Program-made: the position numbers and the translations under genes
The notes under the pieces: model-generated
Told to the model about the DNA's origin: nothing
Database searches by the model: none
What the model saw: only the letters and a program-made list of their open reading frames with translations
Assembly: GCF_024305245.1 (NCBI RefSeq)
Contig: NZ_JAMWYX010000004.1
Coordinates: 192,616-256,615, forward strand
Origin: Erythrobacter sp.
Lineage (GTDB): Bacteria; Pseudomonadota; Alphaproteobacteria; Sphingomonadales; Sphingomonadaceae
Reading direction: 5' to 3'
Length of the DNA stretch: 64,000 nucleotides
Shown here: positions 1 to 64,000 of the stretch, in pieces
Layout of the letters: the number at the start of each line of letters is the position of its first letter
Position numbering within the stretch: the first letter of the stretch is position 1

Positions 1-621
1 AAATCATTGCATTTCATGCTGGCGGCATCGGGCATTCAGGCGTGGCCGTTCGCGTCGGCGGCCGATTTCCTCGACCAGTTGCCGTTTCTGACCCCCGCGC
101 CGCTTCTGGTGGACATCCGCATGCCCGAAATCGATGGTCTGCAATTGCTGACCATCCTCAAGGAACGCGGGGTGACCTGGCCGGCTGTGATCCTGACGGC
201 GCATGGCGATGTCTCGGTCGCGGTGCAGGCGATGAAGCTGGGCGCGATCGATTTTCTGGAAAAGCCGTTCGCGGCCCAGGCGATCAATCAGGCCATCACG
301 CAGGCGTTCGACGTTCTCGACCAGATGCAGCACATGCTCTCCGCGCGCGATCAGGCGCGTTACGGTATCGCGCAGCTGACCGCGCGCGAACGTGAAACAA
401 TGGCGATCCTGATGGAGGGCGTTCCCAACAAGGAAGTTGCGCACAGGTTGGGTCTGAGCGTGCGCACGATAGAAATGCACCGCGGCAATGCGCTGGCGAA
501 GCTGAATGTCAAAAGCGTAGCAGAAGTTGTGGCGCTGGCGAATTTGGCGGGCTTCACCGCAGAAATGCAGCTGAATATCGAAAACCTCCCTGAAAATTCG
601 ACAGCCGAGCCCAGAACCTGA
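1..621 (+). CDS. FixJ/LuxR-family response regulator (REC + HTH), 5'-truncated by window edge
   Basis: Frame is open from base 1 (KSLHFML...). VDIRMPEIDG phospho-acceptor region, LTAHGDV, DFLEKPF, and C-terminal LuxR HTH (LTARERE...NKEVAHRLGLSVRTIEMHRGN). Confidence 0.9.
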   Translation, partial: KSLHFMLAASGIQAWPFASAADFLDQLPFLTPAPLLVDIRMPEIDGLQLLTILKERGVTWPAVILTAHGDVSVAVQAMKLGAIDFLEKPFAAQAINQAITQAFDVLDQMQHMLSARDQARYGIAQLTARERETMAILMEGVPNKEVAHRLGLSVRTIEMHRGNALAKLNVKSVAEVVALANLAGFTAEMQLNIENLPENSTAEPRT

Positions 622-712
622 GGCAGGATACAAACTTTCATTTGATCGTTTGATAAGGTGCAGGGACACAGGAGGCCGGTTCGAAGCAATCCGTAGAGCC
701 GGAAAACCAGCG

Positions 713-2278
713 ATGAACAAACAGGCGCATATCGGCCAACCGGGCAGTTCTGCATGCCGTCAGGCGTGGTCGGGCGCTTTGGCGCGGGCGGTCAATCGCT
801 CTCCTCTGCCGACGATCGGCACGAACACTCTGATCGAAGGCAATCCGATCATGTTCGTCAACGATGCTTATCTCGCGATGACGGGGGCAAACGGCGATGC
901 GGTTCTGTTTCGACCGGTCATGGAAGTGCTGCACGACGGGGCGGATGCTGCGGCCTTGTCCGAGTTCCGGGCGGCGCTGGAGGATGGCCGCAGCGGATCG
1001 TGGCGGATGCAACTGGCGCGTGCCGACGGCGCGGCGTTTCCGGGGGTCGTCTATATGTCGGCCATCTGCGACGCATCCGATCGGGTCATCGGTCACTACA
1101 TCAACTTCATCGATCTGGCGACGGTCGGCAGGCGGCCCCGTGAACGCCGCGCCATCGATCCCGCGATTTACGAGAACGCACCTGGCTTCATCGCAATCTC
1201 CAGAGGCGCGGACCACCGGTTCGAATACGCCAACGCCTCGTACCGAGAGTTCACGAAGCGCGATGATCTGATCGGCAAGACGGTGGCCGATGTCTTTCCG
1301 GAGCTTGCGGCTCAGGGCTTTCTCGACCTCATCGACGAGGTTTACCGGACGGGGACCCCGTTCCGCGCGTCGGATTTGCCGATCAGCATATTCGATCCGG
1401 CGACCAACAGCCTTCAGCGGCGCTGGATGGACGTGGTGTACCAGCCCTTGCGGAACACAGACGGGACGATCAGCGGCCTGTTCTGCGAAGGTCAGGACGT
1501 CACCGATCTGCACGAGATCAACAAAACTCTCGCCGCGATGGAGATGAAAATGATTCATGCCGCGCGGGTCAACGCGATGGGAACGATGGCAGCGACCTTG
1601 GCGCATGAGCTCAACCAGCCGCTGACCGCGATCACCAACTACCTCGCCGGTCTGCGCGCGAATGGCGGGCGGATGCCCGAAGCCGACCGGCTGATGATCG
1701 CGCTCGACGGCATCGGCGAGGCGACCGAGCGGGCTTCGGGCATTCTCGATCATCTCCGCCAGCTGACCAAGCATCGCAAGCCCAGGCGGGAGCCGTTCAA
1801 TCTGCGGGAAGCGGTTGCCGAATGCGTGCGTCTGGTGGGGTCTTCGTGCCGCATCGAGATTGGTTTCGACAACCGTGTCGCGCGGGAGACGACCATGATC
1901 GCCGACCGGGTCAAGATCCAGCAGGTGCTGATCAACCTGCTCCAGAATGCCTGCGATGCGATGGCGGATACCAACTGCCCGCGCGCCACCATCGCCGCGA
2001 CCGAGGACGAAAGCGGCATCACCGTCTGCATTGCCGATCATGGGCGCGGCGTATGCCCCGAAGCGGTGCCGACGATGTTTTCGTGGTCCGAAACCCAGAA
2101 ACACGAGGGCATGGGCATAGGGCTTTCGATCTGCCGCACGATCGTGGAGCTTTACCGCGGCCAGATCTGGCTCGAGAAAAGCGGGCCGGAAGGATCGGAG
2201 TTCCGGTTCTGGTTGCCGTGGCCCGCGTCGGCGGCGCCTGCCGACGATGCAGAGGGTGATGCTGCGCCGCTGTCCTAG
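713..2278 (+). CDS. PAS-PAS sensor histidine kinase (FixL-like HisKA + HATPase)
   Basis: H-box LAHELNQPL, N-box QVLINLLQNACDA, DHGRG, GMGIGLSIC. Two N-terminal PAS-like segments. Start at 713 chosen over 650. Confidence 0.9.
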   Translation: MNKQAHIGQPGSSACRQAWSGALARAVNRSPLPTIGTNTLIEGNPIMFVNDAYLAMTGANGDAVLFRPVMEVLHDGADAAALSEFRAALEDGRSGSWRMQLARADGAAFPGVVYMSAICDASDRVIGHYINFIDLATVGRRPRERRAIDPAIYENAPGFIAISRGADHRFEYANASYREFTKRDDLIGKTVADVFPELAAQGFLDLIDEVYRTGTPFRASDLPISIFDPATNSLQRRWMDVVYQPLRNTDGTISGLFCEGQDVTDLHEINKTLAAMEMKMIHAARVNAMGTMAATLAHELNQPLTAITNYLAGLRANGGRMPEADRLMIALDGIGEATERASGILDHLRQLTKHRKPRREPFNLREAVAECVRLVGSSCRIEIGFDNRVARETTMIADRVKIQQVLINLLQNACDAMADTNCPRATIAATEDESGITVCIADHGRGVCPEAVPTMFSWSETQKHEGMGIGLSICRTIVELYRGQIWLEKSGPEGSEFRFWLPWPASAAPADDAEGDAAPLS

Positions 2279-2706
2279 CGCGCGGCGGGACCTTCGGCGA
2301 ATTCCCACAACAGATCGCCGAGCCATTCGGCGCAGCGCTGCCGTGCCGGCGATGCCGCGTCCGGATCATCCAGCAGCCGGGTGACGTGCCGGGCCACGAA
2401 TTGCGAGGGGCCGGAATAGGCCATGCTCCATCGGCCGAACTGCCGTTCAGCGATCGGCGCGCGGGCGGCCACGGTGATCCCCTCATGGCGGGGATCGCGC
2501 GTGACGCTGGCCATCAGCGTGTCCACCGCCGCCGCCGGCCCTTCGAGCACCTGCGCGAAATGGTCTCCGGTGAACAGCAGCGCCCCGGTGATGCCGAGCC
2601 CCGGATTGCGTGCCCGCGACCCGGCGACGATCCGTTCGACCATGGCAGCCGCCGAAGCCGCGGACAGGGTGCTGCGGCTGACATACAGCAAGGATACGAG
2701 CTTCAC
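2275..2706 (-). CDS. Short stand-alone BLUF blue-light photoreceptor protein
   Basis: LLYVSRS, SRARN, GITGALL, FAQVLEG, DPRH and FGRWSMAY: the BLUF Tyr, Asn, Gln, His, Trp and Met are all present. Confidence 0.92.
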   Translation of the reverse strand: MKLVSLLYVSRSTLSAASAAAMVERIVAGSRARNPGLGITGALLFTGDHFAQVLEGPAAAVDTLMASVTRDPRHEGITVAARAPIAERQFGRWSMAYSGPSQFVARHVTRLLDDPDAASPARQRCAEWLGDLLWEFAEGPAAR

Positions 2707-2720
2707 GTTCGGGTTCCTTC

Positions 2721-4628
2721 CTACACGGCCTGCGCTGCCGCAGCGTTGCCGAAGCGCGCGATCATGGCGGGGACAAATGCGCCCGGCTGCGCCTTGCCGA
2801 AGTAGAAACCCTGTCCGATGTCGCAGCCGTGCGCTGTCGCGAATTCGGCCTGCGCTGCGGTTTCGATTCCTTCGGCGACCGTAGTGATCCCGAGGCTTTT
2901 GCCAAGGCCGATCAGCGCCCGGACGATCGTGGTATCGTCAAAATTGGTGCCGATCCCGCTGACGAAGGAGCGATCGATCTTGAGCACGTCCACCCGGAAC
3001 TGCTTGAGGTGGGTGAGCGAAGCGTAGCCGGTGCCGAAATCGTCGAGCGCAATCCGCACTCCGGCCTTGCTCAGTACCTTCAGCGCGCGGCCGACATGCT
3101 GCGCGCCGCGGCCCAGAAACACCCCCTCGGTCACTTCGAGTTCGATCATGCTCGGCGAAAGATCCCGCGCCGCGATTTCCTTCAGCAGCATTTCGGCGAA
3201 GGCATTGCTGCGAAAATCGGCGGCACCGGTGTTGATCGCGACATGGCCGAAATGGAGGCCGCGATCGACCCAGGTGCGGATATCGTCGAGCACCGAGGCA
3301 ATCATCTGGCTGCTGATCGCAACCGCCAGTTCGCGATCATCGAACGCCTGCGCGAAACTATCGGGCATGATCGTGACGCGATCGGGGGTCTGGCACCGTA
3401 CCAGCGCCTCGAAACCGACCAGCGCGCCCGTATCGAGGTCGATCTTCGGCTGATAATGTGCGACCAGCCGCCCCGCTTCGAGGCCTTCGCGCGCGACCGA
3501 CAGCATTGCGGTGCCACGGTCGAATTCCTCCATCAGCCGCGGGCTGAAAGTCTCGGCCCGTCCGCGCGAAAGCTTTGCTTCGGCCAGCGCGAGATCGGCG
3601 CATTTCATCAGCCCGTCGGGATCGGCGGCATGATCGGGATAGATCGCCACCCCGACGCTGGCCTTGCAACTGATCAACCGCCCGCGATGCAGGATCGGTT
3701 CGTGCAGCCGGCGGTTGAGCGAGGCGACGACATCGGCAACCTGCTCTTCGCGGTCTATGCCGCCGAGGATCACGCCGAATTCATCGCCGCCAAGCCGTGC
3801 AGCCGTGTCGGTATGGCGCAGAAGGTTGCGCAACCTTTGCGCAAACCCGCACAGCAGGGCGTCACCCGCGTCATGGCCGAGCGAGTCGTTGATCTGCTTG
3901 AAATGGTCCACATCCACGACCAGCAGCGCAGCCCGTTGGCCGTTCTGGCGGGCGCCCTCCATCGTCCGGGTCAGCAGCCGGTTGAACAGGTCGCGCCGGG
4001 GAAGGCCGGTCAGATCGTCATGTTCGGCAACATAGCGCAGCCGCTCGGTGAGTCGCGACTGCGCCACCACCTGCGAATCGCGTTCCTGCACCAGTCGCCG
4101 CAGTTCGAGCAGCGCCTCGACCTGTCCCGCCAGCGTGCGCAAGGTTTCTTCTTCCAGCGGGGTGATGCCCTGCGGGCGCGGCGTGGGATCGAATACGCAC
4201 AGGGCAGCGATGGGCGTGCCGTCGGCCGCGAGAATCCGCATCCCGGCATAAAAACGGATGTTGGGCACGCCGGCGACCAGCGGATTATCGGCGAACCGGG
4301 GATCCTCGGCCGCGTCTTTCACCACCAGCGGCGCTGCGACATCGATCGTGTGGACGCAAAACGAGACCGATAGCGGCGTTTCGCGCGGATCGAGACCCCA
4401 CCGGGCCTTGAACCACTGCCGTGTCTCGTCGATGAAGCTGATCGCCGCCGTCTTCGCCCCGGTGATCCGGGCCGCCAGCCTGACGATATCGTCGAAATGC
4501 GGCTCTGGCGCGCTGTCGAGGATGCCGTAGCGGGCGATGGCATTGCGGCGCTGCAATCGCCCATGCTCCGCTTCAGGCAGGCAGGCGAGCGCGCGCGAAG
4601 GCGCAAAGGACTGGAGCGCCGCAGTCAT
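2721..4628 (-). CDS. GAF-GGDEF-EAL diguanylate cyclase/phosphodiesterase
   Basis: GAF (YGILDSAPEPHFDDI, PNIRFYAG), HDDLTGL, RHTD I-site, RLGGDEF, GFEALVR, DDFGTGYASL. The ATG at 4628 overlaps the upstream TGA (ATGA). Confidence 0.92.
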   Translation of the reverse strand: MTAALQSFAPSRALACLPEAEHGRLQRRNAIARYGILDSAPEPHFDDIVRLAARITGAKTAAISFIDETRQWFKARWGLDPRETPLSVSFCVHTIDVAAPLVVKDAAEDPRFADNPLVAGVPNIRFYAGMRILAADGTPIAALCVFDPTPRPQGITPLEEETLRTLAGQVEALLELRRLVQERDSQVVAQSRLTERLRYVAEHDDLTGLPRRDLFNRLLTRTMEGARQNGQRAALLVVDVDHFKQINDSLGHDAGDALLCGFAQRLRNLLRHTDTAARLGGDEFGVILGGIDREEQVADVVASLNRRLHEPILHRGRLISCKASVGVAIYPDHAADPDGLMKCADLALAEAKLSRGRAETFSPRLMEEFDRGTAMLSVAREGLEAGRLVAHYQPKIDLDTGALVGFEALVRCQTPDRVTIMPDSFAQAFDDRELAVAISSQMIASVLDDIRTWVDRGLHFGHVAINTGAADFRSNAFAEMLLKEIAARDLSPSMIELEVTEGVFLGRGAQHVGRALKVLSKAGVRIALDDFGTGYASLTHLKQFRVDVLKIDRSFVSGIGTNFDDTTIVRALIGLGKSLGITTVAEGIETAAQAEFATAHGCDIGQGFYFGKAQPGAFVPAMIARFGNAAAAQAV

Positions 4629-5314
4629 TTCTGCGCCACTTGATCTGCCCCCTGCGGCTCCTGTCGCAAGCCCACCGGCGGCTCGGGCGTGCGCATCAGC
4701 CGCTGGATCGACCCCAGCGCGTCGAGGCTCAGCGATTGCAGCAGCATCACGCCGGCCCGGTCGCCGCGCACCCACCGCACACGGCCGAGTCGTTCGATCC
4801 CGGATGGCAGCGTCACCTTGAGATCGAGCCCCTCGGTCAGGCTCCCGTCATGCTCCAGCTTGAGCCCGCGCAGCGATATGTCGACCACCTTGGCACTGCG
4901 CAGGCCAACCTCGCTGCGGGTCAGCGCTGTGACCATCAACGGTAGTCTGACCGGGCGGTTGCTGCCCAATCGCGCCCCTTCCGCCAGAACCGCGAGCAGA
5001 TGCGCGCAATCGATCGGCTGATCGAATTGCAGGCCGAGATGTTCGTTCTCTTGCCAGACGACATGCCCGCGCAATTCCACGCCGTCTGCAAATTCGAGCG
5101 TGAGACTTTCCGACAGGCTCGCGGGCATCATCATGCGCAGGCCCGCACCCCGATCGGACAGGTTGGTGATTCGGGCGAGGCCTTCGTCGGTGCCGGTAAT
5201 GACGCGGGCAATGCGGAATACGGTCTGAACGCGGCCGTCGGTGCGACGATCGCCCTCCGGCAGGATAGCGCTTCCAGTCTGCGCAGTGATGGCGTGAGGC
5301 GATCCTATGGTCAT
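4625..5314 (-). CDS. Tandem PilZ-domain protein
   Basis: RRTDGR...NLSDRG in domain 1 and DISLRG in domain 2, with two GxVxW...G beta segments. Confidence 0.8.
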   Translation of the reverse strand: MTIGSPHAITAQTGSAILPEGDRRTDGRVQTVFRIARVITGTDEGLARITNLSDRGAGLRMMMPASLSESLTLEFADGVELRGHVVWQENEHLGLQFDQPIDCAHLLAVLAEGARLGSNRPVRLPLMVTALTRSEVGLRSAKVVDISLRGLKLEHDGSLTEGLDLKVTLPSGIERLGRVRWVRGDRAGVMLLQSLSLDALGSIQRLMRTPEPPVGLRQEPQGADQVAQK

Positions 5315-5462
5315 ACAGTGTCTCCCACTGCCTCTTTGCACCGCTGCAAGGCACGGGAAAATCTGTTGAACTTACCGGAACCCCATTAACCCGCGCGCAA
5401 TAACCTGGTTTAGCTTGCCGCTGCGGAAAGCTGCACTCTCCGAATCCTCGGGGATTTCCTCA

Positions 5463-6350
5463 CTAGTTGCGCGTGTGGGCCACGATTTCGTCGGCGATTC
5501 GCGCAATCAGTGGTTCGGGAATATCGTGGCCCCAGCCGGGAAACGTCACCAACCGCGCACCGGGAATCGCCCGGGCGGTGTCTTCTCCCGCCTCGAGCTT
5601 GACCAGCGGATCGTCCTCGCCGTGCAGCACCAGGGTCGGCACGCGCACATTGGCGAGCCGCGACCGGCGGCAGCCATCGTCGATGATCGCGGCAAGCTGG
5701 CGCGGCATGCCCGGCGGATAGACAGACCGGCGGACGCTGCGCAGCACCACCTCGCGCTGCCGCACCGGATCGGGGCGGTAGCCGGGGCTGCCGATATTCT
5801 TCGCGACGTCGAGGCCGCGTTGGACCAGCGTTTCCTCCTCCATGTCCTTGAGCGGCGCAATCAGCGCGTCCATCGCGTGCTTTTCCGCCTGCGGCAGCTT
5901 GCCGTTGCCGGTGGTCGACATGATCGAGGTGAGCGTGCGCAGGCGCGGGCCGTGATGCACCGCCATCAGCTGCGCGATCATCCCGCCCATCGACGCGCCG
6001 ACCACGTGCGCCGATTCGATCCCAAGCGCATCGAGCACGCCGATGCCGTCATCGGCCATGTCCTTGAGCGTGTAGGGCACCTTTGCGGGCCAGCCGACCT
6101 TCTTGCGCAATATCTGGATCGGGAGCGAGGGGGCGCGCGCGCCTTCCATCTTCTGGCTCAGCCCGATGTCGCGGTTGTCGTAGCGGATCACGCGGAAACC
6201 TTCGCCCACCAGCGCTTCGACGAATTCGTCGGGCCACAGGGTCAGCTGCGCGCCCAGACCCATCACCAGCAGGATCACCTCGCGTTCGGGGTCGCCGTGG
6301 TCTTCGTAGAAGATTTCGATGCCGGTATTGGGGGTGGTGATGGTGGGCAT
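5463..6350 (-). CDS. Alpha/beta fold hydrolase
   Basis: GASMGG nucleophile elbow, RYDNRDIGLS, LHGEDDPLV, GWGHD. Start re-chosen at MPTITT. Confidence 0.9.
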   Translation of the reverse strand: MPTITTPNTGIEIFYEDHGDPEREVILLVMGLGAQLTLWPDEFVEALVGEGFRVIRYDNRDIGLSQKMEGARAPSLPIQILRKKVGWPAKVPYTLKDMADDGIGVLDALGIESAHVVGASMGGMIAQLMAVHHGPRLRTLTSIMSTTGNGKLPQAEKHAMDALIAPLKDMEEETLVQRGLDVAKNIGSPGYRPDPVRQREVVLRSVRRSVYPPGMPRQLAAIIDDGCRRSRLANVRVPTLVLHGEDDPLVKLEAGEDTARAIPGARLVTFPGWGHDIPEPLIARIADEIVAHTRN

Positions 6351-6387
6351 TGGTGATCGGGCCTCTCGCGCAAACTCGTGCGCGCCA

Positions 6388-7317
6388 TCATTTCCACGCC
6401 GGGCCGGCGATGTCGAGGCCTTGGGCAGCCAACCGGTCGAGCACGCCGTCGCTTTCGGCCAGCACCCGCAGCGGCACGACGGCCAGCGTGACACCCGGCT
6501 GGGTTTGCGCTGCGTTGATGTTGTCGACCCAGATGGCGCGCAATTCGGTGCCGAGCGTCTCGTCCGCCCACGGCCAGCACTGGCCCAGCGCCTGTTCAAG
6601 CGGGTTCGCCATCACCGCCGGGATATCATAGCGCCGCCAGTCCGCGCCGCGCTGTTCGACGACGTCTGGCCCGCTTTCGACAGCGTCCATCGCGGCGGTG
6701 AGGCAAGGGATGTGCGCGGCGGGCGGCGCATCGGCGAGGTTGTCGATGATATCCTCACCCCGCAGGGTGGCAGCGCGGGTGATCGGGACATCGGCCTTGT
6801 CGGCGGCCTTTTTGACCACGTCGGCAGGCTCGTCGGCGGTGTCGCGGTTGAAGCGCAATTCCTTGCGCAGCATCTGAAACGAGGTGAGCAGGAAAGACTG
6901 GCGGGTGTAATCCTCGTCATGTGCGGTGCCGAGTGCGGAGAGCCGCGCCCATTGTTCGGGGGTGAGGTATTCGGGCGCCACGGTCTTGTCGGGCAGTTTG
7001 GTGAATTTCGACCCGCTGAAGATCAGCCGCAGCACATCGCCCGGAGAAATCTTGGGCCGCGCGCCGAGGATCACCCGGCTCGCCTGCGCAGTCGCGTCCT
7101 TGAGCCGGTCGGGCTGCCAAGGGGTGGTTTCGGGAATCGCCCGGATTTCCCCGACGAGGATGATGGTGCCGGTGGGGGTATCGATCGTCCACATCGGCGC
7201 ACCGGAGCGCTGCGCGGTGACGACGATGGAGTTTTCGGTGGGGGCGGGGGTTTGGGCGGTGGCTGCTGCGGGGATCAGCGCGGCAAGGCAAAGGAAAGGC
7301 AGGGTCTTTGTCATCAT
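6388..7317 (-). CDS. TraB/GumN family secreted protein
   Basis: Signal peptide, APMWTI...GTIILVG, RN-like ELRAIWVDNI and terminal GVLDRLAAQG pattern. Confidence 0.7.
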   Translation of the reverse strand: MMTKTLPFLCLAALIPAAATAQTPAPTENSIVVTAQRSGAPMWTIDTPTGTIILVGEIRAIPETTPWQPDRLKDATAQASRVILGARPKISPGDVLRLIFSGSKFTKLPDKTVAPEYLTPEQWARLSALGTAHDEDYTRQSFLLTSFQMLRKELRFNRDTADEPADVVKKAADKADVPITRAATLRGEDIIDNLADAPPAAHIPCLTAAMDAVESGPDVVEQRGADWRRYDIPAVMANPLEQALGQCWPWADETLGTELRAIWVDNINAAQTQPGVTLAVVPLRVLAESDGVLDRLAAQGLDIAGPAWK

Positions 7318-7387
7318 TGCGCCCCTTCAGGAGTTTCCCACGCGCCCTTAGCGGCGAACAGATGAACCCTATCCGAACTTCCTACGC

Positions 7388-7480
7388 CCGCTCGTGCTGA
7401 GCTTGTCGAAGCACTGCACTTACTCTTGACCCCAGCTCCAAAGACAAGTGCAGCCCTTCGACAAGCTCAGGGCGATCGGA
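7388..7480. repeat. REP-like palindromic intergenic element
   Basis: Perfect 15-bp inverted repeat CTGAGCTTGTCGAAG (7397-7411) / CTTCGACAAGCTCAG (7456-7470), extended inward by TGCACTT/AAGTGCA. Confidence 0.8.
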
Positions 7481-7498
7481 TTTTATTCGCTTTTTCCC

Positions 7499-9100
7499 CT
7501 ACGGAACCAGCACCGTATCCTTCGGCTCATCTGCCATCTCGGGATAATCCATCGTGTAGTGCAGCCCGCGGCTTTCCTTGCGGGCGAGCGCGCTTTTCAC
7601 GATCAGGTCGGCGGCTTCGATCAGGTTCCGGAGTTCGATCAGGTCGGTGGTGACGCGGAAGGCGCCGTAATATTCCTCGACCTCGCGCTTCAGCAATTCG
7701 ATCCGGTGCTTGGCGCGTTCCAGCCGCTTGGTGGTGCGCACGATGCCGACATAGTTCCACATGAACCGGCGGATTTCGGTCCAGTTCTGCTTGATGACGA
7801 CTTCCTCGTCCGAATCCGTGACGCGGCTTTCGTCCCACGGCAGGATCGCGGGCGGCGGCTCGAGGCTGTCCCAGCGTTCGAGGATGTCCTGCGCCGCCGC
7901 CTCGCCGAACACGAAGCATTCGAGCAAGCTGTTCGACGCCAGCCGGTTTGCGCCGTGCAGCCCGCTTTCGGTACATTCGCCCGCCGCCCACAGGCCCGGA
8001 ATGTCGGTGCGCGCCTGCAAATCCACCACCACCCCGCCGCAGGTGTAATGCTGCGCGGGCACAACCGGGATCGGCTGCACAGTCATGTCGATGCCCAGAC
8101 CCAGCAGCTTGTCGTAGATCGTCGGGAAATGCCCCTTCACGAACTCGGCGGGCTGATGGCTGATATCGAGATGCACGTAATCCAGCCCGAACCGCTTGAT
8201 CTGGTCGTCGATAGCGCGGGCGACCACATCGCGCGGGGCCAGCTCCATGCGTTCAGGATCGTAATCGACCATGAAGCGGCGGCCGGTTTCGGGGTGGAGC
8301 AGGTGCCCGCCCTCACCGCGCACGGCCTCGGTAATCAGGAAGTTCTTGACGTCGAGATTGTAGAGGCAGGTCGGGTGGAACTGCATCATCTCCATGTTGG
8401 AGACACGTGCGCCCGCCCGCCATGCCATCGCGATCCCGTCTCCGGTCGCGCCGCGCGGGGCAGTGGAGAACTGGTAGACGCGCCCGGCACCGCCGGTGGC
8501 GAGGATGGTGGCGCGCGCGACGTGGCGCTCGACCCGGCCGGTTTCCTCGTCGAGCGCATAGACACCCCAGACGCGCCCGGCGGCGGAGAACTGTTCGCGG
8601 TGGCGGTCGGTGATGAAATCGATGCAGGTGCGGCCCGGCAGCAGGGTGATGTTGGGATGGGCCTCTGCCGCCTTGACCAGCGCGCTCTGCACCGCCCAGC
8701 CGGTTGCATCATCGACATGGACGATCCGGCGGTGCGAATGGCCGCCTTCGCGCGTCAGGTGCAGCGCATCGGCATCGCGGTTGAACGGCACGCCCAACTC
8801 GCACAGCCGGTCGATCGATTGCGGCGCGCGTTCGATCACGAACTCCACCGTCTCGCGGTCGTTCAGCCCCGCGCCCGCTACCATCGTATCGCGCACGTGG
8901 TTGTCGAAGGTGTCGCCGGTGTCGAGCACCGCGGCGATTCCGCCTTGCGCCCAGGCGGTCGATCCGCCGGTCAGCGTGCCTTTCGCCAGCACCAGCACCC
9001 GGCGCGTCTGCGCCAGCGCCAACGCCGCGGTCAGCCCCGCCGCGCCCGATCCTATGACCACCACGTCATGCGGTTGTCGCATTGCATCCTGCATCGCCAT
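7499..9100 (-). CDS. nadB: L-aspartate oxidase
   Basis: VIGSGAAGL, AQGGIAAV, LTREGGHS, QFHPT, LAPRDVVAR, HYTCGG, GLHGANRLASNSLLE, KESRGLHY. Start may be 9082. Confidence 0.96.
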   Translation of the reverse strand: MAMQDAMRQPHDVVVIGSGAAGLTAALALAQTRRVLVLAKGTLTGGSTAWAQGGIAAVLDTGDTFDNHVRDTMVAGAGLNDRETVEFVIERAPQSIDRLCELGVPFNRDADALHLTREGGHSHRRIVHVDDATGWAVQSALVKAAEAHPNITLLPGRTCIDFITDRHREQFSAAGRVWGVYALDEETGRVERHVARATILATGGAGRVYQFSTAPRGATGDGIAMAWRAGARVSNMEMMQFHPTCLYNLDVKNFLITEAVRGEGGHLLHPETGRRFMVDYDPERMELAPRDVVARAIDDQIKRFGLDYVHLDISHQPAEFVKGHFPTIYDKLLGLGIDMTVQPIPVVPAQHYTCGGVVVDLQARTDIPGLWAAGECTESGLHGANRLASNSLLECFVFGEAAAQDILERWDSLEPPPAILPWDESRVTDSDEEVVIKQNWTEIRRFMWNYVGIVRTTKRLERAKHRIELLKREVEEYYGAFRVTTDLIELRNLIEAADLIVKSALARKESRGLHYTMDYPEMADEPKDTVLVP

Positions 9101-9296
9101 TATCGCGCCATGGCGCGCAACGCCGGACGGAGCAAGCCCCCGCCGCGCGCGCCAGATTACGTATTTACCCTTAGGTGCAGTGCAGCAAGATGGTATCCTG
9201 CGGCGAGCGCGTGATTCGGAAAGCCGGACACGGGTGAGGATCGCAGCCTGACATAAGCCAGATAAACGTCATCCTCATTTCGGGACTCTCTCTGCA

Positions 9297-9455
9297 ATGT
9301 CCATATTTTCGTTTTTCGGCTGCATGGTCGGCCGGCATCAGCCGTTGCGGCGCGATGTGAAATGGGACGGAAGGTTCTATTCCGGCACGTGCCGTCACTG
9401 CGGCGCAGCGATCAGGCGCCACCGGCACCGTAGCTGGCGCAAGCTCAAGGGCTAG
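9297..9455 (+). CDS. 52-aa Cys/His small protein (putative zinc ribbon), absent from ORF track
   Basis: Hand translation MSIFSFFGCMVGRHQPLRRDVKWDGRFYSGTCRHCGAAIRRHRHRSWRKLKG*. Cx4H...CxxC pattern. Fills an otherwise empty gap and its stop overlaps the convergent ABC gene stop. Confidence 0.65.
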   Translation: MSIFSFFGCMVGRHQPLRRDVKWDGRFYSGTCRHCGAAIRRHRHRSWRKLKG

Positions 9456-10405
9456 CCGGCAGCGGCGGTCAGCTGCACGAACACGTCTTCCAGATCCGCC
9501 TCGCGGGTGGTGACATCCTCGATGGTGAGGCCCTGTTGCTGCAGGATCGCCAAGACCTGTCCGGCGCTGAGGCGGTCCTTGTCATACGTCACCTCGACCC
9601 CGCGCGCACCGTCCCATTCCACCCGCACGAAGGCGTCATGCGTCGGCGCGGCGGCCAGATCGTCGGCCGCGGTGACCGCGACCACTTTCTCGCGCGCCAT
9701 GTCGACCAGTTCGCGGGTCGGTTTGTTGGCGATCAGCTTGCCATGGTTGATGATCGCGATCCGATCGCACAATTCCTCGGCTTCTTCGAGGTAATGCGTG
9801 GTCAGCACCACCGTCACACCGTCGCGGTTCAATTCGCTCACCAGTTCCCACAACTGGCGGCGCAGATCGACATCGACCCCGGCGGTGGGTTCATCCAGCA
9901 CCAGAATCGGCGGCGAATGCACCATTGCCTTGGCCACCAGCAGGCGGCGCTTCATCCCGCCTGACAGCGTGCGGGCATAGGCGTCGCGCTTGTCCGCCAG
10001 CCGCACCGCTTCCAGCAATTCCGCACTGCGGCGCAGTTTGGCCGGGATGCCGTAGAACCCCGCCTGATTCTCCAGCACCTCGAACGGGGTGAAGAACGGA
10101 TCGAACACGATTTCCTGCGGCACGATCCCGATCGAACGGCTGGCGTTGCGGCGATGGCGATCAATGTCGAAGCCCCAGATCTCCGCCGATCCGCCGGTCT
10201 TGTTGACCAGCCCTGCAAGAATATTGATCAGCGTCGATTTGCCCGCGCCGTTGGGGCCGAGCAGGCCGAAGATCGATCCTTCGGGCACATCGAAGCTGAC
10301 CCCGCCCAGCGCCAGCTTGCCTTCGGTCACCGCGCCTTTCGGCCCCTTGGCAGGGGCGTAACGCTTGACGAGGTCGGTGATGCGGATCGCGGGCTCTGCT
10401 GACAT
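9452..10405 (-). CDS. ABC transporter ATP-binding protein (YadG/DrrA-like), no adjacent permease
   Basis: Walker A GPNGAGKS, signature LSGGMKRR, Walker B LVLDEPT, TTH switch. Confidence 0.92.
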   Translation of the reverse strand: MSAEPAIRITDLVKRYAPAKGPKGAVTEGKLALGGVSFDVPEGSIFGLLGPNGAGKSTLINILAGLVNKTGGSAEIWGFDIDRHRRNASRSIGIVPQEIVFDPFFTPFEVLENQAGFYGIPAKLRRSAELLEAVRLADKRDAYARTLSGGMKRRLLVAKAMVHSPPILVLDEPTAGVDVDLRRQLWELVSELNRDGVTVVLTTHYLEEAEELCDRIAIINHGKLIANKPTRELVDMAREKVVAVTAADDLAAAPTHDAFVRVEWDGARGVEVTYDKDRLSAGQVLAILQQQGLTIEDVTTREADLEDVFVQLTAAAG

Positions 10406-10494
10406 GGACGCAGCCCTATGGGAGCCGCCGCCGCGCGGCAAGCCTTGCGCAAAGGCAATTGCAACCGGGCAAGGGCGCGGGTAACGGCAAGGCC

Positions 10495-10755
10495 ATGAGC
10501 ATTCCCCCTCCCGAAGTCCTGCTGGTCGATACGCGGCGCGTTGCCTGCGACGGGGCCAGCGCCATCCGCGCCGGTGCGGGCTATACCCCGGCGGCGCTCG
10601 GCCATCCGCGCGTGTTTCTCGAGATCGACGAGCATGGCTATGTCGATTGCGGCTATTGCGACCGGCGCTTCGTGCTGCGCGGCGGCCCGGCGGACGGCGC
10701 GGATCAGGCCAGCCTGCCCGACATCTCCTCGGGCGCCAGCGCCGCCCGCAGCTGA
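10495..10755 (+). CDS. zf-CHCC zinc-finger protein
   Basis: CDG...LGHPRVFL...CGYC. Confidence 0.88.
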   Translation: MSIPPPEVLLVDTRRVACDGASAIRAGAGYTPAALGHPRVFLEIDEHGYVDCGYCDRRFVLRGGPADGADQASLPDISSGASAARS

Positions 10756-10823
10756 TCGCCCGCTCAGCGACGGTTCAGGCGCGATGCGGTAGAACAGCAT
10801 GGCATTTGTGATGGAGAATCGCC

Positions 10824-11303
10824 GTGACCCGACTTTCAGCCCCCGTTCGCCCGCTTGTCACTAGCCTTGCCGCCGCTCTCGCGCTGGCAGTGGGCATGCC
10901 CGCAGCCGCGCAAGGCCAAAGCCGGGCAGATGTCGAAACCGACGTGGCAGCCGAGCCCGCGACCAAGGGCGAAAAGCGGCTGGCCGAGCTGCTTGAGGGC
11001 CGCGAGGCAGGCGAGCCGGTGCGCTGCATCCGGACATTGCCCAGCCAGCGCATGCAGACCATCGACAAGACCGCCTATGTCTTCGGATCGGGCAACACGA
11101 TCTATGTCCAGCGCACCCGCGACCCCGAGGACATCGACGATACCGATGCGCTCGTCACCCGGCGCTTCAACGGCAGCCAGCTGTGCCGGCTCGACGTTAT
11201 CACCACGGTCGATCCGCTCGTCGGGATGTTCACCGGCGCGGTTTTCTTCGAGGATTTCGTGCCTTACACCCGCGTCGAGAATGGTTCCGCCGATCGGGGC
11301 TGA
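10824..11303 (+). CDS. Secreted hypothetical protein with Cys pair
   Basis: Signal peptide, PVRCI...QLCRLD. GTG start after GGAG. Confidence 0.7.
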   Translation: MTRLSAPVRPLVTSLAAALALAVGMPAAAQGQSRADVETDVAAEPATKGEKRLAELLEGREAGEPVRCIRTLPSQRMQTIDKTAYVFGSGNTIYVQRTRDPEDIDDTDALVTRRFNGSQLCRLDVITTVDPLVGMFTGAVFFEDFVPYTRVENGSADRG

Positions 11304-11326
11304 ATGCGGGTAGGTCGCCGGTGCGG

Positions 11327-12301
11327 TCAGGCGCGCGCCAGCGCCTGCATCCGGGCAATGATCTCCTCGGCCTGTAGCATGATCCGGTCGATCAGTTCCT
11401 GACAGGTCGGGATATCGTGGATCAGCCCGGCGACCATGCCGCAGCTCCACGCGCCCTTGTCCATCTCGCCTTCCATCATGATCGACGGATAGACCCCGGC
11501 CACTTCGGGCAGGATGTCCTGAATGGTGAGCGCATCGCCAAGCTCCTTCTCCTTGAGGATCAGGCGTTCCACCGCGGCATTGTTGAGCACGCGTTCCGTA
11601 TTGCGCAGCGGGCGCATCACGAGGCGCGTGTCGAGTTCGCTGGCGGCTAGAATCGCCTGCTTCACATTGTCATGCACCGGCGCTTCCTTGGTGGCGATGA
11701 AGCGGGTTCCCATGTTCATCCCCTGCGCGCCCATCGCCAGGCTGGCGACAAGGCTGCGACCGTCGGCCATGCCGCCGCTGGAAACGAACGGGATTTCCAG
11801 CTCGTCAGCCGCGCGCGGCAGCAGGATGAAGTTGGGCACGTCGTCCTCGCCCGGATGGCCGCCGCATTCGAACCCGTCGACGCTCACCGCATCGCAGCCG
11901 ATCTCCTGCGCCTTGAGGCTGTGCCGCACGCTGGTGCATTTGTGGATCACCTTGATCCCCGCGTCTTTAAGATGCGGCAGCAGATCGACCGGGTTGCGCC
12001 CGGCGGTTTCGACCACGGTCACCCCGCCATCGATCACCGCCTTCACCAGCCCCGGATAATCGGGCGGCGTCAGCGTGGGCAGAATGGTCAGGTTCACGCC
12101 GAACGGCTTGTCGGTCATGTCCTTGCAGCGCGCGATCTCGTTCGCCAGCTTTTCGGGCGTGCCCTGCGTCAGGCCGGTGATGATCCCCAGCCCGCCTGCA
12201 TTGGAGACGGCCGCAGCCATTTCGGCGAACCCGACATAATGCATCCCGCCCTGAATAATGGGGTGCTGGATGCCGAACATTTCGGTGATGGCGGTCTTCA
12301 T
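11327..12301 (-). CDS. Nitronate monooxygenase / enoyl-ACP reductase II-like flavin oxidoreductase
   Basis: PIIQGGM, SNAGGLG, ECGGHPG, SGGMADG, MGTRF. Confidence 0.9.
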   Translation of the reverse strand: MKTAITEMFGIQHPIIQGGMHYVGFAEMAAAVSNAGGLGIITGLTQGTPEKLANEIARCKDMTDKPFGVNLTILPTLTPPDYPGLVKAVIDGGVTVVETAGRNPVDLLPHLKDAGIKVIHKCTSVRHSLKAQEIGCDAVSVDGFECGGHPGEDDVPNFILLPRAADELEIPFVSSGGMADGRSLVASLAMGAQGMNMGTRFIATKEAPVHDNVKQAILAASELDTRLVMRPLRNTERVLNNAAVERLILKEKELGDALTIQDILPEVAGVYPSIMMEGEMDKGAWSCGMVAGLIHDIPTCQELIDRIMLQAEEIIARMQALARA

Positions 12302-12412
12302 GGCGTGGTTCCTCCCGTGCAATCCGTGTTTGCGCGGGACACAAGCCTGTTTGCGGAACGCTTTCAAGCCCGCTGTTGCAAAGCGGCTGCGTCGCCCACG
12401 CGCGCCGTAGCG

Positions 12413-12628
12413 TCAGCGCGCCTGCCGATCCTTGCGTCCGCCGGTCACTGCGGTGATCTGCCGTCCGATCCACCACGACACTGGGATGGAGACCACGAAG
12501 CCCGCCACAGCCGCCCACAGGATCGGCTGGCCGGTCGCCCAGATATCCATCGTCAGCACGGCAACCACGCCGATTCCCATCAAGGTCGTCGCCACAATCG
12601 GAAAAAGAGCAAGGCCAAGCCGGTTCAT
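12413..12628 (-). CDS. Small two-TM membrane protein
   Basis: MNRLGLALFPIVATTLMGIGVVAVL...QPILWAAVAGFVVSIPVSWWI. RBS AAAGGTGG upstream. Confidence 0.75.
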   Translation of the reverse strand: MNRLGLALFPIVATTLMGIGVVAVLTMDIWATGQPILWAAVAGFVVSIPVSWWIGRQITAVTGGRKDRQAR

Positions 12629-12725
12629 GTGTCCACCTTTCGAAGCCGGAGGCTGGAAGCGGCGGGATCGAGGCGCGCCCGGCCACTCGGCACAGGCGGA
12701 ATGCCCGCAGCGGCGCGGGGGAACA

Positions 12726-12739
12726 TTGATCCAGCGCAA
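12726..12739 (-). promoter_or_regulatory. Candidate FNR/FixK-type box
   Basis: TTGCG-CTGG-ATCAA on the minus strand (2 mismatches to TTGAT-N4-ATCAA), about 100 nt upstream of the small membrane gene. Confidence 0.4.
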
Positions 12740-12767
12740 ATCGGCTGAAAAAGCGCGGTAATCCGCG

Positions 12768-13406
12768 TCAGGAACGGGTGAAAGCGAGCATGAAGGTCAC
12801 CGGCACCGCGGGCGTGATCGACGGCAGTTCTGCCAGTGCGCGCAATTCGCCCAGCTCGTCGGTCAGTTCGAACATGTCGGTGGTGATGATCACCGGCGCG
12901 GTCGGCACCACGGTCACGCGGTCCTCGGCGGTGCGGGTTACCAGCACTTCGGTCTCGAACGCCTGCTCGACCCCCTTCAGCGCGAGCGTGGCTTTGAGCG
13001 GGCGGGCGAGCGACTGGCCCACGGCAAGACCGGCAAAAGCCGCCGGATCGAGCTTTGCCGTGACCACCGCGCTGGGGTTGTCGACCACCTGGAAGAAGAT
13101 CTCGCGCATCCGTTCGTTGCGGATATCGACCCCGGTGCTGACCGAGGAGAGATCGATGTCGACCTGCGCCGTGCCATCGGCGGCGATGGTGCCCGACAGC
13201 GTCTCGAAAGCGTTGTTCTCGGCAATCTCGCCCGCCTTGATGCTGACATAGCCGAGCCGCGATGTTGCCGGATCGAGCGTCCATGCGCCCTCGGTCACCG
13301 CAGCGTCCATTGTAGCAGCGGGCGCTTCAGCGGCAGGCTCGGCGCAGGCGGCAAGGCCCAATGCGAGCGCGGCGGGCAGGGCAAAAATGCGGGCGATGGG
13401 CTTCAC
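12768..13406 (-). CDS. YceI-family lipoprotein
   Basis: Lipobox LAAC, WTLDPATS, IDLSSVSTGVDIRNERM. Confidence 0.85.
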   Translation of the reverse strand: MKPIARIFALPAALALGLAACAEPAAEAPAATMDAAVTEGAWTLDPATSRLGYVSIKAGEIAENNAFETLSGTIAADGTAQVDIDLSSVSTGVDIRNERMREIFFQVVDNPSAVVTAKLDPAAFAGLAVGQSLARPLKATLALKGVEQAFETEVLVTRTAEDRVTVVPTAPVIITTDMFELTDELGELRALAELPSITPAVPVTFMLAFTRS

Positions 13407-13521
13407 AGGGGCAAACCTCTCATGGGGCGATATCGTCGGCGAGCATTATTCTATTCTACGCGCTGCCGAAAGGGGCAGATGCACGCAGGCTGCCGGGTGC
13501 AGGGGGTGGGGGTCAGGGGGC

Positions 13522-15138
13522 TCATTCCCACTCGATCGTGCCGGGCGGTTTGCTGGTGTAGTCGTAGACCACCCGGTTGATGCCCTTCACCTCGTTGACG
13601 ATCCGGGTCGCCACGCGGGTGAGGAAGCTGGAATCGTAGGGGAAGACATCCGCCGTCATCCCGTCGGTGGATGTCACCGCACGCAGCGCGCAGACGTTGT
13701 CGTAAGTGCGACTGTCGCCCATCACGCCGACGGTCTTGACCGGCAGCAGCACCGCAAACGCCTGCCAGATCGCGTCATACAGGCCTGCGTTGCGGATTTC
13801 CTCCAGATAGATCGCGTCGGCCTTGCGCAGGATGTCGCAGCGTTCCTTGGTGACTTCGCCGGGGATGCGGATCGCGAGGCCGGGGCCGGGGAAGGGGTGG
13901 CGACCGACGAAAGCATCGGGCAGGCCCAGCTCGCGGCCCAGATCGCGCACCTCGTCCTTGAACAATTCGCGCAAGGGTTCGACCAGCGCCATGTTCATCC
14001 GTTCGGGCAGGCCGCCGACATTGTGGTGGCTCTTGATCGTGACGCTCGGCCCGCCGGTGAAGCTGACGGATTCGATCACGTCGGGGTAGAGCGTGCCTTG
14101 GGCGAGGAATTCTGCGCCGCCGACTGTGTTGGCCTCCGTCTCGAACACGTCGATGAAGGTCTTGCCGATGAACTTGCGCTTGGCTTCGGGGTCGGTGAGG
14201 CCTGCCAGCCCGCCGAGGAACAGTTCTTCCGCCTCCACATGCACCAGCGGGATGTTGTAATGATCGCGGAACAGGGTGACGACCTGATCGGCCTCGTTCA
14301 TGCGCATCAGGCCATGGTCGACGAAGACGCAGGTCAGCTGGTCGCCGATCGCTTCGTGGATCAGAACGGCCGCCACCGCCGAATCGACCCCGCCCGAAAG
14401 CCCGCAGATCACGCGCTTGTCACCCACCTGCGCGCGGATTTCGGCGATCTTGGTCTTGCGGAATTCGGCCATGGTCCAGTCGCCCGCCAGCCCGCAGACA
14501 TGGCGCACGAAGTTGGCGATCAGCTTGCCGCCATCGGGGGTGTGGACGACCTCGGGGTGGAACTGGGTGCCGTAGAACTTGCGCGTTTCGTCGGCGATCA
14601 CGGCAAAAGGCGCGCCGTCGGAGGTGGCGACGATTTCGAACCCTTCGGCAAAGCGGGTGACCTTGTCTCCGTGGCTCATCCACACCTGATGGCGCTCGTC
14701 CACCTCCCACAACCCGTCGAACAGCGCGCATTCGGCGGTGACAGTCAGGAATGCGCGGCCGAATTCGCCGCCTTCTCCGGTTTCGTGTCCGGGCCGCACT
14801 TCGCCGCCCAGCTGGTGCGTCATAACCTGCTGGCCGTAACAGATGCCGAGGATCGGCACGCCGGTATCGAACAGCATCTGCGGCGCGCGGGGGGAGCCTT
14901 CGTCGGGCACACTGGCGGGCGATCCGGACAGGATGATGCCCTTGGGCTGCATGCGCTGGAACGCGGCCTCTGCCTGGGTGAAGGGCGCGATTTCCGAATA
15001 GACCCCGGCCTCGCGCACCCGGCGGGCGATCAATTGCGTGACCTGCGAGCCGAAATCGACGATCAGAATCGACTCCGATGCAATAGCTTCGGGGACAACG
15101 GAATCGCCCGAGGCCGGGCCGGTGGGGTGCACGCTCAT
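13522..15138 (-). CDS. guaA: GMP synthase (glutamine-hydrolysing)
   Basis: [59 protein letters not shown]. Confidence 0.98.
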
Positions 15139-15288
15139 GACGGGCGATTACGAAGCGCGCCCGTTTCTGTCCAGCGCGGGCGCATGCTGCGCGGTGCATT
15201 TCGGGTGCTGGTCTCACCAAGGTTGCGTTTCGTGCAACAAAACTTAGCGTTTTCGCATTTGTATTCGATGCAATCGAACATCATTTAG

Positions 15289-15528
15289 CCGCCACACGAT
15301 GCGCGCCGGGGCTTCTCTCTCCACCCTCGGCTTCCCCCATGCGGGGACATCGTTTGGCGGAACCAGGCCGAATACGGCTGTTCTGCCAGCCTGCGAAACC
15401 CGGTTCAGACGGCCTCTCCCCCCCTTGGCCCTCTGCCCCCGCCGGGCGCCCTGCCGCAAAAGGCCGGGCCAGCAGTGAGCGAGACGCGGCCCCCAGTCCT
15501 CCCCCCCTTAAATTGGTGGCCGCGTCTC
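15289..15528 (+). ncRNA. Candidate structured sRNA(s) with C/U-rich loops
   Basis: CCGCCA-C-ACGATG (15289-15301) pairs with CATCGT-T-TGGCGG (15348-15360). GGCC-TCTCCCCCCCTT-GGCC (15411-15430). 11-bp stem GAGACGCGGCC (15481-15491) / GGCCGCGTCTC (15518-15528). Strand inferred from the C-rich loops. Confidence 0.45.
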
Positions 15529-15715
15529 CAGCTGCGCGGCATCGATCCCGCGCCTGTGATTGCAATTTCCGCTTTCGGTGATGAAATATTTTCGTGCGTT
15601 ATCGGGTTTGATTATTGCGCAGCTTCATCCATATAGTGCGCAAGCCCGCACGGTGATTCCTCTCCGCTTTGCCGCGCCGGGCCGATTTAACCACAACAGA
15701 ACAGGGAAACAACCC

Positions 15716-15799
15716 ATGCGCATGATCAGTGAAAAAGCCGTCGCCTTCATCCTCGCGATCGCTTTCAGCGGCGCGGCGTTCAACACGCTCATCGTCTAA
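15716..15799 (+). CDS. 27-aa hydrophobic small protein
   Basis: MRMISEKAVAFILAIAFSGAAFNTLIV*. Purine-rich RBS AGGGAAA upstream. GC-rich third codon positions typical of the host genes. Confidence 0.6.
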   Translation: MRMISEKAVAFILAIAFSGAAFNTLIV

Positions 15800-15820
15800 C
15801 GACGCGCCAACGACCCGTTA

Positions 15821-15900
15821 AAGCGCGAGAACCCTCTCCCTCGCGCTTGGCATCTTCGGCCCGGTTGCCCACTCCCATCGCGGAACAGGGCAGCCGGGCC
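15821..15900 (+). other. Two hairpins with C-rich loops in the 3' region of the small ORF (sRNA or terminators)
   Basis: AAGCGCGAG/CTCGCGCTT (15821-15848, loop AACCCTCTCC) and CCGGTTGCCC/GGGCAGCCGG (loop contains ACTCCC). Confidence 0.55.
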
Positions 15901-15905
15901 GTTTG

Positions 15906-17465
15906 CTATTCCACTCCGCCGAGCCGCGCGGCTTCTTCGCGCAGGTCGCTTTTCAGCAGCTTGCCGATGTGGCTGCGCGGCATTTCGGCGATGGTGTGCA
16001 GCGCGGCGAGCCGCTGAGTCTTGCCCAGCCGCGCGTTGACCGCGGCCATGATCGCCGCCGGATCGCCATCACCCTTCAGCACCACGAAACCGACCGGGCT
16101 TTCGCCCCATTTGCGGGACGGCAGGCCGACCACCGCCGCCTCGACCACGCCGGGTTCCTTGCACAATTCCGCTTCCAGATCGGACGGGTAGATATTGAAC
16201 CCGCCCGAAATGATCATGTCCTTGGCCCGGCCCACCAGTTCGACGAAACCTTCGGCGTCCACCCGGCCGATATCGCCCATACGCATCCATGCCTCGCCGG
16301 TCGCAGGATCGATCCACTGCGCTTCGGCAGTGTTGTCGGGACGGTTCTTGTAGCCGCTCATCATGGTGAGGCTGCGGCCGATCAGGTTGCCCGGTGTGCC
16401 CGGCGGGACTTCGCGGTCCTCGTCGTCCAGCACCTTCAATTCGCTGCCCGGCGCGGGGCGGCCGACCGTGTGAAGCTTGTCGGGGAATTCGTGGCACGGC
16501 AGCAGGCACACCACGCCGCCTTCGGTCATCGAATAGATCTCGATCAACCCGCCAGGCATCCGGCCCAGCACTTCACGCTTCAGATCGGCGGGGAAGGGCG
16601 CGGAGGTGCAGTATTTGAGCTTGAGCGCCGACAGGTCGAAATTGTCGAACCCGGTGAAGTCCATCAGCCGCTGATATTGCACCGGCACCAGCATGGTGAT
16701 GGTGGTGCGGTCGGCTGCGGCATGGGCGAGCCACTTCGCGCAATCGAACTTGCCCATTACCCGCACGCAGCCGCCCGCCAGCAGCACCGGCAGAAACGCC
16801 ACCATCGTGGTGTTCGAATAAAGCGGGGTCGAGGCGAGCGAGCGCACTTCCAGCCCCGCACCGAGAAAGCTGAGCGCGGTCGAGGCAAACTGCCGCCAGC
16901 GCATCCGGTGCGAATGGACGATGCCCTTGGGAATGCCGGTGGTTCCGCTGGAATAGATGATGTTGAACGGATCGCCGGGTTCGGGCGCGAAGGCCGGGGC
17001 GCGGCTGCCGGGAGGGGCCATCCACTGGTCGATCCGCTCCAGCGGCACGCGAATCAGATCGGCCATGAAGTCCGGCCCCAGCTCCGCCGCCTTGGCTGCA
17101 TCGATGAACAGGTGCCGCGCGCCCGAATCATTCGCCATGCCAGCGAGTTGTTCGGGCGAGGCGCTGGTGGTGAGCGGCGCGGCCACGCCGCCTGCACGCA
17201 TCGCGGCGAGGAACACCAGCGCATAATTGACGGTGGAGGTACCGAGGATCGCCACCGATTGGCCGCGTTGCAAGCCCCTCTCGACCAGCCGCGCCGCCAG
17301 CCGCTCGACCAGCCCGATCAGTTCCGCCCAGTAAACCTCGCGGCTTTCATCGATCAGGGCAAGATCGTCGCCCTTGATGCGCGACCATTCCATCAGGATG
17401 TCGGGGAAGCTGCCGAACGGTTCGGCAAGGCGGGCGGTCATCATCTCGGTGTTCATGACCGCCAT
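15906..17465 (-). CDS. Class I adenylate-forming enzyme (acyl-CoA synthetase)
   Basis: YSSGTTGIPKG, YSMTEG, GDIG, GRAKDMIISGGFNIYP, IGKLLK. Confidence 0.92.
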   Translation of the reverse strand: MAVMNTEMMTARLAEPFGSFPDILMEWSRIKGDDLALIDESREVYWAELIGLVERLAARLVERGLQRGQSVAILGTSTVNYALVFLAAMRAGGVAAPLTTSASPEQLAGMANDSGARHLFIDAAKAAELGPDFMADLIRVPLERIDQWMAPPGSRAPAFAPEPGDPFNIIYSSGTTGIPKGIVHSHRMRWRQFASTALSFLGAGLEVRSLASTPLYSNTTMVAFLPVLLAGGCVRVMGKFDCAKWLAHAAADRTTITMLVPVQYQRLMDFTGFDNFDLSALKLKYCTSAPFPADLKREVLGRMPGGLIEIYSMTEGGVVCLLPCHEFPDKLHTVGRPAPGSELKVLDDEDREVPPGTPGNLIGRSLTMMSGYKNRPDNTAEAQWIDPATGEAWMRMGDIGRVDAEGFVELVGRAKDMIISGGFNIYPSDLEAELCKEPGVVEAAVVGLPSRKWGESPVGFVVLKGDGDPAAIMAAVNARLGKTQRLAALHTIAEMPRSHIGKLLKSDLREEAARLGGVE

Positions 17466-17551
17466 GCATAATCAGGCGCGGCGCCCACGCAAAGGATTTG
17501 CGAAGTGGCTCGGACAAGTGGCAGACAACGCGCCGAGGAGAGGCAGACACG

Positions 17552-18316
17552 ATGACCCGCACCGCAAACATGATCGCGCTGGCCGTACTGGCCATGACCC
17601 CGGTGAGCGCGCAAGAGCAAGGCAATCCGCGAAATGTGCTGGTGGTGCTCGCCCATCCGGATGATGAACTGGTGATCGCCCCTGCGCTGGCAGCGATGCG
17701 CCGTGATGGGGCGCAGGTTCGTATTGCCTTTGCCACCAGCGGCGATGCCGGACCGGGCGAAAGCGGCATGGCCCCCGGCGCCGAGCTTGCGCAGGTGCGC
17801 GAAGGCGAGGCGCGCTGTTCGGCAGCGGCGCTGGGCCTCGGCGAACCGGAGTTCTGGCGGCTGGGCGACGGCACATTGGGTTCGTCCGCGCGCGGGCCAG
17901 ACAGCCCGGCGGCACAGGTGCTGGCGCGTATCGGCGCCGCCATCGCTGCAAACCGCCCCGGCATGGTCATCACCTGGGGGCCGGATGGCGGGTACGGCCA
18001 TGTCGATCACCGGATGGTGAGCGCGCTGACGGTTCAGGCGGCGCAAGCCATGCCCGAAGCCGAACGGCCGATCATGCTGCATCCGGCGATCCGCACCGGC
18101 ACCGCACCTGCAATTCCGCAGTTGGAAAGCTGGGCAACCACCGCGCCCGAACTTGTCCAGTACGGTTTGGCCTACACCCCCGCCGATCTTGCCGCCGCCA
18201 AGACGGCCGCTGCTTGCCATGTCACCCAATTCGACGAAGCCTCGCGCGCCGGGATGATGCCGCTGTTCGACGCCACGATCTGGCAGGGCAAGGTGCATTT
18301 CCGCCGCGCCTTTTGA
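17552..18316 (+). CDS. Secreted PIG-L/LmbE-family deacetylase
   Basis: Signal peptide, AHPDDE, TSGDAG, REGE, GYGHVDH. Confidence 0.88.
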   Translation: MTRTANMIALAVLAMTPVSAQEQGNPRNVLVVLAHPDDELVIAPALAAMRRDGAQVRIAFATSGDAGPGESGMAPGAELAQVREGEARCSAAALGLGEPEFWRLGDGTLGSSARGPDSPAAQVLARIGAAIAANRPGMVITWGPDGGYGHVDHRMVSALTVQAAQAMPEAERPIMLHPAIRTGTAPAIPQLESWATTAPELVQYGLAYTPADLAAAKTAAACHVTQFDEASRAGMMPLFDATIWQGKVHFRRAF

Positions 18317-18340
18317 CGGGCCTTCTGATGGGCCTTTTAA

Positions 18341-21034
<2,694 letters not shown>

Positions 21035-21111
21035 TCGCCATGAACAGCCACCGGGGACGCACGGTGCGGCCGATCCCCGCGTCTAGGCGACCACAGGCGA
21101 GACCTTCCAGC

Positions 21112-22251
21112 ATGTCACAGCAGCCGCACCGCACCGATGAATTGCAGCACGCCAGCTTTCTGATCATCCTTGCCGTCGTCACGCTGATGATGGCGGTGAT
21201 CGTGTGGCCTTTCTCGTCGGCGCTGTTGTGGGCGGCGCTGGCGGCAATCATGTTCCAGCCGCTGTACCGCTGGATGCTGAAAGGCACGCGCGGACGGCGC
21301 AATCAGGCGGCTATCGCAACGCTGCTGGTGATCTTCTTTGCGGTGCTGGTGCCCGCCGGATGGCTGGCGGCGATGGTGGTGCAGGAAGCGCTGGAACTGG
21401 TTGCGGCGCTGCAGGCCCAGCCGATCGATCTCGCGGCAACCTTCGACAGTGTCTATGACGCTCTCCCCAGAATTGCGCAGGAATCGATCGACCGCGCAGG
21501 GTGGGCCGATGTCTCATCGGCGCAGGCGCGGCTTCAGGAAGTGCTGGCCGAAAGCGCCGGGATGATCGCCAGTCAGGCCGTGTCGATCGGCAGCGGCGCG
21601 CTCGGCTTTCTCCTGTCGCTCGGCGTCGGGCTGTATGTGATGTTCTTCCTGCTGCGCGATGGCGAGCGCATCGGTCGCACGCTGCTGCGGACCGTCCCGG
21701 TGGAACGTTCGATTTCCGAACGGCTGGCCGAACGCTTCCTCGGCATCGTGCGCGCCACGATCAAGGGTTCGGGCGTGGTCGGGCTGGTCCAGGGCGTGCT
21801 GGCGGGGATCAGCTTTGTCATTGTCGGGCTGGAATCCGCGCTGCTGTTCGGCGTCATCACCACGATCTTCGCGCTGGTGCCGGTGATCGGTGCGGGCGCG
21901 GTTTATGCGCCGATCGGCCTATGGCTGCTGCTGACCGGCGCAGTCTGGCAAGGCGTATTCGTGCTGGCATTCGGCATTGTCGTCGTTTCATCGGCGGACA
22001 ATGTGCTGCGCCCGATTCTGGTCGGGCGCGACACCGGGATCCCGGACTGGATCATTCTGGTCACGACCTTGGGCGGGATCAGTTTCCTCGGCTTTTCGGG
22101 CATCGTGCTCGGGCCGCTGGTGGCCGGTCTGTTCCTTGCCAGCTGGTCGATCCTGCAGGAATACCGCGAGGAGGACGAACGCGCGGGCGAACACGATGAG
22201 ATCCGGGTCGATGCCTCTGGCCGGACGCCCGAAGCGGAAGGTGCGGCTTAG
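21112..22251 (+). CDS. AI-2E family (PerM/TqsA) transporter
   Basis: Multi-TM protein. FFLLRDG, DNVLRPILVG, GIVLGP. Confidence 0.9.
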   Translation: MSQQPHRTDELQHASFLIILAVVTLMMAVIVWPFSSALLWAALAAIMFQPLYRWMLKGTRGRRNQAAIATLLVIFFAVLVPAGWLAAMVVQEALELVAALQAQPIDLAATFDSVYDALPRIAQESIDRAGWADVSSAQARLQEVLAESAGMIASQAVSIGSGALGFLLSLGVGLYVMFFLLRDGERIGRTLLRTVPVERSISERLAERFLGIVRATIKGSGVVGLVQGVLAGISFVIVGLESALLFGVITTIFALVPVIGAGAVYAPIGLWLLLTGAVWQGVFVLAFGIVVVSSADNVLRPILVGRDTGIPDWIILVTTLGGISFLGFSGIVLGPLVAGLFLASWSILQEYREEDERAGEHDEIRVDASGRTPEAEGAA

Positions 22252-22254
22252 ACC

Positions 22255-23019
22255 ATGCGTTCACTGACCCGGCCCGGCAGTCAGGCCGAACAGGCCGGCC
22301 GGCTGGTGCTGGCCGGGCTGGTGGTGGTGATGCTGCCCGCGCTGCCTTTCGGCAATTATCTGATCTATCCGTTCATGATCCTGACCACCTGGTTCCACGA
22401 GATGGGCCACGGCCTCACCGCGCTGCTGATGGGGCAGGAATTCCGGCAGCTGATGATCTTCGCCAGCGGGTCGGGTGTCGCCGAAAGCCGCCTCGCCGCT
22501 GATGCTTCGGTCTTCACCTTCGCCGCGATTGCCGCCGGGGGGCCGCTGGCGCCGTGCATGGCGGGCGCGCTGCTGATCCTCGCCAGCGCGCATCCACGGC
22601 TGTGGCGGCCGGTGCTGTGGCTGGTGGCGGGCGCGATCGTGCTCAGCACCGTCATCTGGGTGCGATCGCCGGTCGGCTATACGATGTTGCCGCTGGTTGC
22701 CGCGCTGCTGGGGCTGGCGGCATGGCGCGCGTCGCCGGGGCTGGCGCGCTTCACGCTCCAGTTTCTCGGCGTGCTGGCGGCGATGAGCATGCTGCGAGAT
22801 TTCCGCTATCTGTTCACCGAACAGGCCGTGATCGAGGGGCAGTTCGTCCTGTCCGACACCGGCCAGATCGCCGCGGTGCTTGGTATGCCGCACTGGTTCT
22901 GGGCGGGCGTTATCCTGCTGGTTTCGGCGGTGATGGTGGGGGCTGCGCTCAAATACGCGCTGGCGGAACATCGCCTGCGCCCACCGCCGCGCAATGTGTT
23001 GCAATTCCGGCGCGACTGA
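22255..23019 (+). CDS. M50B-type membrane metallopeptidase
   Basis: WFHEMGH (HExxH), IAAGG, multiple TM segments, SDT motif. Confidence 0.85.
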   Translation: MRSLTRPGSQAEQAGRLVLAGLVVVMLPALPFGNYLIYPFMILTTWFHEMGHGLTALLMGQEFRQLMIFASGSGVAESRLAADASVFTFAAIAAGGPLAPCMAGALLILASAHPRLWRPVLWLVAGAIVLSTVIWVRSPVGYTMLPLVAALLGLAAWRASPGLARFTLQFLGVLAAMSMLRDFRYLFTEQAVIEGQFVLSDTGQIAAVLGMPHWFWAGVILLVSAVMVGAALKYALAEHRLRPPPRNVLQFRRD

Positions 23020-23025
23020 CGCCCC

Positions 23026-23667
23026 TCAGGACGACGCGATCTTGAGCTTGTTCACCCCCGAGGCATCCGCCCCGGCCTCGCCCGACAGGCCTATGAACAT
23101 CGTGTCGACAATCCGCGCCAGCTTCTGCTCGCTCAGCTTGTCACCGAGATAGATCAGCGCATCGGGCAGCGTGTAGTTGGAGATCATCTGGTTGATCAGC
23201 GACAGCGCCTCGTCGATCTCCAGCCCGGCGAAGAACCCCTCGGCCTGCGCCTCCGCAATCAATTCACACAGGTAGTGGTCGGCCAGATCGACATAGCTGC
23301 GCACCCGTTCGAAATTGGCGGCACCCATTTCGCACAGGATGGTGAAATATTCGGGATCGGCGCGAAACCGTTCCTGCGAGATGACGAAGCGGCGGCGAAA
23401 GAATTCGTACATCTTGCGCTGCGGAGGCAGGCCTGTCGCCAGCACCTCCTCCATCACCGCCATGTGCGGGGCGAGCCACGTCTGCGCGACGGCATCGAAC
23501 AGGTCGTCGTAATCGGCGAACAGCGCCTCGAACCGCGCGCGGGTCAGCCCGCTTTCGGCCATTGCGACAGTCCATGGGATTTCCGAGCCGCGATCCTTGA
23601 CGAGGTCGAGCACATGGCGCGCGATGCGTCCACGCTCGGCCTCCCGCGCCGTTTCGGTCATTGGCAT
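23026..23667 (-). CDS. TetR/AcrR-like regulator with divergent HTH
   Basis: N-terminal AESGLTRARFEALFADYDDLFDAV and all-helical C-terminus. RBS GGAGG. Confidence 0.7.
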   Translation of the reverse strand: MPMTETAREAERGRIARHVLDLVKDRGSEIPWTVAMAESGLTRARFEALFADYDDLFDAVAQTWLAPHMAVMEEVLATGLPPQRKMYEFFRRRFVISQERFRADPEYFTILCEMGAANFERVRSYVDLADHYLCELIAEAQAEGFFAGLEIDEALSLINQMISNYTLPDALIYLGDKLSEQKLARIVDTMFIGLSGEAGADASGVNKLKIASS

Positions 23668-23792
23668 AGCGTGCGCGCCTCCTCGCTTGCGAGGCAACAT
23701 AGGCCAAGCGGGCGCAGGCTTAAAGTGCAGCTCGTCGATTTTTGTGCGACGCAGCAAGGGGAAAGGCATGATTTGCAGTGCCTCGGGCCGGA

Positions 23793-24590
23793 TCAGCTGC
23801 GCGGCGGCCTCGGGAAAAAGGCCGATGTCCGCCGTTTGTAGTCGGCGTATTTGTCGCCCTTGGACTTGTCCAACCCCTTCTCCAGCAGCGCCGCGCCCGA
23901 CCATTTGGTGAGCGTGAAGCTGAGGAACAGCGGGCCGATCACGGTCGCCGCGGCATATTCCCACCCTGTCGCCGCGCAAGCCAGCCAGATACCCCACCAT
24001 GCGGCGAAATCGCCGAAATAATTGGGGTGGCGGGTGTAGCGCCACAATCCTGTGTCCAGTACCTTGCCTTCGTTCGCGGGATCGGCCTTGAACCGCGCCA
24101 ATTGCCAATCACCCACCCATTCGAAGAACACGCCGATGCACCACAGGCCGAAACCTGCCCATGCCAGCGGCAGAATTGGGGCAGGGTGGCCGCTCGCCAG
24201 AATGCCGACCTGCGCAGGGCTGCTGACTATGAACAGCAACACCGCCTGCAGCAGCCACACCTTGGTCAGCGCGGCGCTGGCGAAGCGACCCTCGGCGCGG
24301 GCCTTTTTCATGATCAGGATATACCGCTTGTCTTCCCCTTCGCGCCGCCAGCGGCGGAAAAGGTGGATGCCCAGCCGGAAGCCCCAGGCGGTGGTCATGA
24401 CCATGATCAGCGTCGCCAGATCGCCCGGCCCGCCATAGACGTGGAGCCAGCTCGCCACCGCGAGGATGCCCATCCCTGCGCCCCAGAACGCATCGATGAA
24501 GCTGACGTCGCCGATTTTCACGCTGATCGCCCAAAGGATCAGCACCAGCGCCAGCAGGATCGCAGCGTTCAGCGCGAGCAGTTCAAACAT
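23793..24590 (-). CDS. DUF1295 (steroid-reductase-like) membrane protein
   Basis: SFIDAFWG, EDKRY, GLWRYTRHPNYFG, YKRRTSAFFP. Confidence 0.9.
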   Translation of the reverse strand: MFELLALNAAILLALVLILWAISVKIGDVSFIDAFWGAGMGILAVASWLHVYGGPGDLATLIMVMTTAWGFRLGIHLFRRWRREGEDKRYILIMKKARAEGRFASAALTKVWLLQAVLLFIVSSPAQVGILASGHPAPILPLAWAGFGLWCIGVFFEWVGDWQLARFKADPANEGKVLDTGLWRYTRHPNYFGDFAAWWGIWLACAATGWEYAAATVIGPLFLSFTLTKWSGAALLEKGLDKSKGDKYADYKRRTSAFFPRPPRS

Positions 24591-25227
24591 CGTTCTTTCC
24601 GGCGATGATGTCGCGCGCCTGTTGTTCCAGCACCTTGAAGCGTTCGTAATCGGGCAGTTTCGAGCGGAACCATTCGGCGATTTTCAGCAGGTCCTCGCCG
24701 TAATTGCCGGTCGGGATCATCGGCGGACCGAAACTGACGATCCGCCGCGCATTGTCGGCAAAGGCGGGGACGATCGGCACGTTCGCCGCGCGGGCGATGT
24801 GGTAGAAGCCCGAGCGCCACTTGCCGTCGGACTTGCGCGTGCCTTCGCAGGCGATCACCAGCGCCAGTTCATCGCGTGCGGCGAATTCGGCGGCGACCTG
24901 CTCGGTGGCGTTGGCCTTGGCCGTGCGGTCGATCGGGATGCCGCCCATGTCGAGCATGAAGTTCTTCATCACGCCCTTGAACAGCGTGTGCTTGCCCATG
25001 AAGTTGGGTTTCACGCCCTCTTCATGCGTCGCGCCGGTGAAGAACACGAAATCCCAGTTCGAGGTATGCGGCGCGCCTGCCAGCACGTATTTTTTGAGAT
25101 GCCGGGGCAGCGGAGAGTCGATCTTCCAGCCCCTCGCATACCAGATGGCGAGGATGATCCGCCGCACGATGCGCGAAAGCAGCGTGGGCGTGCGCGGCGG
25201 CGCGGCGACGAATTTTTCCTGAAGCAA
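24583..25227 (-). CDS. 1-acyl-sn-glycerol-3-phosphate acyltransferase family protein
   Basis: PHTSNWD (HX4D), GGIPIDR, EGTR, SGFYHIA. TTG start after GGGAGG. Confidence 0.9.
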   Translation of the reverse strand: MLQEKFVAAPPRTPTLLSRIVRRIILAIWYARGWKIDSPLPRHLKKYVLAGAPHTSNWDFVFFTGATHEEGVKPNFMGKHTLFKGVMKNFMLDMGGIPIDRTAKANATEQVAAEFAARDELALVIACEGTRKSDGKWRSGFYHIARAANVPIVPAFADNARRIVSFGPPMIPTGNYGEDLLKIAEWFRSKLPDYERFKVLEQQARDIIAGKNDV

Positions 25228-25342
25228 AAGGCGCGCCCCTCCCAAAGGCCATGACCTTGTGGCCTATCTTGGGTTATTTACGCAAGTGGGGGCGTGGGGG
25301 TTTCAGATTTCACCCCGCGGATGGTGCGGTACTGATCCATAT

Positions 25343-26065
25343 TCACAGCATCAGCGGCAGTGCATTGCCAAAATTGTGCGCCGCGATTGGCAGCAGCAAG
25401 CTACCGGTGCGCTCGCGCAGCCACACCGCCAGCAACGATGGGATCGCGGTGAGGGCGAGGTAAACCGGATCGATCGCGAAGCCTTCGCCCGCCGAATAGG
25501 AGAACGCGTGGGCGAGCCCGAACACCAGCGACGACAATAGCGCCCCCCATCCCCAGTTGATGCCCAGCAATCTGATCCGTCCGCGGAACGCCTCGTTCAG
25601 GGCCAGCAAAAGGATGCCGCGGTAGAATATCTCCTCCTCAAGGCCGGGCATCGTCAGCTGGAACGCCACGGTTTCAGCGGTTGCATCGCCGGCATCGAAA
25701 GCCAGCGCGATGACGAGGAAGAACAGGATATATGCCGCGAACACGAAAGCTGCCGAGCGAAGCGAGCCGGGATGTTGCCGCAAGGTCAGCCCGGAGCGGC
25801 GCCATCCGAACAATCCCAGCGCCGCGACGCCAAGCGACAGGACCAGTGCCATCAGCTTGCCCTGCCAGTTCCAGTCGCTGTCCGGCAGGAGATCGGGGAT
25901 CAAGCCGTAAACGCGGGTGAGCATCGCATCATTGGCGAATACCAGCGCGGTTGCCACTACGAGCCAGCCGGGGGAGAAGTTCTTGCGGTCTGCCAACCCC
26001 AGCCCGGTTCCGACAAGGATGAGTATCCCGCAGATGGAGACAATCGCCGTGATCTGATCGCTCAT
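25343..26065 (-). CDS. CPBP/Abi (CAAX protease-like) intramembrane protein
   Basis: EEIFYRG, FGLAH, AHNFGN. Confidence 0.88.
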   Translation of the reverse strand: MSDQITAIVSICGILILVGTGLGLADRKNFSPGWLVVATALVFANDAMLTRVYGLIPDLLPDSDWNWQGKLMALVLSLGVAALGLFGWRRSGLTLRQHPGSLRSAAFVFAAYILFFLVIALAFDAGDATAETVAFQLTMPGLEEEIFYRGILLLALNEAFRGRIRLLGINWGWGALLSSLVFGLAHAFSYSAGEGFAIDPVYLALTAIPSLLAVWLRERTGSLLLPIAAHNFGNALPLML

Positions 26066-26093
26066 TCTCGCGCTCCCCTGCCTGTGCCTTGCG

Positions 26094-27701
26094 CTACATC
26101 CTGAACACGCCAAAGCGCGGCGCTTCCGCAATCGGCGCTTCCAGACACGCCGCCAGCGCCAACCCCAGCACATCGCGGGTCTGCACCGGGTCGACCACCC
26201 CGTCGTCCCAGAGGCGGGCGGTGGCGTAGTAGGGGTTGCCCTCGTCCTCGTATTTCTGGCGGATCGGCGCCTTGAACGCCTCGGCCTCGCGCTCGTCCCA
26301 CTTGTCGGCGTCGCGGTGGACGGTGGCGAGCACGCTCGCGGCCTGCTCTCCGCCCATCACCGAAATGCGCGCGTTGGGCCAGGTGAACATGAAGCGGGGC
26401 GAATAGGCCCGCCCGCACATCCCGTAATTGCCTGCGCCGAAGCTGCCGCCGATGACGACAGTCACCTTCGGCACGGTCGCGGTGGCGACGGCGGTGACCA
26501 GCTTCGCGCCGTGTTTGGCGATCCCTTCCGCCTCGTATTTCCCGCCGACCATGAAGCCGCTGATATTCTGGAGGAACAGCAGCGGGATGCGGCGCTGGCA
26601 GGCGAGTTCGATGAAATGCGCGCCTTTCTGCGCGCTTTCGCTGAACAGCACGCCGTTGTTGGCAAGAATAGCCACTGGCATCCCCCAGATATGGGCAAAG
26701 CCGCAGACCAGCGTGCTGCCGTAATGCGCCTTGAATTCGTGGAATTCGCTGCCGTCGACCAGCCGCGCGATCACTTCCTTCACGTCATAGGGCGCGCGCA
26801 CGTCATCGGGGATGATGGCGTAGAGATCGTCCGCGTCGAACTTGGGCGGGCGCGGGTCTTTGAGCGCCACGTCCGCCGCCGCGCCAGTATTCGCACCCAA
26901 GTGGCTGACGATATCGCGCACGATGGTGAGCGCGTGTTCGTCATTCTCGGCCAGGTGATCGACCACGCCCGATTTCTTCGCGTGCAGGTCCCCGCCGCCC
27001 AAGTCCTCCGCGGTGATTTCCTCGCCGGTGGCTGCCTTCACTAACGGGGGCCCCGCCAGAAAGATCGTGCCCTGATTGCGCACGATCACGCTCTCGTCCG
27101 ACATCGCGGGGACATAAGCGCCGCCCGCGGTGCAGGAGCCCATCACGCACGCGATCTGCGGGATGCCCAGCGCGCTCATGTTGGCCTGATTGAAGAAGAT
27201 CCGCCCGAAGTGGTCGCGGTCGGGGAAGACCTCGGCCTGATGCGGCAGGTTCGCGCCGCCGGAATCGACGAGGTAGATGCACGGCAGGCGGTTCTCCTGC
27301 GCGATCTCCTGCGCGCGCAGGTGCTTCTTGACCGTCATCGGGTAATAGGTGCCGCCCTTCACGGTCGCATCATTGCACACGATCATGCATTGGCGACCGG
27401 ACACGCGCCCCACGCCGCAGATCAGCGAGGCCGCGTTGACGTCACCTTCGTACATCCCGTTCGCGGCCAGTTGCCCGATTTCGAGGAAGGGCGAACCCGG
27501 GTCGAGCAACCGCTCGACCCGCTCACGCGGCAGCAGCTTGCCGCGCGACACGTGCCGTTCGCGGCTGCGCTCCGATCCGCCGAGAGCGGCCTGCGCCACG
27601 GCAGCGCGCAGTTCCTGTGCCAGCGCGTGGTTATGCGCAAACCGCGCCTTGGCCTCGGGGCTTTCGCGGTCGAGCTTCGATGTCAGGACAGGTGCGGTCA
27701 T
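26094..27701 (-). CDS. mccB: 3-methylcrotonyl-CoA carboxylase beta (carboxyltransferase) subunit
   Basis: [50 protein letters not shown]. Confidence 0.93.
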
Positions 27702-27982
27702 GTTGCCTTTGCTTTGCCTTTCGTCTCGGGGTCATGCCCCGACAGGAGGTAGCGATAGACCCCGACGAGGTTGATCGCCAAGAGCCCGATGTTCTGCCAG
27801 CCGATTCCTTCCCCCTCGTCGTTCATGAACCCCCAGGCGATCAGCGCGATCGAGGAAGTGACGAAGATCACGAAACCCCAGCCGGTTGGGCGTGGCCCGA
27901 GATTGAGCGACACGATCAGCGCCGCGACGAGGCCAGCGCCCGCGCCGTAATACTGGAGGGCGTTCAGGAGGTTTTCGTTCAT
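27698..27982 (-). CDS. Small 3-TM membrane protein
   Basis: [29 protein letters not shown]...GWGFVIF...NLVGVYRY. The stop overlaps the mccB ATG. Confidence 0.75.
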
Positions 27983-28053
27983 GTCCGGTCCTTGGCTGTG
28001 AAGCTGCTCCGGTAGAGGGTCGGATGCGCCTGCGCCCACCAACCATGTGAGGA

Positions 28054-28359
28054 TCACCGCTTGCGCACGAACTCGGCCCGCAGCACCAGCCCCTTGATGC
28101 CGGGATATTTGCAGTCGATTTCCTGCGCATCGCCGGTCAGGCGAATCGATTTGATCAGCGTGCCCTGCTTCAGCGTTTGCCCTGCGCCCTTGACTTCGAG
28201 ATCCTTGATGAGCGTCACCGCATCGCCATCGGCGAGGATGTTGCCGACCGCGTCGCGCACCTCGACCGCATCCTCCGCCGCCTGCTTGGCCGCAAGCTCG
28301 GACGCAGCCATCCACTCGCCGCTCGCCTCGTCATAGACGTAGTCTTCGTCGGTGCTCAT
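28054..28359 (-). CDS. PhnA/YjdM-like C-terminal-domain protein without the zinc ribbon
   Basis: VRDAVGNILADGDAVTLIKDLEVKG...KSIRL...IDCK...EFVRK. Confidence 0.88.
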   Translation of the reverse strand: MSTDEDYVYDEASGEWMAASELAAKQAAEDAVEVRDAVGNILADGDAVTLIKDLEVKGAGQTLKQGTLIKSIRLTGDAQEIDCKYPGIKGLVLRAEFVRKR

Positions 28360-28411
28360 TTGGGGGCTCCTGCGTTGCGAAGTAGCGATGGGGGCGGTGA
28401 TGGCGGTCGGC

Positions 28412-29092
28412 CTACCGTGGTGCAGTATCAATACGAAGTTCAAAGACTTTGTCGTTTTCCCGTTCGGCAGGCGGCGTACTCAGCCATGCTACAAGTTCAC
28501 GAAGACTTTCGCTTTGTATGCCTCCGGAGGGGTATTTCTCGGTATCAGATATGAACAGGAAAATGTCGGGTGAGGACACGAAGAACGTGTTGTAGATGCC
28601 GCTGCCTCGCATGAAACGCATGCGAGGGTTATCCATGCTGGCATTCTCAGCAACAATGATGGCCTGAATGGTCTCGGACTTCAGCCCCTTTGGCGGGAGA
28701 CGCCCATCCAGTCTGATCGCCAGATGCGGAAGATCATTGAAGCCTATTGCCTCAGCGGATCTCGCCACGTGGACAGTGCCGGGGCATTCATTTTTCAAGA
28801 TTACCGGTTCATAATCGCCTCGTAAGTGAGCCTTCTCTTCGTCTGGGCTCTCGGACAAAGCAGTGGGTATCCAATCGGTAGGCACGAACAGGCGTGTCTC
28901 ACGGAACCGTGCGATGCGAACATCGTGGACCACGCCTCGAGCATCCGTGACCAAATGCTTCTCTGCGTCTTTGCAGGTCAACGCTTGCCTCACTTTCGGC
29001 TCATCTTCGGCAGGCTGCTCTCCAGTGCAGGCAAGTAAGGTCAAGCAAAGCACGGATGTCCGAAGACCGCGCCTTAGACTTATGAACCTCAC
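28412..29092 (-). CDS. Orphan low-GC putative lipoprotein
   Basis: GTG start overlaps the ivd TGA. Basic N-terminus and lipobox-like LLAC. Visibly AT-richer than the flanks. No recognised domain. Confidence 0.65.
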   Translation of the reverse strand: MRFISLRRGLRTSVLCLTLLACTGEQPAEDEPKVRQALTCKDAEKHLVTDARGVVHDVRIARFRETRLFVPTDWIPTALSESPDEEKAHLRGDYEPVILKNECPGTVHVARSAEAIGFNDLPHLAIRLDGRLPPKGLKSETIQAIIVAENASMDNPRMRFMRGSGIYNTFFVSSPDIFLFISDTEKYPSGGIQSESLRELVAWLSTPPAERENDKVFELRIDTAPR

Positions 29093-30255
29093 CCCGCCGC
29101 CCCGATCAATTCGCGCCCGATCAGCATCCGGCGGATCTCGTTCGTGCCCGCGCCGATATCGAGCAGCTTGGCGTCGCGCATATACCGCTCCACCGGCCAA
29201 TCGAGCGTGTAGCCCGCGCCGCCCAGCGCCTGCACGCTTTCCGCCGCGACCTTGAAGGCGTTCTCCGACGCCAGCAGGATCACCCCTGCCGCATCGAACC
29301 GCGTCGTCTGCCCGGCGTCACACGCCTTGGCCACCGCGTAGGTATAGGCGCGGGCCGATTGCAGGGCGACATACATGTCGGCGACCTTGGCCTGCATCAG
29401 CTGGAAGCTCCCGATCGGCTTTCCGAACTGCTTGCGCTCGCGCAGGTAGGGGATCACCGTGTCGAGGCACGCCTGCATGATGCCGAGCTGCAATCCGGCC
29501 AGCACCACGCGCTCATAATCGAGCCCGCTCATCAGCACGCCGACACCGCCGTTCAGCGGCCCCATGATGCGGTCTTCGGGGATGAAGCAGTCGGTGAACA
29601 CCAGCTCGGCGGTGGGCGAGCCCTTCATGCCGACCTTCGAGATTTTCTGGCCGATGGCAAAACCCTCGTCGCCCTTCTCGATCAGGAAGGCGGTGATGCC
29701 GCGCGATCCGGCGTGCCCATCGGTCTTGGCATAGACCACCAGTGTGTCGGCTTCCGGCGCGTTGGTAATCCAGAACTTGGTGCCGTTGAGGACGTAGCCG
29801 CCCTGAACAGCCTCGGCCTTGAGCTTCATCGAGACCACGTCCGACCCCGCGCCCGCTTCGGACATGGCCAGCGACCCGACATGCTCGCCGGAGATCAGCT
29901 TGGGGAGGTATTTCGCCTTCTGCTCGTCATTCCCCCAACGGCGGATCTGGTTGAGGCACAGGTTCGAATGCGCGCCGTAGGACAGACCGACGCTGGCGCT
30001 GGCCCGCGAGACTTCCTCGACCGCGATCACGTGTTCGAGGTAGCCGAGGCCCAGCCCGCCCCATTCTTCCTCAACCGTGATGCCGTGCAGGCCCAGCGCG
30101 CCCATCGGCTCCCACAATTCGCGCGGGAAGCGGTCTTCGCGGTCGGTGCGTTCGGCCAAGGGCGCGATCTGCTCGTCTGCAAAACGTGCGGTGCTGTCGC
30201 GGATCATCGTGGCCGCTTCGCCAAGGTCGAAGTCGAAATCGGGGGTAGCGCGCAT
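29089..30255 (-). CDS. ivd: Isovaleryl-CoA dehydrogenase
   Basis: SYGAHSNLC, SLAMSEAGAGSDV, WITN, LMSGLDYER, RKQFG, IGAGTNEIRR. Confidence 0.95.
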   Translation of the reverse strand: MRATPDFDFDLGEAATMIRDSTARFADEQIAPLAERTDREDRFPRELWEPMGALGLHGITVEEEWGGLGLGYLEHVIAVEEVSRASASVGLSYGAHSNLCLNQIRRWGNDEQKAKYLPKLISGEHVGSLAMSEAGAGSDVVSMKLKAEAVQGGYVLNGTKFWITNAPEADTLVVYAKTDGHAGSRGITAFLIEKGDEGFAIGQKISKVGMKGSPTAELVFTDCFIPEDRIMGPLNGGVGVLMSGLDYERVVLAGLQLGIMQACLDTVIPYLRERKQFGKPIGSFQLMQAKVADMYVALQSARAYTYAVAKACDAGQTTRFDAAGVILLASENAFKVAAESVQALGGAGYTLDWPVERYMRDAKLLDIGAGTNEIRRMLIGRELIGAAG

Positions 30256-30369
30256 TTTATGTTCCTGCCGGAGTAATGATCGTTCTGCGGACGCGCATAG
30301 CAAGCGCTCACGCAAAGGCCAATCGCCTGCGCTGGCCCTCTGCGACTTTCGCCGTTAGGGAACAGCGGC

Positions 30370-31152
30370 ATGACGGCCACCGACCCCTTGCTCGTATTCG
30401 ACGCCGTGACCCGCGCTTACGGCGAAGTGCTGGCTGTTGCGGGCGTGAGCTGTGCGATTCAATCGGGCAGTTTCGTTGCGCTGGTGGGGGCCTCGGGCTC
30501 GGGCAAGTCGACGCTGCTCAAGATGGTCAACACGCTGGTCGAGCCGACCGGCGGGGCCGTGCTGTTCGGCGGCGAGGACGTATCCACACTGCCGCCCGCC
30601 CGCCTGCGCCGCCGGGTCGGCTACGTGTTTCAGGGCATCGGCCTGTTCCCGCACATGAGCGTGGCCGAGAACATCGCCATCGGCCCGCGCCTGACCGGCG
30701 AGAAACTGGGAGGCGAACGCATCACCGAACTGCTCGAACTGGTCGAGCTGGAAGCGGGAATGGCGAGCCGGATGCCTGATGAGCTTTCGGGCGGGCAACG
30801 CCAGCGCGTCGGCGTGGCGCGCGCGCTGGCGGGAGGGCCGGAACTGCTGCTGATGGACGAACCCTTCGGCGCGCTCGACCCGCTGACCCGCGATGCGCTG
30901 GGCACCAAGGTGCGCGAGTTGCATGAACGGCTCGGCCTCACCACGGTGATGGTGACGCATGACATGGCCGAGGCACTGCTGCTGGCCGACCGGGTGCTGG
31001 TGATGGATACTGGCAAACTGGTCGCTGACGCGACGCCGCGCGAATTGCTCGCGGGGGAAGGCGGTGACATCGCGCAAGGCCTCGTCGCCGTGCCGCGCCA
31101 GCAGGCCGAGCGTTTGGCGGCGTTGGAGAGTCTTGGGGAAACCCCGCGCTGA
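30370..31152 (+). CDS. Quaternary-amine (osmoprotectant) ABC transporter ATPase
   Basis: GASGSGKS, GYVFQGIGLFPH, LSGGQRQR, MDEPFGALD. No CBS domains. Confidence 0.92.
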   Translation: MTATDPLLVFDAVTRAYGEVLAVAGVSCAIQSGSFVALVGASGSGKSTLLKMVNTLVEPTGGAVLFGGEDVSTLPPARLRRRVGYVFQGIGLFPHMSVAENIAIGPRLTGEKLGGERITELLELVELEAGMASRMPDELSGGQRQRVGVARALAGGPELLLMDEPFGALDPLTRDALGTKVRELHERLGLTTVMVTHDMAEALLLADRVLVMDTGKLVADATPRELLAGEGGDIAQGLVAVPRQQAERLAALESLGETPR

Positions 31153-32690
31153 TGGGCGATATCTGGGAAATCCTGCCGGGCCTTGGCGACAAGCTGGCGG
31201 CGCATGTCGTGTTGTCGGCCAGCGCGATCGGACTTGCGATGCTGATCGCCTTGCCGATGGCGGTGTGGGCGAGCCGTTCGCCCACGGTGTCGCGCATCGC
31301 GCTGGGGCTGGCGAGCCTCGTCCAGACTATCCCCGCGCTCGCGCTGCTGGCGCTGTTCTTTCCGCTGTTGCTGAGCTTGCGCAGCGTGTTCGGCGAGGGA
31401 TTGCCGACCTTGGGCTTCCTCCCCGCGCTGATGGCGCTGACGCTCTATGCGCTGCTGCCGATATTGCGCAACGCGGTGACCGCGCAGGCCAATCTCGACC
31501 CCGGCGTGCTCGAAGCCGCCGACGGCGTGGGCATGACCAAGTGGCAGAAGCTCACGCTTGTGGAAGCGCCGCTGGCCGCGCCCTTCATCATGGCGGGCAT
31601 CCGCACGGCATCGGTGTGGACCATCGGTGCGGCAACGCTGGCCACCACCATCGGTCAGCCGAGCCTCGGCGATCCGATTTTCGCGGGCCTTCAGACCCAG
31701 AACTGGGCGCTGGTGCTGGCGGGATGTCTGGCGAGCGCAGGGCTGGCGCTGGCGGCGGATAACCTGCTGTGGGTGATCGAGGTCGGGTTGGCCAAGCGGT
31801 CGCGCTGGATGACTTTTGGCGGCATGGCGGTGGTGGCGCTGGGCATTGGCGCCGCGCTGTGGGCGCAAGGCGCGGGTAGCGATGAACGCCGCATCGTCAT
31901 CGCTTCCAAGCAGTTTTCCGAACAATATATCCTCGCCAAGCTGATCGGATCACGGCTGGAGGCGGCGGGATATGCAGTCGAATATCGCGACGGGCTGGGC
32001 AGCGCGGTGGTGCATTCCGCGGTCGCATCGTCCAGCATCGATATCTCGGTCGATTACACCGGTACGATCTGGACCAATTACCTGAACCGCGACGACAATC
32101 CCGGACGCGAGGCGATGTACGAGACGATCCGCGAGTGGGAAGCGCGAGAGAACGGCGTCAAGGTGCTGGGCCGTCTTGGGTTCGAAAACGCCTATGCCTT
32201 CGCCATGCGGCAGGACCGCGCGGCGGAGTTGAGCGTTACCTCGCTCACCGATCTGGCCGCGGTCGCCCCGCAATTGACGGTCGGCGGAGACCCTGAGTTT
32301 TTCGAGCGGCCCGAATGGATCGCGGTGCGCGATGCCTATGGCCTGCGGTTCGCAGGCAACCGCAACTTTGCGCCGACCTTCATGTACAATGCGCTGCAAT
32401 CGGGCGAGGCGGACGTGATCAGCGCCTATACCTCCGACGGGCGGATCGCGGCGGACAAGCTCGTGGTGCTCGAAGACCCCGAGGGCGCGCTGCCGAGCTA
32501 TGATGCGATGCTGATGCTCTCCCCCCGGATCGCGGACGACGCGGGCGTGATCGCGGCGCTCGAACCGTTGATCGGCGCGATCAGTGTCGAGGCGATGCGC
32601 GAGGCGAACCTTGCCGTCGACCGCGAGGACGAGGCAAAACTGACCCCGCGGGCGGCGGCAGCTGAACTGGCGGACAAGGTGGGGCTGTAA
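31152..32690 (+). CDS. Fused permease + substrate-binding protein, quaternary-amine ABC family
   Basis: QTIPALAL, ILRN, EAA loop (LEAADGVGM), then ASKQFSEQYIL, DYTGT, GFENAYAF, AYTSDG. Confidence 0.92.
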   Translation: MGDIWEILPGLGDKLAAHVVLSASAIGLAMLIALPMAVWASRSPTVSRIALGLASLVQTIPALALLALFFPLLLSLRSVFGEGLPTLGFLPALMALTLYALLPILRNAVTAQANLDPGVLEAADGVGMTKWQKLTLVEAPLAAPFIMAGIRTASVWTIGAATLATTIGQPSLGDPIFAGLQTQNWALVLAGCLASAGLALAADNLLWVIEVGLAKRSRWMTFGGMAVVALGIGAALWAQGAGSDERRIVIASKQFSEQYILAKLIGSRLEAAGYAVEYRDGLGSAVVHSAVASSSIDISVDYTGTIWTNYLNRDDNPGREAMYETIREWEARENGVKVLGRLGFENAYAFAMRQDRAAELSVTSLTDLAAVAPQLTVGGDPEFFERPEWIAVRDAYGLRFAGNRNFAPTFMYNALQSGEADVISAYTSDGRIAADKLVVLEDPEGALPSYDAMLMLSPRIADDAGVIAALEPLIGAISVEAMREANLAVDREDEAKLTPRAAAAELADKVGL

Positions 32691-32717
32691 TTCCCGCTTT
32701 CGCAGGAGCGCACCGCA

Positions 32718-33149
32718 TCAACTCACCCGCTTCCACACCTGTGTCTGGCAGAACGGGCCGATGCAGCCTTTGACCTCGAGCACGTTCGCGCCCTTGCGGC
32801 GGATCACCGAACGATAGCTCTTGCCGCTTTTGGGATCATAGATCCGCCCGCGCCACAGGTCGCCATCCGCGGTGAAGCCCGACAGGATCGGCAGGCCGAG
32901 CAGGCGGCGCTTGCGCAAGGCAGGATCGGGATTGTTGATGTCGCGCTGGTCAAGGCCGTCGGGCGGCGGGACAAGGAACTTGTCGACCGTGCCGCACACG
33001 GTCTTGTCCGATGCAGCCCTGCCGCACGGCTTGATCGCGACCACCGCGTCCTTTTCGGCCGTCACCCAGCGCCCGGCCACCGGCTCCGCCGCATGGGCGG
33101 GTGCCGCCGCTGCGGCCACGATGATCAGCGCGCCCAGCCACTTCATCAT
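32718..33149 (-). CDS. DUF2147 family secreted protein
   Basis: Signal peptide, GRWVT, DINNPDP, GRIYDPKSGKSY, VKGCIG. Confidence 0.9.
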   Translation of the reverse strand: MMKWLGALIIVAAAAAPAHAAEPVAGRWVTAEKDAVVAIKPCGRAASDKTVCGTVDKFLVPPPDGLDQRDINNPDPALRKRRLLGLPILSGFTADGDLWRGRIYDPKSGKSYRSVIRRKGANVLEVKGCIGPFCQTQVWKRVS

Positions 33150-35419
33150 GCAAACCCCACCCCATACGGCCAGCGCCGCCCGCAAATGCCCAGCACCTTG
33201 AACAGGGTGCCCATCTGGTTGTCCTCCACCAGCCGGTCACGCTGCCGCTTGAGCTTGTCGACCTCGCCCGGATTGCGCAGCTGGAGCGCCTCGGTGCGGG
33301 TGTCGATGCCCATCTGGCGCAGCCATTCGCCCTGATACTGCAGGCCCATCACGTCCGCACCCTGTTCGCGCGCGACGTGGGCGAGCAGTTCGAAATCCAC
33401 ATGGGCGGTGATGTCGGCCTCGCCCGGATGGGCGAAGACATCGACCTTCTTGTGCGCCTTCAACGCCTGCAAGGTGGTACCGGCGCTGAGTTCCATGTGG
33501 CCATAGTCGATGATCAGCGCCCCGCCGCCCTGATTTTTCAGGCGCTGCGCGATTTCGGTCATCACCGCGACCGCCGCCGGGCTGGTTTCGATGGTTGCGC
33601 CCTGCGCTGCCCTGAGCCAGCTGGGCGGGACGATGGAATCCATCCGTTCCTTGCCCGCGCCGAACACGAAGTTCTCGCCATCAAGCCCGACCATCCGTTC
33701 GAACCAGCCATCGGCGGACCGCACCAGCTGGTGGATCGGCAGGGCATCGAAAAATTCGTTGGCAACGATCAGCAGCGGCGCATCATCGGGCAAGGTCGAA
33801 AGATCGTGGTGGTGGTGGCAACCGGGGAATGCCTCGCGCTGCAACTGCCGCAGTGTCGGCGAAGTTTCGACGAAGTGCACCTCCGGCGCGAATTCGTAAC
33901 GGGCCGCGGTCGTCAGCGCGTCTTTCGCCAGCGTGCCGCGTCCCGGGCCGAGTTCGACATAGTGGATGCACTTGCGGCTGCCCATCCGCACCCACAGATC
34001 CGCGAACCACAGCCCGATCAGTTCGCCGAACATCTGGCTGACTTCCGGCGCGGTGATGAAATCGCCCTGATCGCCCAGCGGATCGCGGCTGGCATAGTAA
34101 CGCGCATTGCTCTCGGCCATGAACTGCGCAAGGCTGATCGGGCCGGTCTCGCGGATCAGGCGGCGGAAGCTTTTGCCCAGATCGATCTTGGCGCGGGCGG
34201 CGGCTTCGGCTTCGACTTCGGCTTCGAGGCGCGCCTGTTCTTCGGCTGCGGCCTTGGCTTCCGCTTCGAGACGGGCCTGTTCTTCGGCTTCGATGCGCGC
34301 GCGCTCGGCCGTTTCGGCCTCGGCTTTCGCCTTGGCTTCAGCTGCCAAGCGGGCCTTTTCCTCGGCTTCCGCCTGTGCGCGAGCGGCGGCTTCGGCCTTC
34401 GCTTTGGCCTCGGCTTTGGCCTGCGCTTCCGCCTCTGCTTGTGCCTTGGCCTCTGCTTCGGCTTTCGCCTTGGCCTCCGCTTCGGCCTTGGCCTGCGCTT
34501 CGGCCCGTGCTTTCGCTTCGGCTGCAGCTTTCGCCTTCGCTTCTGCCTCGGCTTTCGCCTTGGCTTCGGCGTCCCGGCGCGCCTGTTCGGCGGCGGCCTT
34601 GGCGGCGGCTTCGGCTTCGGCCTTGGCGCGGGCTTCGGTTTCGCGGCGGGCCTGTTCTTCGGCCAGTGCCTTTTCCTTGGCTTCCTTGCGCGCCTTGGCT
34701 TCGGCTTCGGCCCTGGCCTGCGCTTCGGCGGCGAGCCGTGCGCGTTCGGCGGCTTCGGCTTCGCGGCGGGCACGCGCTTCGGCTGCGGCCTTCTCGCGCG
34801 CTTCGCGTTCGGCGGCGGCGCGGGCTTCGGCTTCGGCCTTGGCGCGCTCGCGTTCTTCGCGCATCAGCCGCGCGCGTTCCTCGGCTTCGGCCTTCAGGCG
34901 TGCGGCAGCTTCGGCCTTGGCTTTCGCCTCGGCTTCGGCCCGTGCCTTGGCTTCGGCTTTGGCCAGCGCGCGGGCTTCGGCTTCGGCACGGGCTTTTTCT
35001 TCCGCTTCGGCGCGGGCGCGGGCTTCGGCCTCGGCTTTGGCCTTCGCCTCGGCTTCGGCCTTCGCGTCCGCTTCCGCCTTTGCTGCTGCCTCTGCTCTTG
35101 CGCGCTCCTGCGCTTCGGCAAGGGCACGGGCTTCGGCGTCAGCTTTTGCCTTGGCTTCGGCAGCGGCGTGCTCGCGCGCGGCGGCTTCGGCTTTCGCCGC
35201 CGCCTGCGCTTCGGCCTGCGCTGCCGCGCCGGATTCCGCCGTCTCCCGCTCCGCAGGCCCGGTTTCAGGGTCGATCAGCCGCAGCCCGCCGCGCCATGCG
35301 CGCGGGGCATCGTCGCCCGATGTCAGGCCGGAGCGACGCCCCCACTCGCCAGCGGTTTCGTCCGCAGCGCGAAGAACACGACAATCAATCCAATCAAGAT
35401 CAGCGGTATGCTTAGCCAT
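33146..35419 (-). CDS. MidA/NDUFAF7-type SAM-dependent methyltransferase with a long N-terminal Ala/Glu/Lys/Arg repeat
   Basis: C-terminal GDFITAPEVSQMFGE, ELGPGRGTL, ANEFFDALP, IDYG, DITAHVDF, MGTLFKV. The frame is continuous with the repeats. True start uncertain (35419 overlaps lgt by 97 nt; a CTG near 35326 is possible). Confidence 0.88.
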   Translation of the reverse strand: MAKHTADLDWIDCRVLRAADETAGEWGRRSGLTSGDDAPRAWRGGLRLIDPETGPAERETAESGAAAQAEAQAAAKAEAAAREHAAAEAKAKADAEARALAEAQERARAEAAAKAEADAKAEAEAKAKAEAEARARAEAEEKARAEAEARALAKAEAKARAEAEAKAKAEAAARLKAEAEERARLMREERERAKAEAEARAAAEREAREKAAAEARARREAEAAERARLAAEAQARAEAEAKARKEAKEKALAEEQARRETEARAKAEAEAAAKAAAEQARRDAEAKAKAEAEAKAKAAAEAKARAEAQAKAEAEAKAKAEAEAKAQAEAEAQAKAEAKAKAEAAARAQAEAEEKARLAAEAKAKAEAETAERARIEAEEQARLEAEAKAAAEEQARLEAEVEAEAAARAKIDLGKSFRRLIRETGPISLAQFMAESNARYYASRDPLGDQGDFITAPEVSQMFGELIGLWFADLWVRMGSRKCIHYVELGPGRGTLAKDALTTAARYEFAPEVHFVETSPTLRQLQREAFPGCHHHHDLSTLPDDAPLLIVANEFFDALPIHQLVRSADGWFERMVGLDGENFVFGAGKERMDSIVPPSWLRAAQGATIETSPAAVAVMTEIAQRLKNQGGGALIIDYGHMELSAGTTLQALKAHKKVDVFAHPGEADITAHVDFELLAHVAREQGADVMGLQYQGEWLRQMGIDTRTEALQLRNPGEVDKLKRQRDRLVEDNQMGTLFKVLGICGRRWPYGVGFA
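34187..35228 (-). repeat. Degenerate coding repeat (AEAKA/AEARA units), about 345 aa
   Basis: Dense (GC)TTCGGC-type units on the + strand, with synonymous variation between copies. Confidence 0.9.
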
Positions 35420-36219
35420 TGCCCCATCGATAGCCCTGTCCGGGCCGCAAAGTCAGCCAATTGTGCATCGGGCTGACGGAAAAATTCATTAACGAAACGC
35501 GCGATTCCCATGCCGAGCGTGAACACGCCGACCAGCAAGCCGGGGCGATAGCGCGCGCGGGTTTTCCAGAACAGCAGCAACATCACGATCAGCAGCGCGA
35601 GACCTTCCAGCCCGGCCTGATAGAGCTGGCTGGGGTGCCGTGCGAGTTCGTCCGCGCCGGGGAACACCATCGCCCATGGCACGTCGGCCGGACGGCCCCA
35701 CAATTCGCCGTTGATGAAATTGGCGAGGCGCCCCAGCAGCATCCCCATCGGCACGCTGACCGCGACGTAATCGGCCACGCGCAGGAAGTTCAGCTTGTCG
35801 CGCCATGCGACGTAAATCATCGCTGCCGCCACGCCGGCCAGCCCGCCGTGGAACGCCATCCCGCCGTCCCACAGCCGCAGCAATTTCCAGCTGATGAAGC
35901 CATCGCCCGAAAAATCGGTGAAGGCGCTGGGAATGCCGGTCTCGCCCCCGGTGTAGAACATCGCGTAGCCCAGCCGCCCGCCGAGAATCACCCCCAGCGT
36001 GCAGTAGAACACCAGATCGTCGGCATGGCGCTGCGCCATCGGCGCGCCGGGTTCCCGCAGCATCCGCGAGGTATGCCACCAGGCGAAGAAAATCCCGAAA
36101 AGATAGGCCAGCGAATAATATCGCAGGGTGAAGAACCCCAGTTCGATGCCCGGACGCAGCCCGAGGTCCGACCAGTAGATCGGATCGGCGGCGCTGCTTG
36201 CGGCAAGTAGTGACAGCAC
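35323..36219 (-). CDS. lgt: Prolipoprotein diacylglyceryl transferase
   Basis: LRYYSLAY, GGRLGY, WDGGMAFHGG, GRLANFINGELWG, RHPSQLY, EFFRQPD. Confidence 0.97.
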   Translation of the reverse strand: MLSLLAASSAADPIYWSDLGLRPGIELGFFTLRYYSLAYLFGIFFAWWHTSRMLREPGAPMAQRHADDLVFYCTLGVILGGRLGYAMFYTGGETGIPSAFTDFSGDGFISWKLLRLWDGGMAFHGGLAGVAAAMIYVAWRDKLNFLRVADYVAVSVPMGMLLGRLANFINGELWGRPADVPWAMVFPGADELARHPSQLYQAGLEGLALLIVMLLLFWKTRARYRPGLLVGVFTLGMGIARFVNEFFRQPDAQLADFAARTGLSMGQWLSIPLILIGLIVVFFALRTKPLASGGVAPA

Positions 36220-36411
36220 GGAGCGAACCCCTTAATGATGATGATATGCCGTATCGGCGGGCCTGATGTGGCCCCGTTGCGCTGGCGCTTCTGGCACAGC
36301 GCGCGGGGCAGGGGAAGGGGCGCAGGCGCGCAGGCAGATAATGGGATCGGAAGACCGGACAGGCGCACGCCGCAGCGGTCTTCCCGTAAATGAGAGAGGA
36401 AAGGACACCGC

Positions 36412-38127
36412 ATGCCCACCCAGCTGGACAATGCGCTTGAAGCGATCATCACCGGCCTGACCGCACCCGGCCAGCCCTTCGCCCTCGCGCCTTATGTGCG
36501 CGACGGGGTGGAAATGCCCGCTTTCGCCGCCGCCCCGCCGAGCCTTGCGCACTATTTCGCGCATTTCTGCAACGAACACCGCGATCTGCCCTTCCTTGTC
36601 GATGGCGAGGTGCGGCTGACCTTCGGCGAGACCTACAGCGCCGCGACCTGCGTTGCGGAAAGTCTGGTGCAGGATCATGGCATCCAGAAGGGTGACCGGA
36701 TTGCCATTGCCGCGCGCAATTCTGCCAACTGGATGATCGCCTATATGGGCATCCTGATGGCTGGCGGCTGCGCCACATTGCTCAACGGCTTTTCGTCCGG
36801 AGAGGAACTGGCTTACGGAATCGATCTGGCCGAATGCAAACTGGTGCTGGCCGATGAAGGCCGCGCCGCCCGACTTAAAGGGCACGCCCACAGCGCGAAG
36901 CTGGTCTTGTTCAGCCACGGCAATGCGCCTTCCGAAGGGCTCGCCGATCTCTGGGCTTTGCCCGAGGGCACCAGTGCGGCAATGGCGATGCTGAGTCAGA
37001 TCGGCCCGGACGATATCGCCACCATCCTCTATACCTCCGGTTCGACCGGCAGGTCCAAGGGCGCATGGTCGGATCACCGCGGGGTCGTGCACGGGGTGAT
37101 GAATTATGTCGCCCAGAGCGCGATGGCCAAGGTGCATATCGAAAGCCAGGAAGGCCCGATGACGGTGCAGCCCTGCGCGCTGGTCGCGGTGCCGCTGTTC
37201 CACGTGACGGGCGAAGTGCCGCTGTTCCTGCAAAGCTTCGCGATCGCGCGCAAGCTGGTGCTGATGCCCAAGTGGGACGCAGGTCTCGCGATCCGGCTGA
37301 TGGCGGAAGAAAAGGTGACCTATTTCGTCGGCGTGCCGCTGATGAGCTATGAAATCGCGAGCCACCCCGACCGTGCCAAGTACGACCTTTCGGCGTGCAA
37401 GAGCTTTGCCGCTGGCGGCGCGCCGCGTCCGGTCGAACACGTCACGCGGATCAAGGAAGCCTTCCCCGGCGGGTTCCCGCTGCTCGGCTATGGCCTTACT
37501 GAAACCAACGCGGTCGGCTGCGGCAATTTCAACGAGAACTACCTCGCCAAGCCAGGCTCGACCGGGCGGGCGAGCAAGCCGATGGTCGAGCTCGCGATTC
37601 TCGACGATCTCGGCAACGCGCTGCCGCAGGGGCAGGTGGGCGAGGTGTGCATTCGCAGCGTCGCCAATTTCCGCGGCTACTGGAAGAACGACGAGGCGAC
37701 CAAGGCCGCCTTCACCGACAACGGGTTCTTCCGCACCGGCGATCTCGGCTATCTCGATGCCGACGAATACCTGTTCATCGTCGATCGCAAGAAGGACATC
37801 ATCATCCGCGGCGGCGAGAATATCTCCTGCATCGAGGTGGAAGATGCGATCTACGCGCATGACGACATCGGCGAATGTTCGGTGTTCGGCCTGCCCGACG
37901 AACGCTTCGGCGAAGTCCCGGCGGCTGTGTACCGCATGAAGGAAGGCCACGCCGCGATCACGCCCGCCGAACTGCGCGCCTTCCTGCTGGAACGCATCGC
38001 CCCGTTCAAGGTGCCGCTGGAACACCAGATCTGGTTCACCGAGGACGCCTTGCCCCGGCTCGGCACCCAGAAGATCGACAAGCGCAGCGTCAAGGCGCGC
38101 TACGGCGATGACAAGGTGGCGGCCTGA
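36412..38127 (+). CDS. Long-chain acyl-CoA synthetase (AMP-binding)
   Basis: YTSGSTGRSKG, GYGLTET, FRTGDLG, RKKDIIIRGGENI, QKIDK. Confidence 0.93.
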   Translation: MPTQLDNALEAIITGLTAPGQPFALAPYVRDGVEMPAFAAAPPSLAHYFAHFCNEHRDLPFLVDGEVRLTFGETYSAATCVAESLVQDHGIQKGDRIAIAARNSANWMIAYMGILMAGGCATLLNGFSSGEELAYGIDLAECKLVLADEGRAARLKGHAHSAKLVLFSHGNAPSEGLADLWALPEGTSAAMAMLSQIGPDDIATILYTSGSTGRSKGAWSDHRGVVHGVMNYVAQSAMAKVHIESQEGPMTVQPCALVAVPLFHVTGEVPLFLQSFAIARKLVLMPKWDAGLAIRLMAEEKVTYFVGVPLMSYEIASHPDRAKYDLSACKSFAAGGAPRPVEHVTRIKEAFPGGFPLLGYGLTETNAVGCGNFNENYLAKPGSTGRASKPMVELAILDDLGNALPQGQVGEVCIRSVANFRGYWKNDEATKAAFTDNGFFRTGDLGYLDADEYLFIVDRKKDIIIRGGENISCIEVEDAIYAHDDIGECSVFGLPDERFGEVPAAVYRMKEGHAAITPAELRAFLLERIAPFKVPLEHQIWFTEDALPRLGTQKIDKRSVKARYGDDKVAA

Positions 38128-38193
38128 TCCGCTGACCTGCCTGCGCCCCAATCTTGCGCCTCGCGCCGGGGGCTTGATGCGGGAGATATTCCC

Positions 38194-40953
38194 GTGAGCC
38201 CCCGGCGTGTGCCCGGCCAGCGGGCGATCATCGACCGGCGCGTGCTGGCCGACGAGATCGCCGCGCTGTTCGCGGCCGGCGGCGAAGGCGCGCGCGCCGA
38301 TATCGTCAAGAGCTTGCGCGGCGCGCTCGACGCGGGCCGGGCCGAGTTGGAACGCAGGCTGGCTGAAACGCCGTCAGCCGGACATGATGTCACCGGCGGC
38401 TATTCCTTCCTCACCGACCAGTTGCTCCGGGTGATCCACGATCACGTGACCACCCATCTCTATCCGGTGCCGAACCGCACGCAGGCCGAACGGCTCGCGG
38501 TACTGGCCGTGGGGGGCTACGGGCGGGCCGAGATGGCGCCGCATTCGGATATCGACATCGCCTTCATCACTCCGATGCGCCGCTCGCCGTGGTGCGAACA
38601 GGTGATCGAGGCAATGCTGTATCTGCTGTGGGATCTGGGCCTGAAGGTCGGCCATTCCAGCCGCACCGTCTCCGATGCGATGCGCATGGCGAAGGAAGAC
38701 CTGACCATCCGCACCGCGCTGCTCGAAGGGCGGCTGGTATGGGGCGATCAGGCGCTTTACGAAGAATTGCGGAGCCGGTTCTGGAACGACGTCGTGAAAG
38801 GCAATGAACGCCAGTTCCTGACCCAGAAGCTGGCCGAGCGCGACGCCCGGCACAAGCGGATGGGCGACAGCCGCTATGTCGTTGAACCCAACATCAAGGA
38901 CGGCAAGGGCGCGCTTCGCGACCTGCAGACGCTCTACTGGATCGGCAAATATGTCCACCGGGTGCAGAACGCCGCCGAACTGGTCGATGTCGGGCTGCTG
39001 ACTCGCAGCGAATACCGCAGCTTCCGCCGGGCCGAAGGGTTCCTGCTGGCGGTGCGCAGTCACATGCACATCCTGACTGACCGCGCCGAGGATCGCCTGA
39101 CCTTCGACCTGCAGCGGCAGGTGGCCGAACGGATGCATTTCGCCGACCGTCCGGGCAAGAGCGCGGTCGAACGGTTCATGCAATACTACTTCCTGCAGGT
39201 GAAGCGGGTCGGCAGCCTGACAGGCGTGTTCCTTGCTCACATGGACGAGGAATTCGCCAAGAAACGCACCCGCAGCGGCTTTTTCGCCGGCTGGACCCAG
39301 CGTCCGCGCGCGTTCAAGGGCTACGTGGTCGATGGCGGACGGCTGCGTGCGCCGGGCGACGACTGGTTCCGCGCCGATCCGGTGCGACTGATCGAAGTGT
39401 TCCAGCTGGCCGAGGCCGAGGGGCTGGAAGTCCACCCCGAAACCATGCGGCAGGCCGACCGCGATTCCAAACTGATCGACGCCAAGATGCGCCGCGACAA
39501 GCGCGCCAATGCGCTGTTTCTCGATCTGCTGGCCGGGCGCAAGGATCCCGAGACCGCCCTGCGCTGGATGAACGAGGCCGGGGTGTTCGGCCGGTTCGTG
39601 CCCGATTTCGGCCGGGTCAACGCGCAGATGCAGTTCGATATGTATCACCACTACACGGTCGACGAACACACGATCCGCGCCATCGGGCTGCTCAGCCAGA
39701 TCGAGCGCGGGCTGCTGACCGCCGACCACCCGCGCGCCACCCGCGAATTTCCCAAGCTCGCCTCGCGCCGGGCGCTGTATGTCGCGGTGCTGCTGCACGA
39801 TATCGCCAAGGGGCGCGGCGGCGATCATTCGGTGCTGGGGGCGGATGTCGCGCATGAATTATGCCCGCGTTTCGGACTCGACGAGAAGGAGACCGATCTG
39901 GTCGCCTGGCTGGTGCTGCAACACCTGTTGATGAGCCGCACCGCGCAGAAACGCGACCTCACCGATCCCAAGACGATCGAGGATTTCGTGGCCGAGGTGC
40001 AAAGCCTCGAACGGCTGCGCAACCTTGCGATCCTGACTGCGGTGGACATCCGCGCGGTCGGGCCGGGGACGTGGAACAGCTGGAAGGGGCAGCTGCTGGG
40101 CGAGCTTTACGATGCCGCGCAGGAACGGCTGCGGCTGGGCCACAAGGGCAAAGGCCGCAAACAGCGGGTCGCGGCAAAGAAGGACGCGGTTGCGCGCCTG
40201 CTGGGCGAACGCGATCATCTGGTCGACAATATCGGCGCGCTGCTGTCCGATGCCTACTGGATTGCCGAGCCCGAAGACATCATCGCCAGCAACCTTGTGC
40301 AATATGATGCGGCGCAGGCGGCGCAGGATCAGCTGTCGATCCATTGCGAACCGGACGAGACCCGGGGCGCGACCCGCGTCAATGTCATCGCCGCCGATCA
40401 CCCGGGCCTGTTCTACCGCATGGCGGGCGGCATCCATCTGGCCGGCGCGAACATCATCGACGCGCGCATCCACACCACCCGGAACGGTTTTGCAGTCGAT
40501 AATTTCCTGGTGCAGGACCAGCATGGTCAGCCGTTCCGCGAGGCGGCGCAGATCGCGCGCATCCAGAAAGGCATCCGCGAGGCGCTGCTGGCGGAGATCG
40601 AACTGGTGCCCCGGCTGGCTGCGCGCCCGCTTGCCCATTCGCGCGCCCGCGCGTTCGATGTCGCGCCGCGGGTGGGGTTCGACAATGACGCCTCGAACCA
40701 TTTTACCGTGATCGAAGTGACCGCGCGCGATCGCCCGGCGCTGCTCAACCGGCTGGCGCACGCGCTCTACAAGGCCAACCTGATCGTGCATTCGGCACAT
40801 ATCACCGCCTATGGCGAAGCGGCGGCGGACACTTTCTATGTCACCGATCTGACCGGAGCGAAGGTCAAGGCGCCCGAGCGGCGCGCCGAAATCGAGGCCG
40901 CCCTGCTCGACGCCGCCAGCGACCGCAGGCAGCAACAGCTTGAAAAGGCATGA
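38194..40953 (+). CDS. glnD: [Protein-PII] uridylyltransferase
   Basis: AVGGYGR...SDID, EPNIKDGKG, YHHYTVDEH, LLHDIAKG, two C-terminal ACT domains. Confidence 0.97.
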   Translation: MSPRRVPGQRAIIDRRVLADEIAALFAAGGEGARADIVKSLRGALDAGRAELERRLAETPSAGHDVTGGYSFLTDQLLRVIHDHVTTHLYPVPNRTQAERLAVLAVGGYGRAEMAPHSDIDIAFITPMRRSPWCEQVIEAMLYLLWDLGLKVGHSSRTVSDAMRMAKEDLTIRTALLEGRLVWGDQALYEELRSRFWNDVVKGNERQFLTQKLAERDARHKRMGDSRYVVEPNIKDGKGALRDLQTLYWIGKYVHRVQNAAELVDVGLLTRSEYRSFRRAEGFLLAVRSHMHILTDRAEDRLTFDLQRQVAERMHFADRPGKSAVERFMQYYFLQVKRVGSLTGVFLAHMDEEFAKKRTRSGFFAGWTQRPRAFKGYVVDGGRLRAPGDDWFRADPVRLIEVFQLAEAEGLEVHPETMRQADRDSKLIDAKMRRDKRANALFLDLLAGRKDPETALRWMNEAGVFGRFVPDFGRVNAQMQFDMYHHYTVDEHTIRAIGLLSQIERGLLTADHPRATREFPKLASRRALYVAVLLHDIAKGRGGDHSVLGADVAHELCPRFGLDEKETDLVAWLVLQHLLMSRTAQKRDLTDPKTIEDFVAEVQSLERLRNLAILTAVDIRAVGPGTWNSWKGQLLGELYDAAQERLRLGHKGKGRKQRVAAKKDAVARLLGERDHLVDNIGALLSDAYWIAEPEDIIASNLVQYDAAQAAQDQLSIHCEPDETRGATRVNVIAADHPGLFYRMAGGIHLAGANIIDARIHTTRNGFAVDNFLVQDQHGQPFREAAQIARIQKGIREALLAEIELVPRLAARPLAHSRARAFDVAPRVGFDNDASNHFTVIEVTARDRPALLNRLAHALYKANLIVHSAHITAYGEAAADTFYVTDLTGAKVKAPERRAEIEAALLDAASDRRQQQLEKA

Positions 40954-41101
40954 TTGCAAACCCCGGTAGATAGAAAGCCCTGAAGGTGTGGCGTGCGTGC
41001 TTCATGCTCGCGCTAATGCCTTTTTCTGCTGTGGAGATAGGTTGCAATCGTGTGACTTATTGCTAGGGCAGCCAGCCTCAACTCAGGGAGAGTTAAAAGA
41101 C

Positions 41102-43456
41102 ATGACCACCGCATCCCCCGTGCGGAGCCGGTTCCGGCTCGGCAAAATCGCACTCATGCTCGGCACCGCCGCGCTGACCCCGTTCGCCGCAAACGCTCAG
41201 GACGCCGAAGACGAAGCGCCGCAAGAAGCGCGCGCCAGTTCGCTCGACACCATGAACGAAATCCTCGTCACCGGCACCAAGACCCGTGACCCGGAAAACG
41301 TGCAGGATGTGCCGCTGGCCATCACCGCGTTCAATTCCGATACGCTGGAAGCTTACAAGATCCGCGATATCTCGGGCCTTTCGTTCCAGGCGCCGACTGT
41401 CAGCCTCGATCAGGTCGGCACCAGCCGCGGCACCGCCAACTTCACCATTCGCGGCCTCGGCATCAACTCCTCGATCCCCTCGATCGACCCGACCGTCGGC
41501 GTGTTTGTCGACGGCGTCTATCTCGGCATCAACGGCGGCGTGGTGTTCGACCTTTTCGACCTCGAAAGCGTTGAAATCCTGCGCGGCCCGCAGGGCGTGC
41601 TGTTCGGCCGCAACGTCACCGGCGGCGCGGTCGTGATCAACACCGGCAACCCGACCGAAGATTTCCGCGGCAAGTTCCGCGCGGCAGTCGATGGCCCGGC
41701 GCTCGACGGCGGTCGCGGCGGCCCCAACTACACCGCCAGCGGTGTGATCAGCGGCCCGATCATCGAAGACACGCTGCTGTTCAAGGTCGGCGCGTACTAC
41801 AACAAGGACGAAGGTTATTTCCGCAACCTCGCTGCCGACACCATTCCGGGTCTGCGCGAGAACCACGGCCGTGCCGACACCAAGATCCTGCGCGGCGCAT
41901 TGGAAGCGCGGCTCGGCGATCTGACCCTGACCGGTAAGCTCGACTACTTCGAAAGCGAAGGCGACGGCCCCTCGGCCCAGAACCGCGCGTTCTTCGACCG
42001 CAACAGCTTCGACCTCGCGATCGACAATCCCGGTGGATACGACAACAAGATCTGGACCGGCTCGCTCACTGCCGAGTGGGACATCGGCCCCGGCACGCTG
42101 ACCAACGTGTTCGGCTGGCGCGATTACGACTCCACCACCGATGGCGACATCGACGCGACCCCGCTGTTCCTGTTCCACTCGAACACCGAGACCCAGCAGG
42201 AGCAGTTCTCGAACGAACTGCGCTATGCGATGTCGTTCGATCGGCTCGATCTGACCGTGGGCGGTTTCTGGTTCGAACAGGACCTCGCCTATACCGAGAC
42301 CCGCGAACTTCGCCGCGACCTTCCCCCTGCCTTCCAGCCGCCGGTGTTCTACGGCGGCGGTCAGCAGAACCACGAAGTGATCGGCGTGTTCGCCAACGCC
42401 CAGTACGAGGTGGTGGACAACCTTTCGATCATCGCCGGTATCCGCTGGAATCAGGAAACCAAGGACGCTGCAGTCACCTATGTCCGGCCGCGCCCGGAAT
42501 GTTCGGTGGTGCAGGGCACTTGCCCGACATCCGGCACCAACCCCTTCGTTCCGACCGAAGGCAACGGCTTCACCGATCGCGTGCGGTTCCGCAATGTCTC
42601 GCCCAAGGTGGGTCTGCAGTATGAATTCGCAGACAGCCAGATCTACGGCCACTGGAGCCGCGGCTTCCGTTCGGGCGGGTACAACTTCCGCATCACCGAC
42701 GTGGCGGTCTTCAACCGTGCGCTCGCGGCGACCGGTAATCTGTTCTTCGACGAGGAAAAGGTCGATAACTACGAAATCGGCGGCAAATTCCAGACGGCTG
42801 ATCGTTCCTTCACGCTCAATGCTGCGGCTTACCTTACCCAGGTCGGCAACATGCAGCGCGAAGTGAACCTGGCCGATCCGGGCGCAGGCGTGGTGCAGAA
42901 CATCCTCAACACCGCCGATGCCACCATTCTGGGCTTCGAAGCCGAAGCGCGGATGCGGGTATCGGAAGCACTGGTGTTCACAGCCAATATCGGGATCACC
43001 GACGCCGAGTATGACGAAGTCATCTTCGACATTTCCGGCGACGGGATGATCGACGACGCCGATCTGGCGCTGAGCCTGCCGCGCGTTCCCCCGATCACGG
43101 TGGGCATGGGCCTGATCCACGAATGGGATCTGGGCAGCAGCAACATCCTCACACGCGTCAACTATCAGTACCGCGACGAGGCAGCCTATACCGATGACAA
43201 CCTCGGCTGGCTGAATGCGCTCAGCAACCTTGAAGCCAACATCACCTGGAACACCCCGGTCGATGGGCTTGCGCTGTCGATCTACGGCCGCAACCTGCTC
43301 GACGAAGTGCAGGAAGGTGGCGATACGCAGGTTCCGTTCGGCGGTCCGAACTCGACCGGCGTGCGTCAGCCCTTCGCGCCGAACCCGACCGCGGGCACGT
43401 TCTCGCCGCTGATGCGCGGCCGGAACATCGGCGTCGAGGCGCTGTTCGAGTTCTGA
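41102..43456 (+). CDS. TonB-dependent receptor 1
   Basis: Signal peptide, EILVTG TonB-box region, QDVPLAIT plug, VEILRGPQG, terminal LFEF. Confidence 0.95.
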   Translation: MTTASPVRSRFRLGKIALMLGTAALTPFAANAQDAEDEAPQEARASSLDTMNEILVTGTKTRDPENVQDVPLAITAFNSDTLEAYKIRDISGLSFQAPTVSLDQVGTSRGTANFTIRGLGINSSIPSIDPTVGVFVDGVYLGINGGVVFDLFDLESVEILRGPQGVLFGRNVTGGAVVINTGNPTEDFRGKFRAAVDGPALDGGRGGPNYTASGVISGPIIEDTLLFKVGAYYNKDEGYFRNLAADTIPGLRENHGRADTKILRGALEARLGDLTLTGKLDYFESEGDGPSAQNRAFFDRNSFDLAIDNPGGYDNKIWTGSLTAEWDIGPGTLTNVFGWRDYDSTTDGDIDATPLFLFHSNTETQQEQFSNELRYAMSFDRLDLTVGGFWFEQDLAYTETRELRRDLPPAFQPPVFYGGGQQNHEVIGVFANAQYEVVDNLSIIAGIRWNQETKDAAVTYVRPRPECSVVQGTCPTSGTNPFVPTEGNGFTDRVRFRNVSPKVGLQYEFADSQIYGHWSRGFRSGGYNFRITDVAVFNRALAATGNLFFDEEKVDNYEIGGKFQTADRSFTLNAAAYLTQVGNMQREVNLADPGAGVVQNILNTADATILGFEAEARMRVSEALVFTANIGITDAEYDEVIFDISGDGMIDDADLALSLPRVPPITVGMGLIHEWDLGSSNILTRVNYQYRDEAAYTDDNLGWLNALSNLEANITWNTPVDGLALSIYGRNLLDEVQEGGDTQVPFGGPNSTGVRQPFAPNPTAGTFSPLMRGRNIGVEALFEF

Positions 43457-43459
43457 TTT

Positions 43460-43556
43460 TCGCACCCCCTCACGGGGGTGCGATTTCCTCGCTCACGCGA
43501 CCTGAAGGTCGCGTCGCTGCGGGCGGCCGGTCGGCCTTGCGGTCGCTTTGCGACCG
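43460..43556. repeat. Cluster of short perfect hairpins (REP-like composite repeat)
   Basis: TCGCACCCCC/GGGGGTGCGA (43460-43483), CGCGACC/GGTCGCG (43496-43513), CGGTCGC/GCGACCG (43540-43556). Confidence 0.7.
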
Positions 43557-43576
43557 ATGCTCGCCGCGAAAGATCA

Positions 43577-43606
43577 GGGGCGCTCCGGCAACGGGGCGCC
43601 CTTTTT
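43577..43606 (+). terminator. Rho-independent terminator after TonB receptor 1
   Basis: GGGGCGCTCC-GGCAAC-GGGGCGCCC followed by TTTTT. Confidence 0.75.
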
Positions 43607-43609
43607 CGT

Positions 43610-44089
43610 TTAGCTTTCGGCGGTCGCCAGCAGGAGCGCAATGGCGCCATCGTCAAAGGCGACGAACGCCCATTCGATGCTTGCCGTGGTGATCGGGTTC
43701 CAGCCGAAATACATCCGGTTGGTGACGATCTGCCGTGTGCCGGGATCGAAACATCCCAGAAATTCCTCGCCCATCGCCAGCGCGTCATCCTCGCCCAGCC
43801 AGGGCTGTTGCGCGATCACCATGTTGCGGGCGAAGGCTTCGACCAATGCGGCGCGGGCGGAGCGCGGGCCTTCCATGCCCGCCTCGGCATCGAGCAGTTC
43901 CCAGTTTCCGCCGATCGGCGTCAGGCCAAGGCTGGTGACGAAGGCGTCGGCGCAGGCGGCATGCAGCCCCGGCGAGATCGCGAGCGCGTCTGCCGCGATC
44001 CGCACCGTGGCTCCATCGGCGTTCAGGCGCAGGTGCCATCTCGCGTGAAAGGCGTCGAGCCGGGCGAGCGTGTCGCTCACCCCCTCCAT
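43610..44089 (-). CDS. Hypothetical protein translationally coupled to yggS
   Basis: The ATG shares a base with the yggS TGA (TGATG). Ends WNPITTASIEWAFVAFD... Confidence 0.7.
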   Translation of the reverse strand: MEGVSDTLARLDAFHARWHLRLNADGATVRIAADALAISPGLHAACADAFVTSLGLTPIGGNWELLDAEAGMEGPRSARAALVEAFARNMVIAQQPWLGEDDALAMGEEFLGCFDPGTRQIVTNRMYFGWNPITTASIEWAFVAFDDGAIALLLATAES

Positions 44090-44751
44090 CAATAGCGTCC
44101 GCCGAACAGCGCCGTGCCGACCCGCACATGGGTTGCGCCCAGCATTACCGCGGTCTCGTAATCGCCGCTCATTCCCATGCTGAGTCCGGTCAGCCCGTGA
44201 TCGGCCGCCAGCTTTGCCAGCAACGCGAAGAACGGCGCGGCTTCGGTATCTGCGGGCGGAATGCACATCAGCCCGGCGAGCGGGATATCGGCGGCGCGCA
44301 CCCGATCGAGAAATCCCGGCAGGTCGGCCAGCGCGCAGCCGCCCTTCTGGTCCTCGTCGCCGATATTGACCTGCACGAAGCACGGCACCCGCCGCCCAGC
44401 CTTGTCCATTGCTTTGGCCAGAGCTTTCAGCAGGCTGGGCCGGTCGAGCGAATGGATCACGTCGAACAGCGCCACCGCTTCGTCCGCCTTGTTCGATTGC
44501 AACTGGCCGATCAGGTGAAGCTCGATATCGGGATATTGGGCGCGCAGATCAGGCCACTTGCCAGCTGCCTCCTGCACGCGGTTCTCGCCGAACACCCGCT
44601 GGCCTGCCCCGATCAGCGGCAGGATCGCCTCGGGCCCATGCGTCTTGCTGACCGCGATCAGCGTGACATCGGCGGGCTCGCGCCGCGCAGGCTTGCACAC
44701 GCGGGCGATATTGCCGCGGACGGCTTCGAGGCGGGAGGCTGTATTATCCAT
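44089..44751 (-). CDS. yggS: YggS/PLPBP PLP-binding protein
   Basis: LIAVSKT, FGENRVQE, HLIGQLQSNK, GLMCIP, LSMGMSGD, GATHVRVGTALFG. Confidence 0.97.
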   Translation of the reverse strand: MDNTASRLEAVRGNIARVCKPARREPADVTLIAVSKTHGPEAILPLIGAGQRVFGENRVQEAAGKWPDLRAQYPDIELHLIGQLQSNKADEAVALFDVIHSLDRPSLLKALAKAMDKAGRRVPCFVQVNIGDEDQKGGCALADLPGFLDRVRAADIPLAGLMCIPPADTEAAPFFALLAKLAADHGLTGLSMGMSGDYETAVMLGATHVRVGTALFGGRY

Positions 44752-44773
44752 ACAGCGGCGCTATAGCGCGGGC

Positions 44774-45304
44774 ATGGCGCAAGACCAGTCCGTACCCGAC
44801 ATCTGGCTGCTTTCGGATGCACGCAACGATGCGGTGCTCGAACAGGCCATCGGGCGGCTGCCACCACAGTCGGGCTTTGTTTTCAGGCACTATCACCTGA
44901 CCGCTGAGGCTCGCGCGGCCCGCTTCGCGCAGCTTCTGCCCATGCTGCGAAGCGCCGGACACTGGGCGATCCTCTCGGGCAGTGTCACGATGGCCGAAGC
45001 ATGGGGGGCAGACGGGGTCTATGGCGTTTTGCACGCCGCCGCACCTGCCGGGCTGCGCTGGATCGCCACCGCGCATGATGCCGCCGAAATCGCCGATGCG
45101 AACAGATTGGGGGCGAGCGCCGTCATGCTGTCACCAGTGTTCCCGACCCGCTCGCATCCGGACGGCGACACCCTCGGGATCGACCGCTTCCGCGAACTCG
45201 CGGCGCTGTCCCGCGTTCCGGTTATCGCGCTTGGCGGCATGACGGCAGAGCGTGCCGAATCCCTCGATTGGCGGCGCTGGGCCGCGATCGACGGGCTGAG
45301 TTAG
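44774..45304 (+). CDS. Thiamine-phosphate synthase / TenI-like short TIM-barrel protein
   Basis: GADGV, TAHDAAEI, LSPVFPTRSHP, VIALGG. Confidence 0.8.
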   Translation: MAQDQSVPDIWLLSDARNDAVLEQAIGRLPPQSGFVFRHYHLTAEARAARFAQLLPMLRSAGHWAILSGSVTMAEAWGADGVYGVLHAAAPAGLRWIATAHDAAEIADANRLGASAVMLSPVFPTRSHPDGDTLGIDRFRELAALSRVPVIALGGMTAERAESLDWRRWAAIDGLS

Positions 45305-45382
45305 CGCAAACGCCCCGTCGCACACGGCTTGACCGGAGTCTCCCGAGGATTCATGATGTGTTCCGCTCAGGAGACCCCCGCC

Positions 45383-47800
45383 ATGGCCAGCCGCGCCGTC
45401 ACGCCCCGTAAAGCTGCCGTTCGCAGCAAGACCGACGCCGAATGGCGCGCAGGGCTACGGCGTTCGCTCCGGCGGCTGGCGCAGATGGTGGGCGCGGGTG
45501 TGCTGCTGGGGGCAACGGTGTTCCTCACGCTGGCGCTGGTGAGCTACACCCAGACCGATCCCAGTCCCTCGACCGCCGCCGATCCCGCTCAAGTCGCCAA
45601 CTGGATGGGCGCTGGCGGCGCGTGGGTAGCGGACCGGGTGCTGCTGATCTTCGGATTGCCCGCTGCACTGCTGCTGCCGCTGCTCTACATTTCCGCGCGC
45701 AAGCTGTGGCGCGATGTGGAGAACGGCGACGAAGCCGAAACGACTCCGTGGTGGGTGCCGACCGGGTTGCTGCTGATCGCGATCACGCTGCTGTCGACCG
45801 TGCTGGCGCTCGCTTTCGAAGGGCCGGGCGGGACGCTTCCGGCGCAGGCCGGGGGGCTTGCCGGTTTGCTCGGCGCAGGCGCGATCGAGGCGGTGGCGGC
45901 ACGTTTCGGTGGAGATGCGCAAGGCTGGGTCATGATCGGCGCGGCGCTGGTCTGCCTTGCCGCCGGGGTGGCGCTGCTCACGCGGATTTTCGCTATCGAT
46001 TGGCGCGTGTTGCTGAGCCTGCCCGAATTTCTCGGCGGAGGCACGCTTGCCGGGCTGATGCGCCGCTTGCCGCTCATGGGCCGCGAATCCGCGCCCGCGC
46101 TGACCTTCGCCGGTGACGAGGATGACGACGACGACGCGGCACCGGCCCGCCCGCGCCGCGCCGCCAAGGGGGATGCCGCTACGCCGCCAAGCGCCGAACC
46201 GCCGCGCCGCGCGCCCGAGATCAGCGATCCTTCCGCACCGCCCAAGCGCGCGCTGCCGACCAAGACCGCGCAGAAGGACATGTTCGCCGCCTTCAATCTG
46301 CCCAGCCTCGACCTTTTGGCCGAACCGCCGGTCGACAAGGCGCCCAAGCTCGACAGAATGGCGCTGGAACGCAACGCCCGCCTGCTGGAAAACGTGCTCG
46401 ACGATTTCAACGTGAAGGGTGAAATCACCGCCGTGCGCACCGGCCCGGTGGTGACGATGTACGAACTCGAACCCGCGCCCGGCATCAAGGCCAGCCGTGT
46501 GGTCGGCCTTGCCGAAGACATCGCCCGCAACATGAGCGCGATTTCCGCGCGCGTCTCCCCGATTCCGGGCCGCACCGTGATGGGGATCGAATTGCCCAAT
46601 CAGGATCGCCAGGTGGTGATGCTGAAAGAACTGGCTGCCTGCGCCGATTTCGCCGATGCCAAGGGCAACCTGCCGATCATTCTGGGCAAGGATATCGCGG
46701 GTGAGCCGATCATCGCCGATCTGGCCGCGATGCCGCACTTGCTGGTCGCGGGCACCACCGGATCGGGCAAGTCGGTCGGGCTGAACGTGATCCTGCTTTC
46801 GCTGCTGTACCGCTTCACGCCAACCGAACTGCGCCTGATCCTGATCGATCCCAAGGTGCTCGAACTCAAGACCTATGACGATATCCCGCACCTGCTGTCG
46901 CCGGTGGTGACCGAGCCGCACAAATCGGTGCGCGCGCTGAAATGGGCGGTCGAGGAGATGGAGCGGCGCTATCGGATGATGAGTGCGGTCAGCAGCCGCA
47001 ACATCCATTCCTTCAACGAAAAGGTCAGCGCCGCGATTGCCAAGGGCAAGCCGCTGGGCCGCCGGGTGCAGACCGGGTTCGATCCCGAAACCGGCGAGCA
47101 GTTGTTCGAGGAAGAGCAGCTCGATTACCAGCCGCTGCCGCAGATCGTCCTGATCGTCGACGAACTCGCCGACCTGATGGTCACCATCGGCAAGGAAATC
47201 GAAGTGCTGATCCAGCGTCTCAGCCAGAAAAGCCGCGCGGCGGGCATCCACCTGATCATGGCGACGCAGCGCCCCTCGGTCGATGTCATCACCGGCGTCA
47301 TCAAGGCCAACCTGCCGACCCGCATCAGCTTCAAGGTCACCAGCCGGATCGACAGCCGCACCATTCTCGGCGAACAGGGGGCGGAGCAGCTGCTGGGCAA
47401 GGGCGATATGCTCTACAAACCCAACACCGGCGCGATGGTGCGCGTCCACGGACCGTTCGTCAGCGACGAGGAAGTCGAAGCCGTCGCCGATTTCTGGCGC
47501 TCGCAAGGCGCGCCCGAATATGTCGATGCGGTCACCGAGGAACCCGAGGATGGCGGCTTCGGCTTCGAGGACGACATGACCGCGTCCGACAACCCCGAAG
47601 AACGCAAATACCGGCAGGCGTGTCAGGTGGTGATCGAAAACCAGAAGGCGTCCGGCAGCTGGCTTCAGCGCCAGATGGGCGTCGGCTACAACACTGCGGC
47701 CAAATGGATCGAGCGGATGGAGGAAGACGGCCTCGTCGGCCCCGCCAACCACGTCGGCCGCCGCGAGATCTACCGCGACCGGGACGGAAACCCGCTTTGA
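45383..47800 (+). CDS. ftsK: DNA translocase FtsK
   Basis: N-terminal 4TM, GPVVTMYEL, PHLLVAGTTGSGKS, DELADLM, ATQRPSVDVITG, C-terminal gamma domain. Confidence 0.97.
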   Translation: MASRAVTPRKAAVRSKTDAEWRAGLRRSLRRLAQMVGAGVLLGATVFLTLALVSYTQTDPSPSTAADPAQVANWMGAGGAWVADRVLLIFGLPAALLLPLLYISARKLWRDVENGDEAETTPWWVPTGLLLIAITLLSTVLALAFEGPGGTLPAQAGGLAGLLGAGAIEAVAARFGGDAQGWVMIGAALVCLAAGVALLTRIFAIDWRVLLSLPEFLGGGTLAGLMRRLPLMGRESAPALTFAGDEDDDDDAAPARPRRAAKGDAATPPSAEPPRRAPEISDPSAPPKRALPTKTAQKDMFAAFNLPSLDLLAEPPVDKAPKLDRMALERNARLLENVLDDFNVKGEITAVRTGPVVTMYELEPAPGIKASRVVGLAEDIARNMSAISARVSPIPGRTVMGIELPNQDRQVVMLKELAACADFADAKGNLPIILGKDIAGEPIIADLAAMPHLLVAGTTGSGKSVGLNVILLSLLYRFTPTELRLILIDPKVLELKTYDDIPHLLSPVVTEPHKSVRALKWAVEEMERRYRMMSAVSSRNIHSFNEKVSAAIAKGKPLGRRVQTGFDPETGEQLFEEEQLDYQPLPQIVLIVDELADLMVTIGKEIEVLIQRLSQKSRAAGIHLIMATQRPSVDVITGVIKANLPTRISFKVTSRIDSRTILGEQGAEQLLGKGDMLYKPNTGAMVRVHGPFVSDEEVEAVADFWRSQGAPEYVDAVTEEPEDGGFGFEDDMTASDNPEERKYRQACQVVIENQKASGSWLQRQMGVGYNTAAKWIERMEEDGLVGPANHVGRREIYRDRDGNPL

Positions 47801-47885
47801 TATTTTCGCGCTGACGCGCGGGGCGGGTGGTCCGCGCCAGCAAAGGAGGCCGCCAGCAAAGATGCATTTTGGCAACGTCTCGAAA

Positions 47886-47940
47886 CTGTAAATCCGGCGT
47901 AACGCTCCCGTCACTCCACCGTCGTCGCAGCGTCACCATC
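47886..47940 (+). promoter_or_regulatory. Five tandem 11-bp Pho-box-like half-sites
   Basis: CTGTAAATCCG / GCGTAACGCTC / CCGTCACTCCA / CCGTCGTCGCA / GCGTCACCATC, in exact 11-bp phase and ending 46 nt before the TBDR ATG. Confidence 0.6.
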
Positions 47941-47986
47941 GACTGCCACGGGCAGGGCCTCTCTCCACCAAGAAGGGCCTTCCCGA

Positions 47987-50356
47987 ATGCTCCGCACCCC
48001 GTTCACGCGCGTCTCGCTGATCGCGCTTACCGCTACGCTCGCCGCTGTCCCGCAGGCCGTTTTCGCGCAGGACGCCGAGGCTTCCGAGGCTGACGAGCAG
48101 GCCTCCGGCAACCAGATCATCGTGACCGCGCAGAAGGTCGAACAGCGGCTGCAGGACGTGCCGATCACCATCTCCGCCACGACCGGCGAACGCATTCGCG
48201 ATCTGGGCGTCACCGATCTGGACGAGCTGTCCAGCTACATTCCCGGCCTGCTGATCCAGGAACAGAGCGCCAACAACCCCGGCATCGTCATCCGCGGCAT
48301 CACCTCGGACAGCGGCTCGGCGCAGCAGGGCCCGCGCGTCACGCTCTATTACAACGGCGTCGACATCTCGCGGTCGCGCGGGTCGTATCAGGCGATCTAC
48401 GATCTGGAACGCGTCGAAGTCATCAAGGGCCCGCAGGCGACCCTGTTCGGCACGGCTTCGGCAGTCGGCGCGATCAGCCTCGTCTCGGCCCGCCCGCGCG
48501 AAGGCTTCTCGGCCGAAGTGCGCGGCGGCTACGGCAATTTCGACCAGACGCTGGTGGGCGGCTTCATCAACATCGGTTCCGATGTGATCGCCGCGCGCGT
48601 TGCGGGCGAATGGCGCAGCCGCGACGGGTATGTCGAGAACCTCAGCCCGAACCAGAAAGAAGACCTCTACGCACAGGACCAGCTCGGCGTGCGCGCCTCG
48701 CTGCGTTACACGCCTACCGCCGATTTCACGCTTGATCTGGTCGCCACCTATGATCAGCAGCGCAATGGCGGCACCCCGTTCATCTCGGGCGCTTTTCCCG
48801 CCTTCGCAGGTGCGCCGGGCGGCCCCGCCAATGCCTTCGTCGATGCCAATCTCGGCGGCAACCCGGCGGGCGCGGCGGTGCTCGGCAATGATCAGCTCGG
48901 CCTCAACCGCGAAGTCTACGATTTCAACCTGACCGCCGACTACCAGATCTCCGACGAGTGGAGCTTCACCACCGTCAACGGCTACCGCGAATTCGACAGC
49001 CGCGAGGTGTTCGATGCCGATGGTTCGGCCGCGCCGTTCCTCGAATTCGCCGAAATCGCGGATGGCTGGCAGATCAGCCACGAAGGCCGCTTTGCCTATG
49101 CCGGCGACAGCCTGCGGGCGAGCGCGGGCTGGAACCTGTTCATCGAAGACAGCCTGCAGAACGTGCCCTTCGCGACCGAGGAAGGCACCTACCTTCAGTG
49201 CCTGACCGGGCTGTTCGGCGCGCCGCTGATCCCGGGTATTCCCTGTGTTGCGCCTGATGGGAGCGTTCCGGCATCGGCGGTCACCGGTCTGCTGACGGGC
49301 GGCGCGGTTCAGGCCATCCCCTATGCTTCGGTGTTCGAGAACCAGGGCCGCAACGAGGCCTATTCGGTGTTCGCCGATGCCACCTGGATCCCGATCGATG
49401 CGCTGGAATTGACTGCCGGCGTGCGGGTTCTGCAGGAATATCGCCAGTCGGGCTTCTTTGCCGACATTCCCAACAGCGCGCTGAGCGGTTCGCCGCTGAT
49501 CCCCGGCCAGATCGACACCAACGGCCAAACCTTCACCACCGACGACAGCTTTCAGGCGGTTCTGCCGCGCTTCAACGCGCTGTACCGGATCAGTGACGAC
49601 GTGAACGTCTTCGCCACCGTGTCCAAGGGCCGCCGCTCACCGGTGGTCCAGCTCGGCGCGCGGCGCGATGCGGCGGGCAATGTGGTCCCCAACCGGACCG
49701 ACGTGCCTGAAGAAACCGTGTGGAACTACGAAGGCGGGATCAAGCTCGCGGCTGGACCGGTTTCTGGCTCGCTCGGCGTGTATTATCAGGTCTATGACGG
49801 CTTTCAGGTCAGCGTTGCCGAAGTCGATGCCCAAGGCAACCCGACCGGCGCGTTCGTCACTCAGAGCGCGGGAAGCGCGTCGAACCTCGGGGTCGAAGCC
49901 GAACTGGCTGTCGAGCTTGCCGACTGGTTCCGGGTGTTCGGAAATGTTGGCTATATCGATGGCGGGATCGACGAGGACGGCGCGTTCTCGCCCGCGTTCT
50001 CCGGCGCGCGGTTCCGGCTCCAGCCCGAATGGCAGGCAGCGGGCGGGTTCACTGTCGATTACGAATTCGGCAACGGGATGCGCCTGTTCGCCACGCCGAG
50101 CATAACCCACCGCAGCCGGATTTTCTTCGAAGTGCCCAACAATCCGCTGATCTCGCAAGCAGCGGTAACGCTGGTCAACGCGCGCGGCGGATTGAGCTTT
50201 GCCGATGGCCGGTACGAAATCGCAGGCTTCATCCGCAACGCGACGAACGAGGACTTCCTGCTCGATGCGGGCAACACCGGCGGGGCATTCGGCATTCCGA
50301 CCTTTATTCCGGCAGAACCGCAATTCTACGGGGTCGAAGTCTCGGCGCGCTTCTGA
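47987..50356 (+). CDS. TonB-dependent receptor 2
   Basis: Signal peptide, QIIVTAQ, QDVPITISA, LERVEVIKGPQATLFG, terminal SARF. Confidence 0.95.
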   Translation: MLRTPFTRVSLIALTATLAAVPQAVFAQDAEASEADEQASGNQIIVTAQKVEQRLQDVPITISATTGERIRDLGVTDLDELSSYIPGLLIQEQSANNPGIVIRGITSDSGSAQQGPRVTLYYNGVDISRSRGSYQAIYDLERVEVIKGPQATLFGTASAVGAISLVSARPREGFSAEVRGGYGNFDQTLVGGFINIGSDVIAARVAGEWRSRDGYVENLSPNQKEDLYAQDQLGVRASLRYTPTADFTLDLVATYDQQRNGGTPFISGAFPAFAGAPGGPANAFVDANLGGNPAGAAVLGNDQLGLNREVYDFNLTADYQISDEWSFTTVNGYREFDSREVFDADGSAAPFLEFAEIADGWQISHEGRFAYAGDSLRASAGWNLFIEDSLQNVPFATEEGTYLQCLTGLFGAPLIPGIPCVAPDGSVPASAVTGLLTGGAVQAIPYASVFENQGRNEAYSVFADATWIPIDALELTAGVRVLQEYRQSGFFADIPNSALSGSPLIPGQIDTNGQTFTTDDSFQAVLPRFNALYRISDDVNVFATVSKGRRSPVVQLGARRDAAGNVVPNRTDVPEETVWNYEGGIKLAAGPVSGSLGVYYQVYDGFQVSVAEVDAQGNPTGAFVTQSAGSASNLGVEAELAVELADWFRVFGNVGYIDGGIDEDGAFSPAFSGARFRLQPEWQAAGGFTVDYEFGNGMRLFATPSITHRSRIFFEVPNNPLISQAAVTLVNARGGLSFADGRYEIAGFIRNATNEDFLLDAGNTGGAFGIPTFIPAEPQFYGVEVSARF

Positions 50357-50377
50357 TCCGTTCCGTTAACCATGTCA

Positions 50378-50415
50378 GGGGGCGGGGGGCCGGTTGCGCC
50401 CCTCCGCCCCCCTTC
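50378..50415 (+). terminator. GC-rich hairpin, probable terminator of TBDR 2
   Basis: GGGGGCGGGGGGC / GCCCCTCCGCCCCC with a short TT tail. Confidence 0.55.
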
Positions 50416-50428
50416 GTGTAAACCCCGT

Positions 50429-50503
50429 ATCCATGGTTTATGGATCTGGTTAGGAATTCCTAAACGTTACTACCGTAGCCCTACGTGAATTAACGGGGGC
50501 TAC
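50429..50503. promoter_or_regulatory. Palindrome cluster upstream of the beta-barrel operon
   Basis: ATCCAT-N5-ATGGAT (50429-50445), perfect TTAGGAATTCCTAA (50450-50463), and GTAGCCC/GGGCTAC (50475-50503) covering the RBS. Confidence 0.5.
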
Positions 50504-50507
50504 TGCC

Positions 50508-51422
50508 ATGAAACACACCTTCCGAGCGCTCTGCGTCCTGCTGGTCGCAGCGTCCGTTTCGCTCGGCGCGCGCCCGGCGACGGCGCAGGAGACCGGCTGG
50601 AGGCTGGAACCCGACGCGCGGATCGAAGTGCAGACGGTAAGCGCCCAGACCACCACCCGCGACGATGATCTGGTGATCGATGGCGAGGCGGTATCCGTGC
50701 GCGCTCAGGTCGGCGCAGCACTGGAAAAGCGCGGCGTGCGGCTGCGGGTCGAGGCCGACCGTATCGAAGTGATCCGGCTGGGCGAAGACCGGCGCGATTT
50801 CGCCCGCGACCGCTTTACCGCGACGCTCCAGACCGATATCGAGAAAGACTGGGAGCTTCAGCTTCAAGCCCGCCACTACGACGATGCGATATCGGTCGAG
50901 GCGATCGACACCGACGAATGGCAAGGTTCTGCGCGGGTGACGTGGGAGCACGATCGCGCGCACCGGGTGCGCGTGCAGGGCACCTGGCGGGAACGCGAAT
51001 ATCGTAATGGTGCGGCTGCCGAGACCACTGGTGAGGGGCCGCGGGTCGATGCGCAATATCGCCGCCGGTTCGGGCGTTATCACTATCTCGCCTTCGATCT
51101 GCGCGCGGAATCGATCCGTTCGGACGAAGCGCGGCGCGGCTATGAACGCGAGTCCGCCGGCGTCGTCTATACCCGCCCGATCACCCCGGACCTGCGCGTG
51201 CGGCCCGCGATCGAGGTGATCCGCACCCGGTTCGACGGGCGGCTCACCGACGATGGCGAGCGTCGCCGCGACAGCCTGATCGTGCCCGAGGTCGAACTGT
51301 TGTGGTGGCCGGGCCAGTGGCGCGTCGAAGCCGAAGCCAAATACATCTTTTCCGGCAGCAACGAACCCGTGCGTGAGCGCGAAGGTTACCGACTGACGCT
51401 TTCGGTCGGATATGCGTTCTAG
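50508..51422 (+). CDS. Outer-membrane beta-barrel protein of unknown function
   Basis: Signal peptide (ARPATA|Q), alternating amphipathic strands throughout, terminal RLTLSVGYAF beta-signal. Confidence 0.8.
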   Translation: MKHTFRALCVLLVAASVSLGARPATAQETGWRLEPDARIEVQTVSAQTTTRDDDLVIDGEAVSVRAQVGAALEKRGVRLRVEADRIEVIRLGEDRRDFARDRFTATLQTDIEKDWELQLQARHYDDAISVEAIDTDEWQGSARVTWEHDRAHRVRVQGTWREREYRNGAAAETTGEGPRVDAQYRRRFGRYHYLAFDLRAESIRSDEARRGYERESAGVVYTRPITPDLRVRPAIEVIRTRFDGRLTDDGERRRDSLIVPEVELLWWPGQWRVEAEAKYIFSGSNEPVREREGYRLTLSVGYAF

Positions 51423-52461
51423 GCTGATTTCGACCTTCCGGCAGTTCTGGGAAAGAGCGACGCCGCAAATCCGGCGCCCGATCTATATCGGGTTGGTCGT
51501 CGGCCTGTGCATTGCTGCGCTGGTCGCGCTGGGCTTTGCCAACACGCAGGCTTTCTTCGCGCTGCCATCGTCATTCAACGGGGTCTCCACTTCGCAGGCG
51601 GTGTGGGGGCTGAAGCCGTCCAACCTGCTGATGGTGCTGCCGTTGGGGGCGTTTCTGGTGGTGCTGGCGCGCAGTTTCGTGGGCCTCAAGGCGTTCGGCC
51701 TGTTCACGCCGATGCTGATCGCGCTCGCATTCCTGCAGATCGGCCCGATCATGGGACCCGTGGTGCTGGTTTCATCGGTGCTGACGGGAATGCTGGTTAC
51801 GCCCACCCTGCTCAAACTGCGGATGACGCGCGTGGGGTTTTTGGGCGTGTTGATCTCGCTGATCGTGCTGGTGCTGGTTGCCTTGCAGATGATCCTCGAT
51901 ACCAAGCTTCAGGTGGATGCCTTTCCGGTGATCGTCTGCGGGCTATGCGTCGAACGCTGGTGGAAGCAATGGGGCAAGGATGGCGCAAAGCCGGCGGCGA
52001 AGATGGCGCTGAACACCTTCGTACTGGCGGTAGTGATCGAGTTTGTGATGGTCAGCGAATTCGCGCTGGCGCTGATCAATACCTCTCCGCTGCTGATGCC
52101 CGCGGCAACCGGGATCGCGATCGCCATTCTTGGCCGTTATCGCGGATTGCGGCTTTCAGAAATCGCCCGGTTCGCGCCGATCTGGCTTGAACGGCGGCGG
52201 AAGGCACGACAATCGGCCGATCCCGACCAGTTCGAGCTCGATCTGGAACCCTGCGCACGCGCTGAAGCGACCGTGCGCGCGCCGCCGCTTGATGGTATCT
52301 GGGTGATCCAATCGCCCGCGGACCTCACCCCCGGCAGGAGCAGGCGGGTTCCGCAACCGATCAGACCCAACAAGGAGGCCCAGTTCGAGCCTCGCCTTGG
52401 CGCAAATGGCCGACCGATGATCCACAATGCCTGGATCATCCGGTCGGCAGAGGACGTTTGA
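51412..52461 (+). CDS. 7TM protein of the 7TM_transglut type, lacking the inactive transglutaminase domain
   Basis: LPLGAFLVVLARSFVGLKAFGLFTPMLIALAF, FPVIV...VERW, LGRYRGLRLSEIARF. Overlaps the upstream gene by 11 nt. Confidence 0.85.
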   Translation: MRSRLISTFRQFWERATPQIRRPIYIGLVVGLCIAALVALGFANTQAFFALPSSFNGVSTSQAVWGLKPSNLLMVLPLGAFLVVLARSFVGLKAFGLFTPMLIALAFLQIGPIMGPVVLVSSVLTGMLVTPTLLKLRMTRVGFLGVLISLIVLVLVALQMILDTKLQVDAFPVIVCGLCVERWWKQWGKDGAKPAAKMALNTFVLAVVIEFVMVSEFALALINTSPLLMPAATGIAIAILGRYRGLRLSEIARFAPIWLERRRKARQSADPDQFELDLEPCARAEATVRAPPLDGIWVIQSPADLTPGRSRRVPQPIRPNKEAQFEPRLGANGRPMIHNAWIIRSAEDV

Positions 52462-52462
52462 G

Positions 52463-53398
52463 ATGTTCGGGTTGCTGCGCCGAAGATCGGCCAATTACGA
52501 TGCGTTGAGCAAGCTGCGCCCGCCGCAGTTTGACCGGATGGACGAGATCCTCGGGATCAACATGCGCAATGCCCTGATCGCAAAATACAACCCGCGCAGC
52601 GCGATCGAGCGCGCGCGTGACAAGGTGGCGGCCAAGGTCGCGCTGGAAGCGGCAGGGATTGCCTGCACGGGCACGGTGGCGGTGATCGATGACCATCAGA
52701 AACTTGGGCAGTTCAAACCCTTGCGCGATATGCCCGATGCCTGGGCGATCAAGCCTGCGCGCGGGTCGCAGGGCGACGGTATCCTGCTTGCCGTCCGGCG
52801 CGAAGGTAATATCTGGTACAAGGGATCAGGCGCGCCGTTGACCGAAGAAGCGGTGATGCATCACATCCAGAAGGTGGTCGATGGCGGCTTTTCCGGCGAT
52901 TCCGCGGCCGAGGACGCGGCGCTGATCGAACCGCTGATCATCGCCGATCCGGCGCTCGCCAGCATTGTGCCCGAAGGCCTGCCCGATCTGCGCGTCATCA
53001 GCCTGCATTACACGCCGCTGATGGCGATGGTGCGGCTGCCCACCAACGAATCCGACGGCAAGGCCAACCTCCACCAGCGGGCGATCGGCGCAGGAATATC
53101 GCTGGAAACCGGGCGCATCACCCGCGCGGTGGTCAAGGGCGAGGTCATCACGCACCACCCCGATACCGGCGTGCCGCTGATCGGGTTCGCAATTCCGGGT
53201 TGGGAGCGCGTGCTCGAACTCGCATCGAAATGCGGGCCTGCGGTTGGGCTGGGTTACTGCGGGGCGGACATCGTGCTCGACGTCAATGATGGTCCGCTGG
53301 TGATCGAAGTCAACGCGCACCCCGGGATCGAAATCCAGAACATCAATCAGGAAGGCCTGAAGGCGCGGATCGCGGCGACGGGTGAGGATTTCCGGTAG
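52463..53398 (+). CDS. Alpha-L-glutamate-ligase-like ATP-grasp protein
   Basis: ILGINMRN, RDK, IKPARGSQGDGIL, PDLRV, AMVRLPT..SDGKANLHQ, HPDTG, DIVLD...GPLVIEVNAHPG. Confidence 0.9.
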   Translation: MFGLLRRRSANYDALSKLRPPQFDRMDEILGINMRNALIAKYNPRSAIERARDKVAAKVALEAAGIACTGTVAVIDDHQKLGQFKPLRDMPDAWAIKPARGSQGDGILLAVRREGNIWYKGSGAPLTEEAVMHHIQKVVDGGFSGDSAAEDAALIEPLIIADPALASIVPEGLPDLRVISLHYTPLMAMVRLPTNESDGKANLHQRAIGAGISLETGRITRAVVKGEVITHHPDTGVPLIGFAIPGWERVLELASKCGPAVGLGYCGADIVLDVNDGPLVIEVNAHPGIEIQNINQEGLKARIAATGEDFR

Positions 53399-53434
53399 GC
53401 GGCGGCCGCATGGCACGCCGCCCTGGCTTCCGGG

Positions 53435-54502
53435 TCACTCCGCAGCGAGATCCGCGCGGGTGAGGGTGATCTGTTCCACCACCTTGCGGGCATTTTCCGC
53501 CATCGTCTCGGGCGGCATGGCGACCATGCCGATGCGGGCGAGCGCCCCGTCCTTGCCCCAGTTCTGAACCCATTGATCCAGATAGGCGCTGAGACCGGGA
53601 ATGGCGCGCATATGCGCTTTCTTTACATAGATATAAAGCGGGCGCGCGCCGGGATAGGCGAAGCTGGCAATGTTGTCGTAAGTCGGCTGGACGCCGTTCA
53701 TCGGCAGCCCCTGCACCTTGTCCGAATTTTCATCGAGATAGGAAAAGCCGAACACCCCGACAGCGCGCGGATTGCTTTCGATTTTCTGGACGATGAGGTT
53801 GTCCTGTTCGCCCTGATCGACATAGGCGCCGTCGTCGCGCACTTCGGTGCAGACCTGACTATAGCGGTTCTCGTCGCTTTCCTTGAGCGCAGCCATCTCC
53901 GGGTTCGAGGCGCAGCCGACTTCAAGCACCAGCTCCTTCAGCGCGTCACGCGTGCCCGAGGTACTGGGCGGCCCGTAAACGAGGATTCGCTCTGCCGGGA
54001 GCGCCGGGTCGACATCGGCCCAGGTTTCGGCGGTCTGTTCGCGGCCATAGGGATTGGCAGCCAGCGCTTCGTAGATTGTCTGCGGCGACAGGTTCAGCAT
54101 GATGCCGCCCTGCGCCGAGGCGAAGGCGATCCCGTCCAGCCCGACCTGAAGCTCGATGATCTCCTCGACATTATTGGCGGCGCAGCGATCGAATTCGCTT
54201 TCCTTCATCCGGCGCGATGCGTTGACCATGTCGGGGGTGTTGGAACCCAGCCCCTTGCAGAACAACTGGATACCATTGCCGGTGCCGGTGGATTCGATCA
54301 GCGGCGAGCGGAAATCGGTGTTGGAGCGGGCGAAGTTCTCGGCCACCAGCTTGGCGAAGGGATAGACTGTCGAAGAGCCGACTGCATGCACCGTGCTGCG
54401 CGCACTGCCCCCTCCGCCAGAGCTGTCGCAAGCGGTCAGAGCGAGTGCGGCGAGCGCCAGCGCAGCGCCGGTGCGGGCGAGGGAGGAGAGACGACGGGTC
54501 AT
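53435..54502 (-). CDS. pstS: Phosphate ABC substrate-binding lipoprotein, stand-alone
   Basis: Lipobox LTAC, VGSSTVYP, STGTGNG, NASRRMK, YGPPSTSGTRD, YPGARPLYIYVK. Confidence 0.9.
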   Translation of the reverse strand: MTRRLSSLARTGAALALAALALTACDSSGGGGSARSTVHAVGSSTVYPFAKLVAENFARSNTDFRSPLIESTGTGNGIQLFCKGLGSNTPDMVNASRRMKESEFDRCAANNVEEIIELQVGLDGIAFASAQGGIMLNLSPQTIYEALAANPYGREQTAETWADVDPALPAERILVYGPPSTSGTRDALKELVLEVGCASNPEMAALKESDENRYSQVCTEVRDDGAYVDQGEQDNLIVQKIESNPRAVGVFGFSYLDENSDKVQGLPMNGVQPTYDNIASFAYPGARPLYIYVKKAHMRAIPGLSAYLDQWVQNWGKDGALARIGMVAMPPETMAENARKVVEQITLTRADLAAE

Positions 54503-54545
54503 GGCAATTCCTGATTGGGGTTCAGGCGGTCGCTAGGGCCGGTTC

Positions 54546-54563
54546 GTGACAAGTGCATGACAT
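54546..54563 (-). promoter_or_regulatory. Pho box upstream of pstS
   Basis: Minus strand ATGTCAT-GCAC-TTGTCAC: two TGTCAY half-sites 11 bp apart, 43 nt upstream of the ATG. Confidence 0.85.
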
Positions 54564-54691
54564 CGACGAGGCTGCGGCGCAGGTAGCATCGGCCGAAAAG
54601 CACAACGTCATGAGTTTCAAACAAAATCGCTCCAAAATGGAGGTAACGCGCTTAACAGCATCGTAAGGGCTTTGGTGCTACTTGCGCGGGC

Positions 54692-56440
54692 ATGGCTCGA
54701 TTGCGCCTCACGGTATGGTTCTGGCTGGCTGCGGCGCTGTTCGCGCTGGGCCTTGCCGCGCCTGCTTCAGCCGATGACCATCATCTTGCGATTTTTCAGG
54801 CTGATTGTCATGCTGCATCGGGGGCCGACCGACCTGCCGGGGCGATGATCGATTCGGCTGCATGGAACTGCAGCGGTGCCGATTGGCAGGCCACCGCACC
54901 GGTGGCGTGGCTGCGTTTCGATGCGGAAAATTGGCACGGTTCGCGCGTGCCGCTCCAGTTCTTCAGCCGCACCTCGCGCCACGAGAAGATCACGCTCTAC
55001 GCGCTCGATAACGACGGCACCCTGCGCTCGCGTAGCTTCGCCGAAAGCGATGGCCGCCCGTTTGCCGGTGGGCCGGTTTTCCGCCTGCCCCTGCCATTGG
55101 TGACAGCCGAAACCGAAGCTGTGCTGGTACGGATCGAAAGCCCGCATTCGATCCCCTTGCTGACCGAAGCGGGGCTGGTGCGCCATGTTGAGGATGCGGG
55201 CCGATCGGTCGAGGAGATGATGCTGCTGGCGCTGGTGCTGGGAATGCTGGTGCTGCCGCTGCTGTTCGATGTCAGCTTCTACCTCGTCCTGCGCGAACGG
55301 TTCGTGCTGTTTCATGCGGCCATGGTCGTGGCGATGATGGGTTACGTGCTGTTTGCTGGCGGTGTGATTTCGGCGGTGGTGAGCCTGCCGGTCGTGTTCC
55401 TGGCCGTAATGGCGCCCCTGTCCTGGGCTGTGGGATGCGGGGCGGCGCTGTTGTTCCTCAGCGAATTTCTCGAACGCGGTGCGTTATCGCGTACGATGCG
55501 CCGGATCACCTTCTGGACGGGGTGCTGGACGATAGCGGTGCCCGGGTTTTTCTCGTTGCAGCTGCACGCCACGCAGGGCGTCGATGATGCCGCCTATTTC
55601 ATCACCATCACCCCGGCCGCCGTCGTGGTGTCGGCCGCGCTGGTGCATGCGATCCTGCGCGGCAGTCGTTCGGCCAAGTTTGTCGCAGTGGCGTGGTTCC
55701 CGCTGATCCTGACCTCGATCGAGCGGCTGGGTCGCGGCCTGGGTGTCTATGCCGGGCCGGCGAGCCTCGACATGATGATGTTCGTCGCAACCGGGATCGA
55801 GGTGGTGGTGATCAGCCTTGCGATTGCCGACCGCTTCCTCGCGATCCGCCACGAACGCGACGCCGCGCTGACCGAGGCGCGAATGCTGGAGCAGATTTCG
55901 ACCCGCGATTCGCTCACCGGCCTGATGAACCGCCGCGCGATCGAGGCGCGCTTCGATGAGTTGCTGGCGCAGGGCTTCGATACGTTCACGCTGGTCGATC
56001 TCGACCGGTTCAAGGCGATCAACGATCTTCACGGCCATCAGGTCGGCGATGCCGCGCTGATTGCCTGCGCCAATGCCATTCGTGCTGCCGGAGACCGGGA
56101 TTCGATCGCGGTCAGGCTCGGCGGTGAGGAATTCGTGGTGCTGCTGCGCGGCGAACGCACGCTCGAACGGGCCGAGGCGATGCGGCAGGCGATCCCGATG
56201 CGCATCGCAAAGGACGTTCCGGGGCTGGAACTGCCGGTGACCGCGAGCATGGGGGTGATCATGGTCTCGCGAACGGCGCACCAGACCATGCAGTTCGCCG
56301 ATTTCTACGCCCGCGCCGATGCGCTGATGTACGAGGCCAAGGCTGCGGGCCGCAACCGGCTCGCCTATGAGCGCCTGACGGTGTTCAGCGAGCCGCCGGC
56401 CGCGCGCCGACGCGCAGCGAATGACGAGGAAGCTGCCTAG
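54692..56440 (+). CDS. 7TMR-DISM-type sensor diguanylate cyclase
   Basis: Signal peptide, periplasmic beta domain (WLRF), about 7 TM helices, RDSLTGLMNRR, DLDRFKAIND, RLGGEEF, KAAGRN. Confidence 0.9.
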   Translation: MARLRLTVWFWLAAALFALGLAAPASADDHHLAIFQADCHAASGADRPAGAMIDSAAWNCSGADWQATAPVAWLRFDAENWHGSRVPLQFFSRTSRHEKITLYALDNDGTLRSRSFAESDGRPFAGGPVFRLPLPLVTAETEAVLVRIESPHSIPLLTEAGLVRHVEDAGRSVEEMMLLALVLGMLVLPLLFDVSFYLVLRERFVLFHAAMVVAMMGYVLFAGGVISAVVSLPVVFLAVMAPLSWAVGCGAALLFLSEFLERGALSRTMRRITFWTGCWTIAVPGFFSLQLHATQGVDDAAYFITITPAAVVVSAALVHAILRGSRSAKFVAVAWFPLILTSIERLGRGLGVYAGPASLDMMMFVATGIEVVVISLAIADRFLAIRHERDAALTEARMLEQISTRDSLTGLMNRRAIEARFDELLAQGFDTFTLVDLDRFKAINDLHGHQVGDAALIACANAIRAAGDRDSIAVRLGGEEFVVLLRGERTLERAEAMRQAIPMRIAKDVPGLELPVTASMGVIMVSRTAHQTMQFADFYARADALMYEAKAAGRNRLAYERLTVFSEPPAARRRAANDEEAA

Positions 56441-56838
56441 TCGCCGCGAAACGGCGCGAGCACTTCGGGCCGCACCCGCGCCAGCCTCCCCGATGCGCGA
56501 TCCAGCATCGCCCATGTCGTCGTCGCGCTGACGAGGCGTTTGCCGGAAGCATCGGTGAATTCCACCCGGCGGAGCGATTTGGCGCCCTGCGCCGGGCCTT
56601 CGATCCATGTGGTGGCGGTGACGCTTTCGCCTTCGAATACGTTCCCGCGATAATCGATCTCGTGCCGCACCACGACCCAGAAGAACGCCGCGCGATCTTC
56701 CGGGCGGGCAACGGCATCCCAGTGGGCGGTAGCCATGTCCTGAATCCACTGCACCCACACGGTGTTGTTGACGTGGCCGAGCTCGTCGATGTGCGAAGGT
56801 TCGGCCACGAAGGTGCGGGCGTAGCGGTTCGCGGTCAT
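56437..56838 (-). CDS. 4HBT-like acyl-CoA thioesterase
   Basis: HIDELGHVNNTVW, RHEIDY. ATGA overlap with ptrB. Confidence 0.9.
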   Translation of the reverse strand: MTANRYARTFVAEPSHIDELGHVNNTVWVQWIQDMATAHWDAVARPEDRAAFFWVVVRHEIDYRGNVFEGESVTATTWIEGPAQGAKSLRRVEFTDASGKRLVSATTTWAMLDRASGRLARVRPEVLAPFRGD

Positions 56839-59081
56839 TCCCCCTTGCTCTTGGGCGCCATCCCCATCTGCCACAGGATGAAGGCATATTCCTCCGCCGT
56901 TTCCTTCAGGCTGTTCCACCGGCCCGATTGCCCGCCGTGGCCTGCGCCCATGTTGGTCTTCATCAGCAGCAGGTTGTCGTCGGTCTTCACTTCGCGCAGC
57001 TTGGCGACCCACTTCGCCGGTTCCCAATAGGTCACGCGCGGATCGTTGAGGCCTGCCGTCACCAGCATCGGCGGATAATCCCGGGCCACCACCTGATCAT
57101 AGGGCGAATAGGACAGGATATAGGCAAAGGCCGCCTTGTCGGTGATCGGGTTGCCCCATTCCTGCCATTCGCCCGGCGTCAGCGGCAGTTTCTCGTTGAG
57201 CATCGTGCCCAGCACATCGACGAACGGCACATGGGCGACAATCGCGCCGTATTGCGACGGGTCCTGATTGATGATCGCCCCCATCAACTCGCCGCCGGCC
57301 GAACCGCCGCTGGCGGTCACCATGCCCTCGGCAGTGTAGCCCTGCGCGATCAAGCCGCGCCCGGCATCGACAAAATCGTTGAAGGTGTTGGTGCGTTCGA
57401 ACAGCTTGCCTTGCAGATACCAGCGCCGCCCCAGATCGTCCCCACCGCGAATATGCGCGATGGCATAGGCAAAGCCGCGATCGACGAGGCTGAGGCGCGA
57501 GGTCGAAAAGCCCGGCGGGATGGCATAGCCATAGGCACCGTAAGCATAAAGATGCAGCGGCCCCGGCCCTTCGACCCCGGCCTTCTTGAGGATTTCGGCG
57601 CGGTCTTTGCGCATCACGATGCTGACCGGCACCATCGTCCCGTCGCGCGCCTGCACGCTCACCCGCTCGGTAGTGTAGAGATCGGCGTCGTAACCGCTGG
57701 GAATTTCCTGCGTCTTCAGGGTTTCCAGCTTGGCCGTAGCCACGTCGTAATCATAGACCGTGCCGGGCGTCACCATACTCTGGTACGACAGCCGCAGCTT
57801 TTTCATGTCATATTCGGGATTGTTCGAAAGGCCCGCCGTGTAGCTGGCTTCGGGGAAGGTGATCGGCGTGATCCGGGCCGGATCGGAATATTGGCGCAGC
57901 TGGATCTGGTCGAGCCCGTTCAACCGCCCTTCGGTGACGAAGAAATCCTTGAACAGGTCGAAATCGGTCAGATAGAATTCGTCCGATCCCGCGATCACTG
58001 TCTGCCAGTCGTCCGGCGTTTCCAGCGATGCCTTGGCGAGGCGGAAGTTGATGTGATCATCATTGGTCCACACCCACAATTCATCGTCGCGCACATCGAC
58101 CGCATATTCGACGCCCTTCTGGCGCGGCTTCACGAGGATCGGGCGCGCGGTGGGGTTGGCGGCGGGGACAAGGCGCACTTCGCTGGTCTCGTTGTCGCCG
58201 GTGGCGATGATCAGCCAGTCTTCCTGCGCACTCAGCCCGGTGCCCACGCTGAAGCTCTGATCCTGTTCCTCGTAAAGCGTCACGTCCTGACCGGTCGGCG
58301 TGCCGATCATGTGCAGCTTGGCTTCCAGCGTGCGCCATTCCTCGGTTGCAGGGCTATAGACCAGCGCGGTGTCATTCGCGACCCACACCAGCCCGCCGCG
58401 CAGGTTCTCCAGCACATCGGGCAGATGCTCGCCGGTCTGCAAATCCTTGATCCGCGCGGTATAGCGCTCCGACCCGCTGGTGTCGGTCGAATAGGCCAGA
58501 TAGCGCCCGTTCTGGCTGACCGAAGCTGCGCCGAGGCTGAAATATTCCTGCCCCTCGGCAAGTGCGTTCTCGTCGATCAGCAATTGCGTCTCGCCGCCCG
58601 CGGCAGGCTTGCGATAATGCTTGCGGTACTGCGCGCCTTCCTCGAACTCGCTCCAGTAGATCCAGTCGCCGTCCTTCTGCGGAACGGTACTGTCGTCTTC
58701 CTTGATGCGCGCGCGCATTTCGGTGAACAGCGCCTCGGTCAGCGGGGCCTGGGCTGCCATGTTCGCCTCGAAATAGGCGTTCTCGGCCTTCACGTGATCG
58801 AGCACGTTCTCGTCATCCACCACCGGATAGGACTTGTCATACAGCCAGTCATACGGGTCTTCGATGGTGATCCCGTGGTGGGAGTAGGAATGCGGACGCT
58901 TCTCCGCGACCGGCGGCTTGATGTCGCCGGTAGACTTGGGGGCAGGCGTTTGGGCAGCGGCGGCGGCAGATGTGGTCACGCGGGCGAAATCCTCACTATT
59001 GGTCGCCAACACGGCGGCAGGGGCAAAGGTGGTGGCGGTGAGCGCGGTGGCAAGAGCGATGGCGCTGATGCGGTGGGTCAT
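56835..59081 (-). CDS. ptrB: Secreted S9A oligopeptidase B
   Basis: DPYDWL, YGAYG, HIRGG, GGSAGG (Ser), LNDPRV (Asp), AGHGG (His). Signal peptide. Confidence 0.93.
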   Translation of the reverse strand: MTHRISAIALATALTATTFAPAAVLATNSEDFARVTTSAAAAAQTPAPKSTGDIKPPVAEKRPHSYSHHGITIEDPYDWLYDKSYPVVDDENVLDHVKAENAYFEANMAAQAPLTEALFTEMRARIKEDDSTVPQKDGDWIYWSEFEEGAQYRKHYRKPAAGGETQLLIDENALAEGQEYFSLGAASVSQNGRYLAYSTDTSGSERYTARIKDLQTGEHLPDVLENLRGGLVWVANDTALVYSPATEEWRTLEAKLHMIGTPTGQDVTLYEEQDQSFSVGTGLSAQEDWLIIATGDNETSEVRLVPAANPTARPILVKPRQKGVEYAVDVRDDELWVWTNDDHINFRLAKASLETPDDWQTVIAGSDEFYLTDFDLFKDFFVTEGRLNGLDQIQLRQYSDPARITPITFPEASYTAGLSNNPEYDMKKLRLSYQSMVTPGTVYDYDVATAKLETLKTQEIPSGYDADLYTTERVSVQARDGTMVPVSIVMRKDRAEILKKAGVEGPGPLHLYAYGAYGYAIPPGFSTSRLSLVDRGFAYAIAHIRGGDDLGRRWYLQGKLFERTNTFNDFVDAGRGLIAQGYTAEGMVTASGGSAGGELMGAIINQDPSQYGAIVAHVPFVDVLGTMLNEKLPLTPGEWQEWGNPITDKAAFAYILSYSPYDQVVARDYPPMLVTAGLNDPRVTYWEPAKWVAKLREVKTDDNLLLMKTNMGAGHGGQSGRWNSLKETAEEYAFILWQMGMAPKSKGE

Positions 59082-59089
59082 GCGAAGGC

Positions 59090-59144
59090 GATCCATTGTT
59101 GGGCCATTCTTTGGCCATTCTCGGGCCATTCTCGGGCTGTTCAC
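59090..59144. repeat. Five imperfect 11-bp direct repeats between divergent ptrB and aminopeptidase P
   Basis: GATCCATTGTT / GGGCCATTCTT / TGGCCATTCTC / GGGCCATTCTC / GGGCTGTTCAC. Confidence 0.75.
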
Positions 59145-59247
59145 GGGTGTCCGGGTGGAAAGACGCGGCCAACCGGACTATGTTGGCGGTTCTAGTGATA
59201 CATTCCCGCGCGGCAAGAGCCTGCGCCGATACCTGAGGATCGATGCC

Positions 59248-61068
59248 ATGCTGATGCAGACCCATGAAGCCCGTCTTGCCGCCCTGCGTGAAGAGTTGAA
59301 GCGGCGCGGCGTCGATGGCTTCATCATCCCGATCAGCGATGAACATATGAGCGAATATGTCGGCGATTATGCCCAGCGACTGGGCTGGCTGACGGGGTTC
59401 GGCGGATCGGCCGGGTTCGCAGCGGTGACGACCACTCACGCTGCGATCTTCGTCGATGGACGTTATACCGTGCAGGTGCGCGATCAGGTCGATGGCAAGC
59501 TGTTCGATTACAAGAGCGTTCCCGCCGAAAGCCTTGGCGGGTGGCTGGCCGAGGTGTGCGAAGACGGCGCAACCATTGCCTATGATCCCTGGCTGCACAC
59601 CTGGGGCTGGGTCGAGGCGCTGGAAAAGCAGGTCAATCCCAAGGGCATCACGCTGGTGCCTGCGGACAGCAATCCGATCGACGCCGTGTGGGCTGATCGG
59701 CCTGCAGCCTCGCCCGCGCAGGCGATCGTGCATGATGATGCGCTGGCAGGGCAATCCTCGGCCGAAAAGCGCGCAGCGGTGGCCGATTGGCTGGTGAAGG
59801 AAGGCCACGATGCGGTGGTCATCCCGGCGCTGGATTCGGTCGCATGGCTGCTCAACATCCGCGGGGCTGATGTGTCGCATACGCCCGTCGCGCTCAGCTA
59901 TGTGATCGCGCACAAGGACGGCAGCGCCGAATTGTTCATCGCGCCCGAGAAGGTGACGCCCGAACTGACGCGCCATCTCGGCAACGCGGTCAAAATCCGC
60001 GACCGGACAGCATTCGAGCCTGCGCTGACGGGCGAACTGGCAGGTAAAAGCGTCGCGCTCGATCCCGATTTCGCGGTGGTCGGCATTGCGCAGGGCCTGC
60101 GCGCAGGCGGCGCGAAGTTTGCCTTCAAGCAGGACCCGACGATTCTTGCCAAGGCGATCAAGAACCCGGTCGAACAGCAGGGCCACCGCGATGCACAGGC
60201 GCGTGACGGGGCGGCGGTATCGCGGTTCCTGCGCTGGCTGGAAGTGGAAGCGCCCAAGGGCGGTGTCGATGAACTCGCCGCCGCCGCGCAGCTAAAAGCG
60301 TTCCGCGCCGAAGACGCTGGCCTGCGTGACCTCAGCTTCGACACCATCTCGGCTGCCGCCGGCCACGCCGCGCTGCCGCACTACAAGGTGGACGAGGACA
60401 GCAATATCCCGATTCCTCCCGGTTCGATCTATCTGGTCGATTCGGGCGGACAATATCCGGGCGGCACCACCGACATCACCCGCACGGTCTGGGTCGGGAC
60501 GCCGGATGGTTCGGGCGAGCCGACCGCTGAAATGCGCGACCGTTTTACCCGCGTGCTCAAGGGCCACATCCAGATCGACCGTGCCGTGTTCCCGCAAGGC
60601 ACCTGCGGCGGGCAGCTTGACGTGCTGGCGCGGCAATATTTGTGGGAAGCGGGCGTCGATTACGCCCACGGCACCGGCCACGGGGTCGGCAGTTTCCTCG
60701 GCGTGCACGAAGGCCCGCAGCGCATCGCCAAGCCGGGCGGCGGACAGGCCGGCACAGCGCAGGAACTGTTTGCAGGCATGATCCTGTCGAACGAGCCGGG
60801 CTATTACAAGGCCAACGCATTCGGCATCCGGATCGAAAACCTCGTGCTGACCGAAGAACGCCAGATCGACGGCATGGAAGGCCGCTATCTCGGGTTCGAG
60901 ACGCTGACCTTCGTGCCGCTGGATCGCAAGCTGATCGCGCGCGAGCTGCTGACGGCGAGCGAAATCGCGTGGGTGGATGAATACCATGCGAAGGTGCGCG
61001 CGCTGCTCGCTCCGCAGCTTTCAGGCGAGGATCTGGCATGGGTGGAGCGGGAAACGCAGCCGCTCTGA
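59248..61068 (+). CDS. Xaa-Pro aminopeptidase (M24B)
   Basis: DEHMSEY, WLTGFGGSAG, DGRY, DSGGQY..GTTDITR, HGTGHGVG, HEGP, SNEPGYY, GIRIEN. Confidence 0.95.
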   Translation: MLMQTHEARLAALREELKRRGVDGFIIPISDEHMSEYVGDYAQRLGWLTGFGGSAGFAAVTTTHAAIFVDGRYTVQVRDQVDGKLFDYKSVPAESLGGWLAEVCEDGATIAYDPWLHTWGWVEALEKQVNPKGITLVPADSNPIDAVWADRPAASPAQAIVHDDALAGQSSAEKRAAVADWLVKEGHDAVVIPALDSVAWLLNIRGADVSHTPVALSYVIAHKDGSAELFIAPEKVTPELTRHLGNAVKIRDRTAFEPALTGELAGKSVALDPDFAVVGIAQGLRAGGAKFAFKQDPTILAKAIKNPVEQQGHRDAQARDGAAVSRFLRWLEVEAPKGGVDELAAAAQLKAFRAEDAGLRDLSFDTISAAAGHAALPHYKVDEDSNIPIPPGSIYLVDSGGQYPGGTTDITRTVWVGTPDGSGEPTAEMRDRFTRVLKGHIQIDRAVFPQGTCGGQLDVLARQYLWEAGVDYAHGTGHGVGSFLGVHEGPQRIAKPGGGQAGTAQELFAGMILSNEPGYYKANAFGIRIENLVLTEERQIDGMEGRYLGFETLTFVPLDRKLIARELLTASEIAWVDEYHAKVRALLAPQLSGEDLAWVERETQPL

Positions 61069-61090
61069 CCCGGCTTGTCGACACCGCCCT

Positions 61091-61105
61091 GTTCCTGTAA
61101 TGTTC
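61091..61105 (+). promoter_or_regulatory. Alphaproteobacterial LexA (SOS) box
   Basis: Exact GTTC-CTGTAAT-GTTC (GTTC-N7-GTTC), 49 nt upstream of the VOC gene start. Confidence 0.8.
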
Positions 61106-61154
61106 TCACATTGGCGAGTCGCAACTGGCGGTGCGCAGAATGGGAGGAACAGAC

Positions 61155-61541
61155 ATGATCGGTTACGTTACAGTGGGCACCAATGATCTGCCGCGCGCGG
61201 CGGCGTTCTATGATGCGATTGCCGTGCATTTCGGTGTCGGACGGATGATGGACAATGATCAGTTCATCGCCTGGGGCGACATGGCATCGCCCAGCGCCGG
61301 GCTGGCTGCGACCAAGCCGTTCGACGATCAGCCCGCCAGTGTCGGCAATGGCACGATGGTCGCGCTGATGGTGGATAGCCCGGAAAAGGTGGATGCGGTC
61401 TATGCCACCGCGCTTGCCAAGGGCGGCAGCGACGAAGGCGCGCCCGGACCGCGCGGCGATGACGGTTTTTATGCGGGCTATTTCCGCGATCCCGATGGCA
61501 ACAAGCTGAACGTGTTCTGCATGGTCGCGCCGACCGGCTGA
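61155..61541 (+). CDS. VOC/glyoxalase/bleomycin-resistance family protein
   Basis: MIGYVTVGTNDLPRAAAFYD, GNGTMVAL, GAPGPR, YAGYFRDPDGNKL. RBS GGAGG. Confidence 0.92.
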   Translation: MIGYVTVGTNDLPRAAAFYDAIAVHFGVGRMMDNDQFIAWGDMASPSAGLAATKPFDDQPASVGNGTMVALMVDSPEKVDAVYATALAKGGSDEGAPGPRGDDGFYAGYFRDPDGNKLNVFCMVAPTG

Positions 61542-61552
61542 CCGCAGCAGGG

Positions 61553-63139
61553 TCAGCGCATCAGCCCGCCGATCAGGTTGCGCACGAACCGCCCGGCAAT
61601 CGGTCCGGCCAGATCGGTCGCGATCGATCCGACGGCCGAGGTAAGGCCTGAGGCAACCGGATTGGCGCGACTTTTCTTGCCGAGCATTTTCGACGCGGCC
61701 ATTCCTGCCGCGCCGCCAGCGGCAACCTTGACCCCGCGCGAGACTGCCTTGCTCCACAAGCTGGTGCTCTTGCGCGAACGCTTGCCGACTTCCTCTTCGC
61801 CCAGTTCGGCGACTTCCTCGGCGGTGGCGGCGGCATCGGCGGCCTTGGCGGCGAGCACTTCTTCCGCGCTTTCGCGGTCGATCCGGGTGTCGTACTTGCC
61901 ATCGAGCGGGCTGATCGACTGGATGATCGCGCGTTCCTTGGGGCTGACGGGGCCGAGGCGTGACCGCGGCGGCTTGATCAGCGTGCGTTCGACGATGGTC
62001 GGCGCACCGTCCTCGTCCAGTGTCGAAACCAGCGCCTCACCGACCTTCAATTGGGTAATCGCGGCCTCGACATCGAGATCGGGATTGATCCGGAACGTCT
62101 CTGCCGCCGCCTTGATCGCCCGCTGATCGCGCGGGGTGAAAGCACGCAGGGCGTGCTGCACCCGGTTGCCCAATTGGCCAGCGACTTCCTCGGGAATATC
62201 GATCGGGTTCTGGGTGACGAAGAACACCCCGACCCCCTTCGACCGGATCAGCCGCACCACCCGCTCGATCGTGTCCTGCAGCGCCTTGGGGGCATCGTCG
62301 AACAACAGGTGCGCCTCATCGAAGAAGAACACCATTTTCGGTTTTTCGGGATCGCCCACCTCGGGCAGGCTTTCGAACAGTTCGGCCAGCAGCCACAGCA
62401 GGAAGGTCGCGTAAAGCTTGGGACTGCGCATCAGCTTGTCGGCGGCGAGCACGTTCACATAACCGCGTCCCTGATCGTCCAGCTTCAGAAAATCGTCGAT
62501 CTCCAGCGCCGGCTCGCCGAAGAAATTGTCCGCCCCTTGCGATTCGAAGCTGAGCAACTGGCGCTGGATCGCCCCGACCGATGGCTTGGTGACATTGCCG
62601 TACTTGCCGGAAAGCTCCGCCGCGTTCTCGTTCGCCCATTGCAGCATTGCCTGCAGATCGCCGAAATCGAGCAGCAGCAGCCCATTTTCGTCCGCGTGGC
62701 GGAAGATGATCTGCAGCACCCCTTCCTGCGTCTCGTTCAGGTCGAGCAGGCGCGATAGCAGCAGCGGCCCCATCTCGGACACGGTGGTGCGGATCGGGTG
62801 GCCCTGTTCGCCGTACAAATCCCAGAAAATCACCGGATTATCGGAATAGGCATAATCGCTCATGCCCAGTTCGGCGGCGCGCGATTCGAGCTTGTCGGCG
62901 TGTTTGAAGGTCGGCGAACCCGGCATGGCGATGCCCGACAGATCGCCCTTCACATCGGCCACGAATACCGGCACCCCGGCGGCGGAAAAGCTTTCGGCAA
63001 GGCCTTGCAGGGTCACGGTCTTGCCGGTTCCGGTCGCGCCCGCAACCAGCCCGTGGCGGTTCGCGCGGCTGAGGCTGAGCGCCTGCCGCGATCCGGCTCC
63101 GCCCAGACCCAGAAAGATATCGGTTGCGCTGTCCGTCAT
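61553..63139 (-). CDS. DUF853/YjgR HerA-FtsK-like ATPase
   Basis: [61 protein letters not shown]. Confidence 0.93.
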
Positions 63140-63254
63140 TGCTTGCCCCTGTCGGTTCCCGATCGCCGCGATCGCCCTTTGAGTCGATGTGAAGGGGGCG
63201 GACGCAGCGGTCAAGTTCTCGACTTGCGCGACATTTGCGGTATGGCTGGCGCGC

Positions 63255-64000
63255 ATGGGCCAACCATCACCATTCGTGCTGCTCGACGATGCCCGCGCCG
63301 GGGAAACGGCCGCCGACGCGCTGCTTTACGCGGCGCCGCAATCGCTGTTCGTGGCCACCCGTCCGGACGAAGTCGAGGGCGTGCTCGCCGCGGCAAAGGC
63401 GGCGCGACGGGATAGCGGCGGATCGCTGGCGGGCTATATTTCCTATGAGGCCGGGCTGGCGCTGGAGCCGAAGCTGGCCGCGCTGGCGGGGCCGCGTTCG
63501 GGCGCGGCGGGGCCGCTGGTGTGGCTCGGCCTGTTTGCCGCGCCCCGGCGGATTGCCGCTGGCGATGTGGCGGGCTGGCTGGCCGACCGGGCCGAGGGGG
63601 CTGGTACCATCGGGCCGATGGAGCCGCAGCTGTCGGCCGGCGGGTATGCCGCCGCGTTCGAGCGGCTGCGGGAGGCGATCCACGCGGGCGATATCTATCA
63701 GGCGAACCTCACCTATATGCTGAGCGGTTCGTATCGCGGCGATCCGGTGGGGCTTTACGCGGCGCTGCGTGATGGCAGCCGCGCCGGATATGGCGGGCTG
63801 ATCTTCGATGGATCGCACTGGCTTTTGAGCTTTTCGCCCGAGCTGTTCGTCGCGCTCGACGGGGCCGATGCCAAGGTCAAGCCGATGAAGGGCACGCGGC
63901 CCCGCGCCGCCGATCCGGAGGCGGATCGCGCCATGGCCGAAGACCTTGCCGCCTCGGTCAAGGACCGGGCCGAAAACCTGATGATCGTCGACCTGATGCG
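63255..64000 (+). CDS. pabB: Aminodeoxychorismate synthase component I, 3'-truncated; not in ORF track
   Basis: Hand translation from ATG 63255: [55 protein letters not shown]. Confidence 0.9.

Follow-up and report, generated by a model that had tools for sequence, protein, structure and literature searches.

The reading that we favour, with slightly better than even confidence, is that the beginning of the window (a 64,000-nucleotide stretch of DNA from Erythrobacter sp.) carries a PapB-PapA-type c-di-GMP module gated by light, inside a conserved five-gene cassette. This reading draws on the observed gene order, motifs, synteny and fusions. The five genes form two facing groups (Table 1): a minus-strand trio, encoding a tandem PilZ protein (PilZ2), a GAF-GGDEF-EAL enzyme and a short BLUF protein, faces convergent plus-strand genes encoding a FixL/FixJ-like kinase and response regulator. 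This block would extend the known PapB-PapA split light switch.

In the mechanism that we infer, the trio would be transcribed as a single operon from a promoter around 5358-5391, and blue light would switch the flavin pocket of BLUF (Y8, Q52, W93/M95), whose C-terminal extension would then alter the contact of BLUF with the EAL half of the enzyme. This change of contact would shift the balance between c-di-GMP synthesis and breakdown, light favouring breakdown if the analogy with PapB-PapA holds; the GAF domain would provide a second input and the I-site a product feedback. The local c-di-GMP level would be read by PilZ2, domain 1 of which bears canonical binding motifs. As no genes other than those of the kinase and the regulator remain linked to the module, this pair is proposed as its most likely output, which would hence be transcriptional. 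BLUF may also act on this pair, additionally or instead.

Table 1. Features of the five-gene block and of its upstream region (positions in the window)
Feature	Position	Strand	Characteristics
FixJ-like response regulator gene	1..621	plus	REC and LuxR/GerE HTH
PAS-PAS-HisKA-HATPase kinase gene	713..2278	plus	Cytoplasmic; FixL-like core
Palindrome CTAG	2275..2278	both	TAG stop for kinase (plus) and BLUF (minus)
Short BLUF gene	2275..2706	minus	143 aa; GTG start
Spacer GAAGGAACCCGAAC	2707..2720	minus	14 nt, before BLUF GTG; Shine-Dalgarno-like GAAGGAA
GAF-GGDEF-EAL gene	2721..4628	minus	635 aa
PilZ-PilZ gene (PilZ2)	4625..5314	minus	229 aa; ATG at 5314; first gene of the operon
Predicted 5'-UTR hairpin	5322..5358	minus	3' arm includes Shine-Dalgarno GGGAG (5326-5322)
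Conserved promoter-like motif GGTTAAT-N6-CCGGTAAGTTCAACAGATTTT	5358..5391	minus	-63 to -44 from PilZ2 ATG

Organization of the locus and its components

The ATG of the enzyme gene (4628-4626) overlaps the TGA of the PilZ gene (4627-4625) by 4 nt, as ATGA. As the kinase gene ends at 2278 and the BLUF gene at 2275, both TAG stops come from the same CTAG, and reading of the sequence found neither intergenic DNA nor a terminator between the two convergent operons. An earlier sequence-only reading of this DNA had already reported the ATGA overlap, the 14-nt gap and the 4-nt overlap of BLUF with the kinase stop, and all three are where it placed them. The tight packing of the trio, with the ATGA overlap and a gap that includes a ribosome-binding site, favours the PapB-PapA-type module. 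The 4-nt convergent overlap is also found in three other loci (L144, L149 and L150), and in the BLUF-less locus L148 an equivalent 4-nt overlap joins the GGDEF-EAL and kinase genes.

Upstream of PilZ2, a promoter-like motif is found at -63 to -66 in nine of ten lineages, despite differing upstream genes. Caulobacter-type housekeeping promoters have the consensus TTGACGS-N10-14-GCTANAWC, which the motif appears to resemble; a scan for E. coli-type promoters gave no match upstream of PilZ2. The fixed distance of the motif suggests a private promoter, a feature that would support the module. Folding with ViennaRNA in nine lineages weakly suggests a 5'-UTR hairpin over the PilZ2 Shine-Dalgarno: in most of them the predicted stem covers at least part of the Shine-Dalgarno-like match, and z scores range from -1.6 to -4.7 in five lineages and do not go beyond -0.3 in the remaining four. 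This hairpin has no Rfam match. PilZ2 also has an alternative in-frame start upstream, a GTG at 5341.

The PilZ2 protein matches the Pfam PilZ family (PF07238, E 9.5e-20) over two stretches, and 48 homologous clusters were found. Domain 1 carries RRTDGR at residue 23 and NLSDRG at residue 51, both invariant in 21 homologues. In domain 2, DISLRG is found at residue 145, and the arginine motif reads xRPVR, without the initial Arg of RxxxR, which counts against the module; R120 and R123 are invariant and the xRPVR variant is common to the orthologues. The AlphaFold model (pLDDT 83) predicts two beta-barrels linked by a helix, and the folds that match it best are those of PlzA, MotI, MrkH and YcgR, all c-di-GMP receptors with two barrels (Foldseek E 2e-6 to 2e-4, probability 1.00, with TM-scores of about 0.3).

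The enzyme matches EAL (E 8e-61), GGDEF (2e-42) and GAF (1.5e-14) in Pfam. Its cyclase domain carries an RHTD I-site at residue 271 and GGDEF at residue 280, and its EAL domain the motifs EALVR (407), DDFGTG (529), KIDRSF (550), EGIET (586) and QGF (606). RxxD, GGDEF, EAL, DDFGTG, KIDRSF, EGIET and QG are invariant in eight orthologues (62-84% identity), which bears out the earlier claim that the GGDEF, I-site and EAL motifs are intact. Solved GGDEF-EAL relatives include 5m3c (5e-83), MorA and DosP. The enzyme is probably bifunctional, its sequence pointing to both synthesis and breakdown of c-di-GMP, and the EAL partner of BLUF is, judged by its motifs, catalytically competent. Since EAL genes number only 15 in the 3.5-Mb genome, the adjacency of one of them to BLUF would be expected by chance in about 1% of cases.

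The BLUF protein matches the full Pfam profile (PF04940, positions 1-92) with 93.8 bits against a cut-off of 25 bits (E 7e-27). The nearest solved structure is BlrB (2byc, E 1.4e-18), the BLUF domain of BlrP1 gives E 2e-9 to 7e-9, and PapB is not among the PDB matches. The predicted photocycle residues (Y8, N34, Q52, W93 and M95) are invariant in eight cassette orthologues, and orthologues begin at the same position as the GTG start. Beyond the core, about 45 conserved residues extend the protein at its C-terminus, reading AYSGPSQFVARHVTRLL...WLxDLLWEFAEGPGA in orthologues; no further domain was found in the 143 aa. The conservation of functional residues in BLUF, GGDEF, I-site, EAL and PilZ domain 1 is consistent with the proposed module.

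The kinase matches PAS twice (5e-18 and 6e-13), HisKA (2.5e-9) and HATPase_c (7e-21), and the regulator matches Response_reg (8e-20) and GerE (9e-17). For the kinase, comparison with strain NFXS35 suggests that ATG 713 is a more likely start than TTG 650, the first start codon of the frame. The regulator gene begins 108 nt before the window and, in the genome sequence, its N-terminus contains the VIDDD acidic pocket; its orthologues hold the same position in the cassette. The kinase resembles that of the YF1 LOV-FixL chimera (4gcz) in its core (1.6e-39), and the His box LAHELNQPL is conserved. The first PAS domain (PAS1) aligns to the LOV domain of YtvA, with Cys to Val, Arg to Met and Gln to Leu replacements in NCRFLQ; its conservation is poor, and L146 lacks it. 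A LOV histidine kinase was rejected, as PAS1 lacks the adduct-forming Cys of NCRFLQ. A true FixL/FixJ oxygen-sensing pair was likewise rejected, as both proteins fall below the cut-offs of the NCBIfam equivalog models: FixJ is the best match of the regulator (176 bits versus 255 bits), and FixL matches the kinase over its core only (154 bits versus 850 bits). The pair is thus only FixLJ-like.

Conservation of the block and neighbourhoods of related BLUF genes

The block, with PilZ2, GAF-GGDEF-EAL and BLUF genes facing the kinase and regulator genes, is found in at least five other Erythrobacter-related lineages (L144/145, L146/147, L149, L150 and L151), each of them with different flanks, and the 4-nt overlaps between genes of the trio are repeated in several lineages. 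Two strains, Erythrobacter sp. NFXS35, the closest relative, and R86502, keep the PilZ2, GGDEF-EAL, kinase and regulator genes at a locus devoid of BLUF. Since both keep them, the other four genes work without BLUF, which is a dispensable member of the five-gene block; this absence stands against the PapB-PapA-type module. Relative to NFXS35, the four comparable genes display dN/dS values of 0.12-0.30 and are under purifying selection, BLUF being left out of this comparison because NFXS35 lacks it. From the regulator gene to GGDEF-EAL, synonymous divergence from NFXS35 is 3-5 times the background.

Beyond the block, an EAL or GGDEF-EAL gene followed by BLUF is widespread in Sphingomonadales, Acidobacteriaceae and Burkholderiales, the adjacency being found in Erythrobacteraceae relatives, Allosphingosinicella, Acidobacteriaceae and Caldimonas. 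Of the 51 BLUFs in the half of the BLUF tree that is rich in such contexts, 22 adjoin or are fused to a GGDEF/EAL gene, 10 adjoin a FixJ-like regulator, with or without a kinase, and no EAL gene, and 19 have neither kind of neighbour; near-duplicate rows are frequent in these counts, six Acidobacteriaceae and two Allosphingosinicella MAGs being examples. The other half comprises 53 BLUFs, 52 of which have no GGDEF/EAL gene adjacent or fused to them. Neighbour labels change 21 times on the tree, against a mean of 32.2 after shuffling (none of 200 shuffles was as low). Furthermore, at least 43 protein clusters from Sphingomonas spp. carry GGDEF, EAL and BLUF in one chain of about 700 aa, and the same fusion search found no fusion of BLUF to a kinase or a regulator. 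Within this Sphingomonas fusion family, the G063 BLUF is placed, like that of the window, in the half of the tree associated with EAL genes.

These data support part of the sequence-only reading. The trio, which it had described as tightly linked, is a conserved unit that recurs with equal 4-nt overlaps, the suspected link to the neighbouring kinase gains from a convergent pair that travels with the trio despite differing flanks, and the analogy with partner-binding BLUFs such as PapB and PixD is apt, as EAL-BLUF pairs are widespread and GGDEF-EAL-BLUF fusions exist. Its proposal of a self-contained trio circuit did not hold: the unit that is kept comprises five genes, and BLUF is the part that gets lost.

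Comparison with known light-sensing and c-di-GMP systems

PapB of Rhodopseudomonas palustris is a short BLUF protein that complexes with PapA, described as a solo EAL protein, and signals via C-terminal helices (PMC8846402). The arrangement in the window is similar: its BLUF stands alone but for a C-terminal extension, an EAL gene lies next to it, and light control via a protein complex would be expected by analogy. The likeness drawn here is one of architecture and gene order. Unlike PapA, the partner in the window is a GAF-GGDEF-EAL protein with intact cyclase site and I-site, a difference that weighs against the PapB-PapA-type module. The window also adds a tandem PilZ receptor in the operon and a linked kinase/regulator pair.

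BlrP1 (Klebsiella) and BluF/YcgF (E. coli) likewise pair BLUF with an EAL domain, which it controls or to which it is linked. However, BLUF is N-terminal and in one chain with EAL in these proteins, whereas the BLUF of the window is separate and encoded after the enzyme, which also has GAF and GGDEF domains. A fusion of this type was rejected, as a stop codon and the 14-nt spacer separate the enzyme from BLUF. In the Sphingomonas fusions (P0050-P0092, for example the 'EAL domain-containing protein' of Sphingomonas lenta), the domain order equals the gene order of the window. They differ from the window in being single polypeptides with no GAF match and with a weak, sub-threshold N-terminal PAS match. 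Neither PilZ2 nor the kinase pair was seen at the one fusion locus examined (L119).

PixD of Synechocystis is, like the BLUF of the window, a short BLUF protein; it acts via a receiver-domain protein encoded nearby, PixE, and would be the model for a BLUF that works through the regulator. PixE is PatA-type, whereas the window encodes a DNA-binding regulator of the FixJ/NarL type that is paired with a kinase of its own. A chain from blue light to c-di-GMP and PilZ is known in the same bacterial group, in Erythrobacter (Qipengyuania) flavus 21-3, where LOV-1477 signals through DGC-2902 and mPilZ-1753 to TsdA (PMC12172448, PMC10267684). There, a REC-GGDEF cyclase is the phosphorylation target of a LOV kinase and a single PilZ of 123 aa serves as receptor, whereas the window has a BLUF sensor, an enzyme without receiver domain, a tandem PilZ of 229 aa and a kinase whose LOV-like PAS lacks the flavin cysteine.

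The two-barrel receptors YcgR, MotI/DgrA, PlzA, MrkH, PP4397 and VCA0042 share with the PilZ2 model two beta-barrels and an arginine motif in the linker that precedes the second barrel, with sequence identities of 10-15% and TM-scores of about 0.3. Unlike in these receptors, the N-terminal barrel of PilZ2 is a canonical PilZ (RxxxR, NxSxxG) rather than PilZN-type, and the motif of its second domain is degenerate (xRxxR). In Pseudomonas aeruginosa, the PilZ adaptor HapZ gates the phosphorelay of the histidine kinase SagS, so that there is precedent for the relay of c-di-GMP status by a PilZ protein to a two-component system, the output proposed for the window. HapZ is nevertheless a single PilZ and SagS a hybrid kinase, and the proposed link in the window rests on conserved gene neighbourhood. 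The mycobacterial enzymes MSDGC-1/DcpA and Rv1354c, which are reported to be bifunctional, equal the enzyme of the window in their three-domain architecture, by domain order, but have no BLUF partner.

Possible alternative partners of the BLUF protein

It is possible, if rather unlikely, that the real partner of BLUF is the two-component pair, phosphotransfer or DNA binding being made light-dependent and the c-di-GMP genes acting as a parallel input to, or a target of, this pair; this would be compatible with the PapB-PapA-type module. PixD, which acts on the regulator-like PixE, and AppA, which acts on PpsR, are models for such a connection. Related BLUFs adjoining a regulator, with or without a kinase, and no EAL gene (L004, L099, L105, L106, L108, L109 and L110) point in this direction and count against the favoured module. 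In G109, the kinase, regulator and BLUF genes share one strand in this order, with a gap of 25 nt, the BLUF tail is nearly identical to that of the EAL-adjacent BLUF of G043, and the genome contains no orthologue of the GGDEF-EAL protein encoded next to BLUF in G043 (best identity 41-43%). In L142, a paralogous regulator-kinase-BLUF-regulator operon lies just upstream of PilZ2 and GGDEF-EAL. Since related BLUFs adjoin such pairs and G109 lacks the EAL orthologue, the partner could be the regulator or the kinase. Furthermore, an orthologue of the kinase is rare (5 of 200 family genomes) and adjoins BLUF in two of these five as well as in the window, and the genome encodes only 12 GerE-type regulators. 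As its LOV-like PAS1 lacks the flavin-binding residues, the kinase has no light sensor of its own, and both PixD and PapB work via partner proteins (review PMC8846402).

However, translational coupling in the window ties BLUF to the enzyme gene and not to the kinase or regulator genes, which are on the opposite strand. In G179, the trio is found alone, 160 kb from its kinase/regulator pair. Fusions link BLUF to GGDEF-EAL and none was found with a kinase or a regulator, and the literature searched yielded no interaction of BLUF with a kinase or with FixJ.

We consider it improbable that only shared regulation or history accounts for this gene neighbourhood, with BLUF signalling to an unlinked partner such as a PpsR-type transcription factor and the enzyme, PilZ2 and the two-component pair outside its pathway. 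The genome contains six BLUF domains, including two AppA-like proteins that combine BLUF with a B12-binding-like domain; light signalling is therefore redundant and spread out. The loss of BLUF in close relatives that kept the other genes and the 19 of 51 related BLUFs without any such neighbours also fit this possibility. However, the same types of components adjoin repeatedly, in varied orders and orientations, in three Sphingomonadales families and in two other phyla or classes, GGDEF-EAL-BLUF fusions are known, and neighbour labels cluster on the tree.

It is very improbable that BLUF is a flavin-free or light-insensitive subunit or a decaying gene, as its loss in two relatives and the raised synonymous divergence from NFXS35, which indicates a locus in flux, could suggest: its frame is intact, its Pfam score is far above the cut-off, and Y8, N34, Q52, W93, M95 and the tail are conserved in eight lineages.

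Gene layout, protein features and control region

Six-frame ORF analysis combined with Pfam places five signalling genes within positions 1-5314 of the window. The junctions were exactly as the sequence-only reading had described them: an ATGA is common to the stop of the tandem PilZ gene (PilZ2) and the start of the GAF-GGDEF-EAL gene (hereafter, the enzyme), a 14-nt gap with the spacer GAAGGAACCCGAAC directly precedes the GTG of the BLUF gene, and the palindrome CTAG provides the TAG stop of both the BLUF and the kinase genes, in a 4-nt overlap. An alpha/beta hydrolase gene lies upstream of PilZ2 on the same strand, with a 148-nt gap between them, and the regulator gene is preceded by ribonucleotide reductase genes; none of these is connected with signalling.

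Genes of the cassette in the window and divergence of cassette and flanking genes from Erythrobacter sp. NFXS35, the closest relative
Gene product	Position	Strand	Remark	dS	dN/dS
FixJ-like response regulator, REC + GerE HTH	1-621	+	first 36 codons precede the window	0.78	0.19
Kinase, soluble, PAS-PAS-HisKA-HATPase	end 2278	+	start probably ATG 713, from comparison with the closest homologue	0.61	0.30
BLUF protein, 143 aa	2275-2706	-			
GAF-GGDEF-EAL protein (enzyme)	2721-4628	-		0.48	0.12
Tandem PilZ protein (PilZ2)	4625-5314	-		0.16	0.17
Hydrolase				0.15	0.15
nrdA				0.18	0.11

The enzyme displays an RHTD I-site, GGDEF and the EAL catalytic set (EALVR, DDFGTG, KIDRSF, EGIET and QG); I-site, GGDEF and EAL motifs are invariant in 8 orthologues that are 62-84% identical, and both synthesis and degradation of c-di-GMP are possible by sequence. 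For PilZ2, a sequence search against solved structures returned nothing meaningful, and a fold search was therefore needed. The model (pLDDT 83) predicts two beta-barrels with a helix between them, and the two-barrel receptors PlzA, MotI, MrkH and YcgR rank highest among its fold matches, with TM-scores of only about 0.3. Domain 1 carries canonical RxxxR and NxSxxG motifs, while domain 2 carries DxSxxG and a conserved xRxxR variant of the arginine motif.

Phospho-acceptor motifs are present in both the kinase and the regulator. The core of the kinase is FixL-like, neither protein reaches the curated FixL/FixJ cut-offs, and none of the five proteins has an equivalog in NCBIfam. The first PAS domain of the kinase (PAS1, window 830-1120) aligns to LOV domains (YtvA/YF1), but the Cys, Arg and Gln of NCRFLQ are changed to Val, Met and Leu, respectively. 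As these flavin-binding residues are replaced, the kinase was ruled out as a LOV photoreceptor and should not sense light itself. PAS1 is poorly conserved among orthologues.

Nine of ten lineages, whose upstream genes are unrelated, carry the motif GGTTAAY-N6-9-CCGTAGNTTCAACAGATTT 63-66 nt ahead of the PilZ2 start. It resembles a housekeeping promoter of the Caulobacter type and, as a putative promoter, points to PilZ2 as the operon's first gene. With a scan based on the E. coli consensus, no promoter was recognised ahead of PilZ2, and terminators did not exceed chance level; one of these falls within the BLUF coding sequence. The PilZ2 leader (window 5322-5358, minus strand) is predicted to fold into a hairpin, with the Shine-Dalgarno GGGAG base-paired to a UCCC stretch. 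Five of nine lineages have folding z-scores between -1.6 and -4.7, and single-sequence folds give a similar pairing in most lineages despite sequence differences, which is weak evidence that the hairpin may sequester the PilZ2 Shine-Dalgarno; the consensus fold is devoid of structure because the alignment is poor. Rfam detected no riboswitch or other RNA family over window 1-7500, and a match to AaHKsRNA41 at 7397-7470 (minus strand; 24 bits versus a gathering score of 97, E 0.027) is probably due to chance. A CCGTAG..CAG.TT-like motif precedes the regulator gene in three lineages and is not clear in the window.

Candidate partners of the BLUF protein

All functional readings rest on sequence, synteny and precedent. 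The one towards which we lean slightly is a switch similar to PapB-PapA, whose output would be read by PilZ2 and probably handed to the kinase/regulator pair. To our knowledge, PapB-PapA is the single studied case of a split BLUF/EAL light switch. PapB, a short BLUF protein, associates with the EAL protein PapA in a complex and transmits its signal via its C-terminal helices (PMC8846402, review). By analogy, the window module would work in the same way, yet its partner is not a solo EAL protein, and the cassette is not a fusion of the BlrP1/BluF type. The module also parallels the LOV-kinase → REC-GGDEF → PilZ pathway of Erythrobacter flavus (PMC12172448, PMC10267684), although the parts differ. 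PilZ2 was ruled out as an orthologue of mPilZ-1753 from this species, which is a 123-aa single PilZ protein.

Fusions bear directly on the proposed BLUF/enzyme partnership. In genome G063, GGDEF, EAL and BLUF are found in one protein (L119, 7863-10010, minus strand), and a search with this protein retrieved at least 43 clusters of such single chains (P0050-P0092, about 690-712 aa) from Sphingomonas species, in which BLUF is C-terminal, the reverse of BlrP1. Following the classical use of fusion evidence, their existence argues for a physical cooperation of BLUF with the EAL enzyme. Among the long BLUF frames examined, only that of G063 is a true fusion: those of three other genomes (G104, G140 and G109; 719-788 aa) were rejected as spurious high-GC frames, the upstream stretch in G104 and G140 resembling an EAL gene read out of frame. 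The GGDEF-BLUF frame of Rhizobacter (L032) contains an in-frame ATG just before BLUF, which leaves its fusion status ambiguous.

The main rival, a tentative possibility that is compatible with the PapB-PapA-like switch, is that the target of BLUF is the regulator or the kinase. Orthologues of the kinase are rare, with five carriers among 200 family genomes, and two of these carriers (G043 and G109), like the window, have the gene beside BLUF. The order is kinase→regulator→GGDEF-EAL→BLUF, on one strand, in G043 and kinase→regulator→BLUF in G109, where the EAL gene is absent. The best match in the G109 genome to the BLUF-adjacent GGDEF-EAL of G043 has 41-43% identity and is no orthologue, and the BLUF tail is nearly the same in both. 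A full-text literature search of incomplete coverage found neither the present cassette nor the GGDEF-EAL-BLUF fusion family described, and it returned no account of BLUF together with a FixJ-type pair or of a BLUF that targets a classical DNA-binding response regulator or the cognate kinase. In two Allosphingosinicella MAGs (L002 and L007), a 10-kb signalling island harbours two short BLUFs, two PAS kinases of the same type, a FixJ-like regulator, GGDEF-EAL, GAF-GGDEF and a further GGDEF gene.

Each of the three pairwise combinations thus has a natural example: BLUF occurs with the pair in G109, BLUF with the enzyme in G179 (which has PilZ2, enzyme and BLUF together and the pair 160 kb off), and the enzyme with the pair in Erythrobacter sp. 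NFXS35 and R86502 (which carry PilZ2, enzyme, kinase and regulator but no BLUF). The simplest explanation would be that BLUF, enzyme and two-component pair interact functionally. A three-way hub of these components, acting as a transcription switch gated by light and c-di-GMP, would explain the survival of all three combinations; we nevertheless hold it unlikely. In such a hub, light input would come from BLUF as a detachable subunit, able to dock on the FixJ-type regulator or the PAS kinase and also on the EAL enzyme, and the kinase/regulator pair would receive feedback on the local c-di-GMP level through the tandem PilZ protein.

If the PapB-PapA-like switch is correct, the cassette would present the PapB-PapA principle in a richer conserved package that includes a sensor, a two-way enzyme, a receptor and a likely transcriptional output. 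A complete path from light to gene expression would be testable from five adjacent genes, with the isolates missing only BLUF as natural resources, and the fusion family reveals which domains belong together. The cassette could clarify how stand-alone BLUFs choose their partners and whether gating of two-component systems by PilZ adaptors is common, and its parts could become small light-controlled tools. Should BLUF act on the FixJ-like pair, this would be a new mode of light input for two-component signalling.

Persistence of the cassette and of BLUF neighbourhoods

That the five genes are merely independent neighbours is quite unlikely. The PilZ2 homologues fall into 48 clusters (48-74% identity), most of which come from metagenomes and from genomes of the Erythrobacter type. 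The linkage of PilZ2, enzyme and BLUF proposed from the sequence alone was borne out by synteny, the identical five-gene block being found in relatives' loci L144/145, L146/147, L149, L150 and L151 (the last from Erythrobacteraceae D8_MAG_00085), usually with the same 4-nt overlaps. L144/145 appears to be Sphingomonadales CG_2015-02_63_24 (L160), from the identical gene layout and the protein source name (P0022). The flanks vary every time (OEP, HWE kinase, riboflavin genes, Ppx-GppA, phage lysozyme, tricorn protease), which indicates that the five genes persist as a unit. A pattern search based on the PilZ2 alignment retrieved only five loci from a collection with one genome per species, and the full cassette is therefore confined to a narrow group. 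In an Erythrobacter MAG (L142), a paralogous regulator-kinase-BLUF-regulator operon, whose genes are only 26-38% identical to those of the window versus 65-84% for PilZ2 and the enzyme, precedes the latter two.

In the metagenome contigs L146/L147 (with P0035), gene calling splits the enzyme into two ORFs, GAF-GGDEF and GGDEF-EAL, and the kinase has only 385 aa and lacks PAS1; this copy may be decaying, or else contain a sequencing frameshift. Divergent ribBA and ribH lie just upstream.

The neighbourhood of BLUF genes was surveyed more broadly, using 104 related BLUFs with 7-8 kb flanks from family genomes and other phyla. Their tree splits into halves of 51 and 53 rows, many of which are near-duplicates, so that the counts overstate independent events. 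Signalling neighbours occur in 32 of the 51 rows of the first half: a GGDEF/EAL gene is adjacent or fused in 22, nearly always directly upstream on the same strand, and a FixJ-like regulator and/or kinase is found in 16, ten of them without an EAL gene. In the second half, 52 of 53 BLUFs are devoid of any signalling neighbour. Neighbour labels cluster on the tree far above shuffled labels (0 of 200 shuffles as low). Furthermore, the window genome contains only 15 EAL and 12 GerE genes in 3.5 Mb, and chance adjacency is about 1-2%. EAL→BLUF pairs are found in Erythrobacteraceae relatives, Allosphingosinicella, Acidobacteriaceae and Caldimonas.

Conservation and absence of BLUF

A dead photoreceptor is a highly improbable reading of the BLUF protein, which is absent from NFXS35 and R86502 and which, in the window, covers the whole Pfam profile (93.8 bits) and keeps, as do all cassette orthologues, Tyr8, Asn34, Gln52, Trp93 and Met95 and the C-terminal tail AYSGPSQFVARHVTRLL...WLxDLLWEFAEGPGA. 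Its nearest solved relative is BlrB. The dN/dS values against NFXS35 show that the sensory genes are under purifying selection.

In NFXS35, a spacer of about 40 nt replaces BLUF (L141, 9594-9638, versus window 2243-2721); it sits between the kinase stop and the enzyme stop and carries the palindrome GGCCGGGGCC and GAAGGAG. As BLUF occupies the same spot in all more distant cassette lineages, its loss in NFXS35 and, separately, in R86502 is more economical. At the DNA level, the flanks of the window and NFXS35 are 90-92% identical, whereas the regulator-kinase stretch is only 78% identical, and synonymous divergence in the regulator-to-enzyme tract is 3-5 times that of the flanks. This suggests allele exchange, the tract having been exchanged or having diverged, and the presence or absence of BLUF falls inside it.

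Elsewhere in the window genome, EAL and PilZ domains share long frames at C1:179149-180159, C1:181351-182340 and C9:19015-20034 (921, 756 and 674 aa), which suggests EAL-PilZ fusion proteins, and a second tandem PilZ is located at C19:280116-280628. The genome (3.5 Mb) encodes six BLUF domains in all, among them a tandem of two short BLUFs (C2:84258-85154) and another at C1:562238-562768. In two proteins, each about 350 aa long (C21:95395-96450 and C21:145411-146463, plus strand), BLUF is joined to a B12-binding-like domain, as in the AppA-like arrangement of BLUF and a SCHIC-type domain, and a gene resembling them lies directly upstream of PilZ2 in L144/L145 and L160.

Follow-up and report, generated by a model that had tools for sequence, protein, structure and literature searches.

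Gene organization and start codon

The window, i.e. the whole stretch of 64,000 nucleotides of Erythrobacter sp. DNA that was analysed, contains on its minus strand an open reading frame (ORF) of 757 codons plus stop (33146..35419), which is made up of a 62-aa N-terminal module, a 349-aa rod of Ala, Glu, Lys and Arg, and a canonical MidA methyltransferase domain (PF02636). The upstream gene on the same strand was identified as lgt, coding for prolipoprotein diacylglyceryl transferase (35323..36219; PF01790, E=3e-68), which agrees with the initial annotation of the ORF as an lgt-linked MidA gene. The 3' end of lgt holds the midA start, and the two genes share a dual-coding overlap of 97 nt (35323..35419, minus strand), in which the final 32 codons of lgt also encode, in the +1 frame, the first 32 codons of midA. 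Directly downstream lies a minus-strand gene for a DUF2147 protein with a signal-peptide-like N-terminus (32718..33185; PF09917, E=6e-29), which probably forms one operon with midA; the same neighbour was present at the distant orthologous locus L109. The adjacency of lgt and midA was kept in all complete loci examined, and the MidA start was also abutted by lgt in the loci of Novosphingobium and Croceicoccus. An antisense ORF of 699 aa (33377-35476, plus strand) was rejected as a mirror artefact of the GC-rich sequence, since both the Pfam match and the selection signal lie on the minus strand. Further AEKR-rich ORFs were not found within the window.

The ATG at 35419, inside lgt, was invariant in 40 of 40 loci, with an overlap of 97 nt in 36 of them and of 103-106 nt in the other four, and an in-frame stop lies 10 codons 5' of it. 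The in-frame canonical starts of the window ORF are M1 (35419), M186 (34864), TTG358 (34348) and M434 (34120). None occurs between TTG358 and M434, which bears out the initial statement that no ATG separates the repeat from the catalytic domain, and a start at M434 would cut off conserved and invariant MidA N-terminal residues. The internal in-frame starts of the extension were not conserved in position across the 40 loci, and in six of these the extension contained no in-frame ATG, GTG or TTG at all. A strong Shine-Dalgarno sequence was not seen before ATG1, and initiation within another translated gene is unusual, which counts against this start. In certain species, a GTG or ATG falls exactly on the boundary between rod and catalytic domain, so a short isoform could coexist there.

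Conservation of the full-length reading frame

The frame of the ORF was conserved together with its start. Among the 40 related loci, the MidA frame was the only stop-free one in every case, the other two frames having 1-19 stops each. In the cleanest close pairs (L053/L056, L014/L018 and L006/L037), all 13 indels were multiples of 3; this phasing at the nucleotide level is clean in the closest pairs only, of which these three are cited, and at greater divergence the alignments show scattered compensating gaps whose lengths are not divisible by 3. Loci in which stops precede the catalytic domain were not accepted as true exceptions. Locus L083 contains a run of Ns, and L105, L108 and L109 belong to one MAG series, one member of which is also frameshifted within the catalytic domain; the stops in this series are thus most likely assembly indels.

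Logan contigs of two runs (X1 and X2) covered positions 32900-35800 with 0 differences and 0 gaps, which speaks against a misassembled repeat. In a related strain from another sample (X5), a 6-nt insertion was found that keeps the frame. The single RNA-type run (X19) gave one low-depth contig of 234 nt on the catalytic part and was uninformative on transcript structure and start. Translation of the ORF as a full-length fusion is considered very likely, and the invariant upstream ATG, together with the six genomes without any internal start, contradicts the possibility raised in the initial annotation of a sole product of about 40 kDa that begins at an internal non-ATG codon.

Catalytic domain

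Residues 412-757 (33149..34186, minus strand) form a class I SAM methyltransferase domain of the MidA/NDUFAF7 type. The sole Pfam match of the ORF was PF02636 (Methyltransf_28) at residues 467-692 (window 33344-34021), with E=1e-57, 195.8 bits against a cut-off of 23.3, and coverage of profile positions 1-247 of 249. That a long helical segment of Ala, Glu, Lys and Arg is fused in frame to a normal MidA domain, as initially described, was confirmed. Matches to known structures were obtained with PDB 1ZKD (E=7e-73, query 7-339 versus chain 7-353) and with 5ZTZ, the Dictyostelium NDUFAF7 homologue (E=1e-52). In the ELGPGRGTL motif, residues E489, G491, G493, R494, G495, T496 and L497 were invariant in 43 aligned sequences. 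No transmembrane segment was detected, the peak 19-residue Kyte-Doolittle mean being 1.13 in the catalytic core, with no value above -0.02 in residues 1-62. The lack of a membrane anchor and of a signal peptide points to a cytoplasmic protein, in line with the initial annotation.

MidA proteins had been described there as normally single-domain enzymes, and this was borne out by the best 150 representatives of 50%-identity clusters, which measured about 240-430 aa apart from three exceptions: P0121, the 693-aa representative of this clade, and the two unrelated fusions P0192 and P0236. The ORF is thus a MidA family member by its PF02636 domain, with a variant architecture of 757 aa in place of a single domain of 350-400 aa. 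It has been reported that complex I of the alphaproteobacterium Paracoccus carries the dimethyl-Arg on its 49-kDa subunit and that of E. coli does not, and that MidA is known to act on a specific structured site of NDUFS2 with the motif HRGxE (PMC8042128). From the MidA homology and the modification in Paracoccus, the substrate reaction is likely to be the symmetric dimethylation of a conserved Arg in the NuoD/49-kDa (NDUFS2) subunit.

Composition, charge order and selection of the rod

The rod spans residues 63-411 (1047 nt; 34187..35233, minus strand) and follows an 8-residue charge period, A-E-A-K-A-K-A-E. It consists of 46% Ala, 23% Glu, 11% Lys and 11% Arg, with no Pro and one Gly. With a combined 45% of Glu, Lys and Arg against 46% Ala, the rod is nearer to Ala-based (EAAAK)n helices than to classical ER/K segments. 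Only 12 of its 349 residues (3.4%) are hydrophobic residues other than Ala, and a hydrophobic heptad seam is absent. Residues of opposite charge were paired at i+4 109 times, compared with 35.9±4.8 in shuffled sequences (z=15.2), whereas like charges met at this spacing 8 times against 35.4 expected (z=-5.4); same-charge pairs were enriched at i+8 (z=12), and opposite-charge pairs showed no enrichment at i+3. The charge period is about 8 residues and not the 7 of a heptad coiled coil, and the net charge is near neutral (-7). The i+4 opposite-charge z exceeded 5 in 65 of 67 intact orthologues, a pattern that could partly have been inherited by duplication of units and not selected.

AlphaFold2 predicted two helices in the window protein, at residues 62-327 (266 aa) and 338-410 (73 aa), with pLDDT up to 93, although such sequences tend to be drawn helical whatever their true oligomeric state and the model says nothing on monomeric stability. 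The predicted helix, the dense i+4 pairs, the absence of Pro and the near absence of a hydrophobic seam all favour a single alpha-helix over a coiled coil. A single alpha-helix of about 50 nm is thus a well-favoured description of the rod, and we infer that it is a single helix in solution. Of the two structures offered in the initial annotation, the single helix stands as the best structural reading, and the coiled coil finds no support in the sequence.

The longest exact DNA repeat within the rod was 24 nt, identical 8-aa peptide units differed on average at 3.65 of 24 nt, and TRF found degenerate periods only (6-78 nt, 63-90% matches). The synonymous divergence between units that was noted in the initial annotation is therefore real. 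In close pairs, the dN/dS of the rod was 0.06-0.30 (0.22 for the window rod versus L001), and the indel-free 306-aa rods of L016/L018/L119 gave 0.07-0.08; most catalytic domains had values of 0.03-0.15. These results agree with the proposal of an old, selected repeat. All three parts of the ORF are under purifying selection.

N-terminal peptide

At the far end of the rod, a conserved N-terminal peptide was found with the pattern DWIDC[R/H]xLR ... W-R-x-x-L-R-L-I-D-P. Its first box, D9-W-I-D-C-R-V-L-R17 (35369..35395, minus strand), had C13 and R17 invariant and W10, D12 and L16 conserved in at least 90% of 26 aligned orthologues; several of its conserved residues coincide with lgt wobble positions that never vary. 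The variability of lgt wobble positions was 0.10 inside the overlap compared with 0.22 upstream (Mann-Whitney p=0.007), and part of the peptide is dual-coded with the C-terminus of Lgt. The second box, W42-R-G-G-L-R-L-I-D-P-E52 (35264..35296, minus strand), lies downstream of the lgt stop. Its residues L-R-L-I-D-P were kept in 35-40 of 40 loci, and its variation was mostly at third codon positions (CTC/CTG, CGG/AGG, GAT/GAC, CCC/CCG/CCT), which indicates selection at the protein level outside the lgt overlap. In a marine subclade, box 2 was lengthened to LRLIEPDG(T/S)xxx(V/L).

A Pfam search with the peptide (E≤10) returned nothing meaningful, a PDB profile search gave designed helical repeats only (E≥0.24), and no fold was confidently predicted for the N-terminal 60 or so residues. 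Box 2 in its LRLIEPDG form was presumed to be like the N-terminal beta-strand of NuoD/NDUFS2 (VLRLxLELDGE) and that of IF3 (VRLIDxDG). This likeness was not relied on, as the PDB search gave no such match. A lipoprotein, brought to mind by the invariant Cys13 beside lgt, was also rejected, because the N-terminus is acidic and hydrophilic and has neither a signal peptide nor a lipobox.

Linker variation and annotation among orthologues

The rod was gained in one lineage (Erythrobacter/Porphyrobacter). Across 67 intact orthologues, the linker measured 43-482 aa (median 296) with the N-terminal peptide retained, and no intact orthologue with this peptide lacked a linker wholly. The close relatives L120 and L129 differed by a large indel (383 versus 202 aa). 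In L058 and L048, a Pro/Glu linker of the PEPAP type takes the place of the AEKR rod with the N-terminal peptide kept, and L036 has a Lys/Pro/Ala/Glu linker there. Nothing speaks more strongly for a spacer role of the rod between two functional ends than this swap to a Pro-rich spacer with the N-terminal peptide kept, and the roughly 10-fold range of linker length argues against a precise ruler. In the rod of the marine subclade, Arg falls to 3-7% and Lys rises in its stead to 17-24%; at the sequence level, charge rather than arginine is conserved.

Among the best 120 relatives in the database, only 6 entries started at the conserved ATG, and protein lengths ranged from 324 to 611 aa. Gene callers picked internal starts, so that the record of the window protein has 572 aa and certain NCBI entries have 324 aa. 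This systematic error leaves the N-terminal peptide out of most public records, probably because the coding sequence begins inside lgt. The N-terminal peptide, the start inside lgt, the inconsistent annotation and the relatives with a Pro-rich spacer all go beyond what was initially annotated.

Proposed function and alternative explanations

The best explanation overall, which we hold to be moderately probable, is a single 757-aa cytoplasmic protein that starts at ATG 35419 and joins a docking peptide, a rod spacer and a MidA head. The N-terminal peptide would dock on a partner, for which Lgt, the inner membrane and a complex I assembly intermediate are candidates. The charges of the rod, nearly all of them paired with an opposite charge four residues away, would stabilise a monomeric helix of about 50 nm, and this semi-rigid spacer would serve as a leash for the catalytic head, with a length of 16-72 nm according to species. 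The leash may then determine both the place and the effective concentration at which enzyme and substrate meet. Single alpha-helices have been described as semi-flexible linkers in both prokaryotic and eukaryotic proteins (PMC5378345), and effective concentration has been reported to be set by tether architecture (bioRxiv 10.1101/2021.08.13.456233). The docking of the peptide on a partner, the identity of this partner and the substrate are parts of the mechanism that we infer.

A tether with a docking peptide, taken by itself, falls slightly short of an even chance. A more specific and tentative proposal, rather unlikely as a whole, is that a docking peptide born by overprinting ties a methyltransferase of complex I assembly, by way of a single alpha-helix of 16-72 nm, perhaps to Lgt or the inner membrane. 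If the leash exists, the methylation of NuoD would be confined to a membrane-proximal zone of complex I assembly, and the reach of the enzyme would be set by the length of the helix, a parameter open to evolution. Of the roles that the initial annotation had suggested for the rod (tethering, polymerising or condensing the enzyme), tethering is the most plausible, and polymerisation found no support in the sequence.

Two other explanations are both improbable, to about the same degree. In the first, regulation is intramolecular: the N-terminal peptide acts as an autoinhibitor or pseudosubstrate on its own catalytic domain, and the rod sets the effective concentration of this contact. Engineered ER/K linkers are known to set the effective concentration of a contact in this manner. 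The conservation of both ends around a variable linker, the conserved arginines in box 2 (WR..LRL) and the dependence of effective concentration on tether architecture (bioRxiv 10.1101/2021.08.13.456233) would fit such regulation. However, docking of the peptide onto the catalytic domain was not predicted by AlphaFold2 for the 439-aa short-linker orthologue P0105, whose residues 1-59 were undocked with pLDDT below 50, a stiff rod of 50 nm would give a very low effective concentration, and box 2 is unlike the HRGxE target motif of NDUFS2 (PMC8042128).

In the second, the rod is a tolerated low-complexity expansion, prone to slippage and without a specific role, and the N-terminal conservation mostly reflects constraint on lgt. 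The 10-fold range of linker length with large indels between close relatives (L120/L129) is compatible with this, as are the location of box 1 inside the lgt overlap and the rod dN/dS, which in many pairs was 2-5 times that of the catalytic domain. Yet rod dN/dS remains far under 1, the i+4 charge order persists in nearly all intact orthologues despite sequence turnover, and the linker never shrinks below 43 aa where the N-terminal peptide is intact. Moreover, the lgt wobble sites in the overlap carry extra constraint, and box 2 is conserved beyond the overlap with synonymous variation.

Self-assembly, with the enzyme concentrated or polymerised by coiled coils, filaments or condensates of the rod, is very unlikely. 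A long helical segment is present, and TolA and bactofilin models gave weak matches based on composition, all under cut-off; against this stand the scarcity of non-Ala hydrophobic residues and the missing heptad seam, a charge pattern that favours intrahelical i+4 salt bridges, the near-neutral net charge, and the Pro-rich linker swap in relatives, which fits a spacer and not an assembly interface. That the rod lies outside the mature enzyme, because translation from an internal start yields nothing but a short product or because the repeat is an assembly artefact, is suggested by the starts chosen by gene callers and by the boundary codons of certain species, but is highly improbable given the identical independent contigs, the frame open in 40 of 40 genomes, the six genomes without an internal start, the loss of invariant MidA residues at M434 with no start between it and TTG358, and the purifying selection on the rod in the MidA frame. 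Equally improbable is the initial suggestion that the rod arginines are methylated in cis, for although 38 of them lie beside an arginine methyltransferase in the window protein, Arg gives way to Lys in the marine subclade, so that charge is kept and not arginine, and the known MidA target is a specific structured NDUFS2 site (PMC8042128).

Comparison with known systems

The protein belongs to a known enzyme family, of which it represents a new variant, a MidA with a rod and a capping N-terminal peptide. Its C-terminal 346 aa are a full-length member of the MidA/NDUFAF7 family (PF02636; 1ZKD of Rhodopseudomonas palustris, 5ZTZ of Dictyostelium MidA) with the invariant GPGRG SAM-binding motif, and the gene lies next to lgt as in other Sphingomonadales. 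Canonical MidA proteins, in contrast, are single-domain, their catalytic alignment begins within about 25 residues of the N-terminus where 411 extra residues are found here, and the location of the start codon inside lgt also sets this gene apart from theirs. The locus offers a tractable entry to the putative role that MidA plays in bacteria during the maturation of complex I.

The best-known examples of very long single alpha-helices come from eukaryotic motors and from periplasmic TolA. Single alpha-helix (ER/K) domains, e.g. the lever extensions of myosins VI and X, usually contain more than 75% Glu, Lys and Arg. The rod shares with such domains (PMC5378345) a long helix-forming sequence free of interruptions, the dense i to i+4 opposite charges, the absence of a seam, the variable length and the spacer position. 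It differs in being diluted with 46% Ala in a strict A-x-A-x alternation with an 8-residue charge period, in its great length (349 aa, with relatives reaching 482 aa) and in belonging to a cytoplasmic enzyme of bacteria. A selected and conserved helix of 50 nm on a soluble bacterial housekeeping enzyme would lend itself naturally to testing how tether length governs enzyme reach in a cell of only some 500 nm in width, with the length variants of 43-482 aa and the swap to Pro-rich linker chemistry as a natural comparison set.

The locus also illustrates cleanly how the overprinting of an adjacent gene gives rise to a new protein N-terminus. As in other overprinted bacterial genes, a new segment arose in an alternative frame, here that of the lgt 3' end, and both frames are constrained, whereas only 32 codons overlap and the product is the N-terminus of an old enzyme and not a stand-alone protein.

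TolA domain II and the Pro-rich spacer of TonB are bacterial tethers that span the envelope. TolA domain II resembles the rod in composition, and TIGR02794 matched residues 130-244, within the rod only, with 37.1 bits, under its cut-off of 59.45. Unlike TolA, the protein has no N-terminal transmembrane anchor, domain III or signal peptide, which makes it cytoplasmic and not periplasmic, and its C-terminus is MidA. The two spacer chemistries of the clade, an Ala/Glu/Lys helix and a Pro/Glu rod, parallel the distance-spanning solutions of TolA and TonB.

Domain composition and genomic context

The 757-aa midA fusion ORF (33146-35419, minus strand, ATG start) contained PF02636 (Methyltransf_28, MidA/NDUFAF7 family; residues 467-692, E=1e-57) as its sole Pfam domain. 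Two solved structures matched its C-terminal 350 aa: 1ZKD, a bacterial MidA-like protein (E=7e-73), and 5ZTZ, the Dictyostelium NDUFAF7 homologue (E=1e-52). Upstream lie an N-terminal module and a rod (residues 63-411; Ala 46%, Glu 23%, Lys 11%, Arg 11%, Pro 0, Gly 1). Nowhere in the protein did hydrophobicity suffice for a TM segment or a signal peptide. The canonical in-frame starts were M1, M186, TTG358 and M434, the last of which would cut into invariant MidA residues. The fused ORF had thus been described accurately in the initial annotation. Long plus-strand ORFs over midA (33377-35476, 699 aa, Gly/Phe/Leu/Arg-rich and antisense across the whole gene; 34107-35492 and 34375-35415, crossing the repeat) were rejected as mirror artefacts of the GC-rich, stop-poor repeat.

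The gene is flanked by lgt upstream and by a DUF2147 gene directly downstream (32718-33185, minus strand), which encodes a signal-peptide-like N-terminus and is also found at the distant orthologous locus L109. The listed TTG start of the DUF2147 gene overlaps the midA stop; the true start is more probably an ATG close by. An lgt-midA-DUF2147 operon, in which two envelope genes flank a cytoplasmic enzyme, is likely. The genes in 24583-43456 were ordinary housekeeping genes (acyltransferase, Rce1-like protease, carboxyltransferase, PhnA/YjdM, acyl-CoA dehydrogenase, OpuA-type betaine ABC transporter at 30370-32690, acyl-CoA synthetase, GlnD, TonB-dependent receptor), and no nuo genes were present in this interval.

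N-terminal peptide and its overlap with lgt

Across the clade, alignment of the N-terminal ~50 residues gives M-A-D-x-T-A-x-x-D-W-[IV]-D-C-[RH]-x-L-R ... G-L ... W-R-x-x-L-R-L-I-D-P-E. Box 2 of this peptide (WRxxLRLIDP, 35264-35296) is located past the lgt stop, and its variation was nearly all synonymous (CTC/CTG, CGG/AGG, GAT/GAC, CCC/CCG/CCT), hence it is conserved as protein. Box 1 (DWIDC[R/H]xLR, 35369-35395) falls within the midA/lgt overlap (35323-35419, minus strand), where 97 nt serve 32 codons in two frames. The wobble variability of lgt was 0.10 in the overlap versus 0.22 in the 39 lgt codons upstream (p=0.007), and wobble sites able to alter MidA W10, D12, C13, R14 or R17 hardly varied, which is the signature of selection on two reading frames. 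The initial annotation was right about the fusion but had missed both the conserved peptide and the dual-coding overlap. In most Novosphingobium and Croceicoccus loci (L038-L047 examined), the lgt stop lies ≤31 nt from an ordinary MidA start with no extension, which indicates that peptide and rod were gained in one lineage. The first 32 midA codons of the Erythrobacter clade thus arose by overprinting of the lgt 3' end. The marine subclade has an extended box 2, LRLIEPDG(T/S)xxx(V/L), that resembles a strand-turn-strand element. Two marine MAG loci, L122 and L125, show within the ~240 codons that follow position 3501 a Gly/Ser/Thr-rich insert, GSGTGTGTGSGAG..., and after it a second LRLIE.DG copy ahead of the helical rod.

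In the structure prediction for P0105, a short-linker orthologue, the N-terminal 59 residues had pLDDT <50 and were not packed on the enzyme, which fits a short linear motif that binds a partner in trans. That the peptide instead autoinhibits its own MidA domain is possible, but gains no support from this model.

Charge pattern of the rod

Opposite charges at i+4 occurred 109 times in the rod, versus 35.9±4.8 in shuffles (z=15), and like charges at i+4 were depleted (8 versus 35). Like charges recurred at i+8 (z=12), which defines an 8-residue unit, A-E-A-K-A-K-A-E, matching the 24-nt DNA period. Glu-Lys pairing at i+4 stabilises helices in Ala-based peptides and ER/K domains, and by its sequence the rod carries the type of charge pattern that stabilises isolated alpha-helices via intrahelical salt bridges. 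AlphaFold2 predicted helices at 62-327 and 338-410 (pLDDT up to 93, lower in the remainder), from which we infer a helical rod with a predicted length of ~52 nm (349 aa x 0.15 nm per residue). The i+4 order was kept in 65 of 67 intact orthologues (z 6.7-17.7), whose linkers measured 43-482 aa (median 296).

The coiled coil proposed earlier as an option does not fit this pattern of i+4 opposite-charge pairs with only 12 non-Ala hydrophobic residues in 349, and self-assembly through the rod would have to proceed without any hydrophobic interface. The suggestion that the rod arginines are methylated in cis is unlikely, as in the marine subclade Arg falls to 3-7% of the rod and Lys stands at 17-24%.

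Predicted translation of the rod with the enzyme

Misassembly was checked against two runs of an algae-associated metagenome, whose Logan contigs spanned 32900-35800 with no difference and no gap. In a related strain (run X5, runoff metagenome), 14 positions were substituted and 6 nt were inserted in frame into the rod at 35079 (TTGCTC, plus strand), which shows that close strains differ in rod length. Exact DNA repeats within the rod reached 24 nt at most, identical 8-aa units differed on average at 3.65 of 24 nt, and Tandem Repeats Finder returned degenerate periods only; the repeat is thus old, with synonymous divergence between its units, as had been claimed against fresh slippage.

Loci were fetched from species-representative genomes, 51 via the catalytic domain and 80 via the N-terminal motif. 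In 40/40 Erythrobacter/Porphyrobacter/Altererythrobacter loci the MidA-continuous frame was stop-free from the conserved ATG to the catalytic domain, versus 1-19 stops in each of the other two frames. The ATG was invariant, lay 97 nt inside lgt in 36 of these loci and 103-106 nt in four, and followed an in-frame stop 10 codons upstream. Rod dN/dS in close species pairs was 0.06-0.30 (0.07-0.08 for the indel-free 306-aa rods of loci L016, L018 and L119); between the window and the related locus L001 it was 0.22 for the rod and 0.04 for the catalytic domain. All 13 indels in the cleanest close pairs were multiples of three. Taken together, the open frame, invariant ATG, low dN/dS and in-frame indels indicate that the rod is coding in the MidA frame and under purifying selection. 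The four apparent exceptions, L083 (a run of Ns) and L105, L108 and L109 of one MAG series (frameshift in the catalytic domain of L105 and in the rod of the other two), most likely reflect indel errors of assembly in repetitive, GC-rich DNA, not true gene splits.

These selection signals contradict a functionless expansion. Production of a short protein from an internal start alone is contradicted by six loci without any in-frame ATG, GTG or TTG in the whole extension, and internal starts, where present, were not at conserved positions. Public records of rod-MidA proteins disagree on the start: the entry for the window's own protein is 572 aa long and begins at M186, those of relatives have 324-611 aa, and the conserved ATG is used in only 6 of the top 120.

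A proposed tether architecture and its distribution

Both ends of the protein, N-peptide and catalytic domain, are conserved, and the length of the stretch that links them varies freely. In an Erythrobacter MAG (L058, same contig as L048; 3501-5120) the peptide is kept and a 146-aa Pro/Glu-rich PEPAP-type linker replaces the Ala/Glu/Lys/Arg helix, and in an Altererythrobacter MAG (L036) a Lys/Pro/Ala/Glu linker follows the same peptide; these are natural swaps of spacer chemistry. Such variation is expected if the middle only keeps functional ends apart or connected. In the proposed model the fusion would be expressed as one protein, in which the rod would act as a spacer between a putative docking peptide and a catalytic head. 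Candidate partners of the peptide would be Lgt or the membrane, given the genetic coupling, and complex I intermediates, given the enzyme's presumed job. The catalytic role on complex I is presumed from homology and from a report that the modification is present in Paracoccus complex I and absent from E. coli (PMC8042128).

A box 1 DNA scan of 185,579 species genomes gave 96 confirmed loci; those named below phylum level were all Erythrobacteraceae or Sphingomonadales, except one MAG labelled Synechococcus, and every complete locus examined had the lgt-midA arrangement. Of the 150 closest MidA cluster representatives (50% identity), only that of this clade carried the rod. Of proteins from other lineages, P0192 (646 aa) has MidA with a C-terminal fusion to a domain PgeF/YfiH-like by eye, and in P0236 (556 aa) the region before MidA is DUF559-like by eye.

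Full-text searches found no published description of the rod-MidA architecture. The NCBIfam match of the rod to TolA domain II was compositional and sub-threshold only. Charged single helices of this kind have been described as semi-flexible linkers (PMC5378345), and rod-MidA is a known enzyme in a new architectural variant and does not amount to a system of a new kind.

Follow-up and report, generated by a model that had tools for sequence, protein, structure and literature searches.

What role could an outer-membrane barrel play beside an inner-membrane protein and a cytoplasmic ATP-grasp ligase? The question is raised by three plus-strand genes, ORF1, ORF2 and ORF3, at positions 50508–53398 of the window, the 64,000-nucleotide stretch of Erythrobacter DNA analysed here. 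The original prediction read them as a system that synthesizes and exports a peptide or polyglutamate. We examined the gene organization, the three proteins, the conservation of the trio and the neighbourhoods of related barrels.

Gene organization of the locus

The three coupled genes were reproduced as claimed: the reading frames, the 11-nt overlap between ORF1 and ORF2 and the 1-nt gap before ORF3 were all recovered (Table 1). The overlap suggests translational coupling, and similar overlaps were seen in related loci. At the second junction, the TGA stop of ORF2 is followed by one G and then by the ATG of ORF3; the longest reading of ORF3 begins at 52427, and gene calls on identical contigs choose 52463. 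A TonB-dependent receptor gene lies upstream, and a G+C-rich hairpin is located between this gene and ORF1. Because the hairpin follows the receptor gene, the trio is probably a transcription unit of its own, whose boundary we infer from this position. A promoter/terminator scan around the trio detected no consensus promoter or terminator. As for expression, the trio sequence was present in DNA metagenome runs only, and no RNA runs were found. The assignment of one protein to each compartment was supported by the barrel model of ORF1, the PF14402 match of ORF2 and the PF14397 match of ORF3.

Table 1 Features of the trio and its surroundings in the window.
Feature	Position	Strand	Size or content	Description or basis
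ORF1	50508-51422	+	304 aa	outer-membrane beta-barrel, 14 predicted strands
ORF2	51412-52461	+	349 aa	polytopic inner-membrane protein, RloB-like 7TM_transglut core
ORF3	52463-53398	+	311 aa	cytoplasmic ATP-grasp ligase, ATPgrasp_ST, alpha-L-glutamate-ligase-like, RloC-like
ORF1 stop/ORF2 start overlap	51412..51422	+	ATGCGTTCTAG, 11 nt	sequence reading
Signal peptide of ORF1	50508..50585	+	residues 1-26, ...ARPATA/QE	model helix and homologs
ORF2 3' end	52446..52462	+	holds GAGGA Shine-Dalgarno for ORF3	sequence reading
Intergenic region 5' of ORF1	50357..50507	+	151 nt, G+C-rich hairpin	sequence reading

The ATP-grasp ligase and the PF14402 membrane protein

ORF3 matched PF14397 (3e-63, 214 bits; cut-off 31.4). 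Against TIGR02291, the RloC-type model for alpha-L-glutamate ligase-like proteins, it scored 266.5 bits, which is under the curated cut-off of 314.2; hence its substrate may differ. The score against the RimK-family model TIGR00768 was 48 bits, far under the cut-off of 143, and that against PRK10446 was 27 bits (threshold 331). RimK-type motifs are kept around KPxxGxQGxG and GxDIxL...EVNAxPG, and the only solved relatives of ORF3 are RimK poly-alpha-glutamate ligases.

ORF2 matched PF14402 (7TM_transglut) at 94.7 bits (cut-off 25; E = 8e-27) over model positions 58–247 of 248, and this core corresponds to residues 72–257 of the protein. The NCBIfam RloB model NF052267 gave 67 bits (cut-off 900), and the match covered only profile positions 315–503, in the C-terminal half. 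ORF2 has no transglutaminase domain, as about 28 residues lie between TM1 and the next helix. Its C-terminal tail of approximately 90 residues is rich in Arg and Lys and ends in the conserved motif HNAWIIRSAEDV. The AlphaFold2 model of ORF2 reached a pLDDT of only 60, too low a quality for a meaningful fold search, and a profile search of PDB sequences yielded neither a transporter fold nor a solved relative.

The 7TM protein had been compared with PgsC/CapC, and homology was not demonstrated. The hhalign probability, obtained with shallow profiles, was below 1% and not significant, and the Smith–Waterman shuffle z-scores against PgsC were inconsistent (−0.2 to 4.9 for 12 pairs, and −1.2 to 2.0 for unrelated membrane-protein controls). 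No PgsB or PgsC match was found among the trio proteins. The expected partners of an RloB/RloC-like pair were also searched for, and the absence of the transglutaminase domain and the peptidase, with a barrel present, was confirmed: NF052267 was matched only in part, the gap after TM1 is short, and neither a PF05618 peptidase of the RloA/RimB type nor a transglutaminase turned up in the three-gene operon, among 20 other small and mid-size window proteins or in the annotated flank.

The outer-membrane barrel

Neither Pfam nor NCBIfam returned a match to ORF1, even with the threshold relaxed to E ≤ 10. The DUF481 (PF04338) label that UniRef gives to some of its homologs is therefore unsupported; one relative reached E = 0.07 with PF04338, under the cut-off, and relatives matched PF10082 and PF13505 weakly. 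In the AlphaFold2 model (pLDDT 83.4, pTM 0.72), a signal-peptide helix (residues 2–20) is followed by 14 beta strands, and the protein is all barrel with no periplasmic domain. A26 is invariant among the homologs. The C-terminus of ORF1 is ...SVGYAF, and that of the family has the motif GY[AR]F. Thus, the general features of an outer-membrane barrel were all observed, namely a Sec signal peptide, an even number of antiparallel strands, alternating polarity and a C-terminal aromatic residue.

A Foldseek search with the model retrieved outer-membrane barrels only, and the top hit was the 14-strand OmpG with a TM-score of about 0.5. These hits were generic, and none of them specifically identified ORF1 as AlgE, BcsC or Slam; the proposed likeness to exporters of these types came down to the barrel fold itself. 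As the trio includes neither a periplasmic scaffold nor a periplasmic domain, a continuous trans-envelope secretion machine, as had been suggested, is not indicated either. Neither a TPR gene nor a GT2 gene is located in the operon of the window.

Judged by sequence, ORF1 is a member of a small uncharacterised barrel family, with 72 representatives in the 1.84 billion proteins searched. The residues conserved across the family are mostly arginines (R153, R161, R163, R185, R187, R214, R245, R253 and R295). They are predicted to face the lumen, where the lumen and lipid sides were assigned by simple strand alternation and not from coordinates. The predicted lumen contains 26 Arg and Lys and 22 Asp and Glu; because acidic and basic residues are nearly balanced, the barrel could be salt-bridged, narrow or closed.

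Conservation of the trio

Related loci were scanned with two queries, an alignment of the 7TM protein and a barrel alignment of four sequences. The trio was intact and colinear in 107 of the 109 assessable loci, far more often than chance would allow. The barrel was present at 78 of 79 assessable loci reached via the 7TM gene, and conversely the 7TM/ATP-grasp pair followed the barrel at 25 of 26 assessable loci reached via distant barrels. These counts, together with the occurrence of the trio in Sphingomicrobium, bore out the view of the barrel as a conserved partner of the other two proteins. Two departures were observed: at a MAG locus (L036), most of the barrel gene is gone and the other two genes are kept, and another locus (L102) has a second-clade barrel without them.

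Within Sphingomonadales, the trio falls into three clades separated by deep divergence, each with different flanking genes. The window-type clade comprises 80 Erythrobacteraceae species loci among the 95 relatives detected. In the second clade, the ATP-grasp protein is 44–49% and the barrel 33–38% identical, and all flanking genes are different; the third clade is that of Sphingomicrobium. Cultivable carriers of the trio include Erythrobacter sanguineus DSM 11032, E. donghaensis DSM 16220, Qipengyuania nanhaisediminis and Sphingomicrobium aquimarinum. The overlapping stop and start codons are retained across the clades, and the trio was found at no fewer than three, that is at least three, different chromosomal sites. 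Barrel and ligase identities co-vary (Spearman 0.94), which indicates joint divergence of all three genes as one unit. The trio is thus a conserved real unit in Sphingomonadales. Every trio locus was found in this one order, so part of the conservation reflects shared ancestry.

At 5 second-clade loci, a gene for a processive-type GT2 glycosyltransferase lies directly 3' of the ligase gene; it is absent from the window and most loci. This arrangement is a hint that some lineages link the product to a sugar. Literature searches found nothing describing a barrel–7TM–ATP-grasp trio, and the RloABC paper discussed below was the only relevant one found.

Paralogous barrels next to a PgsB/PgsC-like island

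In related genomes, paralogous barrels adjoin a conserved giant island resembling poly-gamma-glutamate synthase (PgsB/PgsC-like). One island protein of about 1380 aa contains a PgsB-like domain (TIGR04012, 5.6e-51), and another of about 866 aa contains two PgsC/CapC units (PF14102, 1e-41). The adjacency was seen in Pontixanthobacter, Parerythrobacter, Erythrobacter HKB08 and metagenome contigs; the window itself has no such island. In one genome (L095), the trio occupies the slot of the island, behind the GSDH and GAF genes that the island follows in other genomes. Hence the barrel family is linked to polyglutamate-type synthesis genes independently of the trio itself, and the polyglutamate theme of the original prediction was strengthened by both the flanking paralogs and this one shared slot. 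Some barrels have a MobB-like P-loop partner beside them, for which no solved or named relative was found, and a further barrel locus, L090, yielded no gene context.

A literature search for outer-membrane exporters of polyglutamate-type polymers found none. The barrel family might be such an exit for poly-amino-acid polymers in diderms, recruited separately by two unrelated synthetases, the ATP-grasp/RloB-like pair and the giant PgsB/PgsC-like pair, with the cassettes interchangeable at the same chromosomal site; we regard this broader proposal as possible and rather doubtful. If it is true, a Glu-rich product would reach the periplasm through RloBC-type systems in general. The position of the family beside the island makes the idea of an outer-membrane polyglutamate exporter directly testable.

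Proposed function and alternative explanations

The product of RloABC-type systems had been called unknown, a statement that is now partly overtaken. In P. aeruginosa, RloA is a periplasmic peptidase that cleaves polyglutamate, and deletion of rloB or rloC rescues the triple rloA1-3 mutant (Lormand et al. 2025, mBio, PMC12239564). Together, the two observations imply that the RloBC-dependent product acts outside the cytoplasm. In Pseudomonas, rlo mutants show altered cell shape and beta-lactam sensitivity (PMC12239564). The RloBC pair also influences biofilm formation, antibiotic sensitivity and osmotic tolerance in these bacteria. On sequence grounds, the ORF2/ORF3 pair is a reduced relative of this RloBC.

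We tentatively propose, with a confidence that falls a little short of even, that the ligase makes an acidic Glu-rich product, that the membrane protein passes it outward and that the barrel lets it leave. ORF3 would use ATP to form amide bonds, most likely assembling an acidic chain rich in glutamate, an oligomer or a polymer that is either free or carrier-bound. ORF2, as the RloB-like membrane partner of ORF3, would transfer this product to the periplasmic side, and the arginine-rich lumen of ORF1 would allow the anionic product to cross the outer membrane. In Pseudomonas the RloBC product is removed by RloA; in the trio, export through the barrel would take over this role. The synthesis-and-export model gained from the conservation of the unit and from the island link; product identity with glutamate as the substrate, translocation by ORF2, and export through the barrel in the outward direction are what we infer.

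The same genes can be read in other ways. The ligase may attach amino acids to an acceptor in the envelope, for instance a lipid-linked sugar, a polysaccharide, an outer-membrane component or a precursor of peptidoglycan; the 7TM protein would present or flip this acceptor, and the barrel would be the site, receiver or assembly partner of the modified molecule. PF14397 is named after its association with sugar-transfer genes, the GT2 gene directly follows the ligase gene at the 5 second-clade loci, and the cell shape and beta-lactam phenotypes of Pseudomonas rlo mutants (PMC12239564) fit such a modification. We nevertheless consider it unlikely, given that GT2 is missing from the window and most loci, that no acceptor-synthesis genes are conserved beside the trio, and that the association of paralogous barrels with the PgsB/PgsC-like island speaks for a chemistry of free poly-amino acids. 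A ligase that glutamylates a cytoplasmic protein, as RimK does S6, under the control of a 7TM sensor or regulator and of an external cue admitted by the barrel, would agree with RimK being the only solved relative of ORF3, with the two-component/phosphorelay genes adjoining the Sphingomicrobium trio and, elsewhere, a paralogous barrel, and with the GGDEF protein encoded nearby in the window. These regulators are not conserved beside the trio, however, and it would be unusual to sense a signal by means of a dedicated outer-membrane barrel whose gene is coupled in translation to that of the 7TM protein. The periplasmic location of RloA and the rescue of the triple rloA mutant by rloB or rloC deletion (PMC12239564) also argue against this explanation, which seems to us quite unlikely.

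Inherited synteny within one bacterial order, with a functionally unrelated barrel, would account for the restriction of all loci to Sphingomonadales and for the incomplete loci L036 and L102. It is most improbable in view of the stop/start overlaps that persist across clades, the gene order kept at such low barrel and ligase identities while all flanks differ, and the occurrence of the trio at several chromosomal sites. Sequence does not reveal which way the transport runs, and uptake is a further reading: the barrel might be a porin specific for an acidic solute or peptide, the 7TM protein would import this compound, and the ligase would conjugate or trap it. KdgM and NanC, small barrels with basic tracks that serve as uptake channels for acidic oligosaccharides, provide a general precedent. 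Against this stand the use of abundant cytoplasmic amino acids by ATP-grasp ligases of the ORF3 lineage, the lack of a known importer role for PF14402 and the pairing of a paralogous barrel with a polymer synthase-like island. Moreover, RloA works in the periplasm on a product that depends on RloBC, which implies that the flow is outward (PMC12239564), and we judge uptake to be very unlikely.

Under the preferred reading, synthesis of a Glu-rich product followed by its export, the product of the trio should appear outside the cell. Because this lineage has lost the peptidase and the transglutaminase domain and gained a dedicated barrel, it is a simpler setting in which to look for the RloBC-type product and to ask whether the 7TM protein is a translocator.

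Comparison with known systems

AlgE and KdgM/NanC are monomeric barrels whose lumen, with conserved basic residues, passes anionic chains. ORF1 resembles them as a functional analogue only: no sequence or specific structural relationship was detected, AlgE ranked 47th in Foldseek, and the predicted strand number is 14 in ORF1, compared with 18 in AlgE and 12 in KdgM/NanC. The trio also has no AlgK-like or TPR partner. Synthase-dependent secretion of exopolymers (alginate, cellulose and PNAG) combines a periplasmic TPR scaffold, fused or adjacent to a 16–18-strand barrel, with an inner-membrane GT2 synthase, none of which occurs in the trio of the window.

PgsBCA(E)/CapBCA and the trio both combine an amide ligase with a polytopic membrane partner of small helices; barrels of the same family flank the PgsB/PgsC-like island, and its slot can hold the trio. 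The ligase of the trio is an ATP-grasp protein, whereas PgsB is Mur-ligase-like, and the trio has no PgsA. RimK/RimB consists of a poly-alpha-L-glutamate ligase acting on ribosomal protein S6 and its peptidase. ORF3 shares the ATP-grasp fold and the conserved ATP/Mg motifs with RimK, its closest solved structure; in contrast to RimK/RimB, ORF3 is accompanied by a membrane and an outer-membrane protein, RimB is absent, and the RimK-model score of ORF3 is far below the cut-off.

RloABC differs from the trio in several respects. The trio has no RloA retropepsin-like peptidase in or near the operon, its membrane protein lacks the N-terminal periplasmic inactive transglutaminase domain of RloB, and its ligase scores under the TIGR02291 cut-off; it has a translationally coupled outer-membrane barrel gene upstream, and its hosts are Sphingomonadales, whereas RloABC belongs to Gammaproteobacteria. 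In both systems, a PF14397/TIGR02291-like cytoplasmic ATP-grasp protein is encoded beside a PF14402 polytopic membrane protein, and both systems seem to act at the envelope.

Gene organization of the trio

The trio comprised three ORFs encoding an outer-membrane barrel (ORF1, 304 aa), a 7TM protein (ORF2, 349 aa), and an ATP-grasp ligase (ORF3, 311 aa). The 3' end of ORF1 overlapped the start of ORF2 by ATGCGTTCTAG, and one base separated the TGA stop codon of ORF2 from the ATG of ORF3, whose ribosome-binding site, GAGGA, sits within the final codons of ORF2. The same three products were found in the gene calls of identical public contigs. The coupling of the barrel, 7TM, and ATP-grasp genes, on which the original prediction was built, was confirmed. 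Between an upstream TonB-dependent receptor gene and ORF1 lie 151 nt that include a G+C-rich hairpin, and a PstS-like gene is located downstream of ORF3 in convergent orientation.

Other genes of the window were also recorded. The GGDEF diguanylate cyclase gene, two genes downstream of the trio, is found near it in only part of the loci of Erythrobacter and Porphyrobacter, the nearest relatives of the window. The Peptidase_S9, of the oligopeptidase B/prolyl oligopeptidase type, has an N-terminus that was judged by eye to be signal-peptide-like. A Peptidase_S9 gene directly adjoins the trio in some relatives (L083, L088, and L070), and a distant S9 (29% identity) adjoins that of Sphingomicrobium; the S9 protein may act as a peptidase partner of the trio, or the proximity may be no more than old synteny. 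Sequence identical to the window was present in runs from an algae metagenome.

Features in the window and in related loci (L-numbers, each with its own coordinates)
Feature	Location	Strand	Remark
BLUF blue-light sensor gene	window 2275-2706	-	
Trio (ORF1-ORF3)	window 50508-53398	+	
ORF2 C-terminal motif	window 52360-52461		HNAW(I/V)I(R/K)xxEDV
ORF3 start	window 52463	+	
GGDEF gene	window 54692-56440		with 7TMR-DISM
Peptidase_S9 gene	window 56835-59144	-	3.4 kb downstream of trio
Barrel remnant	L036:5850-6010		internal deletion of ~750 nt
Second-clade trio, example	L105:5821-8621		Porin_4 gene upstream in this clade
GT2 glycosyltransferase gene	L105:8534-10522		662 aa, directly 3' of ATP-grasp gene
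MobB/DUF1611-like gene	L093:1888-4868		accompanied by ABC exporter
Response regulator and hybrid histidine kinase genes	L123:3162-7850		HisKA, HATPase, receiver, Hpt; directly before trio
PgsB/PgsC-like island, example	L008:9231-20939		
GSDH, GAF, and Gly-zipper genes, then trio	L095:1-6381		

Conservation of the trio

A genome scan with the 7TM alignment, using one genome per species, yielded 95 relatives, and 80 loci were kept, all from Erythrobacteraceae. The ATP-grasp gene was immediately downstream of the 7TM gene in every one of the 80, and in 78 the barrel gene immediately preceded it on the same strand. The two exceptions were L062, whose contig begins within the 7TM gene, and L036, an Erythrobacter MAG that retains intact genes for the 7TM protein and the ligase but whose barrel gene has collapsed to a signal peptide and the last strand (...REREGYRLTVSLGYAF). 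Either natural loss or faulty assembly could account for this collapse. The flanks of the 80 loci differed: some had FtsK with or without a TonB receptor, some PstS or GGDEF, and others had no gene of this set.

A second scan, of metagenome contigs, used four distant barrels, 31-35% identical to ORF1, as the query. Among its 27 loci, barrel, 7TM, and ATP-grasp genes occurred in order in 25 of the 26 that were assessable. The second clade (L096-L122) showed identities to the window proteins of 44-49% for the ligase and 36-49% for the 7TM protein, and all of its flanks differed. The porin flanking it clustered at 90% identity with Erythrobacter and Porphyrobacter porins, which indicates that Erythrobacter-like genomes carry a second version of the trio, deeply diverged from the first. 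The 7TM protein of this clade is short (~250-280 aa). A GT2 gene follows the ATP-grasp gene in five of its loci (L105, L112, L113, L115, and L118) and is not a conserved component; in those loci it hints that the product may be linked to sugar. Barrels of two clades have an uncharacterised MobB/DUF1611-like P-loop protein as a recurrent neighbour, in L093 and 5' of the barrel in L097, L099, L101-L104, and L106-L108; in L102 its gene adjoins a barrel without the 7TM and ligase genes.

The same overlapping trio was found in Sphingomicrobium aquimarinum (L123; family Sphingomicrobiaceae). All scans together, the trio was whole and colinear in 107 of 109 assessable loci, every one from a single bacterial order, Sphingomonadales, and barrel and ligase identities co-varied (Spearman 0.94). 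Evidently, the three genes have stayed together as one inherited unit through deep divergence and at several sites in the chromosome.

Predicted properties of the three proteins

ORF1 matched no Pfam or NCBIfam model. Its AlphaFold2 model, built on an alignment of 43 homologs (pLDDT 83.4, pTM 0.72), shows a signal helix at the N-terminus and, after it, 14 beta strands; the C-terminal residues of the protein are SVGYAF. A Foldseek search against the PDB returned outer-membrane barrels only; the top TM-scores, ~0.5, were to 14-strand OmpG, TamA, and porin barrels, and AlgE ranked 47th. The barrel family is tiny: an exhaustive search of 1.84 billion proteins recovered just 72 representatives at E <= 1e-3. 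ORF1 is rich in arginine (46 of 304 residues), and the positions conserved family-wide are mostly Arg (R153, R161, R163, R185, R187, R214, R245, R253, and R295), together with Y165, S284, and an SND motif. As judged from strand alternation rather than coordinates, the conserved arginines probably face the lumen, where 26 basic and 22 acidic residues are predicted.

ORF2 matched PF14402 (7TM_transglut; 8e-27, residues 72-257), and its match to NCBIfam RloB was restricted to the C-terminal half of that model. Its parts are, in order, an N-terminal helix (24-42), a ~28-residue loop where RloB carries a transglutaminase-like domain, a helical core, and a basic tail of ~90 residues. Its structure model was poor (pLDDT 60), and comparison with PgsC gave no proof of homology. 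The C-terminal motif is strongly conserved in the Erythrobacter/Porphyrobacter/Altererythrobacter clade, with a preceding tail that differs in length (proteins of 345-420 aa); the long tail is absent from the second clade and Sphingomicrobium. In L067-L089 (Aurantiacibacter-type), the 7TM frame extends ~170-300 nt into the conserved ATP-grasp part in another frame, which implies that either the two genes overlap extensively or the ligase starts further downstream.

ORF3 matched PF14397 (ATPgrasp_ST; 3e-63) and scored 266 bits against TIGR02291, under the cut-off of 314. Among solved structures, its relatives are RimK ligases alone, which match around the nucleotide- and Mg-binding motifs.

Paralogous barrels and a PgsB/PgsC-like island

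Paralogous barrels ~32% identical to ORF1 were identified in Pontixanthobacter, Parerythrobacter, Erythrobacter sp. HKB08, and metagenome contigs, where they adjoin, convergently, a conserved PgsB/PgsC-like island (further examples in L004, L005, L009, L091, and L094, Erythrobacteraceae). Two of the island proteins resemble Pgs components: one of ~1380 aa contains a PgsB-like domain (TIGR04012, 5.6e-51), and one of ~866 aa has two PgsC/CapC units (PF14102, 1e-41; TIGR04011, 9e-17). The island also encodes two small proteins (~287 and ~257 aa) without a family match, a response regulator, and a large protein whose similarity to histidine kinases is only marginal. It resembles a giant poly-gamma-glutamate-synthase-like system, as yet undescribed, in a diderm bacterium, and is not present in the 64-kb window. 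An RR-Hpt gene accompanies, and overlaps, the paralogous barrel; the regulators preceding the Sphingomicrobium trio echo it.

In L095, the trio directly follows GSDH and GAF genes that elsewhere precede the island (64% and 72% identity to the island-side counterparts, respectively); a Gly-zipper gene also stands before the trio here and before the island in other genomes. Trio and island can therefore share one chromosomal slot, and this slot, together with the paralogous barrels, ties the barrel family to two unrelated polyglutamate-type ligase machineries.

Proposed function

Here, we tentatively propose, at somewhat less than an even chance, that ORF3, acting in the cytoplasm, would assemble an acidic chain that is probably rich in Glu, that ORF2 would move it through the inner membrane, and that the arginine-rich barrel would be its exit, replacing periplasmic degradation. 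No periplasmic adaptor was found with the trio, which counts against such an export mechanism, as do the unproven homology of the 7TM protein to PgsC, the restriction of all loci to one order, and the GT2 gene of some relatives. Modification of the envelope is an unlikely explanation, and a signal-controlled glutamylation in the cytoplasm is slightly less probable still. Uptake, which would reverse the outward direction that we infer for transport, seems improbable, and mere synteny of the three genes very improbable.

The original prediction of a peptide or polyglutamate synthesis-and-export system was partly supported, and was strengthened by the neighbourhood survey and the PgsB/PgsC-linked paralogs; three of its points needed correction. 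The barrel does not have a specific exporter fold, nothing indicates a machine that spans the envelope continuously, and published work on RloABC is already informative about the product, which had been taken as unknown.

Comparison with known systems

Assignment of the trio to RimK or PgsBCA systems was rejected, and the TPR and GT2 hallmarks of synthase-dependent polysaccharide secretion were absent. The NCBIfam RloB model led to rloABC of P. aeruginosa, which includes a retropepsin-like peptidase, a secreted enzyme able to cut polyglutamate in vitro; RloB combines an inactive transglutaminase domain with a 7TM domain, and RloC is an ATP-grasp protein (Lormand et al. 2025, PMC12239564). The hypo-osmotic lethality of a triple peptidase mutant is rescued by deletion of rloB or rloC, and the product of RloBC was left open (PMC12239564). 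This rescue implies that a product dependent on RloBC has its effect beyond the cytoplasm and has to be removed. By several defining tests, the trio falls outside RloABC. Unlike RloABC, the Sphingomonadales trio is without the peptidase and the transglutaminase domain and has an added barrel; like RloABC, it retains the core of ligase and 7TM protein.
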